Origin: a virus
Taxonomy: Duplodnaviria > Caudoviricetes
Reading direction: 5' to 3' (one strand)
Length of the DNA stretch: 58,265 bases
Virus record (IMG/VR): IMGVR_UViG_3300022179_000289
Span: 1 to 58,265 of that record
A program made the position numbers and the translations under genes. Below, piece by piece: positions 1-58,265 of the stretch. Each line of letters begins with the position of its first letter. Position 1 is the first letter of the stretch. The notes below the pieces were generated by a model. The model had not been told where the DNA came from, searched no databases, and worked only from the letters and a program-made list of their open reading frames with translations.

Positions 1-1
1 G

Positions 2-157
2 CTGCGGCGTATCCAAGCAGTGGCGCGTTACTCAGGCAACTGGCGCGTAATGAGGTTCGACGTTGATGTATATGATGCCTTTAAGCTTATCGAAAAGTGC
101 ATAGACGAACTTATAGAACGTGACGGGGGGAAGGCATGTCCATGCAAATCAATCTAG
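2..157 (+). CDS. 5'-truncated hypothetical early protein
   Basis: Open frame from the window edge (LRRIQAVARYSGNW...CPCKSI) to TAG 155-157, overlapping the next gene. Confidence 0.5.
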   Translation: MRRIQAVARYSGNWRVMRFDVDVYDAFKLIEKCIDELIERDGGKACPCKSI

Positions 158-333
158 AGCGGCGCGACAACGAGACGAGGCGCTGGGACACTGTGGCGAC
201 CTTCGAGTTTGGCAGCCATGCGATGGAAGCAGCCAGAGCATTGAGCGAAGCTGACGGATGGGAATGGCGCGTGATAGACACCCGCTGGAATGACCCGCTG
301 GTTATTATATATAAGGAAGGGATAGCAACATGA
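136..333 (+). CDS. hypothetical early protein
   Basis: 65-aa ORF, purine-rich RBS, ATGA overlap with the next gene. Confidence 0.7.
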   Translation: MSMQINLERRDNETRRWDTVATFEFGSHAMEAARALSEADGWEWRVIDTRWNDPLVIIYKEGIAT

Positions 334-554
334 GACTGACACGAGACAGCGAAACGGACGAGGTGCGGGACGCACTGATTGAGCAGGATATGGAGAGCCT
401 GACAGCGCAAGAGATGGGCGACATAGTTATCGCTCGCTGGGAACAATTTGAACCGCTAATCCGGCAGTATGTGGAAGACCAATGGAAGGACGGCCATGAC
501 GTTTGGCTGGAAGCCGAAGACCGAGGATTTTTTGAAGATTACGGAGATTACTGA
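330..554 (+). CDS. hypothetical acidic early protein
   Basis: 74-aa ORF coupled on both sides (ATGA, TGATG). Confidence 0.75.
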   Translation: MRLTRDSETDEVRDALIEQDMESLTAQEMGDIVIARWEQFEPLIRQYVEDQWKDGHDVWLEAEDRGFFEDYGDY

Positions 555-721
555 TGAAGACGGAGATTACAGTTAGCCAAGCGGCAGCAGCCGCAGCCTA
601 TGGCCTACTCTTTGAGTATATAAAGGAAGGCGGCGAAGGCCATGACGAGGAGGGCATCTTGGAGTTTATGGACGCACTAGGGGAAGCCGACCGGATTGTC
701 ATTCTAGAGGAAAACCAATGA
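554..721 (+). CDS. hypothetical early protein (55 aa, not in ORF track)
   Basis: Hand-translated MKTEITVSQAAAAAAYGLL...ILEENQ; GGAG RBS; TGATG and ATGA overlaps. Confidence 0.7.
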   Translation: MKTEITVSQAAAAAAYGLLFEYIKEGGEGHDEEGILEFMDALGEADRIVILEENQ

Positions 722-900
722 ACATTAGACCCGACGAATGGAAAAAGCTGTTCGAGTTACGCGACGACCTAGAAGGCGAAGACCGCACACTGATGCGTAA
801 GCTTATCCAATACACAGAGATGCTGGAGGCAGAGATGGCCTCTATCAAGAAACTGGCACACAAAGCCTTGAGCAAAGGAGGAGCAGACCATGACGACTAA
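718..900 (+). CDS. hypothetical early protein
   Basis: 60-aa helical ORF with GAGG RBS. Confidence 0.7.
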   Translation: MNIRPDEWKKLFELRDDLEGEDRTLMRKLIQYTEMLEAEMASIKKLAHKALSKGGADHDD

Positions 901-1069
901 GAGGGAAGCAGCCACGCTGTTGCGCCGCTACGATAAGATGCGGCACGAACTGAGACTACTTGAACATGACCTAGCCAAGGCTTGCACCGACTACGGCAGA
1001 GCGCAAGGCATCTGGGGCTTTACCAGAGACCACCTGCGTATGCAGCTTGAGCGGGAGAAGGCAGCCTGA
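890..1069 (+). CDS. hypothetical early protein (59 aa, not in ORF track)
   Basis: Hand-translated MTTKREAATLLRRYDK...EREKAA; RBS AGGAGGAGCAGAC. Confidence 0.7.
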   Translation: MTTKREAATLLRRYDKMRHELRLLEHDLAKACTDYGRAQGIWGFTRDHLRMQLEREKAA

Positions 1070-1088
1070 CACGGCGGAAATTAGGGGG

Positions 1089-1118
1089 GTTGACAATGTC
1101 TAGCGACCCTGCTATAAC
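1089..1118 (+). promoter_or_regulatory. sigma70-type early promoter P1
   Basis: TTGACA 1090-1095, 17-nt spacer, TATAAC 1113-1118 with extended TG; intergenic. Confidence 0.85.
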
Positions 1119-1165
1119 ATCGAGGCGGGCAGGAAAGCCCGCAACGTTAAACTGGAGAAGTTAAA

Positions 1166-1375
1166 ATGACTGAACTTAACACAAACGCCATTATCGTTCG
1201 TTCACCAACGGGCCGAGACATCGCAGCCTTTGCAGACCCCGAACACGCATGGACATGGGTGGATGAGGTGTATGACCTGCGCGCCCATACAATTTATGAG
1301 CGGCCCGATGGCAAGACGTTGCGCCACGGCATGACAACTAAAAAGGCCATGATTGACTGGGCTGTGGCCGAGTAA
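1166..1375 (+). CDS. hypothetical early protein
   Basis: 69-aa ORF with GGAG RBS just downstream of P1. Confidence 0.75.
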   Translation: MTELNTNAIIVRSPTGRDIAAFADPEHAWTWVDEVYDLRAHTIYERPDGKTLRHGMTTKKAMIDWAVAE

Positions 1376-1380
1376 CAAAC

Positions 1381-1399
1381 GGGGGGCCTTGCGCCCCCC
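1381..1399 (+). other. GC-rich intergenic hairpin (pause, processing or stability element)
   Basis: GGGGGGC-CTTGC-GCCCCCC; no U-tract follows. Confidence 0.45.
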
Positions 1400-1419
1400 A
1401 CCCCACAAGGAGCAAACTG

Positions 1420-1575
1420 ATGGACGACTATACAGAGGAAACACCCGAGGAGCGTGAGGCTGGGCGGAAACTACTACGAGACCTGACCGCGATGACTGAG
1501 AAATTTTTAAAGGCTACGTCACGCGAAGAAGCGGAGGCTATCTTAGTGGAGTATAAAAAGGAGAACGAACAATGA
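1420..1575 (+). CDS. hypothetical early protein (51 aa, not in ORF track)
   Basis: MDDYTEETPEEREAG...KKENEQ; preceded by AGGAGCAAACTG. Confidence 0.75.
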   Translation: MDDYTEETPEEREAGRKLLRDLTAMTEKFLKATSREEAEAILVEYKKENEQ

Positions 1576-1745
1576 CCGAACCAACTAAAGACCGCAGCTA
1601 CTACCGGAAACTGTCCCTAGCTGAGCTAGAGGAGCTAACCCACTACGGCACGGACGTGAATTGGCAGGAGCTTACCATTGCTATGGCCGAGCGGATGGCA
1701 GACATTCGTGACGAGGTTTATGCAGAGATATCCGAAGGGGATTGA
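1572..1745 (+). CDS. hypothetical early protein (57 aa, not in ORF track)
   Basis: MTEPTKDRSYYRKLSL...ISEGD; AAGGAG RBS; ATGA overlap. Confidence 0.7.
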   Translation: MTEPTKDRSYYRKLSLAELEELTHYGTDVNWQELTIAMAERMADIRDEVYAEISEGD

Positions 1746-1770
1746 CAATGTATAGATGAGGATATAGCCT
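1741..1770 (+). promoter_or_regulatory. sigma70-type promoter P2
   Basis: TTGACA 1742-1747, 17 nt, TAGCCT 1765-1770; shares TTGACAATGT(A/C)TAG with P1. Confidence 0.7.
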
Positions 1771-1791
1771 CACTAGACAAGGAGCAAACTG

Positions 1792-2124
1792 ATGGCAAAG
1801 ACGCCGGAAAAAGTCGTTAAAGATAAAGTCATGTCCATCTTGCGGGATGAGGGCGTTTATTATTTCATGCCCCCTGCCAATGGCTTTGGACGCAGTGGCA
1901 TCCCCGACATCGTGGCTTGTGTTAATGGACTGTTCCTTGCCATTGAGTGCAAGGCAGGCGGTAACAAGCCGACCGCCCTACAAATCAGAGAGATTGAAGC
2001 TATCCGGCGCAACGACGGCGTGGCTGTGGTTGTGGACGAGACCAACTGGGACATGGTGCGTGAGCTAGTCCGCAGGCTGAAGCTTACTATCATCTCTTCG
2101 GCCTCAGACGCAAAAGGTGCGTGA
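1792..2124 (+). CDS. VRR-NUC domain nuclease (Holliday junction resolvase-like)
   Basis: E...G.PD...IECK...PTALQ PD-(D/E)XK pattern typical of phage VRR-NUC proteins. Confidence 0.85.
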   Translation: MAKTPEKVVKDKVMSILRDEGVYYFMPPANGFGRSGIPDIVACVNGLFLAIECKAGGNKPTALQIREIEAIRRNDGVAVVVDETNWDMVRELVRRLKLTIISSASDAKGA

Positions 2125-2185
2125 TGTTTCGACGGCTGATCGACTGGATACTGGCGCGCCTGTTCGAAGGATATAAAGGAAAGGA

Positions 2186-2404
2186 TTGGGATTAATGAAC
2201 GATAACACACAACCCCGCTGGACGGTTAAGCTAACCTATCGCTATGCCGAAGGACCACGTAGCATTACGCTTAAGGTTGAGGAGCTTTTCGAGCTTCAAG
2301 ACATCGTGGAGTGCGGCCCTAGCTTCTACTCCATCGAGAGTATTGTGGTTATGCCGAGCGACCGTTGCCCCAAGGTGACTGTGGAAGAGGCGGCGAAACA
2401 ATGA
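2186..2404 (+). CDS. hypothetical protein
   Basis: ORF in operon order; real start may be ATG 2195. Confidence 0.6.
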   Translation: MGLMNDNTQPRWTVKLTYRYAEGPRSITLKVEELFELQDIVECGPSFYSIESIVVMPSDRCPKVTVEEAAKQ

Positions 2405-2679
2405 TTAAGACACAACACTGCCCCAACTGCGAAGCCACCGAGAAAAAGCTGCACGACTTCAAGCAGAAGGTGAGCGATGCGCTTTATGATTACTTTGGTG
2501 ATGCTCATGTCCAGTGGGGTGGCCCTTTAAGCCATCTTTTCATCATCCGCACGCCCAAGCTTGACCCGCTGGATGAAATAATGGGCGAGTTTCTTTGGTC
2601 GCCAAAAGCTACCGATGACCTTCGCGCCGCACTGGAAGCCCGTGGGCTGGAGATAAGGGAGAAGAACGATGACCAATGA
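2401..2679 (+). CDS. hypothetical protein with N-terminal CxxC
   Basis: ATG 2401 overlaps the previous stop (ATGA); CPNC motif. Confidence 0.65.
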   Translation: MIKTQHCPNCEATEKKLHDFKQKVSDALYDYFGDAHVQWGGPLSHLFIIRTPKLDPLDEIMGEFLWSPKATDDLRAALEARGLEIREKNDDQ

Positions 2680-3043
2680 TAAAGACAGCGCAGTGCTGGC
2701 GGATCAAACATTAGCCACAGCATACCGTGACTGGCGGTTGTCAACAACGGCATCGCCAATACACTATAAGCCAATGGAGCTGGCTTTTGTAGCTGGCTGG
2801 AAAGCAGCCCTACGCCAACCCACACAGACCGAAAGCTACCGCCTAATCCAAGACGGACAGCCAGTGGCATGGGCTGAAGGCTCTAAGGCAGATGTAGAGA
2901 TTGCACATTACGCTGCCGTCTATGGACAGGATGGGCCAGTAAAAATCCAGCAAAATGTCAAAGGACGCTGGAAAAATGTCCCGTCACCCGAAGGTGACGG
3001 GAGCCAGCAACGTATTGCTGGCGGGGTGGAAGCAGAAGGATAA
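2669..3043 (+). CDS. hypothetical protein
   Basis: 124-aa ORF with GGAG RBS. Confidence 0.65.
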   Translation: MTNDKDSAVLADQTLATAYRDWRLSTTASPIHYKPMELAFVAGWKAALRQPTQTESYRLIQDGQPVAWAEGSKADVEIAHYAAVYGQDGPVKIQQNVKGRWKNVPSPEGDGSQQRIAGGVEAEG

Positions 3044-3049
3044 CACCAA

Positions 3050-4873
3050 GTGAATATAATTGTTTGCGATTTCGAGACCTACTATGACCGGAGCTACTCG
3101 CTGTCCAAGGTGACAACGGAAGAATATATCCGTGATCCGGGCTTTGAGGTTATCGGCGTATCCGTAAAGCGTAACGACGAGCCTGCCGTGTGGTTCAGCG
3201 GCACCAAGATACAAACCAAGCGGTGGCTGGACCAGTTTGAATGGGACAACGCCATCGCTGTGGCGCACAACGCTGTGTTTGATATGGCTATCCTCAACTG
3301 GCACTTCGACATCCGACCCAAGCGGATTGCTGACACTCTGTCTATACTTCGCGCTATCGACGGACCTGATGCTGGTAACAGCTTAGCCAAAGCTGCTGAG
3401 CGTTACGGGCTGGGCATCAAAGGCGACGAAGTTATCAACGCACTGGGTAAGGGGCGTCTGGACTTCACGCCGGAAGAACTGGACCGTTACGGGCAATACT
3501 GCATCAACGACACCGAGCTTACCTACGACCTGTTCCAGAGGATTGCTGTGGGCTTCCCGCAAATAGAGTTCCGGTTAATTGACCTGACCATCCGGATGTT
3601 CACGGAGCCGATGCTAAGCTTAGACGAGGAAGTCCTCACAAATCACCTGTCTAATGTGAAGAGTTCCAAGGACGCCCTCATGGCCAAGCTCAACTACGAC
3701 AAGGCCGACCTGATGAGTAACCCCAAGCTGGCCGAGTTGCTGATGTTTCATGGGGTTGTTCCGCCAACCAAGATCAGTCCGGCTACAGGCAAGGAGACCC
3801 ATGCGTTCGCCAAGAACGACGAAGCCTTCAAGGCGCTGCTGGAGCATGAGAACCCACAGGTGCAAGCCATCGTCGCTGCACGGCTAGGCGTTAAGTCCAC
3901 ACTGGAAGAGACAAGGACAGAGCGGTTCATCAAGATAGCCGAGCGTGGCACGTTACCTGTGCCCCTGCGCTACTACGCTGCACATACTGGGCGATGGGGA
4001 GGGGATGATAAGGTCAACCTCCAGAACCTACCGCGCAAGTCACCGTTGAAGAAGGCAATCATACCACCCGACGGCTATGTGTTCATCGACTGTGACTCAT
4101 CACAAATCGAAGCGCGCACCTTGGCGTGGCTGGCTGGGCAGAACGACCTCGTCGCTGCGTTCGATAAGGGTGAGGACGTATATAAGATCATGGCAAGTTC
4201 CATCTATGGTGTGGATGTTGATGAGGTGACAGACCCGCAGAGGTTCGTAGGAAAAACAACAATCTTAGGCGCAGGTTACGGCATGGGGCCAACCAAGTTC
4301 CAAGCGCAGTTAAAGACCTTCGGCGTCGATATGCCAGAGGATGAGTGCAAGCGTATTATCAAGGTGTATCGTGAGACCTACCCGATGATCCCCAAACTAT
4401 GGCGGCAGGCAGGAGATGCGCTGGACGCTATGGCGAACAACCAGACAGCCCCAATAGGGTTGGACGGTGTGCTGGTAGTGTATGGCAAGGATGGCATCAA
4501 GCTACCCAATGGCTTGAGTATTAAATATCCCAACCTGCGCTGGAAGCCGATGATGGGGAGCCAGCACAACGAGATGGTCTACGACCAGAAGAAGGGCCGC
4601 GCAGTTATCCCGACACGGATATATGGCGGGAAGGCTGTTGAGAATATCTGCCAAGCACTGGCGCGTATCGTGATCGGTGAGCAGATGCTGATGGTCGCAC
4701 GCAAACTGCGTGTGGTGATGACGGTGCATGATGCCGTGGGGTGCATCGCACCTGAAGCAGAAGCAGACAAGGCACGGGCCTATGTCGAGGACTGCATGCG
4801 GATAAGGCCGAAATGGGCAGTGGCACTGCCGTTAAACTGTGAGAGCAAGATGGGAGCAAGCTATGGAGGATAA
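3050..4873 (+). CDS. polA: family A DNA polymerase with 3'-5' exonuclease
   Basis: ExoI DFET, ExoII HNAVFD, ExoIII YCIND; HTGRW; motif A DSSQIEAR, motif B RFVGKTTILGAGYG, motif C VHD. Confidence 0.95.
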   Translation: MNIIVCDFETYYDRSYSLSKVTTEEYIRDPGFEVIGVSVKRNDEPAVWFSGTKIQTKRWLDQFEWDNAIAVAHNAVFDMAILNWHFDIRPKRIADTLSILRAIDGPDAGNSLAKAAERYGLGIKGDEVINALGKGRLDFTPEELDRYGQYCINDTELTYDLFQRIAVGFPQIEFRLIDLTIRMFTEPMLSLDEEVLTNHLSNVKSSKDALMAKLNYDKADLMSNPKLAELLMFHGVVPPTKISPATGKETHAFAKNDEAFKALLEHENPQVQAIVAARLGVKSTLEETRTERFIKIAERGTLPVPLRYYAAHTGRWGGDDKVNLQNLPRKSPLKKAIIPPDGYVFIDCDSSQIEARTLAWLAGQNDLVAAFDKGEDVYKIMASSIYGVDVDEVTDPQRFVGKTTILGAGYGMGPTKFQAQLKTFGVDMPEDECKRIIKVYRETYPMIPKLWRQAGDALDAMANNQTAPIGLDGVLVVYGKDGIKLPNGLSIKYPNLRWKPMMGSQHNEMVYDQKKGRAVIPTRIYGGKAVENICQALARIVIGEQMLMVARKLRVVMTVHDAVGCIAPEAEADKARAYVEDCMRIRPKWAVALPLNCESKMGASYGG

Positions 4874-5426
4874 GAAGAAAATCGTTCTGACGCAGAGTCA
4901 GATTAAGATATGCAAAATGCTGGCAACGGCAGGTCTGGACGAAGATCAAGCTAAGGCAGAAGCCGAAGGTATTCCGTTCGACTATGAAGCTGAGAAGGCC
5001 AAACGTGAGCATGAGTTTCTCATGTTTTACGTCGCTGAGATAGCGAAAGATCGTGACTGGGAAGAGACACGGGATAAGGCGTTTCATAGCGTTATCTCTA
5101 CCTTAATAGGGTGTGACAGACTGTATAACTACGTCCGTGAACATGTGCCGGACTTGAAAGCGTTGCGTGAGCTAGACCCAGCAGAGGTTCTTAAGGTGCA
5201 CGGCTATGGCAAGAAGACGGTAGAGGAATTGAAAACCCTACAAGAGCGTTTCACCAAGCATAGGAATATATTACCTCGGTTGAATAAGGCTATCCGATCT
5301 GAGCGCTATCTTCAGGAATTTACGAAAGAACATAACGACACAATCCGAACTTATAAGGCGTTACAACGCAACGCTAAGCACGATAAAAGCTTCCTAGACC
5401 AGACGTGGAAATATCATGTCGGATGA
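4863..5426 (+). CDS. protein with RNA polymerase alpha-CTD-like (HhH) domain
   Basis: RLYN...LKAL...EVLKVHGYGKKTVEELK resembles alpha-CTD [17 protein letters not shown]; start moved to ATG 4863 behind GGGAGCAAGCT. Confidence 0.6.
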   Translation: MEDKKKIVLTQSQIKICKMLATAGLDEDQAKAEAEGIPFDYEAEKAKREHEFLMFYVAEIAKDRDWEETRDKAFHSVISTLIGCDRLYNYVREHVPDLKALRELDPAEVLKVHGYGKKTVEELKTLQERFTKHRNILPRLNKAIRSERYLQEFTKEHNDTIRTYKALQRNAKHDKSFLDQTWKYHVG

Positions 5427-6060
5427 TCCAGACTGGTGGCCTAAGCCGTGGATTTACGACGACTGGCTTCAAGAAAAGCTGCGCCGAGACAAAGAGTGGC
5501 AGAAAGAACACCGTGCGAGGGCGGCGCAGCGGCGCATGGAGCGGATTAATTCTGGGTTCAAAAGCCTAGCGCCCGCCGGACCGACACGTGATCCAGTGGT
5601 GCGAGAGGCACGGCTGGAGGAGTTTAAGGACAACCCGAAGCTACGCAAGTGGGCGGTATGGAAACAATACCGAGCCGGAGGGACCACGCTAAATAAGGTT
5701 GGTGAGGACTTCGGGGTTGGGACGGAGCGAACACGGCAGATGGTTCACAAATGTGAGCGGATACTACGCACCGCTTTGAACCGAGATAACCTTACCTTTC
5801 CAGTGATTGATGAGGTGCGAGAAGCAACGCTAGGTGTTGAGTTCGTGTTCCGTAACGACCTGACATTCAATGTGTTAGACGGCGATCAGAAAGGTTGGGA
5901 ACGCCTTGAGCCTGCTATGCATGACAGCAGTATATATAGAGACCCTGTGCCTTGGTGGAAGCCGGAGTGGGGACTTCAAGATACCTCACCGGCTAAACCC
6001 AAACCCACATACACATATTACAAAACCATTATCGAGAAGGAGCAAAGTGATGGCGATTAA
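5416..6060 (+). CDS. protein with sigma70 region 4.2-like HTH
   Basis: TLNKVGEDFGVGTERTRQMVHKCERILR aligns by eye with RpoD [28 protein letters not shown]. Confidence 0.7.
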   Translation: MSDDPDWWPKPWIYDDWLQEKLRRDKEWQKEHRARAAQRRMERINSGFKSLAPAGPTRDPVVREARLEEFKDNPKLRKWAVWKQYRAGGTTLNKVGEDFGVGTERTRQMVHKCERILRTALNRDNLTFPVIDEVREATLGVEFVFRNDLTFNVLDGDQKGWERLEPAMHDSSIYRDPVPWWKPEWGLQDTSPAKPKPTYTYYKTIIEKEQSDGD

Positions 6061-6580
6061 CCCTACAAACGAAACGCTGATTACGGACTTGGAGTTGAGG
6101 GTGCGGACCGCCAACTGCTTTCGCAATATTAACTTGCAGGTTAATGGTCAGGACGCACCCCCTGCAAAGGTTAAAGATTTCCGGCATTTCACGGATGAAG
6201 AGCTACTGAAGTTTCCTTGGTTTAGCGCAAAGTCATTGGCCGAATGGAAAGAAATCCTGTGGCGCGTCGATAATCCAGAAGAAATCTATGTCGAAAAACC
6301 TGAGCCTTTCCCGATACCACGCAAAACCACCAAGGAAGATAAGTTTCATCCCGTGGTTAAGCTACTGCTCAGCCGGATGAGAAACCGACCAGATGAATTT
6401 TCTGGCACTAGGAATGACTACTACCACAATGAAAAAGGGCCGAGCGCGAGATGGGCTGATGTCGTGCATCAACTGCAAGAACACATGACACCAGATGAAA
6501 AGGCCGCATTGAACAAGGCTGTGCGCGAGATACGCATGATGAGAATACACCACGATGTTATGCAGGAGTTACTGAGATGA
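6050..6580 (+). CDS. protein with N-terminal RNA polymerase alpha-CTD-like domain
   Basis: ITDLELRVRTANCF...EELLKFPWFSAKSLAEWKEIL versus alpha-CTD VDDLELTVRSANCL...[20 protein letters not shown]; start ATG 6050 behind AGGAGCAAAGTG. Confidence 0.75.
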   Translation: MAINPTNETLITDLELRVRTANCFRNINLQVNGQDAPPAKVKDFRHFTDEELLKFPWFSAKSLAEWKEILWRVDNPEEIYVEKPEPFPIPRKTTKEDKFHPVVKLLLSRMRNRPDEFSGTRNDYYHNEKGPSARWADVVHQLQEHMTPDEKAALNKAVREIRMMRIHHDVMQELLR

Positions 6581-6894
6581 AGATTACTAACTATGGCACT
6601 AACTTTGCCGACTACGAGATCGACGAAAACTGCCATCTCTATAAGGTGGAGGTCTTCGACCGAGCAGAGGACGCTGAGCACGGAACCCATACCACGGTGG
6701 AAGGGGAGCTTGTTACCCAAGACAGGGACATGAGCGGCAACCCATCCAGCAGGCGGACAGGCGTAGCCCTGCACTTCTGGAGCGAGGTGAACGAAGCACC
6801 CGAAGATAAGTTCGTCATGTGCATATTCCAGCACAAGGGTGGCGAGTTCATCCAGTTCAAGACACTAACAGAATACGAAGGGAAGGCCGCATGA
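6577..6894 (+). CDS. hypothetical protein
   Basis: 105-aa ORF with AGGAG RBS and ATGA overlaps. Confidence 0.75.
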   Translation: MKITNYGTNFADYEIDENCHLYKVEVFDRAEDAEHGTHTTVEGELVTQDRDMSGNPSSRRTGVALHFWSEVNEAPEDKFVMCIFQHKGGEFIQFKTLTEYEGKAA

Positions 6895-7496
6895 GCGAGT
6901 ATCAATTCACCAAAGACTGGTTCAACTGGGCACCGGAAGTCTGGACGCAGCTTATCCCTATGCTGTCAGGTGAAGCAGGTAAGCGTACCTTTATCGAGAT
7001 TGGCTCCTTTGAAGGCCGCAGCACCGTCTGGATTGCCGAGAACATGATGCAGGATGACGACTGGATTATCTGTATAGATACGTGGGAAGGTGGCGAGGAG
7101 CATGGTGCCGAGGATATGGGGGCTGTCGAGGCGCGGTTTGACCACAATACGGAGTTGTTTAGTGCCAAACACGGTCACGAGCGAGTTATTAACAAGAACA
7201 AAGGCAAGTCAACACATTGGCTAGCTTATGAGATGTACGAACAAAAAACCCAAGCGGACTTCATCTACATCGACGGCAGCCACATTGCCAAGGATGTGCT
7301 GACTGACGCCTGTATGGCTTGGCCGTTGCTCAAGCCCAAGGGGATGATGGTGTTTGACGATTACATGTGGGGCAATCCACGTGACATCCTGCACCGCCCC
7401 AAACCCGCCATCGACGCCTTCTGCAACCTGTTTGCGGAAGAGGCAGAGATTGTCCACGTTGGATACCAACTAGTAGTACGCAAGAAGGGAGAGTAG
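6891..7496 (+). CDS. class I SAM-dependent methyltransferase (Methyltransf_24-like)
   Basis: IEIGSFEGRS motif I, IYIDGSH, LLKPKGMMVFDDY; start ATG 6891. Confidence 0.85.
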   Translation: MSEYQFTKDWFNWAPEVWTQLIPMLSGEAGKRTFIEIGSFEGRSTVWIAENMMQDDDWIICIDTWEGGEEHGAEDMGAVEARFDHNTELFSAKHGHERVINKNKGKSTHWLAYEMYEQKTQADFIYIDGSHIAKDVLTDACMAWPLLKPKGMMVFDDYMWGNPRDILHRPKPAIDAFCNLFAEEAEIVHVGYQLVVRKKGE

Positions 7497-7498
7497 AA

Positions 7499-7675
7499 AT
7501 GGATTACGTAACAGCAGTAGCAGTGTTTGTGTTGGTTTTTGCCAGCTACATGGTGGGGCGGTTCAGTGCCAGCAGTGATACTAGTACCATCAAACGTGAG
7601 AACGAGCGGCTCAACGCCGAACTAAGGGTGCTAACAAAGCGCGACTCCAAGGGTCGCTTCACAGGGGGTAAGTAG
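7499..7675 (+). CDS. small membrane-anchored protein (58 aa, not in ORF track)
   Basis: MDYVTAVAVFVLVFASYMVGRF hydrophobic helix, short coiled coil, RDSKGRF tail. Confidence 0.7.
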   Translation: MDYVTAVAVFVLVFASYMVGRFSASSDTSTIKRENERLNAELRVLTKRDSKGRFTGGK

Positions 7676-7854
7676 TGCCAATAGTAAAACGGACTAGCCG
7701 CGTGTGGACACCTGAAATGGACGCAGAGTTGTTGGAGTATTACAAGCACGGCCTAAGGGCAGCGTACATAGCGGAACGGATGGGGCTTACGATAGCTTCG
7801 GTCGAAGGCCGCTACAGGAAACTAAAAAAGAAAGCAGAAGAAAATGACGGATGA
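7675..7854 (+). CDS. GcrA N-terminal-like / Myb-like HTH protein (59 aa, not in ORF track)
   Basis: GTG start; WTPEMDAELLEYYKHGLRAAYIAERMGLTIASVEGRYRKL. Confidence 0.65.
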   Translation: MPIVKRTSRVWTPEMDAELLEYYKHGLRAAYIAERMGLTIASVEGRYRKLKKKAEENDG

Positions 7855-8617
7855 AATTAAAGTGCCGACCAAGCGACCATCGCTGATGATAGCCACCCCC
7901 ATGTACGGTGGTATGTGCACGGGGTCCTATGTGCAGGGCTTACTGATGACCATGGCCAAGATGCGGGAAATCGGCGTCAACGTGGCGTGGTGTCAGATAA
8001 TGAACGAGAGCCTTATCACCCGTGCACGTAACGAGCTAGCTCGTGTGTTTCTGGCTAGTGACCATGACTACCTCATGTTCATCGACGCTGACATCGGCTT
8101 CGATAGCGAGGCTGTCGCGCAGCTTATGCTGGCCGACAAAGACATCACCTGCGGTATCTACCCCAAGAAGGAAGTGAACTGGGATAGCGTGGAACGTGCG
8201 GCACTGGCTGGCAAGGACGACCTAGCAGCGCATGCCGGAGCCTTCGTCTTCAACATGGTTGGCGGAGAGCATCAAGAAACAGATGAGACGGGTTGCATCG
8301 AAGTCCGCCACGGTGGCACTGGCTTCATGCTCATCAAGCGCGGGGTGTTCGAGCATCTTATCCCCCACGTTCCAACCTATCGCGTATCATCATTCACAGA
8401 CCCAGCGACTGGTGAATACGCCAAGCCTTTGACCCATGAGTTCTTCGCTACGTCTATCGACGAGAGCGGGGCGCTGTTGTCAGAGGATTACCACTTTTGC
8501 GAACTGTTTCGCAAACACGGGGGTAAAATCTACGCCCACCCGTTTATCCGGCTGACCCACACAGGCACCTATGTGTTTGATGGGGACATCCTCAAAAGCG
8601 GCGGCAATCTTAAATAA
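7844..8617 (+). CDS. GT-A fold glycosyltransferase-like protein
   Basis: IATPMYGG, ESLITRARN, YLMFIDADI (DxD), GTGFMLIKR, SEDYHFC. Confidence 0.75.
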   Translation: MTDEIKVPTKRPSLMIATPMYGGMCTGSYVQGLLMTMAKMREIGVNVAWCQIMNESLITRARNELARVFLASDHDYLMFIDADIGFDSEAVAQLMLADKDITCGIYPKKEVNWDSVERAALAGKDDLAAHAGAFVFNMVGGEHQETDETGCIEVRHGGTGFMLIKRGVFEHLIPHVPTYRVSSFTDPATGEYAKPLTHEFFATSIDESGALLSEDYHFCELFRKHGGKIYAHPFIRLTHTGTYVFDGDILKSGGNLK

Positions 8618-8629
8618 GGAGCAAACGAC

Positions 8630-9127
8630 ATGAAGAAGAACAAAGCAGCAGGGATTATGAAACTGTTGAAGCAGGGCTATGCCGCTAGGGAAATCAAAGA
8701 CCGTATGGCAGTGAGCGAAAGCTACATCTATGCGGTTAAGAAGCAGATGGCGGCACTCGCAGCCTTGCAGGGTAAGGGTAAGGAGCGGGTAGTAGGCACA
8801 GCGGAACGTAAGGTTCCCGGCGGTCCCGCTACGATGATACGACCTACTACGGAGGACAGGGTTAATAGAATCCTCGATGAACGCGGAAGTCGGTACGGTA
8901 ACTTCCTCGACCATGCCACAATCACCTATAAACTCAAAGAAGTGGCGCGTAACTTCGCTGAAGAGAAGGGCAAGACGTTCGCCGTGGACCAATGCGAAGC
9001 GATGGATATGATTTTCCATAAGATTGGGCGCATCTTAAATGGTGACCCGAACTACGCTGATAGCTGGATTGATATTGCTGGCTATGCTAAGCTGGTAGCT
9101 GATCGCCTAGAAGGAAAAGTCCGATAA
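8630..9127 (+). CDS. conserved phage protein (DUF6378-like C-terminus, N-terminal HTH)
   Basis: ERGSRYG...KIGRI...DSWIDIAGYA; N-terminal HTH-like segment. Confidence 0.7.
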   Translation: MKKNKAAGIMKLLKQGYAAREIKDRMAVSESYIYAVKKQMAALAALQGKGKERVVGTAERKVPGGPATMIRPTTEDRVNRILDERGSRYGNFLDHATITYKLKEVARNFAEEKGKTFAVDQCEAMDMIFHKIGRILNGDPNYADSWIDIAGYAKLVADRLEGKVR

Positions 9128-9128
9128 C

Positions 9129-9800
9129 ATGACAGCTTGGTCGTACAGCAGTATCAAAACATTCGAGCAATGCCCGAAGAAGTATTTCCACCTCAAGATA
9201 GCTAAGGACGTCAAGGACGAACCCGGCGAGGCGGCTGAATACGGTACTGCTGTACACCTAGCGGCTGAAGAGTTCATTCGAGATGGCAAGCCCATCCCTG
9301 AGAAGTTTGCCTTCATGCGCCCCATCGTGGAACCGCTGGCTGCTAAGCAAGGGGAGAAGCACACCGAGTTACGGCTAGGTGTAGCCAAGACGGATACTGG
9401 CTTTGCCCCTACGACATTCTTCGCCAAGGATGTCTGGTATCGGGGCATCGTGGACTTGCTGATTGTCGATGGAACCAAGGGCTGGATGATCGACTACAAG
9501 ACTGGCAAGAACGCGAAGTATGCGGACATGAAGCAGCTTGACCTGATGGCAGGTGCGCTCTTTATTAAGCACCCTGAGTTGGAAACCATCAAGTCAGCAC
9601 TAGCCTACGTGGTCAGTCAAGAGTTCCCGAAGAAGACCCACAAGCGGGAGCACCTCGATAAATATATGTCCGTGTTCGACGATCAGCTTTATAACCTCGA
9701 CGCCGCTATGGAGAATGGTGTATTCAACCCCAAATCAGGGCCGCTTTGCGGATGGTGCCCCGTCACCTCCTGCGAACATTGGAAACCACGGAGGAAGTGA
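9129..9800 (+). CDS. PD-(D/E)XK exonuclease, Cas4/AddB-like with four Cys
   Basis: SYS..CP, GTAVH, GIVD, IDYKTG, QL..MA, C-terminal CGWCPVTSC. Confidence 0.88.
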   Translation: MTAWSYSSIKTFEQCPKKYFHLKIAKDVKDEPGEAAEYGTAVHLAAEEFIRDGKPIPEKFAFMRPIVEPLAAKQGEKHTELRLGVAKTDTGFAPTTFFAKDVWYRGIVDLLIVDGTKGWMIDYKTGKNAKYADMKQLDLMAGALFIKHPELETIKSALAYVVSQEFPKKTHKREHLDKYMSVFDDQLYNLDAAMENGVFNPKSGPLCGWCPVTSCEHWKPRRK

Positions 9801-10081
9801 TGGCTAGGGATTACCGCAAAGAATACGATACATACCAAGGTACCGCACAGCAGAAGAAGAACCGCGCTGTACGCAACGCAGCCCGTGCCAAGATGGCGAA
9901 GGCGGGTAAAGCCAAGAAGGGTGACGGCAAGGATGTCGGCCACGTCGTGGCGCTCGACAAGGGCGGTAGCAACAAGACTGGCCTACGCATGGTCAGCAAG
10001 TCAGCCAACCGATCCTTCGACCGAGACGCCAAGAAGAACCTGATTTCGGAAACAAGTCCACGAGAACGCAAAAAGAAATAA
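9800..10081 (+). CDS. small basic HNH-like endonuclease
   Basis: DGKDVGH...KGGSN...LRMVSKSANRS resembles a beta-beta-alpha-Me motif; start ATG 9800 (TGATG). Confidence 0.65.
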   Translation: MARDYRKEYDTYQGTAQQKKNRAVRNAARAKMAKAGKAKKGDGKDVGHVVALDKGGSNKTGLRMVSKSANRSFDRDAKKNLISETSPRERKKK

Positions 10082-10101
10082 GCGTACCAAGGAGCAAGCT
10101 G

Positions 10102-11646
10102 GTGCAAATCGTTGAAAACAAAGCGTTACTCATTAACGCACAAGACCCGTGCCTCATTACAGACAACATCCACAAGAGCGCAGAAGTAGCCGAAGGCGTG
10201 GTTGTCAAATGGGGACATAATGAAACGGAAATCCTAGCGCAGCTTGGCTTCGCAGATACCCCCTCGCCTATGCTCAAGTCCTACCAGTGGACGGGTAAGT
10301 TCGAGCCGTTCAAGCACCAGAAGACCACGGCGTCATTCCTATCTATCCGCAAGCGGGCGTTCTGCTTCAACGAGCAGGGCACAGGCAAGACAGCCAGCGT
10401 GATTTGGGCAGCCGACTACCTCATGAAGAAGGGCTTGGTGAAGCGCGTGCTGGTACTATGCCCCCTGTCGATCATGAAGTCGGCGTGGCAGCAGGACCTG
10501 TTCAAGTTTGCTATGCACCGTTCGTGTAGCGTAGCGCATGGTGCAGCCAAGCAGCGGGAGAAGATCATTAACTCTGGGGCTGACTTCGTCATCCTTAACT
10601 TTGATGGGCTGGCTGTGGTCAAGGACACAATCGCCAAGGGTGGTTTCGACCTTATCGTGATTGACGAGGCCAACGCCTACAAGAACCCAACGACCAACCG
10701 CTGGAAGATATTGAACCGCTTGGTGCGCGACACCGACCCACGCCTGTGGATGTTGACTGGTACGCCAGCGGCGCAGTCTCCGGTGGATGCCTATGGTCTG
10801 GCCCGTATGATGGACCTGCCGGGATGTCCCAAATATTATGGCGTCTTCCGTGACAGCGTGATGCGCAAGGTGACCCAGTTTAAGTGGACGCCGAAGAGCA
10901 ACGCGCAGGCAATCGTCCATAAGGTGTTGCAGCCAGCCATCCGGTTCGAGAAGAAGGATTGCTTGGACCTACCGTCCGTAACGCACATCGAGCGCGAAGC
11001 GCCCCTCACCCCGCAGCAGCGCAAATATTATAACGAGCTTAAGAACCAGTTGCTGTTCGAAGCCAGTGGCGAGGAGGTCAGCGCGGTCAACGCTGCGACC
11101 AAACTTAACAAGCTGCTCCAGATTAGCGGAGGTGCAGTCTATACGGATAATGGTGAGGTACTTGAGTTCGACGTATCCAACCGCCTGAACGTGGTGTTGG
11201 AAGTCATCGAGGAAGCCAGCCATAAGGTGCTGGTCTTCATACCGTTCACCCACACCATCGAGCTTCTGCGCGCCCGTCTGGAGAAAGAAGGCATCACGTG
11301 CGATGTCATCAACGGCAAGGTACCAGTCAACAAGCGCAGCGATATCGTCGATAAGTTCCAGCGTGAGCCAAACCCACGCGTCCTACTCATTCAGCCCAAG
11401 GCAGCAAGCCACGGCCTGACCCTGACGGCAGCCGACACCATCATCTGGTACGCACCCACAACGAGCGTGGAAACCTATCTACAGGCAAATGCCCGTATCG
11501 ACCGTGCGGGGCAGAAGAACGCCATGACCGTGGTGCACATCAAGGGCAGCCCTGTAGAAGAGAAGCTTTACAGCATGTTGCAGGGCAACATCGACAACCA
11601 CCAGAAAATTATCGACTTATACAAACAAGAACTTGACACTGTATAG
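10102..11646 (+). CDS. SNF2-family superfamily 2 helicase
   Basis: QGTGKT, VIDEAN, LTGTP, HGLTL, QANARIDRAGQ. Confidence 0.93.
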   Translation: MQIVENKALLINAQDPCLITDNIHKSAEVAEGVVVKWGHNETEILAQLGFADTPSPMLKSYQWTGKFEPFKHQKTTASFLSIRKRAFCFNEQGTGKTASVIWAADYLMKKGLVKRVLVLCPLSIMKSAWQQDLFKFAMHRSCSVAHGAAKQREKIINSGADFVILNFDGLAVVKDTIAKGGFDLIVIDEANAYKNPTTNRWKILNRLVRDTDPRLWMLTGTPAAQSPVDAYGLARMMDLPGCPKYYGVFRDSVMRKVTQFKWTPKSNAQAIVHKVLQPAIRFEKKDCLDLPSVTHIEREAPLTPQQRKYYNELKNQLLFEASGEEVSAVNAATKLNKLLQISGGAVYTDNGEVLEFDVSNRLNVVLEVIEEASHKVLVFIPFTHTIELLRARLEKEGITCDVINGKVPVNKRSDIVDKFQREPNPRVLLIQPKAASHGLTLTAADTIIWYAPTTSVETYLQANARIDRAGQKNAMTVVHIKGSPVEEKLYSMLQGNIDNHQKIIDLYKQELDTV

Positions 11647-11661
11647 TCACCCTCGTAAGCA
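11632..11661 (+). promoter_or_regulatory. putative promoter/operator P3
   Basis: TTGACA 11633-11638 then CTGTATAG (same extended motif as P1 and P2); weak -10 TAAGCA at 17 nt. Confidence 0.6.
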
Positions 11662-11685
11662 GGGGGAATAACGAAGGAGCAAACC

Positions 11686-12090
11686 ATGACTGATAAGATA
11701 CCCGTAGAGAAGCTCGTTGCTGCGTACCGCAAAATCCGTGCGGCCATCGCAGAGGAGGAAGAAGCATTCGAAGCTAAGGTCGCTGGCCTTAAGGAAAATC
11801 TGGAGCTTGTATCCAAGGAGCTTCTGGACTTCTGCAACGACCAGAACATTGACAGCATTCGCACACCTGCTGGCACCCTATCAAGGCGCGTTCAGTCCCG
11901 ATACTGGACGACTGACTGGGAGCAGATGTACAAGTTTATTGAAGAGCATAACGTGCCGTTTCTACTTGAGAAGCGCCTGCACAATGGTAACGTGAAGCAG
12001 TTTTTGGAGGAGAATCCGGACGTCCTCCCGGTCGGTCTACAGGTCGATAACAAGTATGTAGTCCACGTCCGCAAACCGACAGAGAAGTAA
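11686..12090 (+). CDS. conserved replication-module protein, coiled-coil N-terminus
   Basis: 134-aa ORF with strong RBS, between helicase and SSB-like gene. Confidence 0.8.
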   Translation: MTDKIPVEKLVAAYRKIRAAIAEEEEAFEAKVAGLKENLELVSKELLDFCNDQNIDSIRTPAGTLSRRVQSRYWTTDWEQMYKFIEEHNVPFLLEKRLHNGNVKQFLEENPDVLPVGLQVDNKYVVHVRKPTEK

Positions 12091-12100
12091 GGAGCAAACT

Positions 12101-12127
12101 ATGACCAAGGAGAAACCAAATGAATGA
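12101..12127 (+). CDS. putative 8-aa leader ORF MTKEKPNE
   Basis: ATG directly after AAGGAGCAAACT; stop overlaps the first codons of the next gene. Confidence 0.4.
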   Translation: MTKEKPNE

Positions 12128-13037
12128 GATAACTATTTTTGACCAGCCCACTGAGGGCGGCTTCGTTCGGCGTGAGTCGGGCCGCTTGGACCGCATGGGT
12201 GGTAGCGGCATCACATCGCGCCGTATCAAGATCAGCAACGGACGCGTCTTCAAGCGCGTCGTGAATGGCGAAGAGATTGGTAAGGCTGTTGACAAGCAGC
12301 TTGATGTCATCATCGTCGATTGGCTGCTTGAGCCATCACGCAAGTTCTATGCTGGTGCTTATGATAAGAACGCCAAGGCAACGCTACCTGACTGCTGGTC
12401 GAACGACGGTATTAAACCGGAAGCATCAGCCAAGGCTCCGCAGGCTAAGACCTGCATGGAATGCCCCAAGAACGTGAAGGGTTCCGGTTCCAACGGTCAG
12501 GGTAAAGCTTGCCGCTATGAGCGTCGTCTGGCTGTCCTCGTTGCTGGTGATCCATCGGGCGATGTCTACCAGATCACGGTCCCCGGCGGGTCTTTGTTTA
12601 GTAACAACAACGGCAATCTTTATGGGTTCGAGGGTTATAAGAAATTCCTTCTGGCCAATAACGCAGCACCCGATACAGTCATAACGAGCCTTATCTATGA
12701 CCCTGAAACCGACACTGCCAAGCTGTGGTTCAAGGCAGCGAGCTTTTTGAACGCGCAGCAAGCTGCTGCTGTGGATGTTGCGCAGAAGGACCCTACCACA
12801 GACCGCTTACTCAAGCTGACGGCTGCGGCTGTGGATGGGGCCAAGGCTATTGCTGCTGCTGTTGCTGAACCTGTGGCTGCCATCGCACCGCCCACTGCGT
12901 CGGTTAACCCCTTCGGTGACGACGACGATGAGGACGAAGTTCCCGTTAAGCGCGCTGCCAAGAAGGAAACCCCCGCTGCTCCCAAGGCTGAACTGAATGA
13001 AGTTCTTGGTGACTGGCTCGATGAGGATGAGGATTAA
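12120..13037 (+). CDS. putative single-stranded DNA-binding protein
   Basis: Replication-module position, beta-rich core with Cys cluster, Ala/Pro linker, acidic tail DWLDEDED. Confidence 0.65.
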   Translation: MNEITIFDQPTEGGFVRRESGRLDRMGGSGITSRRIKISNGRVFKRVVNGEEIGKAVDKQLDVIIVDWLLEPSRKFYAGAYDKNAKATLPDCWSNDGIKPEASAKAPQAKTCMECPKNVKGSGSNGQGKACRYERRLAVLVAGDPSGDVYQITVPGGSLFSNNNGNLYGFEGYKKFLLANNAAPDTVITSLIYDPETDTAKLWFKAASFLNAQQAAAVDVAQKDPTTDRLLKLTAAAVDGAKAIAAAVAEPVAAIAPPTASVNPFGDDDDEDEVPVKRAAKKETPAAPKAELNEVLGDWLDEDED

Positions 13038-13040
13038 GCC

Positions 13041-13280
13041 ATGCAAGGTTACACCATCCGTGTAGCCGAGGCGACTAATAACGCTGACGGTAGCCTCGTG
13101 GGAGTCCAGCTTGGACGCTTGTGTATCAAGCACGACATCTCGGTGTCGCAAGTGGCTCGTGACCTCGGGGTTACCCGTCAGACGATTTATAGTTGGTTTA
13201 GTGGAAGGTCCGAGCCGCAGGCGTATTACGCTACGTCTGTGCGCCGGATGCTCGAAGAGCTTACACAAGCCAACACCTGA
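13041..13280 (+). CDS. Cro/XRE-family HTH regulator
   Basis: ISVSQVARDLGVTRQTIYSWFSGRSEP. Confidence 0.85.
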   Translation: MQGYTIRVAEATNNADGSLVGVQLGRLCIKHDISVSQVARDLGVTRQTIYSWFSGRSEPQAYYATSVRRMLEELTQANT

Positions 13281-13336
13281 CCCTCGGTACAATTATAAAT
13301 TATTAGCGAGCGCTGCTCGCAACGGAGAAGATTTCG

Positions 13337-16177
13337 ATGGAGAACGTAGACCTCCTAGACTTTGTACAGCCAGCCACTGGTTGGTTCGCTGTACTTGGTA
13401 TTAAGGGGCCACGTGACGTCCGACAGGAGCTAGTTTCCACACGAAGGGAAGTTGACGAACTGGTAGAGCGATATGTCGCAGAAGGCCGCAATGTCTTCTT
13501 CGGTGTAGCCAAGTACGCAACGGGGGATAACCGCACCAAGGAAAACGTCAGAGCGCTTAAGGCTTTCTGGCTGGATATTGATTGTGGGGAAGCCAAGGCA
13601 CAGGTCAATCCGGAGACGGGTAGGCCGGATGGGTATATCAATCAGGCCGCTGGTTTGCAGGCACTTAAAGAGTTTTGTGCTGTCGTTGGGCTACCAAAGC
13701 CCACGCTGGTCAACTCAGGTGGTGGGCTGCATGTTTACTGGCCGCTGGAAGAAGAGATCACGCGGGCCGAATGGGAGCCTGTAGCTGAACGATTCAAGGA
13801 TATATGCCGTACCCAGAACTTCTATGTGGACGACAAGGTGTTTGAGGTAGCGCGTATCTTGCGCATACCGGGCACTTATAACTTCAAGGAGGAAACGCCA
13901 CGGCCCGTAAGCATAATAGCGGCTGGCAAGCCAACAACGCTGGATGATTTCCGGCGCATACTCGGCGTGGTGGATAAGCCCAAGCGGTCTATCTTCGACG
14001 ACAACTATGAGGCCAGTCCTCGCGAACTCGCGATGTACAACGGCATTGGCTACAGCTTTAAACGTATCATGCAGCGCACGGCCAAGGGGGACGGGTGCAA
14101 CCAGCTTCTCCACGCCTATAAGAACCGATCCACGATTGGCTATTACGAGTGGTTCTATGCGCTGTCCGTGGCTGCGATGTGCGAGGATGCTGACAAGGCT
14201 GTCCACATGATGTCGGATGGTTATCCAGACTATGACCCAGATACGGTTGAGAGCAAGGTAGCTACCATCCGGAAGGCGACTAGCTGTGCCAAGTTCAAGA
14301 GCGTCAACCCAGAGCTATGCGAGGGCTGCCCACACTTTGGTAAGATCATGGGGCCAAAGGACTTAGGTAGGCAGATCAAGGAAGCCACGAACGACATAGT
14401 CGAGGTGGAAACCGAGGAGGGCGAAGTAGAAGCCTTCACCGTGCCGAAATATCCCAAGCCTTATTACAGGGGCGACGGAGGCGGTATCTGGTGGGAGCCG
14501 AGCAAGAAGGCCGAAGACGATGAGGCTATGCCAGTACAGGTCTATGAGTACGACCTCTATCCGGTGAAGATCATGGATGATAGTATAGATGGCAACGTCG
14601 TGCTGTTTCGTTTGCACCTTCCCCATAACAACACGAAGGAATTTATTTCCCCGCTCAAGCACGTGCTTGACCCAACGGAACTACGTAAGGTGCTCAGTTC
14701 TAAGGGCGTCATCAGCACTGGTAAAAAGCAGGCACACCTGTTGGAGTTCACGGCACTTATGCTCAAAGACCTCCAGATCAAATATAAGGAGCAAATCATG
14801 CGTCAGCAGTTCGGCTGGGCCGACAACAGCAGTAAATTCATCATCGGCAGCCAAGAGATCAGCGTCGATGGGATTGCCTATTCACCACCATCCAAGACCA
14901 CGAGACCGCTTGCCAAATTCATGGGGCCAGTTGGCTCGTTCGAACGCTGGAAGGAAATCTGGGCGCTATATAACACACCGGGCCTCGAACCTCATGCCTT
15001 TGCCGCGCTCAGTGCCTTTGGGTCACCGCTGCTCAGGTTCCTCGAACAGACAGGGGCGGTTATCAACCTGTTCAATGCTCGTTCCGGTACTGGTAAATCC
15101 ACGATCCTTAATATGGTGAACAGCGTCTATGGGCATCCCAAGGAACTGCGCTTGAAGCAGAATGACACGCTCAATGGGCGCTTGCAGTGGGTCGGTATAC
15201 TTAACAACATCCCGCCGACGATGGACGAACTGACCAACATGGGTCCGCTGGAATATTCGGATTTCCTCTACGCCCTGTCGAACGGTAAGGGTAAGGAGCG
15301 CATGCAGGCTGGTACCAACGAGCTTCGTGAGAACAATACCACATGGCAGAGCATCACGGTGGCTACATCCAACGCTTCGTTTGCGGAGAAGCTCTCGGTC
15401 ATCAAGAACAACCCAGAAGGCGAACTCATGCGCCTGATTGAGTACCCCATCAATAAGGTCGAGGCGCTTAACACGGCTGGGGCCAAGCAGATGTTCGACC
15501 GTGACCTGTTTCACAACTATGGCCATGCTGGGGTGCATTTCACGCGGTATGTGCTTGAGAATATGGAGCGCGTCCAGCGCAGGTGTAACAACCTGCAAGA
15601 GAAAATCGACAGGGAACTTCAGCTTGAGCCGAAGGAACGCTTCTGGTCTGCAACGACAGCAGCCAACATCGCAGGCGGTCTTGTGGCTAACGAGTGTGGG
15701 ATCATGGACTGGGATATGGACCGCGTCTACTTGTATGCGTGTGGCTTGATTGACGACCTACGTAAGAACGGCGTGACCCCAGTGGACAACGTGCGTCAGA
15801 CGGTGGCTGACTATCTGTACCGCAACATCCAGAACATTCTCGTGGTCAACGGGGAAGTGGACCGTCGGACCAATATGCAGGCCGCACCGTTGCGCGAACC
15901 GAAGGGTGAGTTGCTGATTCGCATCGAGCCGGACACCAAGCGCATGTTCATCATCGCCAAGTCGTTCAAGGACTACTGCGTCAAGTTCCAGCTTAACTAC
16001 AACGAAACCGTCAAGAAGCTGGAGACGGAGGGGCGCATCATCGAGAAGAAACCCATCCGGCTGTCCAAGGGGACGGCGATTAGCGGGGAACCAATCCATT
16101 GCCTGTGGTTCAAGATTGACGACGATTTCGTAGATACCACGCAGTACGAAGAGGCTGGAAAGGTCGATGCTGATTGA
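13337..16177 (+). CDS. primase-helicase (AEP/RepB-like primase, Cys cluster, DUF927-type region and P-loop ATPase)
   Basis: WLDID, NSGGGLHVYW, RILRIPGTYN; C...CEGCPH; FGW; SGTGKST Walker A, MDE Walker B. Confidence 0.88.
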   Translation: MENVDLLDFVQPATGWFAVLGIKGPRDVRQELVSTRREVDELVERYVAEGRNVFFGVAKYATGDNRTKENVRALKAFWLDIDCGEAKAQVNPETGRPDGYINQAAGLQALKEFCAVVGLPKPTLVNSGGGLHVYWPLEEEITRAEWEPVAERFKDICRTQNFYVDDKVFEVARILRIPGTYNFKEETPRPVSIIAAGKPTTLDDFRRILGVVDKPKRSIFDDNYEASPRELAMYNGIGYSFKRIMQRTAKGDGCNQLLHAYKNRSTIGYYEWFYALSVAAMCEDADKAVHMMSDGYPDYDPDTVESKVATIRKATSCAKFKSVNPELCEGCPHFGKIMGPKDLGRQIKEATNDIVEVETEEGEVEAFTVPKYPKPYYRGDGGGIWWEPSKKAEDDEAMPVQVYEYDLYPVKIMDDSIDGNVVLFRLHLPHNNTKEFISPLKHVLDPTELRKVLSSKGVISTGKKQAHLLEFTALMLKDLQIKYKEQIMRQQFGWADNSSKFIIGSQEISVDGIAYSPPSKTTRPLAKFMGPVGSFERWKEIWALYNTPGLEPHAFAALSAFGSPLLRFLEQTGAVINLFNARSGTGKSTILNMVNSVYGHPKELRLKQNDTLNGRLQWVGILNNIPPTMDELTNMGPLEYSDFLYALSNGKGKERMQAGTNELRENNTTWQSITVATSNASFAEKLSVIKNNPEGELMRLIEYPINKVEALNTAGAKQMFDRDLFHNYGHAGVHFTRYVLENMERVQRRCNNLQEKIDRELQLEPKERFWSATTAANIAGGLVANECGIMDWDMDRVYLYACGLIDDLRKNGVTPVDNVRQTVADYLYRNIQNILVVNGEVDRRTNMQAAPLREPKGELLIRIEPDTKRMFIIAKSFKDYCVKFQLNYNETVKKLETEGRIIEKKPIRLSKGTAISGEPIHCLWFKIDDDFVDTTQYEEAGKVDAD

Positions 16178-16361
16178 GGGCGTAACCTATGAAATTAACT
16201 GGCGGGGGTTCAAAAAAGGGACCTCCGTCTTCTTCCCGTGCTTGGATTCAGATCGCGCCAAAGCACAACTAATGGTGGTCACCGAGCGCCTGAGAGTCAA
16301 GGTATTGACGAAAGAGGTCATCGAAGAGGGAATTAGGGGTTTACGCGTCTGGCGGATGTGA
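16167..16361 (+). CDS. hypothetical protein, last gene of the early arm
   Basis: 64-aa ORF overlapping the primase stop; ends GLRVWRM. Confidence 0.75.
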   Translation: MLIEGVTYEINWRGFKKGTSVFFPCLDSDRAKAQLMVVTERLRVKVLTKEVIEEGIRGLRVWRM

Positions 16362-16368
16362 GTATATA
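16340..16368 (+). promoter_or_regulatory. putative promoter for the small RNA
   Basis: TTTACG 16340-16345, 17-nt spacer, TATATA 16363-16368; no ORF downstream on this strand. Confidence 0.6.
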
Positions 16369-16374
16369 GCCCGG

Positions 16375-16434
16375 GACAGTTTGCTCCTGTCGCTTGATCT
16401 GAGACCCCGCTGGCCCTCCCGGCGGGGTCTTTTT
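16375..16434 (+). ncRNA. candidate trans-acting anti-RBS small RNA (~60 nt)
   Basis: Hairpin GACAG-TTTGCTC-CTGTC; 16377-16388 is the reverse complement of AGGAGCAAACTG; flanked by a promoter and an intrinsic terminator. Confidence 0.65.
16402..16434 (+). terminator. intrinsic terminator at the convergence of both arms
   Basis: AGACCCCGCTGG-CCCTC-CCGGCGGGGTCT then TTTT. Confidence 0.9.
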
Positions 16435-19400
16435 ATTGTTCCTTCTTCACCCCGTTATAGACCGAGTTGAACGCTGCGTAGTACTCGTTCTTCTGGCCAC
16501 GGTAGTAATCCAGCACTGCTTTCTCTTCCTCATCCGTCTTGGCCAAAGCCATGGATGCCTTCTGCTCTTTATTGATTCGGTCAAGATTGGCTTCAACAGC
16601 CTTGTATGCGTCCATGATGCGCGGGTCGGTATCCATGTAAAACTCAGCGCCTTGGGCCATCTGCTGCTCTGGCGTTAGCTTGCTGAGACGGTTCATAATC
16701 TGCCGGACAGTACTGGAGTTCTCATAATATTTGGTTTGTGGCGCGTACTCAGACCCTGTACCCACGAAGCTCTTGATGCCGGGGATGTCAGCCATACCCT
16801 CGGCTTCTTTGATACCAACCATCTGCTTGGCAAGCTGGTAAGGCCCACCGAAATAGCTCTCGATAAAGTGGCGATACACCTCAGGCTGGAAGTCCATACC
16901 CCCGCTGACTGCTGCGGAGCCGCCAGTTACTGAGTTAAGCGTCTTAGCCAAGCCCTTCCAGAAGTCCCCTGTGGTTTCACGCCCAAGCTCAGAGCGCGGT
17001 GCGCTGTCAAACGTACGCTCCTTGTAGATGGGCGACCCGAAGAAGTTCCGGTTGATGATGTTTTCCATGAAGGGCTTACCAACCAGCGGCGTCATCGCAA
17101 TCCCAACGGACTGGACATCTGTGCCGGGGATACGCGTGGGCAGCATAAGGCTGGTAAAGCCGGACACAAGCCCTGTGGTTGCTTCAGAAGGCGCTATGGC
17201 CCCAGCCATCACGTCGCCAATCTTGTTACCAACGAACTTGAAATAGCCCAGCATCGGGTCAATCGGTATCTTGGTGTAGTCATCCGGACCGTCACCGTAG
17301 TATATGATGAAGCGGCTTGCGCGCAGGCCCGCACCAAGGTCTTGGTCGAGATGGTCCTCTTGCCCGTCATCATCGGCATCACCGGCCTGCATCGCGTTCC
17401 AGATTGACTCCATCACACCGACAGCAATCATCCCACCGAACACCTTAGTAAGTGCTCTGGGGTTCGAAGCGATACGCAAGGTTTTACGGGTACTCTCAAC
17501 GCCAGCGCCGAAGAACGGGAAGATGAGGTCGAGGCCGCGTGCCATTTCACCACGACGCGTAAGGTTCAGTGAAGAGTCCAGAGCGAGGCGCGCTGCATCC
17601 GCAGGCTCGATGCCGTAATGTGTAGCCGCCCGGTAGGTTGCAAAACGTGCGTTAAGGTCCATGACATCAGCCAGACCGTCCACCCACTGGTTCAACCCTT
17701 CCCAGAGTTTAGCCGGACGCTCCTTGGCGGGCAGGTTCTCTAGCCCTTTCATAGCCCGGATAGCACGTGAGGCCACACTGGCGCTCTCCTCGACATTCAA
17801 GAAGCGCGTTTGGAGCGGTGCACCACCAGCGTCAATCATCTCCTGCAACTGCTTGCTCGTTGCGTCATCAAGCGGGGCTTTACCAAACACATAGCGGCCA
17901 ATGGCAGAACCTGTGCCGGAGAATGGCAGGCTGTACAGGAACGTTCGAGCCGCCAGATTTTTACCAAAAGCAGGACTACCCTTGAGGTTCTGGTTGGCCA
18001 TAGCCGTTGCAATCGCAGCCGACGTATCGCGGAACGGAGCCACAAACATCAGATACAAGGGGTTCTTGTACGTCAGCATCCCCTTCATGAAGTTGTTAAT
18101 GATGGCGAGCGTTTTGAGCGCACCTTTCATCTGCTCCGGACGCATATTGGCAAACATACGCTTGAGGTCTGCGCCTGCACCCTGCTCCGCAAACTCAACG
18201 TAGTAATTGGCCCCATTGTCTTTGATGAGCGTATAAGTACCGGGCGGGCTGTTCCGGTACGCCTTCTCCATGTCGATGGCTTCCCAGCGCCCACCGGGCG
18301 TGTCGTTGCTCACCATCACCCGCTTGGGGTTGGTTTTGGTGTAGACGTTGAGGATACCCTCAAAAATGCTGGGGTCTTTTTTCCATGCGCGAATAATCGG
18401 GCGCATGGCTTGGTTCTCGACGTTGCTACGTACCGTCGCTTCTGCATCTTGGAACAGATTAAAGAGCGGGTGGAACGGCATCGAGCCACGACCAAAGGCT
18501 TGGCGGATTTCATTCACAGTCCCACCGGGGGCCGCAGCGCGCAACGCACGCATAGCCTCTGCTTGGCGGCTCTCGATCTCGGTATCGCCCTCTAGGTCTG
18601 ATGTGAGCATATCGCCATCCTTGGCGAAACCCTTGAGTGGCATGTAATACTTCTGCTTGGCACGCATGGCATCAGCCTGCGCCTGTGACATTTTCCCAGC
18701 CTTGACGCGTTCAGCCAACGTGAAATCCACAAGGGCATCAGCCTTACGTGCGACTTGGTTGAGCTTGGCGAGCTTACCTTCTTCCTTGAACTTGGCGAGA
18801 ATTTCGCTGGCCTGCGCCGTTGTGAGACCTGAGCCGCCTTCAGGGAAGTTTTCAGGGTTGGTTTCAGCCACATCCCGGTTGCGATCCGGAGCGCTGCGTG
18901 CCCATAGGTAAAGACCCAAGTCGCCGAGATCGACGCCAAGTTTGCCTGTCATCTCGATGATCGGGTCGAAGAAGTCCCGCTGGAGGTTACGCGATTTACC
19001 AGCCTGTTGGGTTTGCAGTGTTTCTAACTTAGCCGCAGTCTGAAACTCTTCGGGAAGCGTCTCATAACCAAGGCTGGACTGCATCCAAGTGTCAAGCGCC
19101 TTGGAACCTTCGAAGCTATCAGCAAGCTTCCGCCGCGTTCTAGCCAACCAATTAGGGACGAGGTTGAGGGGAGTCCTCTGCGGCTCAAGCGTAGGCTCTG
19201 GGGTAGGTTCCGGTGTTAGTGGACTCGGCTCCGCATCTGGGCCGACCGTAGGAGGAACAGGAGGTACCCCACCGACTCCCACTGCTTCCGGTCCAACTCC
19301 GCTAACCCCGCTGGGAGCGGCACCGACAACTTCGGGTCCTCCACTAGGCGGAACGCTAACTCCAACTCCTTCGTCGATAGATGTTGTAGGTCTTCCAGTT

Positions 19401-21136
19401 CCTGCATCTGGGGTCTCCTGCTGGGTACGCCGATTAAATTCTGCTTCGATCTCTGGGGCGTTGTTGGCAGCATATTGCTGCATCTCTAGGTCAGCCGTGG
19501 ATGTACCCCGACCTTCACCCGCCATGTAGCGATCAACGTATGACTGAGGTGTAAATTCAGGTGTAGTCAATTCAGGCGCGGCTGAAACATTAACTTCGGG
19601 TACGGCTGCGGCTTCAAGGACCTCAACACCATTCTTTGCCAATGTCGCCCGTGCCACCGTTACAGGATCAAAGGTCTCGCCCCGCGCTGCTTGCTGTGCG
19701 ATCTGGGTGGAAATCTGGTTGTATACCTTCTTAGATATGCTCGTCGCCTCAATACCCGGCAGCGACTCCACAATGGACGTAGCTACATCCAGCGCTGCTG
19801 CTTTGCGCGCTTCCATGTTGGGTGCTTCGTACACGGAAGTAAGGTCTGGGGCGGCTGCTACCGGTGCTACTTCTGCAACCGGTGTTACTTCTTCAACCGG
19901 TGCCACTTCATCCAGCATCTGGCGGGCTTGCACCAAGGCACCCGTATAAGGCTCCGCAATATCCGGAGTATATTTAGTTCCCGCCGCAATATCATCTTCA
20001 CGCGCAGCGATAAACGAGCGCGCAGCCTCAACATCTTCTGGGCGTCCAGTGGCGAGAGCGTTGGATACCGTCCGGCTAAGCGCATCTACAGCGGCATTTG
20101 CTCCACGAGATAGCTCAGGACCAGCGGCTTCGGCCAGTGTGGCTCGTACAGCTTCTGGTTTTACACCCGTCGTAGGGAGAATTTCTGGGAGTGTTGCTTC
20201 TCCCTCAGCCTCAGCTTCTGCGTCAGCTTGGGCAGCTTTTGCCTCCGCCCTTTCACTACGTGTAGATAGCGCACCCGAGACACCACCGAAACCACCACCC
20301 AATAAGAGCGCGCCAAGGGCCGCTTGACCGTATTCACTTTGGGCTTCGTCATCTGCCAAAGACAGACCTGCCTGCCAGCGCTCAAGACCTTGTTGTGCAA
20401 TTTCCTGTGGTACTTCGAAGGCGATACCCTTACCAACGCCGGTAGCGATACCCTTGGTGAACTTAATCGTACCATTTGCCGCTGCGTCAGCCAGAACTTC
20501 TCCAGCCTCCTGCGCAGCCTTACCGCCAGCTTGACCCAGCAATGGCTTCATGAATGGGAAGGCTTTAGCAATACCTGTGAAGACTTTACCTCCAGCCACA
20601 TCAAGCGCGGTCTGTCCGGTAGCTGCCAAGATAGCTTTACCTACCGAAGTATCCTCAGGCTTCTTACCTGCGGCTATGGCCGCTTCCTGCTCCTGCGCCT
20701 GACGCAGAAGGTTCTGAGACGTATACTGGGCACCCGAAACTGTGCTCGCAGCGGCAAGACCGCCAATAGGAGTAGATACGAACGAAGCACCGACACCTGC
20801 GGCAACAGGAGCCGCAAGCTGGCCGATTGAGCCGCCGAGCAACTGCTTAAATGCTTCCCAGTTCTCACCCTCACCAAAACCTACTTGGCGAAACTTAGAC
20901 TCGCCAGCCTTGATAAGCGCACGACGGTTCTTCTCGCTCGGATCAGCGGCAAAGGCCGCAGCTTCGTCAGTAATCCCAAGGGTTTGGGCACCCTCCATCA
21001 AGGAGCCAAAGAAACCAGCGGCTTCCTTTTGGGGGCGAAGCCCTTCTGGTAGCATATCGGCAGGTACGGCTTTAGGGGCGGCTGGAGCCGCCCGGAGACC
21101 TTGGGGAAGGAGATTGGCTGGTACGGGAGTGGGCAT
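16433..21136 (-). CDS. large internal virion/ejection protein with LPD38-like C-terminal region
   Basis: 1567 aa, last late gene; Ala/Gly-rich hydrophobic N-terminal third, Pro/Glu linker, ENIINRNFFGSPIY motif. Confidence 0.7.
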   Translation of the reverse strand: MPTPVPANLLPQGLRAAPAAPKAVPADMLPEGLRPQKEAAGFFGSLMEGAQTLGITDEAAAFAADPSEKNRRALIKAGESKFRQVGFGEGENWEAFKQLLGGSIGQLAAPVAAGVGASFVSTPIGGLAAASTVSGAQYTSQNLLRQAQEQEAAIAAGKKPEDTSVGKAILAATGQTALDVAGGKVFTGIAKAFPFMKPLLGQAGGKAAQEAGEVLADAAANGTIKFTKGIATGVGKGIAFEVPQEIAQQGLERWQAGLSLADDEAQSEYGQAALGALLLGGGFGGVSGALSTRSERAEAKAAQADAEAEAEGEATLPEILPTTGVKPEAVRATLAEAAGPELSRGANAAVDALSRTVSNALATGRPEDVEAARSFIAAREDDIAAGTKYTPDIAEPYTGALVQARQMLDEVAPVEEVTPVAEVAPVAAAPDLTSVYEAPNMEARKAAALDVATSIVESLPGIEATSISKKVYNQISTQIAQQAARGETFDPVTVARATLAKNGVEVLEAAAVPEVNVSAAPELTTPEFTPQSYVDRYMAGEGRGTSTADLEMQQYAANNAPEIEAEFNRRTQQETPDAGTGRPTTSIDEGVGVSVPPSGGPEVVGAAPSGVSGVGPEAVGVGGVPPVPPTVGPDAEPSPLTPEPTPEPTLEPQRTPLNLVPNWLARTRRKLADSFEGSKALDTWMQSSLGYETLPEEFQTAAKLETLQTQQAGKSRNLQRDFFDPIIEMTGKLGVDLGDLGLYLWARSAPDRNRDVAETNPENFPEGGSGLTTAQASEILAKFKEEGKLAKLNQVARKADALVDFTLAERVKAGKMSQAQADAMRAKQKYYMPLKGFAKDGDMLTSDLEGDTEIESRQAEAMRALRAAAPGGTVNEIRQAFGRGSMPFHPLFNLFQDAEATVRSNVENQAMRPIIRAWKKDPSIFEGILNVYTKTNPKRVMVSNDTPGGRWEAIDMEKAYRNSPPGTYTLIKDNGANYYVEFAEQGAGADLKRMFANMRPEQMKGALKTLAIINNFMKGMLTYKNPLYLMFVAPFRDTSAAIATAMANQNLKGSPAFGKNLAARTFLYSLPFSGTGSAIGRYVFGKAPLDDATSKQLQEMIDAGGAPLQTRFLNVEESASVASRAIRAMKGLENLPAKERPAKLWEGLNQWVDGLADVMDLNARFATYRAATHYGIEPADAARLALDSSLNLTRRGEMARGLDLIFPFFGAGVESTRKTLRIASNPRALTKVFGGMIAVGVMESIWNAMQAGDADDDGQEDHLDQDLGAGLRASRFIIYYGDGPDDYTKIPIDPMLGYFKFVGNKIGDVMAGAIAPSEATTGLVSGFTSLMLPTRIPGTDVQSVGIAMTPLVGKPFMENIINRNFFGSPIYKERTFDSAPRSELGRETTGDFWKGLAKTLNSVTGGSAAVSGGMDFQPEVYRHFIESYFGGPYQLAKQMVGIKEAEGMADIPGIKSFVGTGSEYAPQTKYYENSSTVRQIMNRLSKLTPEQQMAQGAEFYMDTDPRIMDAYKAVEANLDRINKEQKASMALAKTDEEEKAVLDYYRGQKNEYYAAFNSVYNGVKKEQ

Positions 21137-21151
21137 GGATACCTTCCTAGC

Positions 21152-22774
21152 TTAAGGGTAGACCCACTGACCACCCTGAAATACAATCGTACGACCTTTT
21201 GTGTCCTTGGCTGTTTGGCCTTCGGAGAAACCGCTCGCACCCTGACGTCCCGCTTCCACGATTGCCTTCGGGTCTACCGTATTGGTCGTAGAAGAAGGAT
21301 TTCTTGCTGCGTATACCCGCTTAGCCGCTTCATGTTGTGGCGAACCCGGAGGATACACCAACAAGTATCGTGTGACCGTATCGTTGATGTCTTCAGGTTT
21401 GGTGAGGTTAGCTTGGCGAATTTGTTCGTTGAGGTTTTTCTCAGCCACAGCAACTTGGCGTTCATCGAGTTCCAGCTTTTTAGTAAACTGTTGCTGCGAC
21501 ATATTTGTCTTGGCCGCTTCGGTAGCCATGTTCCAGAGTGGAATAGCTTCCTTGCGATCCTTAGCACCCAGTTCAACCATAAGCTCAAGCCCACGATCCT
21601 TAAGCGCCTTGCGTTCTTTCTTGTCCGCAGAAGCACCGGGAAGCGCAGCGGCGGCAGCCTCACCCACTGCTTGAAGCAGCGAAGGTGACTTGGAACTTGC
21701 CATGTTAAACCCAATGGCCGCCAGCGTCTCCCACAGGGATTCCTTGCGTAGCTTGTTCTGATATTCGTCCGAAGTCAGTTCTTCAGCACGAGCCGCCAAC
21801 TTAGCACGCGATGCTCGTTCTTCCTCAGAAGGGCCAAAGCGCTGTTGCAGCCTACCAAATATATCTTCGACGGATGCGACCTGCCCCTCAACGGTATTGA
21901 TATCGCGCTGGGGTGCTATGGAGGGAGCGTCACTGGGACGTGCACCTGCGCGCACTTTTTCACCCAGCTTAGGTCCGGGTTCGATATGAACGCTGTTACC
22001 CTTAGAAGGCAATACGTCGTAGTCGGCACCGAATACGCTCTTCAACTGCGATATGAACTGGGGTTTGCTCATGCCGGGAGGGACGCTAACGTCACGTGCA
22101 GCGTCGATAAGATGGTAACTGCCAGCTACGCCCCCTACCTCTGCGTTCCTAGCAGGAGTACGGGCACGGCCTGCTATCTGGATATTAGGGTCTAGTCTGC
22201 GAACCGTCTGCTCAATGAAATCACCGAACCCACCGCTAGCGGAACCACCATTAGCAAACGCCACAAGGCCACCACCTGCGTAGCCGTCGTTAAACCCACC
22301 GTTGCGACTTTCGTCGAACATATCGTCAGGAAGCGGGAGGTCAGAAAGTCCACTGCCAGCCATATACGGGGGAACCATACCGCCCATAGCCATGCCCATT
22401 GGTGCTTCTTCAGTAGGCATTTCTTCCATAGGCATTTCAGGGGCAGGCATCTGCTCGGCCATCATGGCAGCTTCTGGTGTAGCGCCGAGACCCGCTGGAG
22501 CAGGAGCGGGAGGCTGCATACCTCCCTGTGGTATAGCACCCATACCCGGCGCGACAGGGGCCGGAGGAGCAAATACTTGTTGGGCTACCGTCTGTTGTGG
22601 AGCTTGTTCCGTTTGCGCAGCCGACCGCATACGGTCGATAAACATACCCGCCATCGTGCCAGCCGTAGGGTCAACGATCCCCATCTGCATGGCTTCAGCA
22701 ATCTTCTGCTTGTTACCACCGTAATCCTTGGCAATCTGCTCAGGGGACTGGAGGTTATAAGGTTTGGTCTCCAT
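21152..22774 (-). CDS. internal virion protein with M15-like peptidoglycan peptidase domain
   Basis: R..ARNAEVGG..GSYHLIDAARD...SVHIE zinc-peptidase pattern inside a helical protein. Confidence 0.65.
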   Translation of the reverse strand: METKPYNLQSPEQIAKDYGGNKQKIAEAMQMGIVDPTAGTMAGMFIDRMRSAAQTEQAPQQTVAQQVFAPPAPVAPGMGAIPQGGMQPPAPAPAGLGATPEAAMMAEQMPAPEMPMEEMPTEEAPMGMAMGGMVPPYMAGSGLSDLPLPDDMFDESRNGGFNDGYAGGGLVAFANGGSASGGFGDFIEQTVRRLDPNIQIAGRARTPARNAEVGGVAGSYHLIDAARDVSVPPGMSKPQFISQLKSVFGADYDVLPSKGNSVHIEPGPKLGEKVRAGARPSDAPSIAPQRDINTVEGQVASVEDIFGRLQQRFGPSEEERASRAKLAARAEELTSDEYQNKLRKESLWETLAAIGFNMASSKSPSLLQAVGEAAAAALPGASADKKERKALKDRGLELMVELGAKDRKEAIPLWNMATEAAKTNMSQQQFTKKLELDERQVAVAEKNLNEQIRQANLTKPEDINDTVTRYLLVYPPGSPQHEAAKRVYAARNPSSTTNTVDPKAIVEAGRQGASGFSEGQTAKDTKGRTIVFQGGQWVYP

Positions 22775-22780
22775 TAGTTA

Positions 22781-24793
22781 TCAACCCCCTTTGTACATAT
22801 TATAAAGGCTGGCAGCGCCAAGACCCGCACCAAGAAGCTGCTGCCCAATACCCGGCTGCTGAGCGTAAGTCGAGGTCGTCGAGTTTGGTGCGACTGGAAC
22901 GCCACGTAGCAAGCTGCTATACTGCTGCAACTGCTCCATCGGATAGTCGCGCTGACGTAAGAAATCTTGGTACGCCATGTCGAGGTACTGCTGTTGGAGC
23001 GCCTGCTGTTGCGCCGCAGTCTGGGTCTGTTGACCAAACCGTGCAAGGTCGGCCTGTGAACGAGCACTGCCGATGTTGGTGAGGGTCTGACCCATTTGAC
23101 CCGCCTGTCCAAGCCCTGCGAGGCGTTGACCCGCCCCGAATTGACGCGACTGCTCCGCCATGCGCTGACGCTCAAGGTCCGCCTGCTGGTTAGATTGAAG
23201 TGCAGCGAGGCCCGTTTGGGCACCCAGACGCTGAGTATCCAGTGCGGCGCTAAGATTCTGCTGGCCCGTCGTAAGCTGCGCCTGCTGGTTGGCCAATGCT
23301 GCGCGCATCGCCTGTTCGGCGTTAAGCCCCTGTGTCTGAAGCTGGGCTGCCAAGTTCTGGACATTTGCCTGCGAAGCAGAGTCGAGGTTAGCAAGAGCGG
23401 ATTGCAACCCTGTCTGGGTGCTAAGCTGCTGAGCCTGCATCTGGGCTTGCTGATTTGCCTGAAGCCGCGTGACGTCCACACCCTGATTGGCCAGTGCTGC
23501 GCGCAACGCGTTGTCTGCGTTCATGCCCTGAGCTTGGAACTGCTGCGCTTGGTTGTTGACCCGCGACTGCTGCTCGTTCGACAGGTTCTGCATTGCCGTC
23601 TGGAGGTTCTGCTGCGCACCCAGTTCTTGCACACCGAGCCGAGCAGCGAGGTTCTGCTGACCTGTAGTGAGGCCAGCCTGCTGGTTGGCCAGTGCCGCCT
23701 TCATGGCGTTATCCGCAGACATACCCTGCGCTTGGAACTGCATAGCCTGATTGTTGACGTTGGCTTGCTGCTCGTTGGACAGGTTAGCCAAAGATGCTTG
23801 CAAGCCGGTGCTGACGCCCAACTGTTGTTGTTGAAGCGCTGCTTGGAGGTTCTGTTGACCTGTGGTCATGCCCGCTGCGCGGTCGCGCTCAAACTGTTGT
23901 TGCGCACTTTCATACGCCGCCTGCCGACCACGAGCATCAATATCACCAAGCTGCTGGCCGAGGTTGCGTTCGCGTTCTAATCCAGCAAGAAGCTGGCGAG
24001 ACCCACCATAGGTGCCCTGACGCGATGCGCCGAGGTCTTGGACAAGCTGCGCTTGCTTCGCGCTACGGATAGCTTCGCGCTTCTGCGGCTCCATTACGGC
24101 TTCCGCAAATGGCGACATGTACTTCTGGGCTTGCTCTAAACCAAAAGCCTGCGGCCCTTCCATGCGGAACTGCTCAAGCGGACCTTGGCCGTAGCTTGTC
24201 TGCGCAGCCTGCATCATGGGGGCATTTACATCATAACCACCAACACGCTCAGCAGGTCCCATCTGGAATGCTTCAAGGTCTGGACGATAGCCGCTCTGCG
24301 CAGCCTGCATGTCCTGTGCCGATACGCCCTGTGCACCAACGTCACGGGCATTACCCATCATGTAGGCTTGAACCTGTGGGCTAAACCCAGTCTGAGCAGC
24401 CTGCATCTGCGGCGAGCCATATTCCCCGCTTTGCACCATGCTGGGTGCACCCATGCTGTACTGTTGGAGGTTGGGCATCCCGATCTGCTGCGCGCCAAAC
24501 CGACCGGCGTTGTACTGTGAAGCCTGTAAAGAGCCAAGACCCGCAGCGGCAGCCAAACCACCAGCTTGCCCAAACTCACCCGGCGTCTGTTGGTTCAGGA
24601 TATTCTGCTGTAGGTTTTTCTGTTGGTCAGTGAACCCAGAAATGCGCTCTTGTTCGTAGGGGGTGTAACCCTTGGTTAGTTCAGTACCCGCACGCTGCAT
24701 CAACCCTTCAAAATAGGGACGTGCGTATTCGGGGAGGTTAGACTGGGTTACCTCTTGTTTGACTGGTTGATTGCTGCTGCCACCCTTAGCCAT
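22781..24793 (-). CDS. Gln/Ala-rich internal virion (DNA pilot/ejection) protein
   Basis: 11-residue Q/N periodicity; C-terminal Gly-rich hydrophobic helix; start likely MAKGG at 24793. Confidence 0.7.
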   Translation of the reverse strand: MAKGGSSNQPVKQEVTQSNLPEYARPYFEGLMQRAGTELTKGYTPYEQERISGFTDQQKNLQQNILNQQTPGEFGQAGGLAAAAGLGSLQASQYNAGRFGAQQIGMPNLQQYSMGAPSMVQSGEYGSPQMQAAQTGFSPQVQAYMMGNARDVGAQGVSAQDMQAAQSGYRPDLEAFQMGPAERVGGYDVNAPMMQAAQTSYGQGPLEQFRMEGPQAFGLEQAQKYMSPFAEAVMEPQKREAIRSAKQAQLVQDLGASRQGTYGGSRQLLAGLERERNLGQQLGDIDARGRQAAYESAQQQFERDRAAGMTTGQQNLQAALQQQQLGVSTGLQASLANLSNEQQANVNNQAMQFQAQGMSADNAMKAALANQQAGLTTGQQNLAARLGVQELGAQQNLQTAMQNLSNEQQSRVNNQAQQFQAQGMNADNALRAALANQGVDVTRLQANQQAQMQAQQLSTQTGLQSALANLDSASQANVQNLAAQLQTQGLNAEQAMRAALANQQAQLTTGQQNLSAALDTQRLGAQTGLAALQSNQQADLERQRMAEQSRQFGAGQRLAGLGQAGQMGQTLTNIGSARSQADLARFGQQTQTAAQQQALQQQYLDMAYQDFLRQRDYPMEQLQQYSSLLRGVPVAPNSTTSTYAQQPGIGQQLLGAGLGAASLYNMYKGG

Positions 24794-25226
24794 TCTGACC
24801 TCCAAAGCCCGCTTCAGCTACGGGTAATTCAAACACTTGCCACAATACACGATATCCGTCATCTTTAAAAGCACGTGCAAGCCCAAGCCTGCCCGATGCT
24901 TCGATAACATCACATCCGCTATCCCGTGCCCAGTTTTGCAACGTGGACAGCATTTCGTCTTTCCAACTAAACCCATCGTCACCAGCAAGAAAGACTAGAT
25001 CGAGGCAATTCTTGCGCGGATACTGCCAGAAGCGGGTGATCGTCACACCCTTAATATCGTCTTCGTCAAGGACAACCCATAAATGTGCCTGCCCGTTAAG
25101 CACAATTTCAATGATATCTTCTGGTTCGTAGCGCCCAAAAGTATATTCCGCAGCGCTACTGAGGTAGGGAAACACGCGGGGCCAAAGCCCCCGAGCCAAT
25201 TCAGGAGGAACCAGACTTACTTCCAT
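24786..25226 (-). CDS. GNAT-like small morphogenesis protein
   Basis: LVFLAG...WARDSGCDVIEASGRLG; sits among ejection genes as in other podoviruses. Confidence 0.55.
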   Translation of the reverse strand: MEVSLVPPELARGLWPRVFPYLSSAAEYTFGRYEPEDIIEIVLNGQAHLWVVLDEDDIKGVTITRFWQYPRKNCLDLVFLAGDDGFSWKDEMLSTLQNWARDSGCDVIEASGRLGLARAFKDDGYRVLWQVFELPVAEAGFGGQNG

Positions 25227-26884
25227 TATACGAGACCCCGACGTAGTTTAGTATCTTGCCCGCGCTTGGCTTTCTTCCGAGCTTTGTGAGCCTTATCCAT
25301 GAGCGCGTATAGTTTATCAGCGCCACGCTTCGGGTTGCCCTTACCGATTTTACGCACTGCTTCCGCAGGTATAATAGCTTCGTCACGCGCAACACGCGCA
25401 GGCTGCTTACGACCAATACGAGCAGGGATACTATCACTTACTCCATCACCGGGACCTTGGATTGGCCTACCACCAATACGGCGCAGGGCTTCAAGACCCG
25501 CGTTGCTGCTGCCATTACCAAGTTCAGACACCGTGCGCGCATCGAGCACAAAGGCTCCATCGGCCAGTTCGACTTCACCGCCATCAGCGAAGCCTTCTTC
25601 CTGTTCACCCATATACGGCACAAAACGCTGGCCATACATCGGGGAACCCTTAGGCGTCTTCTTGTTGGTGGGTAGCAAATAGTTCTGCATGATGGGTGTG
25701 CCCGGTGCAGTGGACGATCCCGGCTGCACAATCTGACCCTGCGTGTTGTAAACTTCGGGCATATCGATATCGAAGTAACGACGCTCCTTGGACGAACCAA
25801 GGATTTCACTGGTGTCCTTAGCAAAGCTCGGCGTGCGCTTCTGCGCCGTGTACGGTCCTTGGTAGGAGTTATCCATCATACCGTTTGAACCCATGGTGCC
25901 CATTGAGGGGGTCATCGCACCACTGACACCTTGGAGAACACCCGAAGCAGCCAGCATCGGCGCAGCTTTAGAAACAATACCGGGAGTGCCACCGGGCAGA
26001 CCAGCGCGAACCGCTTGGCCGAAACGCGAACCTAAACCGCCTGTGAATTGTGCGCCTGTTGTTGCCGTTGTCGCCGTAGGCGCTACGCCTGTTAGCGCTG
26101 CTTGTGTTCCTGAACCGATTGGGCCACCACTAAGTAGGGCTGCGGGGTTAGCCGCACCGGCAGTACCCGACCCTATACCGGGAATAACCTTATCAGAAAA
26201 CGCCCCCGCATACCCGCCGGGAGCACCAGTCACAGCCCCTTTTGCTGTTACGTTTACGGCGTTTTCAACAGCGGGTGTGCCTAATTTAGCTAATTCACCC
26301 AAAGCGTTTGCACCTTGGGAAATACCCTGACCCATATTAGCGCCAAAGAAACCAGCTTTATCTCCGAGCAAGCCAAAACCTGTTTCAGAAAGCTTACCAC
26401 CAAGACCCGCCATACCAGCCATACCAGCACCACCGAATGCACCGAGGCCAGCCATGAGGCCCTTCTTCAAACTACCAGTGCGTGCAAACTGACCTGCGCC
26501 TACGATACCAGCAGCAAGGGGAGCACCGACGCCAGTAGCCGCTAAGGCTGCGCCAAGGATCGTTGGGAGTAGTTTACCAAGCCAGCCCGCTTCGGGCAGA
26601 CCTGTCTGTGGGTTAATAGTAAGTGAGCCACCTGTGGCCATAGCCAGACCTTGGAGGCTGTTAACTTCACCCGGCGTCATGTGGACAAGCATGGAGTCAT
26701 CGCCACGACCGAAGCTACGGAGTTGTTCCGCCATTGGGTTAGCAAGAACGGAGAGACCACCCTGCGAAGGCAAGCCGCCAGTCATGCCCGGAACCTGCTG
26801 CCCAAGCATGGGAGGGTTACCAACCGGTGGTTGCCCAGTGTTCATTTCTGCGTATGTTGGCGGAGCAGCCTGCATGTCCATCAT
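25226..26884 (-). CDS. Gly-rich internal virion/ejection protein
   Basis: GRGDDSMLVHMTPGE..TINPQTGLPEA, hydrophobic Gly/Ala helices, GPGDGVSDSIPA. Confidence 0.7.
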   Translation of the reverse strand: MMDMQAAPPTYAEMNTGQPPVGNPPMLGQQVPGMTGGLPSQGGLSVLANPMAEQLRSFGRGDDSMLVHMTPGEVNSLQGLAMATGGSLTINPQTGLPEAGWLGKLLPTILGAALAATGVGAPLAAGIVGAGQFARTGSLKKGLMAGLGAFGGAGMAGMAGLGGKLSETGFGLLGDKAGFFGANMGQGISQGANALGELAKLGTPAVENAVNVTAKGAVTGAPGGYAGAFSDKVIPGIGSGTAGAANPAALLSGGPIGSGTQAALTGVAPTATTATTGAQFTGGLGSRFGQAVRAGLPGGTPGIVSKAAPMLAASGVLQGVSGAMTPSMGTMGSNGMMDNSYQGPYTAQKRTPSFAKDTSEILGSSKERRYFDIDMPEVYNTQGQIVQPGSSTAPGTPIMQNYLLPTNKKTPKGSPMYGQRFVPYMGEQEEGFADGGEVELADGAFVLDARTVSELGNGSSNAGLEALRRIGGRPIQGPGDGVSDSIPARIGRKQPARVARDEAIIPAEAVRKIGKGNPKRGADKLYALMDKAHKARKKAKRGQDTKLRRGLV

Positions 26885-26906
26885 GATTACCTACCTTGTA
26901 CCTACG

Positions 26907-26935
26907 CTTATAGCGTTAATCTGCTTAAAACCAAA
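26907..26935 (-). promoter_or_regulatory. possible internal late promoter
   Basis: GCTATAAG -10-like box with weak TTTGGT at 17 nt, in one of the few intergenic gaps. Confidence 0.3.
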
Positions 26936-26943
26936 TACCATTC

Positions 26944-27636
26944 TCACACGGCCTTCGACACAAAGAACGCTTCGACAATAGCCGAAGGTGTAGCTGGGAT
27001 GGCTGGCGTCACCCCCGCTGAGTAAGTCACAGCAGGGAGATGCTCCATAACTACAGAAGTGTCGGATACCCGCCACATAACTTCGACCCAAACACCTGCT
27101 GCCTCTGCGTAACCACTAAATGGCGTCACTGCGATAAGGTAAGAAGGGTCACCAGTCGATTTACGTGGTGGAATAGTGAAGCGGCTGTTTGAGTTGGGCA
27201 CATCCGTCGTGGTAGTGCCGTTGTTATACCGCAGCCAGACATCCACCGACTGCGCATCATTGGTCGGGTTCTTAAATGACAGGCTGTATATGAACATGTA
27301 CATACCCGGAGACGCGAAGGTAACCTGCGTGTCGTTAGCGCCTGTGATTGATATACCATCTGCGAAAGACGTAATCTCCAGTTCTACGGCGTAGGCTTGG
27401 TCGATAGCTGCCGCTGTCTGATCTACGTTGCTCAAGAACTGGTTATGTGGGAACGTCAGACCAATACCGCTACCATAGAAAAAATCGGCTGTATATGACT
27501 GCGCGTTGTTCGGAGTGCGTGAATCCAACTGTGAGAAATAAGTTTCGATGACGCGGATAACCTGCCGCATATACTGTGCGTCGTAGTCCGAGGGTGGGTT
27601 GGGTATCGGAGCAGCTTTGAACTTGTCTAATGCCAT
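26944..27636 (-). CDS. putative tail protein (coiled coil plus beta-sandwich)
   Basis: Directly downstream of the nozzle-like gene; 230 aa. Confidence 0.6.
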   Translation of the reverse strand: MALDKFKAAPIPNPPSDYDAQYMRQVIRVIETYFSQLDSRTPNNAQSYTADFFYGSGIGLTFPHNQFLSNVDQTAAAIDQAYAVELEITSFADGISITGANDTQVTFASPGMYMFIYSLSFKNPTNDAQSVDVWLRYNNGTTTTDVPNSNSRFTIPPRKSTGDPSYLIAVTPFSGYAEAAGVWVEVMWRVSDTSVVMEHLPAVTYSAGVTPAIPATPSAIVEAFFVSKAV

Positions 27637-29558
27637 TAGCGACGTCCGTCTTGCCGTGCATCAAGGCGGGGTGCGCCAAGTTGCCATTGAACATTAAGGT
27701 TCTCGGAGCGCACTTTGAGCGCCATCTGGCGGGCACGTGCACGGACAAAGACCTGATCGGTGTAGACGCCAACCGAAGTCTCAATGACACGCTGAGTGTC
27801 AGCCGCATCTGCGCTAAACGAACTGCCGGGAAAGTTGCGTGGGCGAATAGTCAGCGTCACTTCGGGAGATGCAGCGGTCGAGCCATCAAAGCCAACGTCA
27901 GGTAGTATGCGTCGGGTCAGCATGAAGTTGTCGCCATCGTCAAGGTCAAAGTCAGATGACTGGATGTAGCTGTCCATCGCTAACACATCGTCGTTCAGGC
28001 CGTTCTCATGGTTGTAAAGGAAGCCATCGCCAGTCGTTATGGTCGAGCCATCAACAGTAATAGGTGTGTTTGCACCTTGAGGGTTTTGGCGAAGCGGTGT
28101 GTCGAGCCATGCCGTACGGTCAATCGTGCCGTAATACCAGATACGTTCTAGGTGGTTATAGATGACATAGGCGTTGTTATAGTCGCTGTCTGCCGTCGGA
28201 TAGAACCACCATATTTCGTTCCACTGCTCATTGGTACCACAGATAATTTGGTCGGACTGGTTGAAGTTGAGGTTATTGAACACGTGGTTACGCAGCGTGC
28301 AGGGCAGTGTCTCGACGCGACCGGTGTAGGCATAGAACTTATCCTGCCCCATCCAGTAGGTGATGTTGGCAGCCGAACCTACCGCACGTGGCGAAGCAAT
28401 CGAGATATTGTCCGCGTATTCCTGCAAGCCAAATACGTCAGTCGTGCCAAGGAACTGGAGCGTGTACAGGTTGGTGTCAGTCCAAACCAAGATTTCCTGA
28501 CGGGTAGGTAGTGCCCGCACGATGCGCGAACCGCGAGAGACGCGTAAGTCACCAGCCGTGTTGGTCGTTGATGGCGTCCAATCGCCCGGAGTGTCTTGGT
28601 CAGCCCAACGGATTAGCAGCGGGTCGAAATCCCCTGTGCTGGTCGAACCAAACGGCACCGCACCAAAAGCAATTAAGTGCTTGTCCTGCTGGGATACCAG
28701 TAACTGCATAACCTGCACAGGGACGGAAGCAGCCGTATACCCCTCACCGTCGGCGTAGTCTTGTAGTGTTATAGCGTGTGTAGCCAACGAAGTCTGCGGA
28801 TCGTCCGTTGGACCTCGAACCCACCAATAAGGTGCACCGTTACGGATGTTCATTACAAGGTCGTTGTCGAAGTTGTCAAACCACCAGTCGCGCTGCGGAA
28901 GGTTGATACCGCCTGTGGTGCTACCCAGACCCCAAGCGTCACGCCCCCAAGTACCCGCACCCCAGCCAAGGCCAGCGGTGGTAATTGCATTACCCGGTTC
29001 GATCTCAGCCTTAACGGTATAGCCCGAGCCGCTTACGGAGGTAGTGGATGACGCAGGTGTTGCCACTGTGAAGCTAAAGCTGTTCGCCCCAAGCTTGGTA
29101 ATTATGTGGACTGCGTTCAGTTCGATGATGGGGATACCACCAAGGGCAGATGCAAACCCAGCGACAAGCACGGGTTCCCCTGTCACCAGCCAAGATGGGA
29201 GTGTAGCGGTTGTGGTCACTGTGACTACAGCAAGGGTGTTTGTTACCGCAAAAGTGTTAGACCCAGCGAGCGCTTCACCAAACGGCGTGATGTCGTAGTA
29301 GTAACCACCGTTCTCGATATAGGCTTTGGTGTCAGTCCCAAGTGCCAGTAGGTTATCGTTGAACGTCGTGATCCAGTTCCACATCTGGCGACACACGCCG
29401 TCAAATGCAGTGGGGGTAGACTTCACCCAGCCGCCAATCTTCTCCGGATAACCTGAGCGAAACCGAATTTTGTCACACTCGTACCAGCCGCCCTCGTTGG
29501 AGTAGTCGGTCTGGTCACGGTTCACACCGGGCTTAAACTGGAGCTTGATGAAGGCCAT
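27636..29558 (-). CDS. tail nozzle/stabilisation protein (P22 gp10 / tubular protein B-like)
   Basis: 640 aa, beta-propeller-like W/D-rich sequence, IRWADQ, EIWWFYP. Confidence 0.7.
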   Translation of the reverse strand: MAFIKLQFKPGVNRDQTDYSNEGGWYECDKIRFRSGYPEKIGGWVKSTPTAFDGVCRQMWNWITTFNDNLLALGTDTKAYIENGGYYYDITPFGEALAGSNTFAVTNTLAVVTVTTTATLPSWLVTGEPVLVAGFASALGGIPIIELNAVHIITKLGANSFSFTVATPASSTTSVSGSGYTVKAEIEPGNAITTAGLGWGAGTWGRDAWGLGSTTGGINLPQRDWWFDNFDNDLVMNIRNGAPYWWVRGPTDDPQTSLATHAITLQDYADGEGYTAASVPVQVMQLLVSQQDKHLIAFGAVPFGSTSTGDFDPLLIRWADQDTPGDWTPSTTNTAGDLRVSRGSRIVRALPTRQEILVWTDTNLYTLQFLGTTDVFGLQEYADNISIASPRAVGSAANITYWMGQDKFYAYTGRVETLPCTLRNHVFNNLNFNQSDQIICGTNEQWNEIWWFYPTADSDYNNAYVIYNHLERIWYYGTIDRTAWLDTPLRQNPQGANTPITVDGSTITTGDGFLYNHENGLNDDVLAMDSYIQSSDFDLDDGDNFMLTRRILPDVGFDGSTAASPEVTLTIRPRNFPGSSFSADAADTQRVIETSVGVYTDQVFVRARARQMALKVRSENLNVQWQLGAPRLDARQDGRR

Positions 29559-30127
29559 TAGAATAAGTTTGCCTCAAGATCGATTGTTGCGGTGTCGAGT
29601 ACGGTAGTCGTGCCAATCTTGCGTATTTGTACGGTAAATGTACAGAAATTTGAACCCCCCGGAGTAAACTCTTCAACGTACCAATTACGAGTGGTAGACA
29701 ACGCAAGCCATGTCCCAGTACCACTACCACCTGACAGCGTACCCGATGTTACGGTTACCAACGCTTCATAGTTTGACGCTTGACTGGTTGGTGTACACCA
29801 CTGTTCGAGGTTCATGGGATTGATGCCTCCCGCCTCTGTAGACTGCTCGACCTGCCCTCCGGCTGTGAGGAAGTAATAAGCGTAAGCGGCACTAATACCA
29901 GACCCCGATATATACTGGTCAGTTATAGATATAACGACGTTACTCGTACCGTAAAAATTCCGGATGCTAATTGTGCCGGATGAAGGCACAGCACCATAGG
30001 TGCCACTTGTCCCAGCGGGGACGTAGCTGCCGCCAGCATAATACTCACTCAACGAGATAGGGTTCGACCCACCAAACTCGGTCTGAATATCAGCAAGTGT
30101 AAGAGGTCCGCTGGATGGTAGTGCCAT
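29558..30127 (-). CDS. putative fibre-tip adhesin
   Basis: N-terminal ALPSSG.L.L.DI.TEFG...SLSEYY...ISIRNFYG attachment-type motif right after the fibre gene. Confidence 0.6.
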   Translation of the reverse strand: MALPSSGPLTLADIQTEFGGSNPISLSEYYAGGSYVPAGTSGTYGAVPSSGTISIRNFYGTSNVVISITDQYISGSGISAAYAYYFLTAGGQVEQSTEAGGINPMNLEQWCTPTSQASNYEALVTVTSGTLSGGSGTGTWLALSTTRNWYVEEFTPGGSNFCTFTVQIRKIGTTTVLDTATIDLEANLF

Positions 30128-32094
30128 TAGATGCTCCCGAAGGCTGTGACGTTATTAAGTGCAGTAAACGCTCCGTTGCTTTCCAACTTAGCGATGTTGG
30201 TTGCCCCATATTTGAAGTACAGGACGCCGCCGCTTTCCACGATAGAGAAGTTGGTTGTGGCCAAACTTGCTGCGCTACCAGTAGTATTCTGGTTGAGTGT
30301 CGGGAATGTGCAGTTCGTAAGCGTACCGGACGAAGGCGTGCCAAGCGCGCCACCGGGGGCTACATAGTCAGTGCCTGCGGTAGCGGCAGTGAATGCCGAC
30401 GTTCCGTTCCCCTTCAGGACACCCGTAAGGGTTGTTGCGCCGGTGCCGCCATTAGCAACGGGGAGCGTACCTGTGACGTTAGTCGAGAGGCTGCAATAAG
30501 TAGTCGAGGTAGACCCAGTACCACCATTGGCAATAGGCAGCGTACCAGTAACCGCGGAGGTTAAGTTGACACCAGTTAGGGTGCCGCCAAGGGTAAGTGA
30601 ACCCGAAGAGGTGACTGTGCCTGTGAGAGTGAGGCCGTTGACTGTGCCCGTCCCACTAACAGACGTAACAGTGCCAGCCCCCCCAGTAGCCGCAATGGTA
30701 ATTCCCCCCGCGCTGTTGGTAACACTGACGCCAGAACCAGCCGTGATTGTGGCAGCGGTGTAACCCGTGCCGTTACCGATCAGAAGCTGGCCGTTTGTCG
30801 GTGTAGACGTGATGCCCGTCCCGCCGTTGCCTATTGGTAGTGTGCCAGTAACCGCAGAGGTCAAGCTGACGCCTGATAGGGTGCCACCGAGAGTAAGCGA
30901 GCCAGATGCCGTCACCGTGCCTGTGAGAGTGAGGCCGTTGACTGTGCCGGTGCCAGCCACGCTGGTGACCGTACCCGTAGTCGAACTAGTACCCGCGCCG
31001 ATTGCGCTCCGGAAAGTCGCAGCATCCAAAGCAGAGACCGTGTTGTCCGCATTGAAGCGTGGGAACGTAACCGCGCTGGGATTGGTCAGGGTAAACATAT
31101 TACCCCCAACCGTAGTAGCACCTAGACTTGTGCGTGCACCGGACTCTGTTGTAGCGTTTGTTCCGCCATTGGCGATAGGTAGTGTGCCTGAGACCTGCGT
31201 GGTCAGGCTGACGCCGGAGAGCGTGCCGCCCAGAGTAAGTGAGCCAGATGTAGTGACCGTGCCGGTAAGTGTGAGACCGTTGACTGTGCCTGCACCAGCT
31301 ACACTGGTAACTGTACCTGTGGTCGAGCTAGTACCCGCACCAATCGCAGTACGGAAGTCCGCAGCATTTAGGGATGAGACCGTGTTATCCGCGTTAAACC
31401 GGGGGAACGTAACCGCGCTGGGGTTGGTGATTATAAAGATATTGCCACCGAGCGTTGTAGCCCCGAGGTTAGTCCGTGCATCCCCAGCAGTCGAAGCGCC
31501 TGTGCCGCCATCGGCAACAGCAAGGTCAGTGATACCTGTGATCGAGCCACCGCTAATAGTGACAGCGTTTGCGTTCTGCGTGGAGATCGTGCCAAGGCCG
31601 AGGTTAGTCCGTGCACCCGAAGCAGCGTTAGACCCGGTGCCGCCAGAAGCAACGGGGAGCGCCGTACCAAGCGTAAGCGACGTAAGGTGAGTGACAACGT
31701 CCACCACATTGGTGCCGTTATTGTAGACCCACATGGTCTTACCGGCAGGTACGGCAATGCCGGAGCCGGTTGTGTTCTTTACCGTGATTGTGCCGTCAGT
31801 GCCGTTGTTGACGATGTAGGGCTTGTTGATCTGGCACCCGGAACCAAGCACAAGGTTATACCCAGAAGTCGCAGTGCCTGTCAGGTTGAGGCGCATGTTG
31901 CGCGCCGACTGCGTAGCATTGGTATTAGACAGCGTCAGTGTGACATCAGCGCTGGAGAACGCAACTGAAACCGAGCCAGCAATAGCCTCTTCGAGTGCCG
32001 TGCCAAGGTTGACGTTCGTGACGTCGCCCCACGTGGTCGAGTTCTCGCCCGTGGTCATCAACTGAATTTTAAGGTTGCTATACGTACTTGCCAT
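30127..32094 (-). CDS. tail fibre protein with internal repeats
   Basis: GTLPIANGGTG and GTVTSV repeats; 114-aa internal duplication. Confidence 0.8.
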   Translation of the reverse strand: MASTYSNLKIQLMTTGENSTTWGDVTNVNLGTALEEAIAGSVSVAFSSADVTLTLSNTNATQSARNMRLNLTGTATSGYNLVLGSGCQINKPYIVNNGTDGTITVKNTTGSGIAVPAGKTMWVYNNGTNVVDVVTHLTSLTLGTALPVASGGTGSNAASGARTNLGLGTISTQNANAVTISGGSITGITDLAVADGGTGASTAGDARTNLGATTLGGNIFIITNPSAVTFPRFNADNTVSSLNAADFRTAIGAGTSSTTGTVTSVAGAGTVNGLTLTGTVTTSGSLTLGGTLSGVSLTTQVSGTLPIANGGTNATTESGARTSLGATTVGGNMFTLTNPSAVTFPRFNADNTVSALDAATFRSAIGAGTSSTTGTVTSVAGTGTVNGLTLTGTVTASGSLTLGGTLSGVSLTSAVTGTLPIGNGGTGITSTPTNGQLLIGNGTGYTAATITAGSGVSVTNSAGGITIAATGGAGTVTSVSGTGTVNGLTLTGTVTSSGSLTLGGTLTGVNLTSAVTGTLPIANGGTGSTSTTYCSLSTNVTGTLPVANGGTGATTLTGVLKGNGTSAFTAATAGTDYVAPGGALGTPSSGTLTNCTFPTLNQNTTGSAASLATTNFSIVESGGVLYFKYGATNIAKLESNGAFTALNNVTAFGSI

Positions 32095-32103
32095 CTTCGT
32101 TCC

Positions 32104-33426
32104 TTACGTCGGTATCTGAGTCCAGACTACTGTATTTCCGTCATTAACTTGTGTCCAGTTAGGCGTTTGATTATCGTTGATCTGCTGCCAAATAAGCGGG
32201 CTAGTAACAGACCCAATAGCCGAAACCCCTGTGACGAATACCTTAGTCCCCAAGCTTAAACTAACAGTGCCAATAAATCCAGAGGCAGAAACACCAGTAA
32301 CCGTTACGTTTTGCTTGATTGAAGCAACAGCAGTGCCAATAGACCCAGTAGCCGAAACGCCTGTTAGGGTTACACTACCTTTAGCGGCGACTGTTGCTGT
32401 GCCAATAGACCCAGTGGCCGAAACGCCTGTTACGGTTGTGTTGGCTTTACCTGATACGGCTGCTGTGCCGATAGACCCTGTGGCCGAAACACCGGTAAGA
32501 GTGATGCTCGCTGTCACAACAGCAGTAACGGTACCAATGGAACCGGTAGCCGAAACACCTGTTACGGTAGTATTAGCCTTGGCAGATACAGTGGCTACGC
32601 CGATAGAACCGGTAGCCGAAACACCAGTGAGGGCTACATTCTGGGCAACCTTGGTCGTTGCCGTACCAATAGAACCGGTAGCCGAGACGCCTGTCAGGGT
32701 TGTGTTAGATTTACCTGATACTGTAGCTGTGCCAATAGCAGCAGCGCCTGTAACTCCGTTGAGGTCTGCGATAGCCTCGGCAGCTACGACAACCGTACCG
32801 ATAGACCCCGTGGCTGAAACTCCTGTTACGGAGAAGTTGGCCAAACCAGAGACAGTGGCGGTACCAGCAGCCGCAGACGCCACGACGCCGTTGACGTTGG
32901 TGTTCTGAGCACCAACGACCATAACAACGCCGATAGAGCCAGAAGCCTCTACCCCGCTAACGGGCACGGGGGTAACCGAGCCAGCAGTAATAGTGCCGAG
33001 AGACGTTGCACCCGTGACCCCCGCTAGGGTTACTCTGGCTTTACCAGTCTCAGTTGTGTCGCCAATGGAGCCAGTAGCCGAGACACCAGTTACAGAGAAG
33101 CTGGCCTTACCAGTTTCGGTTGTGTCGCCAACTGCGCCGGTAGCCGAGACGCCAGTTAGGGTAGTGTTGGCTTTGCCGGTCTCGGTCGTATCACCAATGG
33201 AGCCGGTGGCTGAGACGCCGGTGAGAGGTACGTTGGCTTTGTTGACCTCGGTTGTGTCCCCGATGGAACCAGTAGCCGAAACGCCAGTTAGGGTAACCCT
33301 AGCTTTGCCGCTTTCAGTCGTATCACCGATAGACCCAGTGGCAGAAACGCCTGTGAGGCTAACTGATACAGATACTGTACCGAGAGCAGCAAATGGTGCA
33401 GCCGCGAAGGAGGTAAAACCAAACAT
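32104..33426 (-). CDS. Thr/Gly/Val-rich 22-aa repeat structural protein
   Basis: About 18 copies of TGVSATGSIG plus 12 aa, 66-nt period. Confidence 0.75.
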   Translation of the reverse strand: MFGFTSFAAAPFAALGTVSVSVSLTGVSATGSIGDTTESGKARVTLTGVSATGSIGDTTEVNKANVPLTGVSATGSIGDTTETGKANTTLTGVSATGAVGDTTETGKASFSVTGVSATGSIGDTTETGKARVTLAGVTGATSLGTITAGSVTPVPVSGVEASGSIGVVMVVGAQNTNVNGVVASAAAGTATVSGLANFSVTGVSATGSIGTVVVAAEAIADLNGVTGAAAIGTATVSGKSNTTLTGVSATGSIGTATTKVAQNVALTGVSATGSIGVATVSAKANTTVTGVSATGSIGTVTAVVTASITLTGVSATGSIGTAAVSGKANTTVTGVSATGSIGTATVAAKGSVTLTGVSATGSIGTAVASIKQNVTVTGVSASGFIGTVSLSLGTKVFVTGVSAIGSVTSPLIWQQINDNQTPNWTQVNDGNTVVWTQIPT

Positions 33427-33466
33427 GTGTAATCCCTCCTTCCGGCTAGGTTAGTATTGGTAGGAG

Positions 33467-33652
33467 TTAGCCTCCGAGGTACTGTGCACCGGCAGCGGCA
33501 AGTGTAGCGATTACACCGAGAACCCCAGCTATCTTAGCTTTCTTACCCAACTTGGGTTTCGGCGCTTCATCCATAGGCAAGATTTTGCCTGCGGCTTTCT
33601 TGAGGATTGCCTTTTCAGCTTCTTTCTTCAATACGCTTTTAAAATCAACCAT
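33467..33652 (-). CDS. small Lys-rich membrane protein (lysis accessory/holin-like)
   Basis: Start MVDFK at 33652 behind AAGGAG; C-terminal hydrophobic helix. Confidence 0.6.
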   Translation of the reverse strand: MVDFKSVLKKEAEKAILKKAAGKILPMDEAPKPKLGKKAKIAGVLGVIATLAAAGAQYLGG

Positions 33653-33663
33653 TGTAGTTCTCC

Positions 33664-34275
33664 TTACAACCAAGCAGCATATTTCTTGGTTTTCAGTTTG
33701 CGGTCGTCGAGGCCATGTGTACCACCATTTATGCGCTTTGTCAGGGCAAGAATTGCAGCGTCGTTGATGCCTTGGTCGCAGATGGACCATAGCTTATTTT
33801 TGTCAAAGAACCACAATGCGCTCTCGAAGGCGAGTTCCGTAGCGACAAGGTCTGGGTTGTCCATGATGTCTGGGCGGTTCACGTACTTGGCAAACTCAGA
33901 ATAGTTAAATTTTCCAGTGAGTTGCAAGGCTCCTCGACCACGAAAAGCGAACCCTTCGCCCGACGCTTCGTCGCCATTACCCATGCGGTTGCCGTAGACG
34001 CGGTTAGCAATCTTTGCGGGCTTGCGCTCATAGGCTTTAGCTAGGGCATCAGTCGGGAAGTACTTACGGAAGATGCCACGCAACCCCTTAGCGCCGTAGT
34101 TCAGGTTCTCGCTGAACGCCTTGAAGTTACCCGACTCATGCGCCGTTTGAGCAAAGAAATGCGCAGCCCGATTAGGTGATAGCTTATAGTAAGCCGCAGC
34201 CGCCTTAAGTGTACCCGGACCGAACGCACCATCTGCCGTTACTCCGATCTTCTGCTGAAGGTTAATCAAGCTCAT
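33664..34275 (-). CDS. endolysin, glycoside hydrolase family 19, with N-terminal peptidoglycan-binding motif
   Basis: ADGAFGPGT; FFAQTAHESG, ENLNY, FRGRGALQLTG..NY, TKRINGG..GLDDR. Confidence 0.92.
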   Translation of the reverse strand: MSLINLQQKIGVTADGAFGPGTLKAAAAYYKLSPNRAAHFFAQTAHESGNFKAFSENLNYGAKGLRGIFRKYFPTDALAKAYERKPAKIANRVYGNRMGNGDEASGEGFAFRGRGALQLTGKFNYSEFAKYVNRPDIMDNPDLVATELAFESALWFFDKNKLWSICDQGINDAAILALTKRINGGTHGLDDRKLKTKKYAAWL

Positions 34276-34760
34276 TTGCCAGCACTCCGCCAATCAGGGA
34301 AGTCATTTTCGTCAACCACGCCGTCGCCGTTCGCGTCATATCGCAGGTCGTTGCGGTACTTCTCCCACGGCTCCATGTCGTCGTCATCATCTTCAGGCTC
34401 GTCGATAAAGACAGTGCCATTTGGGTCGCTGTATGGCTTGGGTGCTTCTGGTTCTGGCGCAGGTGTGTCCAGTTCAAGCGGTGCTTCCGGCTCAGGTTCT
34501 TTGTCACGAGCGTTGGCGTTAAGGCTCAAGCCACCAAGCAAGCCAACAAGCGCACCGATGATGGTCTGGAACGCAGGGTTAATCATCTCAAGGATGGCGG
34601 TGCTGTCCACAACGTCGTTTGGCACAAACAGGCCTACGACCAACGCCAGCACAACGACAAGGATAACTGCCGCCAGCGTGACGATTGCCACGCGGATAAC
34701 AAACTCGACGGTGTCATTGACGCCATCATGCTTGCTTTCAAAACTACTCAGGAAGCTCAT
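34272..34760 (-). CDS. two-TM membrane protein with acidic EF-hand-like tail
   Basis: Two hydrophobic helices, PE-rich linker, DANGDGVVDEND. Confidence 0.7.
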   Translation of the reverse strand: MSFLSSFESKHDGVNDTVEFVIRVAIVTLAAVILVVVLALVVGLFVPNDVVDSTAILEMINPAFQTIIGALVGLLGGLSLNANARDKEPEPEAPLELDTPAPEPEAPKPYSDPNGTVFIDEPEDDDDDMEPWEKYRNDLRYDANGDGVVDENDFPDWRSAGK

Positions 34761-35052
34761 CACATTCTCCTTCATCTGACTTCTTGGGCTTGATTGAACC
34801 GCTGCCCTGCCCCGCCATAAGTCCTGCCAATGCCCCCACGATAAACGTCGCTATTGGGTTAATCAGCTTAAAAAACTCCGCGTCGTTGGGGGACTGCCCC
34901 TCCATCGGCTGCGACACGAATATCAGCGAATATAGCACCGTCGCCACAATGAACATCAACGTGAACGACAGGACAACGCCGACAATAAACCGCAGCAGTT
35001 CCTCTGGCGACCAATACTTAACCTTCCTCGACACTTTCTTCACCCGTATCAA
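34744..35052 (-). CDS. two-TM holin-like protein
   Basis: Two hydrophobic helices; start may be GTG 35034. Confidence 0.65.
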   Translation of the reverse strand: MIRVKKVSRKVKYWSPEELLRFIVGVVLSFTLMFIVATVLYSLIFVSQPMEGQSPNDAEFFKLINPIATFIVGALAGLMAGQGSGSIKPKKSDEGECDELPE

Positions 35053-35200
35053 TTAGCCATTCGGTGCAGTAGCCCATAGCTACACATTTGGGCTTCTTGC
35101 AAATTTCGTCCTGCCAGTTCTCAGGGTCTTGGCAGTCATAGCGATATCGGTCTTCGCAGCCTGTGAGAGCCATTAGAGCTATCAAAACAACAAAACGCAT
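35018..35200 (-). CDS. Cys-rich lipoprotein
   Basis: Signal peptide with lipobox LTGC and four more Cys. Confidence 0.75.
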   Translation of the reverse strand: MRFVVLIALMALTGCEDRYRYDCQDPENWQDEICKKPKCVAMGYCTEWLIDTGEESVEEG

Positions 35201-35256
35201 CCCGCTAACCTTTTACCGAAACTTTGGGCCGCGCAGCCGTAACATAAACAGGTACA

Positions 35257-35487
35257 TCATGCTAGTCCTATGGTAGCAGTAGACGTCTCCCGATCTAGGG
35301 TAAGCACCCCATCGCAGCACATAGACCAGTCTTCGCCAGTTTTAGCCCCGTAGCTGGGCACATTGATAATTACATGTTTAACGAGATATTCTTTGTCATC
35401 CTCAAATACCCGCCAGACATGATCTACCGACCCACGGTTTTTCAGCCCTCGCGTTGTATTAAACCGGATGCGGAAGTGTGCCATCAA
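35257..35487 (-). CDS. hypothetical protein
   Basis: 76-aa ORF coupled to the upstream oxygenase. Confidence 0.7.
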   Translation of the reverse strand: MMAHFRIRFNTTRGLKNRGSVDHVWRVFEDDKEYLVKHVIINVPSYGAKTGEDWSMCCDGVLTLDRETSTATIGLA

Positions 35488-36113
35488 ACTACCTCTGCGG
35501 TATCAGGAAACTCGGTAGGTTCTACGTATGGGCGAGTATGGATGTTCAGATGGATAAAGGTAAACGGCTTCAGTGATGGGTTCCGTGTAAAGCTGTGCGC
35601 AAGCCATGACGGCGTGAACATTAAAGTACCAGCCTCAAGGTCAAAGTTAACCATTCTGGTTGCTATGGTTATCTTACTAAGGTCAGCTTCGGGCAGGTTA
35701 GATGCAATTCGCATTGAGCGTGGGTCGTGGATAACCAACTTCGGTGCGTCCTTTGGGCACTCAAGGACGTAGAAGGCTACAAGGTCGCAGTCGCTGTGGC
35801 TGTGGTATTCCATGGAAGAAAGTTTGTGATGCTCCTGTACCCACGCTTCTGTAAGATGCGTAGACATTCCCTCCATCTGGTAGCCTTGCTCACTCAGAAG
35901 GTTCCACGCTGTGTTAAGTACGTAGCCAAAGAGCGGTTCTAAGTCGGTACTGTCATACAAATTACCATGCGCCATTGGATATATCGGATTGATAGCCCCG
36001 TGGGCTTTCAGCGCTTGTTTGCTAACTTTTCGAGCAACGTCGAGAAAGTCAGGCTTCTTGATGCTGTATACAGGTGATACAAAATATTGCCATTGGTCGA
36101 GTACATCACTCAT
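35484..36113 (-). CDS. putative 2OG-Fe(II) oxygenase (TIGR02466-like)
   Basis: EAW...YHSH...HDPR...GTLMFTPSWLAH; start MSDVL at 36113. Confidence 0.8.
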   Translation of the reverse strand: MSDVLDQWQYFVSPVYSIKKPDFLDVARKVSKQALKAHGAINPIYPMAHGNLYDSTDLEPLFGYVLNTAWNLLSEQGYQMEGMSTHLTEAWVQEHHKLSSMEYHSHSDCDLVAFYVLECPKDAPKLVIHDPRSMRIASNLPEADLSKITIATRMVNFDLEAGTLMFTPSWLAHSFTRNPSLKPFTFIHLNIHTRPYVEPTEFPDTAEVV

Positions 36114-36123
36114 AGGGTGTGCC

Positions 36124-36723
36124 TTATTTAAACGGAGGGCCAGAGACCCAGACCACGATGGTTTTGCGGATTCCGCGTGTAACGGGTGTAACGCGGTGTA
36201 GCGTGTAAGAAGGGAACGCAGCCACCAACCCTCGCTCACGCTTCACTGGTGTGGGGTCTTTCTCCCTATGTATCTGCAATTCGCCCCCATCGTACTGGTT
36301 AGGGTCGGTAAGTTGCAGAACAAGGCTAAATTTACGCGGCGCATCATGGTTGGAGCCAGCATCGACATGCCATTCATAATGGTCACCCTCGCCGTCGTAT
36401 ACCGTAAACTGCATATCTTCGACAAAGCCAGTTAGGTCGAACCGGTAGAACATGGCATTAAGCTGGCGCGATATCCATGCCAGCTTATCGTAGAACCACC
36501 CTGTATCGGGGTTAGAACTGATCCAGCCGACCTTTGACTTCCGGTAATCAGCAAAGTCCTCACTTTCAGTGCTGCCCGTAATTGTGGCCTTATGTTGGGG
36601 TAGCGCATCACAATACGCCTCAATCCTGTCCAGTTCCTCTGGGGTAAAGCCGTTCTCCCATATAACGAACGGCTCATGCTCACGGGTGGTTGGCGGCATG
36701 GGTGCAAACGTATAGAGCGACAT
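36124..36723 (-). CDS. 2OG-Fe(II) dioxygenase, prolyl 4-hydroxylase/PKHD-like
   Basis: WHVD (HxD), YDGGEL, FPSYTLHRVTPVTRGIR (distal His, 2OG-binding Arg); start MSLYT at 36723. Confidence 0.9.
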   Translation of the reverse strand: MSLYTFAPMPPTTREHEPFVIWENGFTPEELDRIEAYCDALPQHKATITGSTESEDFADYRKSKVGWISSNPDTGWFYDKLAWISRQLNAMFYRFDLTGFVEDMQFTVYDGEGDHYEWHVDAGSNHDAPRKFSLVLQLTDPNQYDGGELQIHREKDPTPVKRERGLVAAFPSYTLHRVTPVTRGIRKTIVVWVSGPPFK

Positions 36724-36724
36724 A

Positions 36725-37444
36725 TTAAAGCTTCTTGTGCAGGTTGTCGCGGTACAGGCTTTCATGGACCTTATTGCGTCTATTCCGCAGCTTTTGCGTT
36801 TCGACTATTTCTTCTGCCGTAAAGACCCGTGACCGGTGTTTTGGTAGCAGCGCGTCTTTGCGGATTGGAATAACCTGCGCTAGTGGCGTCCCTGCCGGAA
36901 TGATTCCAGAGAAGCCTGCCTGTTCAAACGTAAACGGGAAATTGATGAACTCCTGCCCCGGATACGGCGCGTCCACAATACCACTAAATATTGTGAACCT
37001 ATTTTCAGTGCGGTTGAGGGGCGGCACAAAGAGCAGTGAATATTCTGGTGGAACCTTAATCATCCAATAATTAAGGAACTTCATAGGTGGCTTCGGCACC
37101 GATGGGTGCGGGCATTTGTCGGATGAGATTTGATTAGGACCGTGGGTCTCGACCATTGTCTTATGGAACTTCCACTGAAAGGACACGCCTGAAGCATCGT
37201 CGTTGGTCACGAACTCTACGTCAGCGGCTAGCGGAATGATGTAACCCACGCACAGCGCATCGAGAAATGGGTTGCAGCGTTTCACTGTTGAGGTGTTAAA
37301 CCCACCATTCCCCAGCTTTGTTGGCAGAGCCTTAAACCAATCTGGGATTTCTTTCTTCGCAGGGTACGGCGCTGGGATAAGGCCGTAGTCCTCCTCCGCA
37401 CACAGAAACTCAATATCTTTCGATTTGAAAATGCTTCGCAGCAT
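36725..37444 (-). CDS. conserved phage protein (DUF6065-like)
   Basis: PDWFK..P, TVKRCNPFLDA...GY, INFPF, IPAGTPLAQVIP. Confidence 0.7.
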   Translation of the reverse strand: MLRSIFKSKDIEFLCAEEDYGLIPAPYPAKKEIPDWFKALPTKLGNGGFNTSTVKRCNPFLDALCVGYIIPLAADVEFVTNDDASGVSFQWKFHKTMVETHGPNQISSDKCPHPSVPKPPMKFLNYWMIKVPPEYSLLFVPPLNRTENRFTIFSGIVDAPYPGQEFINFPFTFEQAGFSGIIPAGTPLAQVIPIRKDALLPKHRSRVFTAEEIVETQKLRNRRNKVHESLYRDNLHKKL

Positions 37445-37452
37445 GGTTGCTC

Positions 37453-37650
37453 CTAGTTCTGTCCGTTACCCGGCTTATAACTGATGCGTCCCTTTTCCAC
37501 CTCCGCCATGCACCTGTCAACCTCTTGTTTGCCGCGCAAGATGTGGTCATCGTGCAAGTTAAGCTTTTCGCAGTTATTAATCCAATCGCGCTGGTATTGG
37601 GGAAGTCTATCGAAACACCCCATCACAATCTTTAGCCTAGCGTGGTCCAT
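37453..37650 (-). CDS. hypothetical protein
   Basis: 65-aa ORF coupled by TAATG to the Gly-rich gene. Confidence 0.65.
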   Translation of the reverse strand: MDHARLKIVMGCFDRLPQYQRDWINNCEKLNLHDDHILRGKQEVDRCMAEVEKGRISYKPGNGQN

Positions 37651-40600
37651 TACCAGTTAACGGTGACTTGGCCTGCCGCGCTCCCGCTACCGACTGTTAC
37701 TGGTATCTGTTGGAATGGCCAGACTTTAGCTGCATTTGCACTGTTGGTTGAAGCTGTCGAGCCTGCATTACCTGATCCGCCAGCATTGAACGACCCAGCA
37801 TTACCCGGTGTAGCGCCCGTGCCTGCGGCTCCTGTCGTACCAGCATTACCTGCAACACCAGCATTACCCGGAGAGCCTGCGCCACCTGAAGTGGCCCCAG
37901 TACCTGCTGCGCCTGTCGTGCCGGGGTTACCTGCAACACCAGCATTACCCGGAGAACCCGCCGCGCCATTAGTGGCACCTGTACCAGCATTACCTGTATT
38001 ACCTGCATTACCATTAGCGCCTGCGCCGCCTGCGCCACCGGGGTTACCCGCAGTCGCACCTGTGCCTGCGTTACCTGTATTACCGGGGTTGCCGTTAGCG
38101 CCTGCGCCACCGGGGGAACCTGCGTTTCCTGCTGTCGCGCCTGTACCTGCGGCACCTGTGTTACCTACGTTACCATTAGCGCCTGCGCCACCGGGGGAAC
38201 CTGCGTTTCCTGCTGTCGCGCCTGTACCTGCGGCACCTGTGTTACCTACGTTACCATTGGCACCAGCATTACCCGGAGAGCCTGCACCACCAGCAGTAGC
38301 GCCTGTACCTGCGGCACCTGTGTTACCGGCAGGACCTGTGCCTCCAGCGTTACCGGGGTTGCCGCAAGCAGCGCCGCCGCCGCCGCCGCCATTACCACCG
38401 TTACCGTTGGTCCCCCCGCCCGAAACAGTGCCCGCATTACCCGATGCACCGGCATTACCCAAGCCGAAAGCGCCGCACCCACCAGCACCGCCACCGCCGC
38501 CTCCGCCACGAGAGCCTGCATTACCAGCACTACCGGGGTTACCAGCATTACCACGAGGTCCGCCAGCACCACCATTGCCGTTAGTTCCGGGATTACCTGC
38601 GTTACCTTGGCCACCGGGGTTACCCGCTGCGCCACCGTTACCGCCAGCACCTCCAGCGCCATTGTTGCCGGGGTTTCCGGTCCCGCCGATACCACCGGGG
38701 TTACCTGCCAGACCGCCGTTACCACCAGCACCACCAGCGCCGTTAGTTCCGGGATTACCTGCGTTACCTTGCCCGCCGGGGTTGCCAGCAGCACCACCAT
38801 TACCTGCGGCACCAGCAGCACCATTGGTACCCGGATTACCTGCGTTTCCAGTGCCGCCGGGATTCCCTGCGTTACCACGGGCACCACCCGCACCACCAGC
38901 GCCGTTGTTACCGGGGTTACCTGAGTTACCTATGCCACCGGGGCTTCCTGCCGCGCCAGCATTACCACCAGCGCCTCCGTTACCGTTACTGCCGGGGTTT
39001 CCAGCATTGCCAGTACCACCGGGATTGCCCGCTGCACCAGCTACGCCATTACTACCTGTACCAGCGTTACCACCGTTACCACCTGCGCCTCCGGGCATTG
39101 TAAGGTAAGAACCAAAAGATGAGACATTTCCAGTATTACCAGCCGCGCCGGGATTGCCATTTGCTGCACCAGTTCCATTGTTACCTGCTGCACCAGCATT
39201 ACCCGGAGACCCAGCACCGCCATTAGTTGCGCCTGTACCTGCTGCGCCTGTCGTACCTGCGTTCCCATTGGCACCAGCATTACCCGGAGAGCCTGCGCCA
39301 CCACTAGTCGCACCTGTACCTGCGTTGCCTGTCGTACCCGCGTTCCCATTGGCACCAGCATTACCCGGAGAGCCTGCGCCACCATTGGTGGCACCTGTAC
39401 CGGCAGCGCCAGCCGTGCCGGGGTTACCATTAGCACCTGCACCGCCCGGAGAACCTGCGGTACCGGGGTTAGCTCCCGTACCTGCTGCACCAGTATTACC
39501 TGCGGTACCCGCTGCACCTGCGCCGCCCGGAGAACCTGCACTACCAGCCGTGGCACCTGTGCCCGCTGCACCTGTGTTACCTGCGGTGCCGTTGGCTCCA
39601 GCATTACCGGGAGAGCCTGCACCACCAGCAGTAGCGCCTGTTCCAGCATTACCTGTATTACCTGCGTTACCATTAGCGCCTGCGCCGCCTGCGCCACCGG
39701 GGTTACCAGCTATACCTGAGCCGCCACCGCCACCACCACCGCCACCGTTGTAGCAACCAAAGCAGCAGAAAAACCCATCCCCGCCGGTACCGCCGCTACC
39801 CCCGCCGGGTGTGCCACCGGCTCCACCACCAGCGCCAAATATCCCATTAGCGGTGCCGCCAGCACTACCACCGGGGTTACCAGCACTACCACCGACACCC
39901 GGACTTCCGGGACCGCCACCAGCGGTGCCGCCGCCGCCGCCATTACCACCGCCACCACCATTACCACCAGCACCACCAGCGCCGTTGTTACCGGGGTTAC
40001 CAGCATTACCTGTGCCTCCGGGGTTACCAGCATTACCTCTTGGTCCGCCAGCGCCACCAGCGCCGTTGTTACCGGGGTTACCAGCATTACCTGTCGCACC
40101 GGGGTTACCTGCGTTACCACGAGGTCCACCAGCGCCGCCTGCGCCGTTGTTGCCGGGGTTACCTGAGTTGCCTATCGTGCCGGGGTTACCAGCATTACCA
40201 CGAGGTCCACCTGCGCCACCAGCGCCATTATTGCCGGGGTTGCCCGCATTTCCGGGAGTGCCTGAGTTGCCTGCGTTACCACGGGCACCACCTGCACCAC
40301 CATTGCCATTGGTACCCGGATTACCGGCGTTACCTGTGCCTCCGGGGTTACCTGCCAAGCCAGCCGCTCCGCCTGCGCCACCTGCGCCATTGTTGCCGGG
40401 ATTACCCGCATTACCAGTGGCACCGGTGTTGCCTGCTGCGCCCGCAGCGCCTCCCGCACCGCCATTACCATTGGTACCCGGATTTCCGGGGTTTCCAGCC
40501 GTGCCGGGGTTACCAGCGTTGCCAGCGTTACCCGCGCCACCGCGCCCTGATAAATTCACACTATACACACCGGTAGGCACGATAAAGGTGCCCGGTGCGT

Positions 40601-40655
40601 TGAACACCTGACTACCCGAAGCCGACCCTGTGGCATTCATGTGATTTAAGGGCAT
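37650..40655 (-). CDS. 1001-aa Gly-X-Y repeat (polyglycine II/collagen-like) receptor-binding fibre protein
   Basis: Four blocks of 27-aa repeats between beta motifs GTFIVPTGVYSV, SSFG, IPVTVG and GQVTVNW typical of phage Gly-rich adhesins. Confidence 0.8.
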   Translation of the reverse strand: MPLNHMNATGSASGSQVFNAPGTFIVPTGVYSVNLSGRGGAGNAGNAGNPGTAGNPGNPGTNGNGGAGGAAGAAGNTGATGNAGNPGNNGAGGAGGAAGLAGNPGGTGNAGNPGTNGNGGAGGARGNAGNSGTPGNAGNPGNNGAGGAGGPRGNAGNPGTIGNSGNPGNNGAGGAGGPRGNAGNPGATGNAGNPGNNGAGGAGGPRGNAGNPGGTGNAGNPGNNGAGGAGGNGGGGGNGGGGGTAGGGPGSPGVGGSAGNPGGSAGGTANGIFGAGGGAGGTPGGGSGGTGGDGFFCCFGCYNGGGGGGGGGSGIAGNPGGAGGAGANGNAGNTGNAGTGATAGGAGSPGNAGANGTAGNTGAAGTGATAGSAGSPGGAGAAGTAGNTGAAGTGANPGTAGSPGGAGANGNPGTAGAAGTGATNGGAGSPGNAGANGNAGTTGNAGTGATSGGAGSPGNAGANGNAGTTGAAGTGATNGGAGSPGNAGAAGNNGTGAANGNPGAAGNTGNVSSFGSYLTMPGGAGGNGGNAGTGSNGVAGAAGNPGGTGNAGNPGSNGNGGAGGNAGAAGSPGGIGNSGNPGNNGAGGAGGARGNAGNPGGTGNAGNPGTNGAAGAAGNGGAAGNPGGQGNAGNPGTNGAGGAGGNGGLAGNPGGIGGTGNPGNNGAGGAGGNGGAAGNPGGQGNAGNPGTNGNGGAGGPRGNAGNPGSAGNAGSRGGGGGGGAGGCGAFGLGNAGASGNAGTVSGGGTNGNGGNGGGGGGAACGNPGNAGGTGPAGNTGAAGTGATAGGAGSPGNAGANGNVGNTGAAGTGATAGNAGSPGGAGANGNVGNTGAAGTGATAGNAGSPGGAGANGNPGNTGNAGTGATAGNPGGAGGAGANGNAGNTGNAGTGATNGAAGSPGNAGVAGNPGTTGAAGTGATSGGAGSPGNAGVAGNAGTTGAAGTGATPGNAGSFNAGGSGNAGSTASTNSANAAKVWPFQQIPVTVGSGSAAGQVTVNW
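38095..38258. repeat. perfect 81-nt tandem duplication
   Basis: 38095-38175 is identical to 38176-38256. Confidence 0.85.
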
Positions 40656-40656
40656 T

Positions 40657-41010
40657 TTACTTGCCTAGCTGACAGAGGTCGCTCAGGTTGGAATTTTGGA
40701 TTGCTTCAAGTCCATAAAGAAGAACCATAGGCATGCTGTTTGCCGGAAGATCGTCATGCACTTCAGTGTAATACACAAACGGAAATGCCGCGATATCTTC
40801 CGTCTTGCCGATGAACGCCCATGAGTTCAGCGGGGCGAAGCAATCTGCATGGTTGTCGGGGTTAGCGTAGTTCAAGTGAGTGAAGTCCGTAATGCCTTGC
40901 TCAGCAAACCAAGCGATAGCCTTGGCACTGTCGCTATCATCAGACCCGGCTTCAGCGCTGTAATCCTGATCCGTGTACAGGTAAATTTGTTCGATTTTAG
41001 TAATAGCCAT
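40657..41010 (-). CDS. hypothetical protein, possible glutaredoxin-like fold without CxxC
   Basis: IYLYT...SAKAIAWFAEQGI...FPFV pattern; sits between fibre genes. Confidence 0.5.
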   Translation of the reverse strand: MAITKIEQIYLYTDQDYSAEAGSDDSDSAKAIAWFAEQGITDFTHLNYANPDNHADCFAPLNSWAFIGKTEDIAAFPFVYYTEVHDDLPANSMPMVLLYGLEAIQNSNLSDLCQLGK

Positions 41011-41022
41011 TGCAAATCCTCC

Positions 41023-41829
41023 TTACATGTTGGCCAGTGATAGCGCACCGAAATAGGTTGTACCGCCATTTACGGTAATGAAGTTTAGAATGTCCGTTTT
41101 GGTAGCCGTTGTAGTCAACGTAGGTGTCGAAGCGTTGGGGTACTTTACCGATGCAGGCCATGTTGCCGTGCGTGACCCAGTAGCATCCTGTGTTAGGATA
41201 AGCATGAAGCTGTACGACACACCTGAAGCCGGTGGGTTGGTGAACGTAAACGTGCAGTTGCCCGTCATCGTGATATTGAAGATGTTGGCCGTGGATAGGT
41301 CAACTGTGTACGCCGTGCCGGACGAGGCAGCGGTTACGGTTTCCCGGTAACGCTGCATTTTCACATTGGTTACATCGCCGCCTGTAATGGCAATAGCAGA
41401 TGCGTCTTGTGTAGATACAGTGCCAAGGCCAAGACCCGTGCGCGCCGTTGCCTGCGTGGTTCCACCCGTACCGCCATTAGCTATGGCAAGGACAGCCGTA
41501 CCTGCTGCAATAACTGAGCCATCCTGATATACCGAGTCTTCGGACGGGTAGGTAACAAACACAGTAGACGTACCTGCAAGGGTAATCTTAGTTGTGCCAC
41601 CCGCACTAGACGACAAGACTGTTGTACGTGCTAGCGTAGTACCAGAAGACGTATAGGTACCGATCCCGACTTCCCAGTTATTCCCGCTAGTAATCGTGTA
41701 GTACGTGGTGTTGCCGTTCCCGATAACCGCAAACGACTGGAAACCAGCTACGGCACCAGCAAGAGTTACCGTGCCAGTGCCTGTAGTGGTAGTCGTTTCT
41801 TGTACGCGGTTAGCGAGGACGAGAGCCAT
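41023..41829 (-). CDS. tail fibre/fibre-base protein
   Basis: RVQETTTTTGTG N-terminus, LAIANGGTG repeat, LTQDATGSRT..WP C-terminal domain. Confidence 0.7.
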   Translation of the reverse strand: MALVLANRVQETTTTTGTGTVTLAGAVAGFQSFAVIGNGNTTYYTITSGNNWEVGIGTYTSSGTTLARTTVLSSSAGGTTKITLAGTSTVFVTYPSEDSVYQDGSVIAAGTAVLAIANGGTGGTTQATARTGLGLGTVSTQDASAIAITGGDVTNVKMQRYRETVTAASSGTAYTVDLSTANIFNITMTGNCTFTFTNPPASGVSYSFMLILTQDATGSRTATWPASVKYPNASTPTLTTTATKTDILNFITVNGGTTYFGALSLANM

Positions 41830-42302
41830 TATGCAATCCTGATGATAGCCGAGGTGTTGTTATTCGTCGGGAAGATGATGGTAAAATCACCTGCCGTCGA
41901 AGTCTTATCTGAACCAAAATCAAGCACAGCCACAGAAGCATTGGTCAGCGTGGTGTTCGCCGTGCCATTAGCCGATGGGGTTGTGTTGTAGATCAACGCG
42001 CCGCGAGCCGTAACCGTAGCATTCGTGAATGTTAGGTTGCTGAAGGTTGTGAAACCTGTACCTGCCGAAGCGTTGGTATTCGTAGCGGTCACGCCACCAT
42101 TGGTCAGCGCAGCGCCGCCAGCGGTATAGTTCGTGCCGGTGCTCTCGTTGGTAGCCGTGTAGGCAGTCGTGTTGGCATCAATCGAAGCCGACGAGGTGTA
42201 CAACGCTAGTTTGAAGGTGTCGCCACCAGTGTTACGGAAATCATGGACAGCCAGCAAAATTTCTGCCTTGAAGCTGGTTGTCATAGCTTGGGTAATAGCC
42301 AT
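41829..42302 (-). CDS. virion structural protein
   Basis: Thr-rich beta protein with FKLALY, ARGALIYN, VAVLDFG. Confidence 0.65.
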   Translation of the reverse strand: MAITQAMTTSFKAEILLAVHDFRNTGGDTFKLALYTSSASIDANTTAYTATNESTGTNYTAGGAALTNGGVTATNTNASAGTGFTTFSNLTFTNATVTARGALIYNTTPSANGTANTTLTNASVAVLDFGSDKTSTAGDFTIIFPTNNNTSAIIRIA

Positions 42303-42313
42303 GGGTATTCTCC

Positions 42314-42598
42314 TTACGTATCAATCAGTTTTACAAGCTCAGGAAACCCAGCTTCGGTAAACTTAGCTGCCAGAGTTACGTTGCGCGAGCGCATGGCTTC
42401 ACGCATAAAGTAGATGAGCACTTCGCGCAAGTTTTCTTGGAAGGCACGGGCCTGATCCGCAATTACTGGGGGTGCGTTGTCACCTACGTTAATAATTTGA
42501 TTTAAAGCACGCTCAGCAAGCTCTTCAGCAGAAAACCCACGGTTGTTCGTGGTCATTACCTGCACAGTGCCTAAGGCGGTTTCGAGTTCAGTAATCAT
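42314..42598 (-). CDS. hypothetical protein
   Basis: 94-aa ORF with ATGA coupling. Confidence 0.75.
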   Translation of the reverse strand: MITELETALGTVQVMTTNNRGFSAEELAERALNQIINVGDNAPPVIADQARAFQENLREVLIYFMREAMRSRNVTLAAKFTEAGFPELVKLIDT

Positions 42599-43275
42599 CG
42601 TACGGGATACCTAACTTGTGGTGTACGGTACATATCCTGCCTGTTCTTACCCTCGCCAAGCTGCTTGAGCATTGCCATAGCTTCGTCGTACCGTTTCTGG
42701 TACCCCGCTATAACATCCGTTTCACCTTTCATAAAGGTGTAAGCTTCGAGCAGAGAACCATAAAGCAGCACGCTGTCAAAATTGTCGCCCAGCCATGACG
42801 TACCTGCCGTCACAATCGAAGCTGGGTAATAGAAATAGTGAAGCTCTACGTTATAGTTCTGGTCGGGTGTAGGCCCGAGAATATACGAATTTTCGTCGAA
42901 ATAGGCGTAGCAGTAGGGGATACCCTCATCGTTGGGGTTAGGGAACGACTGCCGAATAAAACTGACGTCCTTGTTGAGCATATACTCATAACGTCCGGTA
43001 TCGTCGATAACCGCCATGGAGAAGTTAGCCAGCCAGTCTGTGGGCACCGCAAGGTATTTGTTACCTGCCGTCATGTTGCCCGTCACGTTCTTACGCAGGT
43101 CAAGCAACTGCACCGTGTTAAAGATGCGCTGCTCAGCCTGTTCGATGAACGTGTTGATCTGTTCGGTAGACGTCAATGTAACCGCGCTGGAGCCGTCAGA
43201 GCCGGTCCATGAGGTATTGGGGAAGTCGTTTTCGACGTACCCCTTAATCGTCTCGAACAGTTCAGCGTAGTTCAT
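42595..43275 (-). CDS. putative head-tail adaptor protein
   Basis: FIEQAEQRI, LGPTPD..Y.VELHY, LLYGSL.EA adaptor-type pattern. Confidence 0.65.
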   Translation of the reverse strand: MNYAELFETIKGYVENDFPNTSWTGSDGSSAVTLTSTEQINTFIEQAEQRIFNTVQLLDLRKNVTGNMTAGNKYLAVPTDWLANFSMAVIDDTGRYEYMLNKDVSFIRQSFPNPNDEGIPYCYAYFDENSYILGPTPDQNYNVELHYFYYPASIVTAGTSWLGDNFDSVLLYGSLLEAYTFMKGETDVIAGYQKRYDEAMAMLKQLGEGKNRQDMYRTPQVRYPVR

Positions 43276-43424
43276 TAGCCCATCTTCTTGCTATGCCCAG
43301 TACCCTTGGTCGCTGCACCCGTACCACGGGTCTTCTGCGTCTGGGTATTGGCGATCTTGTTCGGATAGCCGTTGTTGCCGAGGTCGGCCTGTGTGTAGAC
43401 CTTAGGTTGCTTATAATCAGCCAT
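43275..43424 (-). CDS. small basic protein
   Basis: MADYK...TRGTGAATKG. Confidence 0.65.
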   Translation of the reverse strand: MADYKQPKVYTQADLGNNGYPNKIANTQTQKTRGTGAATKGTGHSKKMG

Positions 43425-43542
43425 TTTTATTGACCTTTCCCATGTCCTTCTTCGGCTTGCTGCCGCTTTTCTGGTTCGCAATCTTTGCCAGATTACGGCC
43501 CATGCTCAACATCTGCTTGTTTGTCTTGCCACCTTTAGCCAT
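43417..43542 (-). CDS. 41-aa basic protein (not in ORF track)
   Basis: Hand-translated MAKGGKTNKQMLSMGRNLAKIANQKSG...KNG; GGAG RBS. Confidence 0.65.
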   Translation of the reverse strand: MAKGGKTNKQMLSMGRNLAKIANQKSGSKPKKDMGKVNKNG

Positions 43543-43543
43543 C

Positions 43544-43984
43544 TTAATTCTCCGTCTCAATCGTTACGGTCCCTACTTGACCACTCCCTAATAGCGTATT
43601 TGGAAGTCCAAATAAACCCAAAGGATTATTTAGGCCGACAGGTGCCCAACCCCACTGGATTACGCGGCTACCACCTGATGGTCCACCAAATGCCAGCACG
43701 TTATCATTAGGCACTTCGCCCTGTGTTTCTTCTTGGAGGCCGGTCAAGCCGCCTTGGAGATATGTGGTGTCAGGGCGCGGGTTACGCAGCGCCTGAGGAT
43801 CATCAACCGGATACATACCGAGTTGAAGCTGTGGTTGATCTGGTTCCCAGCAGGACGGGCACACGAGGATATTGACGTTCTTCGTCTTGATGACGAGACG
43901 CCGAAGCTGCTTCAGCTTATATCGAAACCCGCAGCGGTCACACTGCGAAATTGCCCATTTACCGGAGGCAAACCTATTTGGCAT
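43544..43984 (-). CDS. zinc-ribbon protein
   Basis: CDRC...CPSC. Confidence 0.75.
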   Translation of the reverse strand: MPNRFASGKWAISQCDRCGFRYKLKQLRRLVIKTKNVNILVCPSCWEPDQPQLQLGMYPVDDPQALRNPRPDTTYLQGGLTGLQEETQGEVPNDNVLAFGGPSGGSRVIQWGWAPVGLNNPLGLFGLPNTLLGSGQVGTVTIETEN

Positions 43985-43993
43985 GCTATCTCC

Positions 43994-44704
43994 TTAATAG
44001 AACATCTGACGCGGTGCGATACGCAATGACGCCTTCTCGCGGTCCTCGTCGGCAGCTTGTTGCCACAATTCTTCGTATTCCATCTTAAGCATCTGGCTGC
44101 GCTCAAGCGCGCCGGGGATTTTCTTCGACAGATGATACGCTAGACCTGCCACCATGCACGGTAGGAAGCGGAATGGGATATCCTGCGTAGTAACGCCGTC
44201 ACCAGCGTCCTGTAAACGGCGCAAGCGCCAGTAGACGAAGGTGTAATAGTTGGACTGCTCTGGGGCAGGCCATACGTTGATATTCGGATACGCCACCCCG
44301 GTGCTGGGTTCGGTCGCGCCTGACTGACGGTTGATCCACACTTGGATGGGACGCCCTTGGGCGTTCTTGTTTGGGATCGTCGAGTATGTGTCGATGCTGA
44401 TACGGGTAATGTTGATATCCGTCTGGCCTTGGCCAGTCTGCGTGCGGATCACGTGATCGAGCAAGTCGATAGTATCTACAGGAAGGTCATAGACAATCTG
44501 CCCCTGCACCATGGGGATTGAGCCTTGCTCGATGGTCCACAAGTTAATGCCACGGTTTGCCCACTCAATGGTAAGCAGGTTCAGGCTACGCCGCGCCGTA
44601 CGCAAGTCATAACCCGTCCGTAGCTCGGCACCACAGCGCTCGAACGCTTCCTCAACGAGTTCATTGAGGTTCAGGTTAAATGCTGTAGTGCCGGATGTGG
44701 TCAT
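43994..44704 (-). CDS. putative head-tail adaptor (P22 gp4 / tubular protein A-like)
   Basis: LVEEAFE...ARRSLNLL..EWAN.G, VWPAP, GLAYHL. Confidence 0.7.
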   Translation of the reverse strand: MTTSGTTAFNLNLNELVEEAFERCGAELRTGYDLRTARRSLNLLTIEWANRGINLWTIEQGSIPMVQGQIVYDLPVDTIDLLDHVIRTQTGQGQTDINITRISIDTYSTIPNKNAQGRPIQVWINRQSGATEPSTGVAYPNINVWPAPEQSNYYTFVYWRLRRLQDAGDGVTTQDIPFRFLPCMVAGLAYHLSKKIPGALERSQMLKMEYEELWQQAADEDREKASLRIAPRQMFY

Positions 44705-45096
44705 CTAAATCTCGCTGTCTTCTTGGCAACGCTCTTGGGTTGCTTGACGAACTGCTTGCCCGCCTTTGTACCCTCACGCTTCGCCTTGGTTGTAGCAGCA
44801 TATTCAGAAGATGTCAGCGCCTGACGTGCTTTCTTTGGTAGATAGCGTTCGCCTGTTGCTTTCGCCCCCTGTGTGGATGGCTTACCCGACTTGGTCCCCC
44901 AGTCCTCTTTGGTCCATTTGGACAAGGACTTCTGCGCTTCTGTCTTCGGGCCGCTATAGCTGCCGCCAGACTTCTTATACCGCTGGGTCGCAAGTTGGGC
45001 TTTACGGGCGGACCATTGACCCGCGTTTCCACCCTTGGTGCCAGCTTTTACACTAGCAACAATGCGCTTCCACTTAGGTTCGTCCGACCGTGCCAT
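44701..45096 (-). CDS. basic conserved phage protein (DUF5872-like)
   Basis: GQWSARKAQL, KWTKEDW, ERYLP. Confidence 0.7.
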   Translation of the reverse strand: MARSDEPKWKRIVASVKAGTKGGNAGQWSARKAQLATQRYKKSGGSYSGPKTEAQKSLSKWTKEDWGTKSGKPSTQGAKATGERYLPKKARQALTSSEYAATTKAKREGTKAGKQFVKQPKSVAKKTARFR

Positions 45097-45386
45097 TACT
45101 TCTTCTTAAAGCCTTTCAACATCTGCGCGAACCGTGCGCGTTGGCCTAACTTGCCGGGAGCCTTAGCGGCTTTGGCGAGCTTTCCTGCTGGGATTTTCTT
45201 TCCCTCAGGAGTGCCAAGCTGCGCACGGAGTGCGCCGGGTTTTTTGATCGCTTTGGAGATGTCAAGCTTCGCTTTACCCCCCTTTGCGTACATCGAGACA
45301 TCATCAGGATTGTCCTTCCGTTTGATTGTCTTCTTACCCGGCATTTTGGATGGGTTCATCGCCCCCATGCCCCGACAAGCGCGCAT
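45096..45386 (-). CDS. small basic protein
   Basis: YAKGG, AIKKPGALRAQLG...IPAGKL. Confidence 0.75.
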   Translation of the reverse strand: MRACRGMGAMNPSKMPGKKTIKRKDNPDDVSMYAKGGKAKLDISKAIKKPGALRAQLGTPEGKKIPAGKLAKAAKAPGKLGQRARFAQMLKGFKKK

Positions 45387-46606
45387 TAGACCATCTTACC
45401 CTTGGTTTTGCCTTTCTTGGCAATACCATCAGCCGACTTATGGCCACCGACGAGACCGCCTGAAGCGTAGCATTTGCCGCCACCGGCCTTCTTGACCATT
45501 GCACGACCTTTGGTGTCAGCAGATTTCTTGACCATTGCTGCGCCGAACTTGGGTGCCATTTTTCCACCTTTCTTGTAGCCCGGACCTTCCGAGCGGTTTG
45601 CACTTGCGATTACCTTAGCTTGCTCAGCGGTAGGCTTGAGCTTCTTAAGTTCAGCTAGATGCTTCTTACTGCGAGCACGGTCCGCAGCGGAAGGTTGTGG
45701 AGGGGTTGAACCACCTTTAGCATATTTCATAGTCTTTTCCTTTTTAACTTTGCCACCCTTGGCGTACATACCAGACGATACGGCATATTTATATCTGTCC
45801 TTAGCAAACTGAGTCGCACCGGGAGCTTCTGCTGCGACCTTAAGGCGCGACAATTTAGCCGCCTTGTCGTCAACGGGTTTCACCGCCGCCATGGTCTTTT
45901 GGGCTGTGCGGATGCGCGCTTCTTGACTATCAGCAGGACCAACGAGTTGCGTTTTACCGGCTGTGTTACGACGCATAGCAGCACGATTGGCTTCCCGACG
46001 AAGCTCCGCCTGTTTTGCGGCTGTTTGCCTACGAAACTCCGCCCGCTTGTCTATATCGGGTGTGCCTGCACTTTTATTTGTGCTCGCAGGCGACGTAGTT
46101 GCACCTTTATTTGTGCTCGAACCGCCCGACGTAGGTTTACGGCCTTCGCCTGCGATGTTTGTGGTGAAGCTCTTACCGTTAAAGGTGAAAGTCTTACCTG
46201 CACCTAGACGTGAACGTGCGTCCTTAAACGCAGCAGCAAAGCTCTGCGGCTTACCGATGGAGCTATCCATCTTAGGCGCAGTTAGCGCAGGCATGCTGTC
46301 CATGACTTTAGACGCTGGCGCTTCGGTGGTTACCGCCTTTGGCGCACCAAACTTGCGGGTCTTTGTCAGGTTGCTTTCTGCCGCAGCCTCGGCGGCGCGT
46401 GTAGCTGTACGGTCAGCGCCTGTGCGCTTGGCACGGTCATCTTCTGCATCAGCAATACGCTGGGCGCGCTTAGCTTCAAGCACTTCGAGTGCCCTACCGC
46501 TTTTGCCCGCTGAGTCCTTTGCGAAATCTTTTTTGATGTCCGCCATGCGACGGTCGTAACGACCTTGTGCGCCACCAGCAGAAAACTTACGCATTTTACG
46601 TGCCAT
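45386..46606 (-). CDS. Lys/Ala-rich putative internal head protein
   Basis: Several (F/Y)xxGG motifs, SFAAAFKDAR...TFTFNGK, C-terminal ADGIAKKGKTKG. Confidence 0.7.
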   Translation of the reverse strand: MARKMRKFSAGGAQGRYDRRMADIKKDFAKDSAGKSGRALEVLEAKRAQRIADAEDDRAKRTGADRTATRAAEAAAESNLTKTRKFGAPKAVTTEAPASKVMDSMPALTAPKMDSSIGKPQSFAAAFKDARSRLGAGKTFTFNGKSFTTNIAGEGRKPTSGGSSTNKGATTSPASTNKSAGTPDIDKRAEFRRQTAAKQAELRREANRAAMRRNTAGKTQLVGPADSQEARIRTAQKTMAAVKPVDDKAAKLSRLKVAAEAPGATQFAKDRYKYAVSSGMYAKGGKVKKEKTMKYAKGGSTPPQPSAADRARSKKHLAELKKLKPTAEQAKVIASANRSEGPGYKKGGKMAPKFGAAMVKKSADTKGRAMVKKAGGGKCYASGGLVGGHKSADGIAKKGKTKGKMV

Positions 46607-46608
46607 TG

Positions 46609-46851
46609 CTATGCCTTCCTCATCTCATCAACCTTGGCCTCAAGACGTTCAAACGCCTTATCAAACCGGTCTCCTAGCTTATCGACCAGTGTGGTCATCT
46701 CCGAACGAGTTACATGCTCACGAGCGATTTCTTCACGGGTTTTGTTGAGCAGGATGCCAAGACGGTCCAACTCGTCAATCTTGCCCTTAAACAAGAAGCC
46801 CATAACCGCCACCACTGCCGAAAGAAGAATGTTCCATACCATCATTTCCAT
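46609..46851 (-). CDS. membrane-anchored coiled-coil protein
   Basis: One N-terminal TM helix then coiled coil; start MEMMVW. Confidence 0.7.
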   Translation of the reverse strand: MEMMVWNILLSAVVAVMGFLFKGKIDELDRLGILLNKTREEIAREHVTRSEMTTLVDKLGDRFDKAFERLEAKVDEMRKA

Positions 46852-46852
46852 G

Positions 46853-47107
46853 TCAGCACTTCCAAGCTCTGAGGCTTTTGTTGATGCGGCTATTGGGGTC
46901 ATTCGCGGTCTTCTTACTCGTAAGTTTCTTCTTCATCCCTGACATGCGCGCACAGAATGACTTCTTGCGCGGACCACCTTCAGGCTGCGGAGCCTTGAGA
47001 CCGGGCTTACCCGGATTGGCTTTGTTATAGGACGCACGACCCTTGGCGTTCAGCCCGCCAGACTTCGCTTTACCTTCTTTACGTGTCCAAGCGGGTGTCT
47101 TAGCCAT
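46853..47107 (-). CDS. small basic conserved phage protein (DUF6321-like)
   Basis: GGLNAKGRA, RKKSFCARM, SLRAWKC. Confidence 0.75.
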   Translation of the reverse strand: MAKTPAWTRKEGKAKSGGLNAKGRASYNKANPGKPGLKAPQPEGGPRKKSFCARMSGMKKKLTSKKTANDPNSRINKSLRAWKC

Positions 47108-47541
47108 TAGCAGACCTTCCCACGAGTTTTGCCTTTACGGGCAATACCATCGCCACGGCGAGAAGCGGAGACAGAACCGCCCTTACGAAGTTTTATCTTG
47201 CGGTCAACCGGGTACAGTTTAGTCCGATCTTTATCCGACTTAGATGTTGTTTCCTTAGCCTCTCGATAGCGGCTTTCGCGCCGTGAAGTGTCTTCTGCTG
47301 CTACTTCCTTCGCACGTTGCAATGGTGTAAAAAGCCCACCCATGATACGACTTGACAGTGGGCGTTTGCGCTCGCTTTCCGCCTCTTTAAGCTCAGCTTT
47401 CTCCCGCGCACGGACGCGAGCCTTTTCAGCCGCTGTCATCTGGTCCCAGCGAGCAAGCCTAGTTTCATCATCCCCTAAAGTATCTTTGTTAGACAAGCCG
47501 GGGCTAGCGCCAAGTATTTTGCTTCCTTTGCGTACGGGCAT
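47107..47541 (-). CDS. basic protein with GDGIARKGKTRG tail
   Basis: 144-aa ORF, TAATG coupled. Confidence 0.7.
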   Translation of the reverse strand: MPVRKGSKILGASPGLSNKDTLGDDETRLARWDQMTAAEKARVRAREKAELKEAESERKRPLSSRIMGGLFTPLQRAKEVAAEDTSRRESRYREAKETTSKSDKDRTKLYPVDRKIKLRKGGSVSASRRGDGIARKGKTRGKVC

Positions 47542-47840
47542 TATACAAACCTTCCCTTAGTCTTGCCCTTAGTAGCGCAGCCGTCAGCGCGCTTAGAAGC
47601 AGTTGAGCCACCTTTTTTGAAGCGTACAGTACCTTGGACTCCAACCCCCTTTGGTGGAGATGTGCCAGTAAGCCTACTTAGGTCAGATGAAGGTTGCCGC
47701 ATTATAGTAGGACGTAGTTGTAAACCACCACCTGCGCCACGACCGCTTCCAGATAAAAGGTTATAGTTTAGGCTTTGGAGGGGCACAGAACCACTCGAAG
47801 CACCGCCGCCTCGGTTAAACCGTTTCGTCTTCTTAGCCAT
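47541..47840 (-). CDS. basic protein with ADGCATKGKTKG tail
   Basis: 99-aa ORF, TAATG coupled. Confidence 0.7.
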   Translation of the reverse strand: MAKKTKRFNRGGGASSGSVPLQSLNYNLLSGSGRGAGGGLQLRPTIMRQPSSDLSRLTGTSPPKGVGVQGTVRFKKGGSTASKRADGCATKGKTKGRFV

Positions 47841-48247
47841 TACACAAACCTCCCCTTGGTTTTACCCTTGGTAGCGCAGCCATCGGCGCGCTTGGAGGCA
47901 GTTGAACCACCCTTAGCCATCTTGGTCAGCGGTTGACCTTTATGTTTGGCGCGCTCATGCTTATGCACGGCTTGAACGGCGCTAACCTTACCACCTTTGC
48001 GCATCATTGCACCGGCAGGAGCTTCTTCAGCTACCATGATGTCTTCTACCATTGGACGTGCGCGCATACCTGCTGCTGGACGTGCTGCTTTACGTGCTGC
48101 TTTATCCCGCTGGCTCTTAGCGAGGTAAGAGGCGGGAATAAGGAAACCTGCACCGGAGTCTGCTAATTTAGCCAACCCTTTACCGAACAAACCCTTACCG
48201 CTTATCGCTCCTGCGAGCGGCGAAATATCACCTAGCTTGATACCCAT
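47840..48247 (-). CDS. basic protein with ADGCATKGKTKG tail
   Basis: Start MGIKL at 48247 (TAATG overlap). Confidence 0.7.
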   Translation of the reverse strand: MGIKLGDISPLAGAISGKGLFGKGLAKLADSGAGFLIPASYLAKSQRDKAARKAARPAAGMRARPMVEDIMVAEEAPAGAMMRKGGKVSAVQAVHKHERAKHKGQPLTKMAKGGSTASKRADGCATKGKTKGRFV

Positions 48248-48984
48248 TATGCTGCTTCCTTCTGTGTGGGGGCGAGCATCGGATAAAGAACGTCGGTGCC
48301 GAAGCAGCCTTCGTACTCTTGTACGCCCATGTGTCCGAGTTGAATGCTGGGGTCGATCCAAACCTCAAAACCGATTTCGCGAGCACGGTCGCAGAACAAG
48401 AAGTCCTCGCCCATGTAGCCCTCTTCGGTGAGTTTGAAATCAAATAGGCAGGGGATCATGCGATCTGAGCGCTGATCCTTGTAGACCCACTCGGGGTTAG
48501 CAGCAGCCATCTGCTCGAATACTTCGCGGCGAACCAGCATGAAAGCGGTCGCAACGCGCTTACCACGTACCAGACCCATACCATTCATGGTCAGTTCGTG
48601 GTTCTCGTCGTAGTCAAGGTCAGCGATGTAGACCTTGTTTTCGCTACGTGTGCGTGGAACACCTGCGACGATCCCCTTCTTCGGATCGCTACCCCAAGCC
48701 ATAAGGCGGAAGATGTGTTCCGGCTCAAAGTTGATGTCGCTGTCGATGAAGAGCAAATAATCGCAGGTGGATTCCAGCATGTCTTGAACAAGCAGGTTAC
48801 GAGCGCGAGAGACGACAGAGCATCCGCAGATGCTGCCAATCTGTATCGTAATGCCGTGCTGGCCAGCCACCTGAGTGAACCGAGCCAACGAAACCGCCAG
48901 CTTCAAGGAGACCTTGAAGTCATAGGCGGGCAGAGCAATGAAGATGCTCTTACCGGCTAAATCGTAACCTTTTTGTGCTTGCAT
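48247..48984 (-). CDS. GT-A fold glycosyltransferase-like protein (late paralogue)
   Basis: IALPAY, SVVSRARN, YLLFIDSDI, TAFMLVRR, GEDFLFC, LGHMG. Confidence 0.75.
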   Translation of the reverse strand: MQAQKGYDLAGKSIFIALPAYDFKVSLKLAVSLARFTQVAGQHGITIQIGSICGCSVVSRARNLLVQDMLESTCDYLLFIDSDINFEPEHIFRLMAWGSDPKKGIVAGVPRTRSENKVYIADLDYDENHELTMNGMGLVRGKRVATAFMLVRREVFEQMAAANPEWVYKDQRSDRMIPCLFDFKLTEEGYMGEDFLFCDRAREIGFEVWIDPSIQLGHMGVQEYEGCFGTDVLYPMLAPTQKEAA

Positions 48985-48987
48985 ATA

Positions 48988-49296
48988 TCACCCATAGAAA
49001 ATGACGGTTGACGCCGTGTTAGTCACTGTAGCGTACAAACCGTTTTCTGCAAGGATACCTTGATCCGGTATAAGGACGTAGACCGCATCAGCGTTTGCCG
49101 CAGCAGGCGTGTTCAACGTCAACAATGTGCTGCCACCGTTGCCATCTGTAATGACGACCGAACCCGCACTTACACCGTTTGTGTAATAGATACCCTTGAT
49201 GCGGGTGCGGAAAGCCATGTCATCGTTGGCTTGGGTCTTGAACACACCAGTCGCCGTAAGCGGTTTGGTGGATTTGACGTCAGTTTGCATTGCCAT
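48988..49296 (-). CDS. small virion structural protein
   Basis: Beta-rich 102 aa in the head module. Confidence 0.65.
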   Translation of the reverse strand: MAMQTDVKSTKPLTATGVFKTQANDDMAFRTRIKGIYYTNGVSAGSVVITDGNGGSTLLTLNTPAAANADAVYVLIPDQGILAENGLYATVTNTASTVIFYG

Positions 49297-49324
49297 CGGA
49301 TTTCTCCTTCTTAGAGGTTACCGA

Positions 49325-49714
49325 TCAGGCGTTAGCAGTAAAGATCGTCGTCAGCCAAATTGCGTCCGTGAGCGCAATGCACTGAAGCCAAGTCGAACCT
49401 TCCATGGTCACCGAAGCCGCACCGTTGATGGTGTCGCTGGTGTTCGCATAGACGATAAGGCCGTTGGTCTCAGCCAAGTTGTAAACCGTGATGGTCGTGC
49501 CAGCGACAGCCGTCGGAAGCTTCACGCCATTGGTACCCGAAGCGCTGCCAACGCCGTTGACACCGTTCGAAAGAGCAGCGGCGGTTGCGAGGTTAGTACC
49601 TGCAGCAGTAACAGCAGCAACCGGCTGAACAACGGTGCCCGTAACGGTGCCAGTGAAGTCACCGATGAAGCCGTTCTGCGAGACAACCGGACCTGAAAAA
49701 GTTGTAGTACCCAT
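49325..49714 (-). CDS. putative capsid decoration/head fibre protein
   Basis: MGTTTFSGPV start, VKLPTAVAG; first gene after the capsid gene. Confidence 0.65.
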   Translation of the reverse strand: MGTTTFSGPVVSQNGFIGDFTGTVTGTVVQPVAAVTAAGTNLATAAALSNGVNGVGSASGTNGVKLPTAVAGTTITVYNLAETNGLIVYANTSDTINGAASVTMEGSTWLQCIALTDAIWLTTIFTANA

Positions 49715-49721
49715 GATAATA

Positions 49722-49797
49722 TCTCCGTGTAGTAGCACTTGTACGTACCGTCTCTACTATGTCTGCTAGGGCAGTCGGTACGAATTAATCACCTAGA
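49722..49797 (-). ncRNA. structured cis-regulatory RNA with two potential pseudoknots
   Basis: CGTACCG/CGGTACG stem, inner CTGC/GCAG, plus CTAGG/CCTAG and TAGTAG/CTACTA pairings ending beside the RBS. Confidence 0.7.
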
Positions 49798-49815
49798 TGC
49801 GTAGGTATATCACCT

Positions 49816-49852
49816 AAAAGAAAAGAGGGGAAGTAGTTTCCCACTCCCCCTC
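49816..49852 (-). terminator. intrinsic terminator after the major capsid gene
   Basis: GAGGGGGAGTGG-GAAA-CTACTTCCCCTC then TTTTCTTTT. Confidence 0.9.
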
Positions 49853-49863
49853 CCCCTGTTTCC

Positions 49864-50775
49864 TTAGGCAGCGCCTTCGGAACCGTACATGCCGAGTGGA
49901 TCGGACCAGCCGAAGCTGTAACGCTCGCGAGCCTTGTAACGGACGTTGCCCGTATCAAAGTCACCGTCCATGCTGTTTTGCATAGGCGTACGAACGAAGT
50001 GCTTCAGGCCATTTGGCACGTCGGTGGTCAAGAACCACGCATCCGTGTCGGTCAAGAAGTGGTTAACGGTGTAACCTTCTGGGATCGAGCCATTCGACTT
50101 AAGCGCGTTGATATCGTTGTCAGCCGTCGAAACGCGAAGTTCGGTTTCGAGGAGGCGTGTTGCAACGAACATCAGGCTTGGCGGAACTACCAGCTTACGC
50201 GGTTTAGCCGCGATGAGCAGGCCACGTTCATCCGTCCACGCAGCAATCTGAATTACAGCCGCTTCAAGCGACGTTTCATTCAAATCAGCAGCAGTGGTTG
50301 GGATGTTCGAGTTGGTGCCACCAGAGACGAGCGGGTGAGCGTTCGAGAACAATGGTTGACCATCGCCACCGGCATAGTCGGTGTCGAAGCCATTGTTCAG
50401 GATTGCAGCAGCTTTAGTCTGCTTGGTGTACGCCATGGCCCGAGCCAGAGCCTTTGTGTAACGCGAGGACAACGAGTCGTACAAGTTATCTTCAATCGCT
50501 TCTTCCGTTAGCGAGAACCCGAGGGCAATCGTTTCGTGGTTGTAGCGAGCAGTGAAGACTTCCTGCGCGTTGTCATAGGCGATAGCAGAACCTTCGTTCT
50601 TGACCGGAGCAGCGGAGAAACCCGACAGCTTCGTTTCTTCTTCGAACGAACGCTCAGAGCTTTCGGTTTCGAAAATCTCTTTGTGCTCTTCGCCGTAGCG
50701 TGCGTATTCCAGACCAAACAAAGCGTTCAGACCGGGCAATAGCTCCTTAAGGAGTTGTGCGCGTGAAATTGCCAT
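49864..50775 (-). CDS. major capsid protein (Mu gpT-like family)
   Basis: 303 aa after scaffold genes; EEAIEDNLY, DGQPLFS..HP, LVVPP.L, YKARERYSFG; followed by a terminator. Confidence 0.9.
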   Translation of the reverse strand: MAISRAQLLKELLPGLNALFGLEYARYGEEHKEIFETESSERSFEEETKLSGFSAAPVKNEGSAIAYDNAQEVFTARYNHETIALGFSLTEEAIEDNLYDSLSSRYTKALARAMAYTKQTKAAAILNNGFDTDYAGGDGQPLFSNAHPLVSGGTNSNIPTTAADLNETSLEAAVIQIAAWTDERGLLIAAKPRKLVVPPSLMFVATRLLETELRVSTADNDINALKSNGSIPEGYTVNHFLTDTDAWFLTTDVPNGLKHFVRTPMQNSMDGDFDTGNVRYKARERYSFGWSDPLGMYGSEGAA

Positions 50776-50787
50776 TAGTCAGTCTCC

Positions 50788-51390
50788 TTACACGCCAGTG
50801 GGGTTGAGGTACTGGTGCATGCCTTGATTCCACTTGACGATAACTTCGGTGTAAGAACCGGGGTTACCTGCCAATGCAGTTTCAGGAACAACATCAATAA
50901 CGCGAATCGGCCACGTGGAAGTGGTGTTAGTCGCGGAAGTGATTGCCACCTGCGAGTTGCCAGTGATGGTCGAACCTGTGTTCTGAGCCAGAACAGCGTT
51001 GTTACCGACCGAAGTGCGGTTCACGTAGCTGATCGTGGTGTTCTGACCACTAACGACCGCTACTTTGAACAGAGCATCTGGATCGTCTTGCACGTATGCC
51101 ATGACGTCAGTGATGTTCGTCGTACCGGGGTAGTACTGACGGAAGGTTTTCCCGAACACCGGATCGGTGTACGAGCAACCAAGGAACACGCCGACTGGCG
51201 TGGCGGCAGTTGTGCCGGTGTCCTTTGCCAAAGTACCCGTGTCGGCCAGCTTTACGACGTCACCATAAAAAATGGCAGTCGAAGAGTTGGTCGCAATAGG
51301 AATTTGACGCGTAGCACCTGCAAAAACCTGCCCACCGATCAAATTGATCGGGATCAGCCCGTAGGGGGCTGAAACAGAAGGATATGCCAT
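50788..51390 (-). CDS. capsid auxiliary/cement protein
   Basis: APYGL.P, IFYGD.V, GVFLGC.Y, DDPD..F; directly upstream of the capsid gene. Confidence 0.7.
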   Translation of the reverse strand: MAYPSVSAPYGLIPINLIGGQVFAGATRQIPIATNSSTAIFYGDVVKLADTGTLAKDTGTTAATPVGVFLGCSYTDPVFGKTFRQYYPGTTNITDVMAYVQDDPDALFKVAVVSGQNTTISYVNRTSVGNNAVLAQNTGSTITGNSQVAITSATNTTSTWPIRVIDVVPETALAGNPGSYTEVIVKWNQGMHQYLNPTGV

Positions 51391-51407
51391 GTTTCTAAGC
51401 TCCTAGC

Positions 51408-51857
51408 TTATTTGCCTCTACCAAATGACGTCGATGACTTCTTCTCGCGGAAGAGAGGCATACGAGCGTCGTTCTCTCTCATGAAGTTGTTGTCCACAGA
51501 CTCGATCTGAGCACGGTTTTTGTCGGCGTAATAACGCTTCCGTTGGACCATAAACTCAGTCGGGATTTTGCAAAGCAACAACCCGCCCATTTCAATGCTG
51601 TCTTTAAAGCGGCTGTTAGAATCGGCTAGAAAGGCGAGCTTGGGCTGCTCTTCAATCCGTACCGGTTCCCACCCCTCACGGAGCTTGGCTGAGACGTTTT
51701 TGGCGTCTGACTGCTCCATCGTTGAAGTGCGAATCCACTTATATGAGTACCCGGGTTGCTTTTCAGGCTCAGGAAGCCCTGCTGCTGGTGCCCACGACTC
51801 AGGTCGCTTCGCGCTTGTACGATCTTCGTGCTCACGTGCTATTCTAGTTTCTGCCAT
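51408..51857 (-). CDS. conserved head-module protein
   Basis: YKWIR, REGWEPV, GGLLLCKIP; start MAETR. Confidence 0.75.
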   Translation of the reverse strand: MAETRIAREHEDRTSAKRPESWAPAAGLPEPEKQPGYSYKWIRTSTMEQSDAKNVSAKLREGWEPVRIEEQPKLAFLADSNSRFKDSIEMGGLLLCKIPTEFMVQRKRYYADKNRAQIESVDNNFMRENDARMPLFREKKSSTSFGRGK

Positions 51858-51858
51858 T

Positions 51859-52809
51859 TTAACGCTCCATCTTCGCAAATTCACGAGCATATTGCTCGGG
51901 GGTTAAGCCCAGTTTCTTAGCTATCGCTAGCTGAGACTGTTTAAGTACAATCTTTTTGGAGGACGTACTTCGGGAAGCTGGTGCGACTACATTGGCAGCC
52001 TTCGATTGCCGTGAAGCCTTCGCAGTGCCTTCGGTCGCTTTATCTTCCCCAAAATATTCAGGGAAGCGACGGCGCATCGTTGTGTCGATAGCGCTCCAAT
52101 ATTCGTCGGTGCCCACAAACTGCGGACCACGTTCTTTCTCAAGCTTCTGGTGAAGCCCAAGTGCCGATGCAGTCATCTCCGGATCAGTACCCCACCACAT
52201 ATTGCGCTCTTGCCACGCAACTGTTTTCTGGTCTGGTCGCGGGATTTGCACCTGCGGTTGAGTAAGTTGTACATCTTCCTCTACGTCTTGTAAAGTAGGT
52301 CTATACCCAGCAAGCTGCTGAAGCTTATATTGGGCTTCGCTGAGCTTCTGTTGTGCGTCTAAAACGCGGTCAGTATCACCGGCTTCGTAAGCATCCTTGT
52401 ACTCACGTTTGGCCTGTGCAAGCTCATATTCAGCGGTTTGTTTGAAGCTACCAACCAGCGTCTGCTCACCTTCGGAAAGGGTGGCCTTCAGCTTGCGATT
52501 CTCTTCGAGAAGCCGCTGGGCTGCACTGAGTGCTTCGCTTTGTTCGCGCATGACACGCTCTTTTTCACGGCGTTCATCGTGCCAGACCTTCTTCATCTGC
52601 TTAAGGCGGATTTTGACCTTCTCGGAGTATTCTTCGAGTTCGTCAGCCTCAAGCTCAGCTACCACTTCAGCAGGCATAGGCTCGCGCCCACGATCTGCCT
52701 CGGGAGTATCATCTTCTACGTCGATCTCGGGCTGGTTGCCCTCATCGGAAACAGGGGTATCTTCTTCAACTTCCCACTGGAAGTCGTCATCATTTGGCTC
52801 TGCTGCCAT
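51859..52809 (-). CDS. scaffolding protein
   Basis: Acidic N-terminus, long coiled coil, C-terminal IAKKLGLTPEQYA helix-turn-helix. Confidence 0.75.
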   Translation of the reverse strand: MAAEPNDDDFQWEVEEDTPVSDEGNQPEIDVEDDTPEADRGREPMPAEVVAELEADELEEYSEKVKIRLKQMKKVWHDERREKERVMREQSEALSAAQRLLEENRKLKATLSEGEQTLVGSFKQTAEYELAQAKREYKDAYEAGDTDRVLDAQQKLSEAQYKLQQLAGYRPTLQDVEEDVQLTQPQVQIPRPDQKTVAWQERNMWWGTDPEMTASALGLHQKLEKERGPQFVGTDEYWSAIDTTMRRRFPEYFGEDKATEGTAKASRQSKAANVVAPASRSTSSKKIVLKQSQLAIAKKLGLTPEQYAREFAKMER

Positions 52810-52839
52810 ATTACTTCTCCTTTGTACGGTTACCCGTTT

Positions 52840-53253
52840 TTACCCGCGAGAAATCCCGCGAGGGTCTTCCACGACGCCTTCAACCGCATCATCATTGATA
52901 ATACGGAATTGACGGCCATGAATTACGATGCGCGTGCCCGCATGCGGACGCACGAGAATGAAGTCACCTTCCTTGCACCAAGGGCCGCTTGGGAAGCGTT
53001 TCTCGTCAGCATAGCAGTCTGGGCCGAGCTTTGCGGCATAGAGCACTGTGGCGAGCAGTTCTTCGTGGTGTATGGTGACTTCGGCCTTGATGATGCCGCC
53101 CTCAGTGGTCTTCTCGATCTCAGGGATAGCACACAGAATGCGATACCCAGAAGGCTCAGGAAGCTGCTTAGCGCGGTCTTCAAACGCAAGCTCGGGGGCC
53201 GCACCCACCTTAGGGATGGGCTTACCGGAGAGATCAATGAGGTCAGTCATCAT
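52840..53253 (-). CDS. groES: GroES/Cpn10-like co-chaperonin
   Basis: P.GYRIL, KTTEGGII mobile loop, KEGDFIL, RIINDDAVEGVV. Confidence 0.85.
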   Translation of the reverse strand: MMTDLIDLSGKPIPKVGAAPELAFEDRAKQLPEPSGYRILCAIPEIEKTTEGGIIKAEVTIHHEELLATVLYAAKLGPDCYADEKRFPSGPWCKEGDFILVRPHAGTRIVIHGRQFRIINDDAVEGVVEDPRGISRG

Positions 53254-53437
53254 CGTTCTCCAGACGCTGTGCCATATTCGCAAGGACGCTGGTTGCCATC
53301 ATTAACCCACGGATAATACCGCAGGCATATTTGTAGTCGCCGTGATCCTTAGCACCGCCACGAGCGAGGTCGTCGCTCATAACTGTGATCTCTTCTTGGA
53401 TTTCATCGGCGATGTGTTTTAAGACATCATTCCTCAT
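53243..53437 (-). CDS. small hypothetical protein
   Basis: 64 aa after the portal; YKYACGIIRGL. Confidence 0.75.
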   Translation of the reverse strand: MRNDVLKHIADEIQEEITVMSDDLARGGAKDHGDYKYACGIIRGLMMATSVLANMAQRLENDDD

Positions 53438-55917
53438 TCAATTTCCTCTGGTTGCTGGGTTGGAGAAACAGGGGTTTGAGTAGCTTGGAACTGTTCGCGG
53501 GCGACTTCAACACCCAAACGAAGTCCTTCCATCTGCTCCTTGGCGGACAGGTTTGACTGATCCGTTGCCATCTTGGCCCCCACTTGGAGGCCAGCGATTT
53601 CTTCTTGCGACTCGATACGCATCTGCTCAAGTTCGAGCCGGTCGTTCTTCTCAGCAGCGTCAATTTGTAGCTTCTGCTTCTTGAGTTCGAGTTCGCCCTT
53701 CTTGATCTCAAGCTCAGCCATCTGCATCTGGATGATTGGGTCCTGAGCCATCTGCTGTGCTTGCTGCTGTTGCGCTTCAGACTGGTTCTTCTGGAGCAAC
53801 TGCGACGAAGCAGCGGCAGCAAGCCGTGAAATGGCAAGCTCAGTGTTCTCATCCATCTCAGCGTTTGGTGGAGGCAGTGGTACACCGGCCTGCTCTTCGA
53901 CCTGTTTGCGGTACTCGAAGGCCAAATGCTCAGCGATGTGCGCCTGCATAGCAGCTTGCATAGCCTGCGCGTTGGGGTTCTGACCCATAAGCTGCGCAAC
54001 CTTGGGGTCTTGCATCGCGTTCATGTGGACCTGAATATGCGCTTCGTGGTCTTGGTAGATAAACGCCTTGACCGGCTTACCGTTAATGACGTCCATGTTC
54101 TCAGACACAGGGTCACGTGGCTTCATGTCGTCACCGTCCTTGAGCGGGACAAGCTTCTCGGCATTCTGAATGCCAAGCACTTCAAGCATCTGACGGTGTA
54201 GATACGGCATATCGTAAAGCTGTGGTGCACCCTGCGCGAGTTGCAGAACTGCTTGATATTGCACGATCTTCTGCGCCATGGTGGCAGCATTAGGGTCACT
54301 GACAGGGATGACCGTGACCATGTCATAGTCAGATTTCTTAGCCTTACGGCTACCTTCTTCCGGCTCGTAGTTATACGCTTCTGGCGTATAATCCGCGATG
54401 ATACCTTTGAGGAGCTTGAACTCCTGCTTCATCGAGTAGTGGATGCGTGCCTGAATAGCCGACATGGTCTTGAGCGTGCGCTCAAGGATCGCCAGCGTGG
54501 TACCGACAGGGGCTTGCCCCGACATGTCAGAGACCTGCAAATCAGCCGCAGAGGCGAAGCGACGACCTTCCTCTACGATGGTGCCGAGGAGGCTGTACAG
54601 AACTTGGCTTGGTTCTTTGTACGGCAACGGCATGATGTTATCACGCATCGTACCCGAGGCCACGTCCACATCACGCCATTCAGCCGGAGCGATAGGCGTA
54701 TCGTCACCCTTGACCCTCAGACCCTTAGTTTTAAACCCACCCGGTAGGTTAGATAGAGTACCAGCATCAACAAGCTGCCGAATAAGGCTGGTACCAGACT
54801 TAGCAAAAGCACCAACAAGGTGAATAAGGCCAAAAGCGTAGAAGCCAAAGCCCGGAACGTACGCGTAATGTACGAAATGGTTGCGTTTCTTTTTAAGGTC
54901 ATCCTCGGGGTCCCAGTTACGACGGATAGACAGGATCGTCTCGGTCGCCTTGTCCATGGTCACAACGTAAGGGACGGCAATCTCAGCTTCAGCCTCGTCT
55001 TCAGCAAATTTGTCGTCTGGCAGGACCAAATCGACGTGCATTTCGAGTAGCTTGTACCGGTCGTCAGACGAAGCTCGGAAGCCCATCTTCTCAGCGATAG
55101 CCTTCTCGATGTCATCGAGCGTATCGACAGGCTCAGGCAGGTCTACATCACGGTAAAAGCCCGACGCTTGGAGCTTTTTAAGCTCGTTCGGGGTCTTCCG
55201 CATCACATGGGTGACACGTCCAGCGACTTCCAAACTGGACGCGCCATAAGGTACCACGACATCTTCTGCCGGAAGGTACATCGACGCCTGACGACCGAGT
55301 GATGGGTCGAAATACACCTTCTTGAACGCATTTCCTGCAAGGCCCAACCCCCACAGCATGCGCTCATGTTCAGGGCGATACTCGACCATCACATCGGTCA
55401 ACTGGTAATTCATATCAGCTTGGACACGCGCAGCGGCATCGCGCTTCTCAGGCGTTTCTTTACCAATAATCTCCGTGCGCACTGGTCCAGCGGCAGGAAA
55501 TGTCTCCATCATGGTCTCAGCTTGGAACTTAACCAAAGCTTCGGAGAGGAGCGGGTGGTAGACGCCGCAGGCACCCGGCCAAGGCTCAGTACGGTCTTCG
55601 ACCTTCATACCAAGCAGTTCGAGACCATCGACGTAGGTCTGTATCCAGTCCTTGCGGCTCGACAGGTCTTCCTCAAACTCACCCAACAGGTCGCCCGCAA
55701 GCTGCGTAAGCTGACCTTCATCAAGGTCTTCGGCCAAGTTCTCGTTGAACTCGTCGTCTTCCTCCGCATCGGGGTCGATTTCGATCTCCATATCGCCCGA
55801 ACGGATGGTTACTTCCTCCGGGTCTTCGATCTCAATCTCGATATCAGGCTCGCGGCCCATCATATCTTCAGGTGAAAGGCCAAGCGGTGCTTGGTTGAGG
55901 GCTTTGTCGATGTCCAT
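53434..55917 (-). CDS. portal protein (P22-like, with Gln-rich barrel)
   Basis: 827 aa after the terminase; G.AFKKVY, GFYAFGL, Q-rich C-terminal coiled coil. Confidence 0.88.
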   Translation of the reverse strand: MDIDKALNQAPLGLSPEDMMGREPDIEIEIEDPEEVTIRSGDMEIEIDPDAEEDDEFNENLAEDLDEGQLTQLAGDLLGEFEEDLSSRKDWIQTYVDGLELLGMKVEDRTEPWPGACGVYHPLLSEALVKFQAETMMETFPAAGPVRTEIIGKETPEKRDAAARVQADMNYQLTDVMVEYRPEHERMLWGLGLAGNAFKKVYFDPSLGRQASMYLPAEDVVVPYGASSLEVAGRVTHVMRKTPNELKKLQASGFYRDVDLPEPVDTLDDIEKAIAEKMGFRASSDDRYKLLEMHVDLVLPDDKFAEDEAEAEIAVPYVVTMDKATETILSIRRNWDPEDDLKKKRNHFVHYAYVPGFGFYAFGLIHLVGAFAKSGTSLIRQLVDAGTLSNLPGGFKTKGLRVKGDDTPIAPAEWRDVDVASGTMRDNIMPLPYKEPSQVLYSLLGTIVEEGRRFASAADLQVSDMSGQAPVGTTLAILERTLKTMSAIQARIHYSMKQEFKLLKGIIADYTPEAYNYEPEEGSRKAKKSDYDMVTVIPVSDPNAATMAQKIVQYQAVLQLAQGAPQLYDMPYLHRQMLEVLGIQNAEKLVPLKDGDDMKPRDPVSENMDVINGKPVKAFIYQDHEAHIQVHMNAMQDPKVAQLMGQNPNAQAMQAAMQAHIAEHLAFEYRKQVEEQAGVPLPPPNAEMDENTELAISRLAAAASSQLLQKNQSEAQQQQAQQMAQDPIIQMQMAELEIKKGELELKKQKLQIDAAEKNDRLELEQMRIESQEEIAGLQVGAKMATDQSNLSAKEQMEGLRLGVEVAREQFQATQTPVSPTQQPEEIE

Positions 55918-57470
55918 TAATAATACCCCTGATTACGGTTTGACCTGAAATACTGGATTTCGTCCGGTTCGTCTAGCGTAGTAGTCACATAACCTCCACG
56001 ACGGAAGCGGTGCATTGCCATGGACACCGTATCGACATAGTCATCGTGGCTGCCTGCGGGAAATTCTGCAACTTCATCAATCACTTCTTCGGCCCACCGA
56101 GTTGCAGGTGCCCACACCCGTCCAGAGGCAAACAGATCGCTCACAGCGTTCAAGCGGGAGATTTTGTCGTTCCCCCGTGTAGGTGTAAACTCTTGTACCG
56201 GTATCCCCATCGCCCTCATCTCGTAGATCAAAGGTGCACCGGAAGCCTTTTTCTCGATTATCACACTGTCCGGGTCCCACTCTTTATACTCCTCGACTGC
56301 CACTTGTTTAAGCTCAGGGAACTCCATGCGGTCCCGGAAGGCATTCAGGAGGATAATGTTGGCCTGTTCAGTGCCTGTGTCGTCAGGATGATAAAAAACG
56401 CCCCATGTTGTGCACGCTGAATAGTCGGCACGTTGTGTTTTCTCGAAGGCCGTATCCCATGCCATGAGGATAAAGTCACATTGTGGCGGGTTGTCGCTCG
56501 GCCACTCCTGCCACCACTCACGCTTGACGATAGCCGCGCTTTCTGAGACCGGATTCTGCTGATACTGCGCCATCCACTTACTGTTCGGAACGTCGCGCTT
56601 AACTTTCTCAAGCTCGCTTAGCTCCCAGAACTCGGGCCACAGCGGCTTCTCCGAGGGTAAAATAGCTGGAAATTCAATAACTTCCCACTCATCAAGGCTG
56701 TCGTTGGCCGCTGCATCCTTGAGTATCTGCCCAGTCAGGTCGCGCTTCGACCAGCGCGTCATCACGACGACGATGGACCCACCCGGCTGGAGACGCTGAC
56801 GCGGACCTGAGGTGTACCACTCGTAGGTCTTATCGTAGATATCTGGGTTAACTTCCGCGATAGCAGCTTCCTGCTCGGAGTGCGGGTCATCAATGATGAG
56901 CACGTCGGCACCCTTACCGGTCACAGCACCACCGATACCGATAGCGAAGTAATCCCCGCCTTTGCTTGTATTCCATCGGCCAGCCGCCTTGGAGTCCGAG
57001 GCCAGCGAAAGGTCGGGGAAAATGCGGTGGTAAACTTCCGTATCCACCAAGTTACGCACCTTACGACCAAAGCCTACAGCGAGTTCTGCCGTGTGCGAGC
57101 ATTGGATAATCTTTTTATGGGGGTACTTTCCGAGGAACCATGCAGGGAGCAAGTAAGAGGCGAACTCCGACTTCGTGTGTCGCGGTGGCATATTAATAAT
57201 GAGGCGTTTGCACTCACCACGAGCAACGCGTTCGAAGGCGTCTGCCATTTTTGCATGATGTCGTCCCCCAATAAATGTCGGCCAGACCTCTCTGACGAAC
57301 CCGAGGAACTTGTCTTGGGCGGTCTTGGTCGTTTTAAGCTCGTCGAGCTTCTCCAACTCGGCCAGTAACTTCTCCTGCTCGTGCACAGGCAGCAAGTGTA
57401 AGATTTTCGGGATATCATCGAGCGATATCTCCTCCATTACCTTCCTATTAGGGGGACCGCGTCTTGCCAT
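55917..57470 (-). CDS. terL: terminase large subunit
   Basis: INMPPRHTKS Walker A, VLIIDD Walker B, MTRW, YQQ.P, WDTA, HDDYVD nuclease. Confidence 0.95.
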   Translation of the reverse strand: MARRGPPNRKVMEEISLDDIPKILHLLPVHEQEKLLAELEKLDELKTTKTAQDKFLGFVREVWPTFIGGRHHAKMADAFERVARGECKRLIINMPPRHTKSEFASYLLPAWFLGKYPHKKIIQCSHTAELAVGFGRKVRNLVDTEVYHRIFPDLSLASDSKAAGRWNTSKGGDYFAIGIGGAVTGKGADVLIIDDPHSEQEAAIAEVNPDIYDKTYEWYTSGPRQRLQPGGSIVVVMTRWSKRDLTGQILKDAAANDSLDEWEVIEFPAILPSEKPLWPEFWELSELEKVKRDVPNSKWMAQYQQNPVSESAAIVKREWWQEWPSDNPPQCDFILMAWDTAFEKTQRADYSACTTWGVFYHPDDTGTEQANIILLNAFRDRMEFPELKQVAVEEYKEWDPDSVIIEKKASGAPLIYEMRAMGIPVQEFTPTRGNDKISRLNAVSDLFASGRVWAPATRWAEEVIDEVAEFPAGSHDDYVDTVSMAMHRFRRGGYVTTTLDEPDEIQYFRSNRNQGYY

Positions 57471-58096
57471 TAGGCTTCGCTATCCTCTTCCTGTACAAAT
57501 TCCTGTACATCTTCGTCTTCGTCGTCTTCATTTTGGGGGATGTAGCGACCCAGTTCTTCATCCAAGTCTTCGCTCGCCGTGGGCATGTCGATGATCTTAG
57601 CGTTCAGCAGGCGCTTGACCCGCTCCTTAATGGCCGATTCAAGCGCGTCGGGTGAGTTATAATTGATGGTGATTTCGCTGCGCTCGGTGAAGAGCGAGAT
57701 GTCTGAGTGCTTGCCCAGCAGTTCCAGAGCGCGAAGCTCGAACTTCGTATCGCCACAGTTGGCAATCTCCAACAGCTTGTTGGTCAGCGCTGCGCGCACC
57801 TCGGTAATGTCATGTGCTAAGTTATGTCCATATTCGCGGACGAACGACGATGCTGCCAATGCCACAGGTAAACTCTTCAATGCTTCGCGGTTTTTGCCCT
57901 TGAGCGCCGACTTAATCAGCGCTTTTTCCTTCTCGATGGTCTTTTCGTCCACCTCTAGGGGTGCGCCAAGGCTCTCAATAAGCTCTGCGGTGTTCGCAGC
58001 GACCATCACCTCATCCATATAGGTGGGTAATTCTTCAACATCGAGGCTGAATGGGGGCGGATGTTTATCCGTAGGTTCTATTTTAACAACAGGCAT
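57470..58096 (-). CDS. putative terminase small subunit
   Basis: Directly upstream of terL; LRALELLGKH...LFTER helical motif; acidic tail. Confidence 0.7.
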   Translation of the reverse strand: MPVVKIEPTDKHPPPFSLDVEELPTYMDEVMVAANTAELIESLGAPLEVDEKTIEKEKALIKSALKGKNREALKSLPVALAASSFVREYGHNLAHDITEVRAALTNKLLEIANCGDTKFELRALELLGKHSDISLFTERSEITINYNSPDALESAIKERVKRLLNAKIIDMPTASEDLDEELGRYIPQNEDDEDEDVQEFVQEEDSEA

Positions 58097-58131
58097 GTGG
58101 CGCAGCGTCCGGTTTGAGGGAGCAGACGCGC

Positions 58132-58161
58132 CTTATACGTATAGCCATGGGAGTATGTAAA
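58132..58161 (-). promoter_or_regulatory. putative late-operon promoter
   Basis: TTTACA (58161-58156), 18 nt, TATAAG (58137-58132), ~35 nt upstream of the first late ATG. Confidence 0.55.
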
Positions 58162-58265
58162 GAGGTTAAAATATATACCCCGGGGGTAGGGGACCCAAAT
58201 AAACGATGACGGGGGGTGTTTCCCTAAATGCGGTATTTGGGGTAGCTGCCAGAAAAATGAGGTCT

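Follow-up and report, generated by a model that had tools for sequence, protein, structure and literature searches.

About one third of the early genes of the phage represented by IMGVR_UViG_3300022179_000289:1-58265, a 58,265-nt DNA of an uncultured virus (the window, analysed over its whole length), have a start signal of 10–12 bases in common. As an exact complement of the shared early start signal lies at the end of the early block, the phage, which is apparently lytic, probably controls its early genes jointly through RNA pairing. Judging from the sequence, we consider it rather probable that the motif is the shared target, or 'address', of a small phage RNA of about 60 nt.

Table 1. Motif copies and junction elements of the window, with predicted duplex energies.
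Feature	Position	Strand	Context	Predicted duplex (kcal/mol)
AGGAGCAGAC copy	879–888	+	RBS of ORF 890–1069 (59 aa)	-17.3 (with the 17-nt hairpin)
AGGAGCAAACTG copy	1408–1419	+	RBS of ORF 1420–1575 (51 aa)	-21.2
AGGAGCAAACTG copy	1780–1791	+	RBS of ORF 1792–2124 (110 aa, endonuclease/Hjc-like)	-23.7
GGGAGCAAGCT copy	4852–4862	+	RBS of ORF 4863–5426 (187 aa)	-21.4
AGGAGCAAAGTG copy	6038–6049	+	RBS of ORF 6050–6580 (176 aa, RNA polymerase alpha-CTD-like domain)	-17.6
AGGAGCAAAC copy	8617–8626	+	RBS of ORF 8630–9127 (165 aa)	-17.3
AGGAGCAAGCTG copy	10090–10101	+	RBS of SNF2-type helicase gene 10102–11646 (GTG start)	-21.7
AGGAGCAAAC copy	11675–11684	+	RBS of ORF 11686–12090 (134 aa)	-16.9
AGGAGCAAACT copy and 8-codon mini-ORF (12101–12127)	12090–12127	+		-18.3
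Last early-arm gene	16167–16361	+	64 aa, without known family; -35-like TTTACG in its final codons	
Promoter-like element, alternatively RNA processing site	16340–16368	+	TTTACG (16340–16345), 17 nt, TATATA (16363–16368)	
Hairpin GACAG / loop UUUGCUC / CUGUC, 5-bp stem	16375–16391	+	After the last early gene, before the terminator	
Intrinsic terminator of the early strand	16401–16436	+	13-bp stem and T-run; from terminator scan	
Partial copy AGGAGCAAC	37446–37454	-	Gene 37444–36725	-13.8 (weaker)

A preceding sequence-only reading of the window had listed nine motif strings as gene starts. All nine are present at their coordinates and eight indeed precede gene starts, but the copy at 12090 precedes a mini-ORF that overlaps the Shine-Dalgarno (SD) sequence and start of gene 12120–13037; the real start of this downstream gene is 12120, with an SD of its own. 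In relatives (e.g., L199 and L188), the ortholog of this gene uses the motif directly as its RBS. The copy at 4852–4862 lies within the 3'-terminal part of the DNA polymerase gene and has the same start context in relatives. Orthologous helicase starts keep GGAGCAA in 34 of 76 cases, with upstream 8-mers of 19 kinds. Over the window, RGGAGCARRYTG has four exact matches versus 0.20 expected, a number that none of 100 shuffles attains, and GGAGCAA has 15 matches versus 8.56 expected, attained by one shuffle in 100. Nine of these 15 are on the + strand of the 16.4-kb early arm, and the 41.8-kb late arm has two on its coding (-) strand, the junction copy not counted. The motif is anchored to the SD and not to the start codon, with a GGAG-to-start spacer of mostly 6–8 nt. 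The proposed translation-start signature with conservation running across the SD-to-start spacer is supported. A tenth full copy of 12 nt, overlooked before, is located on the minus strand at 16377–16388, where no start codon follows it.

Based on gene starts from our own heuristic SD-guided caller, the motif is almost restricted to the early arm. In the source genome, GGAGCAR occurs at most 18 nt from the start in 8 of 31 early versus 1 of 45 late genes (Fisher p = 0.0026) and in 8/17 early versus 1/17 late GGAG-type SDs (p = 0.017). The motif is not as common in late as in early RBSs across five related genomes either, with 47 of 138 early starts versus 2 of 211 late starts; 47 of the 84 early GGAG SDs continue as GGAGCAR. 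A sixth genome uses another motif, GAGGTA, at 8/35 early versus 1/41 late starts. As the genomes are related, the p-values of this analysis overstate independence. The early-arm confinement reported earlier is near-complete, here and in five further genomes, and the partial copy singled out at that time (Table 1) is the sole one at a late-gene start.

The reverse copy lies in the convergent junction of the early and late arms, and all five genomes with the motif carry one such copy in this place, none of them followed by a start codon. On the + strand, positions 16377–16388 are the exact antisense of AGGAGCAAACTG (the 'seed') and span the loop and 3' stem of the junction hairpin. The stem of this hairpin covaries: 98.9% of cells are paired, three of the five pairs are changed on both sides and none of 500 shuffles attains the score. 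RNAalifold on a MAFFT alignment did not recover the hairpin at 16375–16391, because loop lengths differ. Compensatory pairs are also observed in the helix of the terminator, the T-run of which overlaps the stop codon of a 1567-aa late gene. Of 87 distinct junctions, 80 have a terminator-like hairpin on the early strand and one has it on the opposite strand. Hairpin and terminator of the window's element fold at -32.9 kcal/mol (z = -4.96). In Rfam, no family, C4 included, reaches threshold on 15800–16800 (best 18.6 bits versus gathering thresholds of 58.8–108).

The promoter-like element preceding the hairpin has 8/12 matches and is not called by a sigma-70 scan of the window. Under a relaxed rule (TTTACG, 16–17 nt, TATAnn in place), the architecture is found in 21 of 28 distinct junctions versus 3.3% of random windows, and under a strict rule in 3 of 28 versus 0.2%. 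In the last early-arm gene, codon 58 is GGT in 22/27 sequences and codon 59 is the Leu codon TTA in 19/24, compared to 5.1% of Leu codons genome-wide. These GGT TTA codons point to synonymous-site constraint.

In at least five clades, a change in the junction loop goes along with a change in the early RBS motif. The early-strand loop UUUGCUC accompanies the motif GGAGCAAAC, UUUUGCUC accompanies GGAGCAAAAC, UCGCUC accompanies GGAGCGA, UUAGCUC accompanies GGAGCUAA and GGUUACCUCU accompanies AGAGGUAAC. Among 34 loci with a shared 8-mer, the reverse complement of the commonest early-RBS 8-mer is present in the 110-nt junction in 27, while the same reverse complements occur only twice elsewhere on the early strand (372,873 nt), which predicts 0.0006; the forward 8-mer is found in the junction of none of the 34. 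The junction's value is matched by at most two of 200 random windows in 50 of 66 loci, and L185, L202 and L203 have no junction-RBS match. Recognition of RNA by RNA had previously been argued from A-to-G changes within the motif that would keep wobble pairing. This argument is mildly favourable but weaker than stated, with 38 compatible versus 33 incompatible substitutions over 95 distinct GGAGC sites. RNA-RNA recognition is nonetheless the best reading now, because a conserved complementary partner exists at 16377–16388 (+) and co-varies with the motif.

The specificity of this pairing was counted as contiguous Watson-Crick runs of at least eight with each genome's own RNA. Early versus late starts with such runs number 6/31 versus 1/45 in G000, 12/31 versus 2/45 in G001, 11/31 versus 1/46 in G002, 12/26 versus 4/32 in G003, 6/19 versus 0/41 in G004 and 6/35 versus 0/41 in G005. 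Across clades, the number is 0–1 hits per genome. Predicted duplexes with the 17-nt hairpin of -13 kcal/mol or lower are found for 71 of 173 early versus 16 of 250 late starts. For the nine motif sites, the predicted duplexes range from -16.9 to -23.7 kcal/mol at a hairpin opening cost of 3.8, and copy 1408–1419 has 12 contiguous pairs with 16377–16388. In G005, early and late medians for duplexes with the 17-nt hairpin do not differ (p = 0.36), and with a long 5' region, duplex energies fail to distinguish early and late starts both in G000 (p = 0.07) and in G005 (p = 0.33).

The putative RNA would extend on the early (+) strand from around 16375 to around 16436, or about 60 nt. It may be transcribed from the weak promoter-like element that lies in the final codons of the last early gene, or be released by cleavage of the early transcript near its 3' end; for an sRNA at an operon 3' end, both an own promoter and processing are possible. 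Its 5' hairpin would offer a 7-nt loop and 3' stem (GUUUGCUCCU, plus CA in this phage) complementary to AGGAGCAAAC(UG), followed by a short linker and the intrinsic terminator. Pairing over 9–14 bp would cover the SD and spacer of about one third of the early genes, keep the 30S subunit from binding and jointly lower the translation of the motif genes. This drop may serve as feedback or timer, since the RNA sits at the far end of the early block of 16 kb. With one RNA copy per transcript and about nine targets, stoichiometry is poor, unless the RNA is stable or has a transcript of its own. Its production, its pairing in trans and its repressive effect are all three what we infer from sequence features.

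Alternatively, a protein could read the motif, either a RegB-like nuclease with S1 or a phage protein that represses or activates translation, and the minus-strand junction hairpin would then be a mimic in the 3' tail of the late transcript that titrates the protein or is processed by it. The minus-strand junction copy is the motif itself, displayed in a hairpin, and a mimic is expected to co-vary with the motif exactly as an antisense would; as both are reverse complements, co-variation cannot separate them. The late-strand terminator hairpin is without a T-run (1/87 junctions), so that read-through of late transcripts into the mimic would be possible, and many of the small early proteins belong to no known family. 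T4 provides a precedent for early shut-off by proteins at GGAG sites (PMC3014915). We nevertheless regard a protein reader as unlikely. The polarity signals (T-run, promoter-like element and synonymous constraint) are all on the early strand, a mimic would have half of the SD locked in its stem, and the change to the quite different motif AGAGGUAAC would need a re-targeted protein as well as rewritten sites. No RegA, RegB, CsrA or Hfq-like family was found among the early-arm proteins with PHROGs and Pfam, from which distant homologues could escape, and AGGAGCAAAC departs from the RegB consensus GG*AGRAYARAA in having C after GGAG (C in 95/95 motif sites by definition, then A in 84 or G in 9, then A in 65 or G in 16).

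It is improbable that the motif is an ordinary strong RBS, with an optimal SD and A-rich spacer shared by early genes and a junction complement that is terminator-region sequence without function in trans. The canonical SD core is AGGAG, A is enriched on the early coding strand (AT skew 0.13–0.23) and A-rich spacers are generally favourable, but CAAAC is unable to pair with the conserved 16S 3' tail, and only 2 of the 89 late starts with a GGAG SD (out of 211) continue with CAR. Moreover, sister clades have GGAGCGA, GGAGCUAA or AGAGGUAAC instead, each with a matching junction loop, and the 27/34 loci versus 0.0006 expected are not due to chance. Even harder to sustain is a signal at the DNA level, i.e., a transcription-factor site or a recombination 'boundary' separating cassettes of early genes, the arm junction carrying one copy in inverted orientation. 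The motif is a short sequence repeated between genes and is gained or lost by orthologous genes (it is absent from the DNA polymerase gene of G000 but present at that of G003), yet its strand bias is strict, it stands at a fixed distance of 5–8 nt from the start and it contains the SD. Several copies are located within upstream coding sequence (4852, 6038), and at the junction, the compensatory changes in the stem indicate a folded single strand.

If antisense pairing by a small RNA is true, one RNA would shut off a whole early regulon as a built-in timer or feedback. The family concerned comprises at least 563–598 contigs of uncultured phages. We hold it to be about evenly balanced whether this large family writes an 'address' in the SD and spacer of about one third of its early genes, has it read by the loop of one small RNA from the far end, thereby switches off the early regulon as a timer or feedback, and has re-coded address and reader jointly at least five times. 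The same logic may cover a repeat of Cluster K1 mycobacteriophages that has lacked an explanation for 15 years, the start-associated sequences (SAS), which likewise have a lone reverse copy in a hairpin loop.

In bacterial trans-acting sRNAs, including those derived from 3'UTRs, a seed close to the 5' end is followed by a linker and then by a Rho-independent terminator with U-tail, and targets are bound at the SD. The sar RNA of P22 is a phage small RNA that pairs in trans with a ribosome-binding region and blocks translation. The junction element has an early-strand terminator, a covarying structure and a co-varying, target-complementary seed. It differs from bacterial sRNAs in that the regulon would be the phage's own early genes and the target sites are near-identical 'addresses' instead of individually evolved partial matches. 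In T4, the endoribonuclease RegB with S1 and the translational repressor RegA shut off early genes through signals in the translation-initiation region. RegB sites are early-gene GGAG SDs with an extended 3' consensus, late GGAG sites being spared, but both systems are protein-based and without a complementary RNA partner (available part of PMC3014915). RegA operators are AU-rich, unstructured and include the AUG, which AGGAGCAAAC, SD-anchored at a variable distance from the start, does not fit.

The closest analogues are the unexplained Cluster K SAS repeats and the c4 RNA of P1. According to Pope et al. 2011 (PMC3203893), SAS are short asymmetric repeats with AGGAG, conserved beyond the reach of 16S rRNA pairing and located 3–9 nt upstream of the start codons of a gene subset (11–19), in the non-structural arm only. 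Their role is still termed unknown in PMC11373665 (2024) and PMC12699233 (2025); in the latter, 'antisense' and 'hairpin' occur 0 times, and no SAS partner is proposed in the accessible parts of these papers. The motif of our phage shares this layout, being near starts, in the non-structural arm only and in one orientation with a lone reverse copy. In Adephagia, the lone reverse SAS copy is found between gp92 and gp93, where it lies on the rightward strand in the 10-nt loop of a hairpin of around 19 bp. In contrast, the SAS consensus GGGATAGGAGCCC (13 bp) is unlike AGGAGCAAAC(TG), with the AGGAGC core alone in common, host phylum and phage family are other than here, and ESAS inverted repeats and promoters often accompany SAS. 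Pixie (K3) and TM4 (K2) have SAS while CTCCTATC was not found on their + strand; therefore, the antisense hairpin is not general in Cluster K. The c4 antisense RNA of P1 and P7 is a phage small RNA whose loops pair in trans with a ribosome-binding region and block translation. Its target is phage mRNA of the same region, and new specificities arise through matched changes, as seen in the heteroimmunity of P1 and P7. While c4 acts on one operon (icd-ant) in the immunity of a temperate phage (PMC12197685), here one putative RNA would serve a set of 8–12 separate early genes, each with the motif as part of its RBS.

The GGAGCAR-type signature, which spans the Shine-Dalgarno (SD) sequence and its spacer, had been read at nine starts between 879 and 12100; all nine strings are present, and the observation is confirmed and extended here. 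The 12-mer consensus has 4 matches against 0.20 expected, a number reached in none of 100 shuffles. Gene calls were made with our own caller (minimum ORF length 35-40 codons, a codon-bias filter and starts chosen by a generic SD score). As proposed, the motif is mainly early: in the window, GGAGCAR is found upstream of 8/31 early starts and 1/45 late ones (p = 0.0026), or 8/17 versus 1/17 if only GGAG-type SDs are considered. Across the window and four whole relatives (G001-G004), it occurs at 47/138 early versus 2/211 late starts, and at 47/84 versus 2/89 for GGAG SDs only, with p-values (~1e-16) that overstate independence because the genomes are related. Its register is fixed to the SD rather than to the start codon, and 83 of 95 sites have a spacer of 6-8 nt. 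Of 76 loci compared at the helicase start, 34 retain GGAGCAA, with 19 distinct 8-mers occurring upstream of it. The motif is also gained and lost among orthologues; the DNA polymerase gene, for instance, lacks it in the window and carries it in G003. The motif is a family trait under selection and not merely inherited along with its gene. A scan of the collection for a 15-mer motif plus ATG gave mostly single chance matches and was informative for locus L027 only. That the spacer might pair with a 16S 3' end was considered and rejected on the basis of what is established for the anti-SD region at large.

One of the nine copies, at 12090, stands as a motif and falls as a gene start: the only start it serves is that of an 8-codon mini-ORF, not a real gene. 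The mini-ORF covers the own SD of the gene at 12120-13037, a position that hints at a leader peptide or at coupled translation. The orthologue of this gene in relatives has the motif directly as its RBS.

Features of the window, with position, strand and main properties
Feature	Position	Strand	Properties
Early/replication arm	1-16361	+	DNA polymerase, SNF2 helicase, primase, exonuclease, methyltransferase, many small ORFs
RNA polymerase alpha-subunit C-terminal domain-like gene	6050-6577	+	PF03118, E 2e-6; motif upstream
PHROG 1574 paralogue, early	7844-8614	+	function unassigned
Mini-ORF	12101-12127	+	begins directly after full motif copy; ends within first codons of gene 12120-13037
Seed hairpin	16375-16391	+	5-bp stem; antisense occupies loop UUUGCUC and 3' stem
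Fourth exact 12-mer	16377-16388	-	in 72-bp gap between convergent arms
Terminator hairpin	16401-16436	+	13-bp stem and T-run, after linker
Late arm	16433-58265	-	structural, lysis and packaging genes
Last late gene	16433-21136	-	1567 aa; matches only C-terminal thirds of 2,800-3,900-residue PHROG families; also matches Pfam LPD38 (large polyvalent protein domain)
1001-aa ORF	37650-40655	-	64% G+C, GC skew -0.22, vs ~54% G+C elsewhere; sole match a weak tail-fibre
Late genes with shared start context	45386-47840	-	starts at 45386, 47107, 47541 and 47840; near-identical AAGGGnAGGTnTGTnTA upstream of ATG
PHROG 1574 paralogue, late	48250-48984	-	function unassigned

The record (58,265 bp, uncultured virus, completeness 93%) has no close cultured counterpart for its early arm, for which a near-identity search against isolate phages gave no match. 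By the helicase protein (about 40% identical), the nearest isolates are Pseudomonas phage Rollin, the Rhizobium RHph_TM phages, and Acinetobacter and Xanthomonas phages; in Rollin, the convergent genes overlap with no junction between them. Homologues of the helicase occur in at least 598 IMG/VR contigs and those of the last early gene in at least 563, and 80 loci were taken from each scan. Several genes deserve a separate remark. The PF03118-like early protein could act on host transcription. Orthologues of the last late gene in G001-G004 lie in stop-to-stop frames of about 6.2-8.3 kb. The late genes with the AAGGGnAGGTnTGTnTA context are a paralogous tandem set; the genes upstream of these starts share a KGKTKG-like C-terminal tail, and the context recurs in G004 as three identical copies.

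The fourth exact 12-mer, overlooked in the sequence-only reading, is a reverse copy between the arms, and exactly such a copy lies in the junction gap in 5/5 genomes (the window and G001-G004). A small minus-strand gene behind it was considered and rejected: no ATG, GTG or TTG follows downstream in any of the five. Read on the early strand, the copy is a perfect motif antisense. The hairpin and terminator form an element of -32.9 kcal/mol (z -4.96) that no Rfam family fits. Its stem varies among relatives (GGAAG/CTTCC, GACAG/CTGTC, GCAAG/CTTGC, GAGAG/CTCTC and GGTAG/CTACC) and covaries, with 98.9% of cells paired, changes on both sides in three of five pairs and a score reached by 0/500 shuffles; these statistics come from the 18 sequences (out of 27) whose loop is 7 nt long, a restriction made because MAFFT leaves the variable loop ungapped. 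Of 87 distinct junctions, 80 have a terminator-like hairpin with a T-run on the early strand and one has it on the opposite strand. In G004 and in G005, a sixth genome with a different motif, the terminator was trimmed by hand. In many main-clade elements (e.g., L191, L164, L167, L145), the linker between hairpin and terminator holds a second CU-rich stretch (GGTT..ACCTCT-like), which is similar to the only seed present in the G005 clade and could be an additional seed or a remnant. The GGAGCTAA clade has an extra hairpin with a CU-rich tail, TTTCTCCTC, upstream of the seed hairpin.

On sequence comparison, the strongest evidence for the RNA reading, in which a phage RNA of about 60 nt from the early strand would pair with the early RBSs, is that loop and motif differ between clades in a matched way.

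Loop or junction element and early RBS motif in each clade
Loop or junction element	Early RBS motif	Loci
UUUGCUC	GGAGCAAAC	main clade
UUUUGCUC	GGAGCAAAAC	L164, L167
(A/G)(A/U)UCGCUC	GGAGCGA(A/U/C)	L188, L193, L199, L182
UUAGCUC	GGAGCUAA	GGAGCTAA clade: L278, L282, L288, L292, L296, L298
GGUUACCUCU, without such a hairpin	AGAGGUAAC	G005/L178, L179, L276

In G005, GAGGTA takes the place at 8/35 early versus 1/41 late starts. The match extends to details of the window (G000): its CTG motif extension, at 3/9 sites, matches a private CAG in its own stem, and GGAGCAAACTG occurs at 1 of 39 GGAGCAR starts of G001-G004 (hand count). An unbiased test used the 102 loci (87 distinct) in which the small gene is preceded by at least 4 kb and followed by at least 110 nt of sequence, the commonest 8-mer of the early RBS windows being sought as its reverse complement in the 110-nt junction. 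Where at least three genes share the 8-mer, the reverse complement is found in 27/34 loci and the forward 8-mer in 0/34; the rest of the early strands holds such reverse complements twice in 372,873 nt, and the seven misses are mostly one-base offsets. In 50 of the 66 loci with at least eight gene calls each, no more than 2 of 200 random windows of 110 nt reach the junction count. Duplex energies computed over long 5' regions (39-83 nt) gave no information, as permissive duplexes form everywhere and reversed controls are equally good; contiguous-pair counts and the 17-nt hairpin were used in their place. Uninterrupted Watson-Crick pairing over 8 or more bases between RBS windows and the own junction RNA ranges from 6/31 early and 1/45 late starts in the window to 12/26 and 4/32 in G003, compared to 0-1 in cross-clade combinations. 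The own RNA outscores the mean of the foreign-class RNAs in 31 of 34 loci; in L185, L202 and L203 it scores 0 against the early RBSs. Duplexes of -13 kcal/mol or lower with the 17-nt hairpin form at 71/173 early versus 16/250 late starts in six genomes (11/31 versus 3/45 in the window); early and late medians do not differ in G005 (p = 0.36). At the nine sites, the duplex reaches -16.9 to -23.7 kcal/mol, and opening the hairpin costs 3.8.

The 5' end of such an RNA could be set by a weak promoter of its own or by processing from the early transcript. A TATAnn follows the stop of the last early gene, 16-17 nt past a TTTACG within that gene. This architecture is found in 3 of 28 distinct junctions under a strict rule and in 21 under a relaxed one (random windows: 0.2% and 3.3%); the window's element has 8/12 consensus positions and is not called by the promoter scan. 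Codon 59 of the last early gene is the Leu codon TTA in 19/24 sequences, with TTA making up 5.1% of Leu codons genome-wide and five codons in use at other conserved Leu positions, and codon 58 is GGT in 22/27. Judged by this codon usage, TTTAC is under constraint at synonymous sites.

The main alternative is a protein that recognises the early RBSs, with a minus-strand transcript of the junction acting as a mimic of its site. Co-variation fits both and cannot separate them because the two sequences are reverse complements. The plus-strand antisense RNA is favoured: T-run, promoter-like element and synonymous constraint are all features of the early strand, the motif's unique part is exposed in the loop, and no candidate RNA-binding regulator was found among the early-arm proteins. 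In addition, re-coding from GGAGCAAAC to GGAGCGA can go via a G-U intermediate. The earlier argument that internal changes preserve wobble pairing is only mildly supported: 38 non-consensus bases at 95 distinct sites are compatible and 33 incompatible (+2: G 9 vs C/T 2; +3: G 16 vs C/T 14; +4: T 12 vs A/G 11). The underlying idea of RNA-RNA recognition gains a concrete, conserved and co-evolving partner at the junction; pairing, expression and direction of effect of the antisense RNA are what we infer. Late transcripts that read through into the element may further give an RNA complementary to the small RNA over its whole length.

Promoters, sigma factors and a small number of RNA-binding proteins are the usual explanation of temporal control in phages. 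If the antisense reading is true, one loop and many identical RBS addresses would make a simple programmable RNA device by which a phage coordinates translation of its own early genes, and would provide ready-made orthogonal RNA/RBS pairs for synthetic biology. Natural re-coding events reveal which positions matter. For annotation, a rule follows: where an RBS extension is over-represented, its reverse complement should be sought in a terminator-linked hairpin.

No phage sRNA aimed at a shared early-RBS motif was found in searches of the main texts of open-access papers. In mechanism, the c4 antisense RNA of P1/P7 comes closest; it has a single target operon (PMC12197685). T4 RegB/S1 and RegA do an analogous job by proteins, and their site consensus, as given in PMC3014915, does not fit the motif. 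The closest phenomenon is that of the start-associated sequences (SAS) of Cluster K mycobacteriophages, described in PMC3203893 as a 13-bp repeat with AGGAG in it, which lies 3-9 nt ahead of 11-19 start codons in the non-structural arm. The parallel is partial, being limited to Adephagia: SAS are present in Pixie and TM4 too, but neither has a plus-strand CTCCTATC. Adephagia (JF704105) carries 16 forward SAS copies and one reverse copy at 38683-38695, which falls within the 10-nt loop (CCUCCUAUCC) of a strong ~19-bp hairpin (38661-38714, rightward strand) in the gp92-gp93 gap, the region where late transcription starts according to PMC11373665. This layout is as in the window's junction hairpin, and the antisense reading, if true, would offer a testable hypothesis for the mycobacteriophage SAS repeats.

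Follow-up and report, generated by a model that had tools for sequence, protein, structure and literature searches.

Occlusion of a ribosome-binding site (RBS) by a small RNA is textbook regulation. RsaE/RoxS of the Firmicutes are sRNAs with C/U-rich loops that target the Shine-Dalgarno (SD) sequences of many mRNAs, while bacterial 3'-end sRNAs such as DapZ, CpxQ and SdhX are either transcribed from a promoter inside the upstream coding sequence or released by RNase E. As presented in the relevant part of a 2025 review, the c4 antisense RNA of phages P1 and P7 carries short complementary stretches, thought to lie in loops, that pair around the RBS of a phage mRNA and block its translation, and the phage-encoded small RNAs covered there have as targets either single phage genes or genes of the host (PMC12197685). 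In the portion of the T4 literature drawn upon here, the 122-aa protein RegA competes with ribosomes for the initiation regions of about 30 early and middle phage mRNAs, recognising loosely conserved A+U-rich sites (PMC3014915).

The element described here lies within the window, the whole 58,265-nt stretch of viral DNA that was analysed, in a 71-nt gap (16362–16432) separating the convergent arms. Like c4, it would provide a phage-encoded small RNA with a complementary stretch in a loop directed at the RBS of phage mRNA, the pairing here being predicted. In contrast to c4, which in that account serves one operon (ant) in temperate-phage immunity, a single seed matches 7–16 early/replication RBSs; the element moreover sits at the junction of convergent arms and does not reach the Rfam threshold for c4. 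The likeness to RegA, as far as that source describes it, is one of logic only, a phage product acting at many early initiation regions, and is a candidate role for this locus: RegA is a protein, whereas the putative RNA reads a sharply defined SD-plus-spacer word, and no family membership is implied. Similarly to bacterial 3'-end sRNAs, the element comes right after a stop codon, has its terminator in common with the mRNA and carries a conserved seed upstream of the terminator hairpin. However, those RNAs are chromosomal, mostly Hfq-dependent and directed at unrelated host mRNAs, whereas the putative RNA described here is encoded by a virus and finds its best matches at RBSs of the transcription unit that it ends. 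An anti-SD-like C/U-rich motif in a hairpin loop and multiple RBS targets, predicted here, are shared with RsaE/RoxS. In contrast to these sRNAs, which address the G-rich SD core alone, specificity here would come from a spacer extension of 4–5 nt coevolving with the targets. Full-text literature searches found no description of such an RNA.

The gap between the convergent arms

The features named for this gap in a preliminary description, TTTACG-17-TATATA, a hairpin, a terminator and the lack of an ORF, are all present, one set of coordinates having been slightly corrected (Table 1). The last gene of the + (early/replication) arm ends with TGA at 16359–16361. The minimum free energy fold containing the seed hairpin reaches −32.9 kcal/mol (z −3.73) and was equalled by none of 200 shuffles; of the five seed nucleotides matching the SD core, two are trapped in the stem. 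The terminator stem spans 16401–16431, with 13 pairs (nine G-C) and a loop of five, and continues on the + strand into TTTTTATTG, so that a G+C-rich stem-loop directly followed by a U run, the signature of an intrinsic terminator, is found on that strand. This U run is the one visible feature that bears on dependence on an RNA chaperone such as Hfq or ProQ. The − strand also folds into the hairpin (z −3.14); no T run follows the terminator stem on the − strand, where CAGATCAAGCG is found instead, and the terminator has the same (+) orientation in every canonical relative. No credible ORF exists in the gap. A coding reading is ruled out because the sole frame, 29 codons from a TTG (16381–16470), runs through the terminator and because linker lengths differ between relatives. 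The reading of an RBS on the − strand was likewise rejected, AGGAGCAAAC being followed by no start codon on that strand.

Table 1. Features of the gap and candidate target sites in the window.
Feature	Position	Strand	Description
Last gene of the + (early/replication) arm	16167–16361	+	ORF and translation; conserved 64-aa protein, no family assigned
−35-like hexamer TTTACG	16340–16345	+	Within G-L-R codons at the end of the 64-aa ORF
−10-like hexamer TATATA	16363–16368	+	Directly after the stop codon; 17-nt spacer from TTTACG
Seed hairpin, 5 bp	16375–16391	+	GACAG 16375–16379, loop TTTGCTC 16380–16386, CTGTC 16387–16391; from fold; conserved with compensatory stem changes
12-nt seed CAGTTTGCTCCT	16377–16388	+	Exact reverse complement of extended SD AGGAGCAAACTG
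Intrinsic terminator	16401–16436	+	13-bp G+C-rich stem, loop CCCTC, T run; from fold and terminator scan
Weaker candidate target AGGAGCAGACC	879–889	+	Before ATG 890 (59 aa)
Candidate target AGGAGCAAACTG, 12/12	1408–1419	+	Before ATG 1420 (51-aa ORF); duplex −21.2 kcal/mol
Candidate target AGGAGCAAACTG, 12/12	1780–1791	+	Before ATG 1792 (110 aa; endonuclease/resolvase-like PHROG matches); duplex −21.2 kcal/mol
Weaker candidate target GGGAGCAAGCT	4852–4862	+	Before ATG 4863 (187 aa)
Candidate target AGGAGCAAAGTG, 1 mismatch	6038–6049	+	Before ATG 6050 (176 aa)
Candidate target AGGAGCAAACGA, 2 mismatches	8617–8628	+	Before ATG 8630 (165 aa)
Candidate target AGGAGCAAGCTG, 1 mismatch, G:U-compatible	10090–10101	+	Before GTG 10102 (SNF2-family helicase, 514 aa); duplex −21.7 kcal/mol
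Candidate target AGGAGCAAACC, 2 mismatches	11675–11686	+	Before ATG 11686 (134 aa); RBS of the orthologue follows loop type in four other genomes
AGGAGCAAACTA, 1 mismatch	12090–12101	+	Followed by ATG 12101, which begins a tiny frame only; next gene start at 12120, 19 nt downstream
AAGGAGCAAATC	14786–14797	+	Before in-frame internal ATG 14798 of the primase/helicase ORF; also encodes conserved peptide KYKEQIM; absent from the preliminary list

Seed, candidate target sites and their covariation among relatives

The extended SD word reported to precede two start codons exactly, with its reverse complement in the hairpin, occurs at all three places, and the weaker sites listed with it (879, 4852, 6038, 8617, 10090, 11675 and 12090) are real and lie before start codons. 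Duplexes of the hairpin with 11 motif sites, ten on the + arm and one at 37444 on the − strand, have predicted energies of −15.7 to −21.7 kcal/mol; the mean for 21 other + arm starts is −9.7 and their best −18.4 kcal/mol. Pairing of at least 8 nt with the seed is confined to 7 of about 33 crudely called + arm starts, and the PolA and primase starts in the window do not display it. The chance figure of 1e-5 originally attached to the match holds for one pre-chosen 12-mer but disregards that the word was chosen post hoc. With up to two mismatches the 12-mer has 9 sites where 5.18 ± 2.22 are expected, and 7 shuffles in 100 attain 9 sites. Nine or more contiguous Watson-Crick pairs to the 17-nt hairpin are found at 12 sites, compared with 3.4 when the seed is shuffled, and 8 shuffles in 1000 attain 12. 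When G:U pairs are allowed there is no enrichment (152 versus 137 ± 63, the observed value being reached by 108 of 300 shuffles) and the G:U-compatible matches thus add no statistical weight to the original proposal. An unbiased count of GGAG+4 words on the + strand returns GGAGCAAA as the commonest, the early arm containing 7 of its 8 copies; this word is absent from the four commonest of the − strand. A scan of duplex energies along the entire window, using the 27-nt 5' part, is dominated by long bulged duplexes and places just 3 RBS sites in its top 25; it is non-discriminating and no weight is placed on its result. The evidence inside the window alone is only moderate, and it is the relatives that carry the real weight.

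Relatives were found through the primase gene (80 of about 365), 66 of them with at least 300 nt of downstream DNA. A hairpin with a GCTCC loop is present in 51 of these 66, the loop being TTTGCTCC in 34, TTGCTCC in 13 and NNTCGCTCC in 4, with none in 15. GCTCCT is invariant while linkers, flanks and terminator sequences diverge, and thus a short seed is conserved in an otherwise divergent RNA, the pattern of a trans-acting sRNA. Over 21 distinct sequences with a 7-nt loop, all 105 of 105 stem pair cells are standard pairs, both partners being exchanged in two of the stem pairs (16 cells; GC/AU and AU/CG/GC). The covariation score was reached by none of 500 shuffles, and slid registers are 42–73% paired. 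The commonest form of the hairpin recurs as an exact 17-mer in at least 119 viral contigs, at least 89 of which preserve the same context of small-ORF end, TA element, hairpin, linker and terminator. A homologue of the 64-aa protein adjoins the element in every relative examined. This protein, considered as a candidate RNA chaperone, has no Pfam or PHROG match; its confident AlphaFold2 model (pLDDT 92.1) found no match in the PDB with Foldseek at E ≤ 0.001, and the best hit of a wide VIA-align search has Z 4.8.

A covariance-model scan of the whole window against Rfam 15 at gathering thresholds returned no match, and a relaxed scan of 16300–16460 gave a best score of 18.6 bits against thresholds of 108 and 58.8. 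The Rfam search suggested in the preliminary description thus identifies no family, c4 included. Among 50,697 phage records, blastn with the region yielded nothing useful, and no cultured member of this phage group is found there. By primase protein, Pseudomonas phage Rollin comes closest among named phages (27.9% identity); it has neither a gap between converging genes nor such an element. A promoter-plus-hairpin scan of 185,579 species genomes gave one match, on an 8,257-bp contig of a MAG labelled Actinomycetota; Actinomycetota as host was set aside, this single contig being too short to trust.

The loop and the SD extension form matching pairs: TTTGCTCC with GGAGCAAA, TTGCTCC with GGAGCAAC and TCGCTCC with GGAGCGA. 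The commonest early-strand GGAG+4 word of the TTTG-loop genomes is GGAGCAAA, in G005 with 11 copies, all in the early arm, as well as in the window; in G001, which has a TTG loop, it is GGAGCAAC, with 8 copies, all in the early arm. Two hairpin-less genomes have no such dominant word. Across 48 non-redundant loci, GGAGCAAA, GGAGCAAC and GGAGCGA occur, in that order, 77, 5 and 1 times in class A (28 loci), 3, 8 and 0 in class B (7 loci), 1, 3 and 6 in class C (3 loci) and 3, 3 and 0 in class D (10 loci), and GGAGCAAA does not occur once on the − strand of these loci. In 15 further class C contigs GGAGCGA recurs and the next base often matches the loop, CGAA accompanying an ATT loop, CGAC the AGT and GGT loops and CGAT an AAT loop. 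For one orthologous gene the RBS is GGAGCAAACC both in the window and in G005, whereas G001 has GGAGCAACC, G002 (loop AATCGCTCC) has GGAGCGATTT and the hairpin-less G003 has GGAGATTAAA; the per-gene comparison of these dialects rests on this one gene because no orthologues of the other motif-bearing genes of G001 were found in the other genomes. The 5' flank of the motif also follows the stem type: GA precedes GGAGCAA at 8 of the 17 sites of G005 and at 3 of 11 sites in GAGAG-stem loci, compared with 1 of 63, 0 of 22 and 0 of 14 sites with GGAAG, GACAG and GAAAG stems, respectively. When seeds are swapped between genomes and at least nine Watson-Crick pairs are demanded, G001 has 8 + strand sites for its own seed against 0–1 for the seeds of the window or G005, and the window has 10 sites for its own seed against 3 for that of G001.

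The covariation check in related phages that the preliminary description had proposed thus came out in its favour: loop type tracks the early-arm SD extension, and hairpin-less lineages are without the motif. Discordant cases occur. L006, a 95% relative, has a shorter TTGCTC loop yet keeps GGAGCAAA RBSs; L219, L220, L222 and L224 have a mismatch at the eighth position; and L043 keeps TTTGCTCCTT outside a canonical hairpin. A tree-aware association test had 3 independent pairs only, two changing in the expected direction and one unchanged (p 0.5). Seed and target change together, in few independent lineages and with L006 and L004 discordant.

A second stretch of the same putative RNA, in its linker, is complementary over 9–15 nt to the start region of the primase gene in three lineages. 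The complementarity to the SD-to-AUG stretch extends over 13–15 nt in L012, L013, L014 and L023 and over 9–10 nt in L017, L019, L020 and L021, and L055 achieves it through a different 10-mer. One compensatory A-U / G-C difference separates clades. Linker–primase complementarity of at least 9 nt is found in 9 of 35 loci compared with 57 of 10,500 shuffled tails. In the discordant L004, a 96% relative, the second-seed motif is present and its target is absent. The element, its conservation and structure and the coupling between seed and RBSs are established by these computations. The central anti-RBS idea, a seed conserved in the hairpin loop and linked to a set of early-gene RBSs, is well supported by the comparative sequence evidence, and the second, primase-directed seed of some relatives strengthens it.

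Origin of the putative RNA and competing readings

Promoters of the sigma-70 type were judged by hexamers near TTGACA and TATAAT, a 16–18 nt spacer and A2 and T6 of the −10. TTTACG-17-TATATA fits the consensus at 8 of 12 positions and is absent from the promoter scan, which demands 9 of 12 together with T at −10 position 6. Among 81 distinct relatives, the −10-like element has T1 in 77 and A2 in 78, with T6 in only 22 (59 are without the final T); the spacer is 16–17 nt in 78 and the distance from the −10-like element to the hairpin 6–7 nt in 71. The Leu codon inside the −35 is TTA in 62 and TTG in 18 of the 81, never CTN, whereas among the 230 Leu codons of six long window ORFs 13 are TTA and 31 TTG; the adjacent Arg codon shows free variation at its third base. 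This Leu codon is under synonymous constraint, which argues for a role at the nucleotide level, although part of the −35 conservation is due to coding since the hexamer lies inside the conserved peptide RGLRVWR. Judged by its sequence the promoter is weak. The RNA start near 16374–16375 given in the preliminary description is a candidate one, most relatives lacking the final T of the −10-like element. The position fits a DapZ-like layout, with a promoter in the upstream coding end and a terminator shared with the mRNA, the promoter evidence being mixed. An early-to-late switch had been read from the TTTAC −35; its basis is one similar site upstream of the late arm, and the hexamer lies within conserved coding sequence, so that we regard the switch as not supported.

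These properties bear directly on whether the element is ever a separate RNA. It could instead be just the 3' untranslated end of the early polycistronic mRNA, with neither promoter nor processing, its seed folding back in cis, or pairing between mRNA copies, at upstream RBSs, or the element only stabilising the 3' end. The position directly downstream of the last early gene, the terminator common to both, the poor −10-like hexamer uncalled by the scan and the −35 within conserved codons all suit this reading. However, a plain 3' untranslated region offers no obvious reason for a TA at a fixed 16–17 nt from the −35 and 6–7 nt from the hairpin, nor for a Leu codon that is TTA or TTG in 80 of 81 relatives while neighbouring third positions vary, and we regard it as unlikely. 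It would still be an anti-RBS RNA mechanism and differs from the best explanation solely in the origin of the RNA. Improbable to a greater degree is that the hairpin serves as a protein-binding site, either as an RBS mimic (GGAAGGAGCAAACUUCC) carried by late-operon transcripts that read through on the − strand, where it would titrate a factor reading the early RBS motif, for example a CsrA-like or RegA-like translational regulator, or as a single-stranded DNA replication hairpin beside the primase gene. The hairpin does fold on the − strand, late transcripts could read into it since the terminator lacks a T run there, a single protein reading both the RBSs and the loop would also produce covariation, and the conserved 64-aa protein, with no known fold match, is always adjacent. 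Against this stand the + oriented terminator after the hairpin in all canonical contexts and an internal G-T stem pair in L057, which is valid on the + strand only and would be A-C on the − strand. The CAAGC variants of class A (13 versus 77 of CAAAC type) and the CGATT opposite a GG loop in L047 keep pairing by way of G:U but would break the rule of identical motifs. A same-sense decoy cannot explain a second seed antisense to the primase SD-to-AUG region, and a DNA-level role leaves the SD distance of the motif from start codons unexplained.

The complementarity might finally be a by-product of a C/U-rich loop facing purine-rich SD sequences, plus shared ancestry, in an ordinary terminator region with an accessory hairpin. 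CTCCT necessarily complements any AGGAG SD, relaxed matching gives no enrichment, the 12-mer with up to two mismatches is by itself not significant and the tree-aware test, with its 3 independent pairs, is underpowered. Nevertheless, the match reaches past the SD core into the spacer, and the spacer shifts with the loop (one-base deletion, T-to-C change, flank changes) at several unlinked, partly non-orthologous genes per genome. The spacer motif is missing in hairpin-less lineages and a second, unrelated seed-target pair was found; this reading is already disfavoured and is very improbable.

Proposed mechanism and meaning

The explanation we favour, and consider rather probable, is that early-gene RBSs are bound by base pairing and repressed by a + strand RNA some 60 nt long, which is either transcribed from its own promoter or released by cleavage of the early 3' untranslated region. 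We infer that this RNA is produced, that it pairs in the cell and that repression follows. Its 5' end would lie at or beside the hairpin, set by the weak promoter embedded in the last part of the preceding gene; alternatively the early polycistronic mRNA may be cleaved near its 3' end to release the RNA. The intrinsic terminator would form its 3' end. The 5' hairpin would display the anti-RBS seed GUUUGCUCCU, partly in the loop, for pairing with AAGGAGCAAAC, the SD and the spacer after it, in front of some of the phage's own early/replication genes. Since pairing over the RBS would keep 30S subunits off, translation of this gene set would be lowered, either providing feedback or bringing about an early shut-off. 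In the seed, the CUCCU part resembles what the 16S rRNA tail offers, and the GUUUG extension may confer specificity for phage RBSs with the matching spacer dialect.

In a large uncultured phage group of at least about 90 contigs, the sRNA could then be a regulon-wide translational regulator of the phage's own early/replication genes, the RNA counterpart of T4 RegA. It would use a private dialect of SD plus 4–5 nt of spacer that drifts in lockstep with its targets (CAAAC, CAAC, CGAT/CGAC/CGAA), second seeds against the primase-helicase start having been gained repeatedly. This wider proposal is as apt to fail as to hold. The pairing is unusually testable because natural compensatory mutants exist, in the form of three or more seed/RBS dialects and the second seed. 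If the proposal is true, these genomes hold a natural series of orthogonal sRNA/RBS pairs, which might serve as parts for synthetic translational control. The element marks a conserved non-coding gene in a phage group widespread among metagenome-derived viral contigs, and would represent a new phage regulatory layout, in which a viral RNA addresses its own early gene set through a shared, co-evolving RBS extension and so parallels what the T4 RegA protein achieves.

Architecture and conservation of the intergenic element

The window (58,265 bases of a viral contig, with an estimated completeness of 93%) is organised in two converging arms, with + strand genes occupying positions 1–16361 and − strand genes positions 16433–58096, and the sole gap between the arms is the site of the element. 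No close named phage was found for the window in the phage collection searched. The TTTACG-17-TATATA site, hairpin and terminator that the preliminary description placed in the gap are all present at 16340–16436.

Main features of the window
Feature	Position	Strand	Remarks
Family-A DNA polymerase (PolA)	3050–4873	+	
SNF2 helicase	10102–11646	+	
DUF927 primase/helicase	13337–16177	+	
−35-like TTTACG	16340–16345	+	17 nt from TATATA
−10-like TATATA	16363–16368	+	with TTTACG straddles the stop codon of a 64-aa ORF
Seed hairpin GACAG/TTTGCTC/CTGTC	16375–16391	+	
Terminator	16401–16436	+	13-bp stem and T run
1567-aa LPD38-domain protein		−	first in the − arm by position
Collagen-repeat protein		−	within the − arm

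Relatives comprised 80 of approximately 365 loci matching the primase protein, at 100% to 47% identity, and for 66 of the 80 the available downstream sequence was 300 nt or longer. Of these 66, 51 have a hairpin, its core GCTCCT invariant, in the interval that separates the small ORF from the terminator; the hairpin's non-coding surroundings, the linker and the terminator vary freely among these loci. The stem takes the forms GACAG/CTGTC, GGAAG/CTTCC, GGAAAG/CTTTCC, GAGAG/CTCTC and AGAAG/CTTCT. Among 21 distinct sequences with 7-nt loops, standard pairs occupy 105/105 stem cells and two stem pairs are altered on both sides; the covariation score was reached by 0/500 shuffles, and slid registers pair far worse. 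The commonest 17-mer form of the hairpin occurs in at least 119 viral contigs. Thus, a retained hairpin with compensatory stem changes in many contigs indicates that the element is real, structured, widespread and non-coding. Among the 119 matches listed, the context is that of the window in 89, a gp32-like CDS in 26 and miscellaneous in four. At the 26 loci (within L082–L200, e.g. L082, L099 and L103) GGAAGTTTGCTCCTTCC is antisense to a conserved gene of unrelated contigs, which from its translated peptide we take to encode a gp32-like ssDNA-binding protein, a reminder that the 17-mer GGAAGTTTGCTCCTTCC by itself is not diagnostic of the element. A scan of 185,579 species genomes for promoter and hairpin together gave a single match (L230), on an 8,257-bp contig assigned to an Actinomycetota MAG; this is probably a phage contig and is unreliable as a host clue.

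In the window and all canonical relatives, the terminator's T run is confined to the + strand, and a G-T stem pair in one relative's hairpin is valid on that strand only. The promoter-like site of the window has a consensus score of 8/12. Across relatives the −10-like element has a near-invariant TA, 16–17 nt from the −35 and 6–7 nt from the hairpin, and the Leu codon within TTTACG is TTA or TTG in 80/81 distinct sequences; TTA is rare among the window's genes, and the third positions beside this codon vary. The final T of the −10-like hexamer, retained in just 22/81 distinct relatives, counts against a standard promoter. As this evidence is mixed, we keep both origins for the RNA, transcription from its own promoter and cutting from early mRNA; in either case the predicted product is hairpin, linker and terminator, with the seed partly sequestered within the hairpin stem. 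The likeness to a late promoter earlier proposed for the TTTAC −35 has a single counterpart: TTTACA-18-TATAAG (58134–58161, −), which precedes the first − strand gene and is the one further TTTAC...TATA site in intergenic DNA of the window.

The conserved 64-aa protein (16167–16361) always adjoins the element and displays invariant W12, P24-C25-L26 and a C-terminal RGLRVWR-type tail. It matched no Pfam or PHROG family, and structure comparison of its confident AlphaFold2 model (beta-alpha-beta-beta) gave no convincing match. Two relatives (L009 and L010) have an additional hairpin of ~30 nt inserted after the stop codon and ahead of the seed hairpin, its loop again C/U-rich (CCCCTCC or GCTCCTCC).

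Complementarity of the seed to early-gene RBSs

The 12-mer AGGAGCAAACTG, whose reverse complement is 16377–16388, lies directly before starts 1420 and 1792, bearing out the 12/12 match claimed in the preliminary description; the shorter matches it listed are real related words preceding starts 890, 4863, 6050, 8630, 10102 and 11686 and the tiny frame 12101. Counting G:U pairs adds no statistical support, pairing with G:U allowed being not enriched over expectation in the window. Sites with at most two mismatches to the 12-mer number 9 against 5.2 expected, and those with at least nine Watson-Crick pairs 12 against 3.4, a count of 12 being reached in 8/1000 shuffles. The duplex, 10–12 nt over SD and spacer, has energies of −15.7 to −21.7 kcal/mol at 11 motif sites, among which 37444 belongs to the − strand, against a mean of −9.7 kcal/mol at other + arm starts. 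Pairing of at least 8 nt is found at 7 of ~33 + arm starts, as crudely called, including those of the SNF2 helicase and a resolvase-like protein and excluding PolA. GGAGCAAA is the top GGAG+4 word of the + strand, with 7/8 copies in the early arm, and is absent from the four commonest such words listed for the − strand. The early arm of the window does have a private RBS word, and the seed/RBS match judged on the window alone is suggestive rather than compelling.

Several neighbouring sites were observed. At 12090–12120 the perfect-type motif AAGGAGCAAACT precedes an ATG (12101) opening a very short frame only; the real start, 12120, follows 19 nt further on with an SD of its own, AAGGAGAAACCAA. 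Motif and frame may form a leader peptide or decoy RBS. At 14786–14800, inside the primase/helicase ORF, AAGGAGCAAATC is followed by an in-frame ATG (14798), from which a shorter, helicase-only protein of 459 aa could arise, with T7 gene 4 as a precedent; this motif may be constrained by coding, since it also specifies the conserved peptide KYKEQIM. A near-consensus promoter, TTGACA-17-TATAAC, lies at 1090–1118, and a G+C-rich hairpin, GGGGGGCCTTGCGCCCCCC (1381–1399), directly ahead of the first perfect AGGAGCAAACTG RBS.

The seed/RBS covariation that the preliminary description looked for in related phages was found, loop and word shifting together, with some discordant loci. Five relatives were compared as complete or long genomes. 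G005, with a TTTG loop, has 11 copies of GGAGCAAA, all in the early arm (16 RBSs with GGAGCAA[AG]), while G001, whose loop is one T shorter, has eight copies of GGAGCAAC, all in the early arm, and zero GGAGCAAA; two hairpin-less genomes have no over-represented RBS word. No orthologues of the word-bearing genes of G001 were found in the other genomes, so unrelated genes adopt the local word. G001 (the record behind L063) also carries, at 27109–27160, two tandem TAGGAGCAAC[AG]GCGGCTTTT with no start codons after them.

Early-strand RBS words by loop in 48 non-redundant loci
Loop	GGAGCAAA	GGAGCAAC	GGAGCGA
TTTGCTCC	77	5	1
TTGCTCC	3	8	0
TCGCTCC	1	3	6
No hairpin	3	3	0

The window gene starting at 11686 and its orthologues have the RBS GGAGCAAACC, GGAGCAACC, GGAGCGATTT or GGAGATTAAA, depending on the loop found in each genome. 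The TCGCTCC pattern recurs in 15 further contigs, in many of which the adjoining position agrees with the loop as well; this eighth position is mismatched in four loci of the class. Tracking extends to the base pair that flanks the SD, GAGGAG flanks occurring with CTCCTCTC arms. In one discordant locus, L006, the loop is shortened and the RBSs are unchanged; a homopolymer error or a recently acquired change could account for this. Independent lineage changes in loop and word are few, and the tree-aware test was underpowered, with three independent pairs, two concordant and one unchanged.

A second seed against the primase start

Several lineages carry, in the linker that joins hairpin to terminator, a stretch complementary to the primase/helicase start region, 3 kb upstream. 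In L012, L013, L014 and L023 the match is 13–15 nt long and extends from the SD-like GGTGAG to the AUG inclusive; it spans 9–10 nt in L017, L019, L020 and L021, and in L055 another 10-mer covers the AUG. Between clades, a single position shows a compensatory change. Matches of at least 9 nt occur in 9/35 loci against 57/10,500 shuffled tails. The window's RNA is without this second seed, and L004 is discordant, with the motif present and the target absent. By its sequence complementarity, the second seed shows a predicted RNA family antisense to + strand translation start regions. A small hairpin, GCGAGC-GCT-GCTCGC (13306–13320), lies just upstream of the window's primase SD; a hairpin of different sequence (CGGG....CCCG) occupies this place in relatives, and that of the TTGCTC clade, GGAAG-TGCAAA-CTTCC, resembles the complement of the seed hairpin.

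Proposed mechanism and relation to known systems

The seed would pair over 10–12 nt of SD and spacer and thereby exclude the 30S subunit, the canonical action of RBS-binding small RNAs; on balance, some of the early genes would be translated less. Repression, its timing and any chaperone role are inferred. The Rfam family whose existence had been left open was not found, a covariance-model search matching no family to the element, and a full-text literature search found no description of it. The phage-derived small RNAs described in sections of a review from 2025 (VpdS, PreS, 24B_1, the PAK_P4 antisense RNAs, sar, OOP, aQ, AsxR and c4) act on single phage genes or host genes (PMC12197685). The nearest known system in mechanism is c4 of P1/P7; the nearest in logic is a protein, T4 RegA, which competes with ribosomes on about 30 mRNAs (PMC3014915). 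Taken together, the evidence from comparison of relatives is strong.
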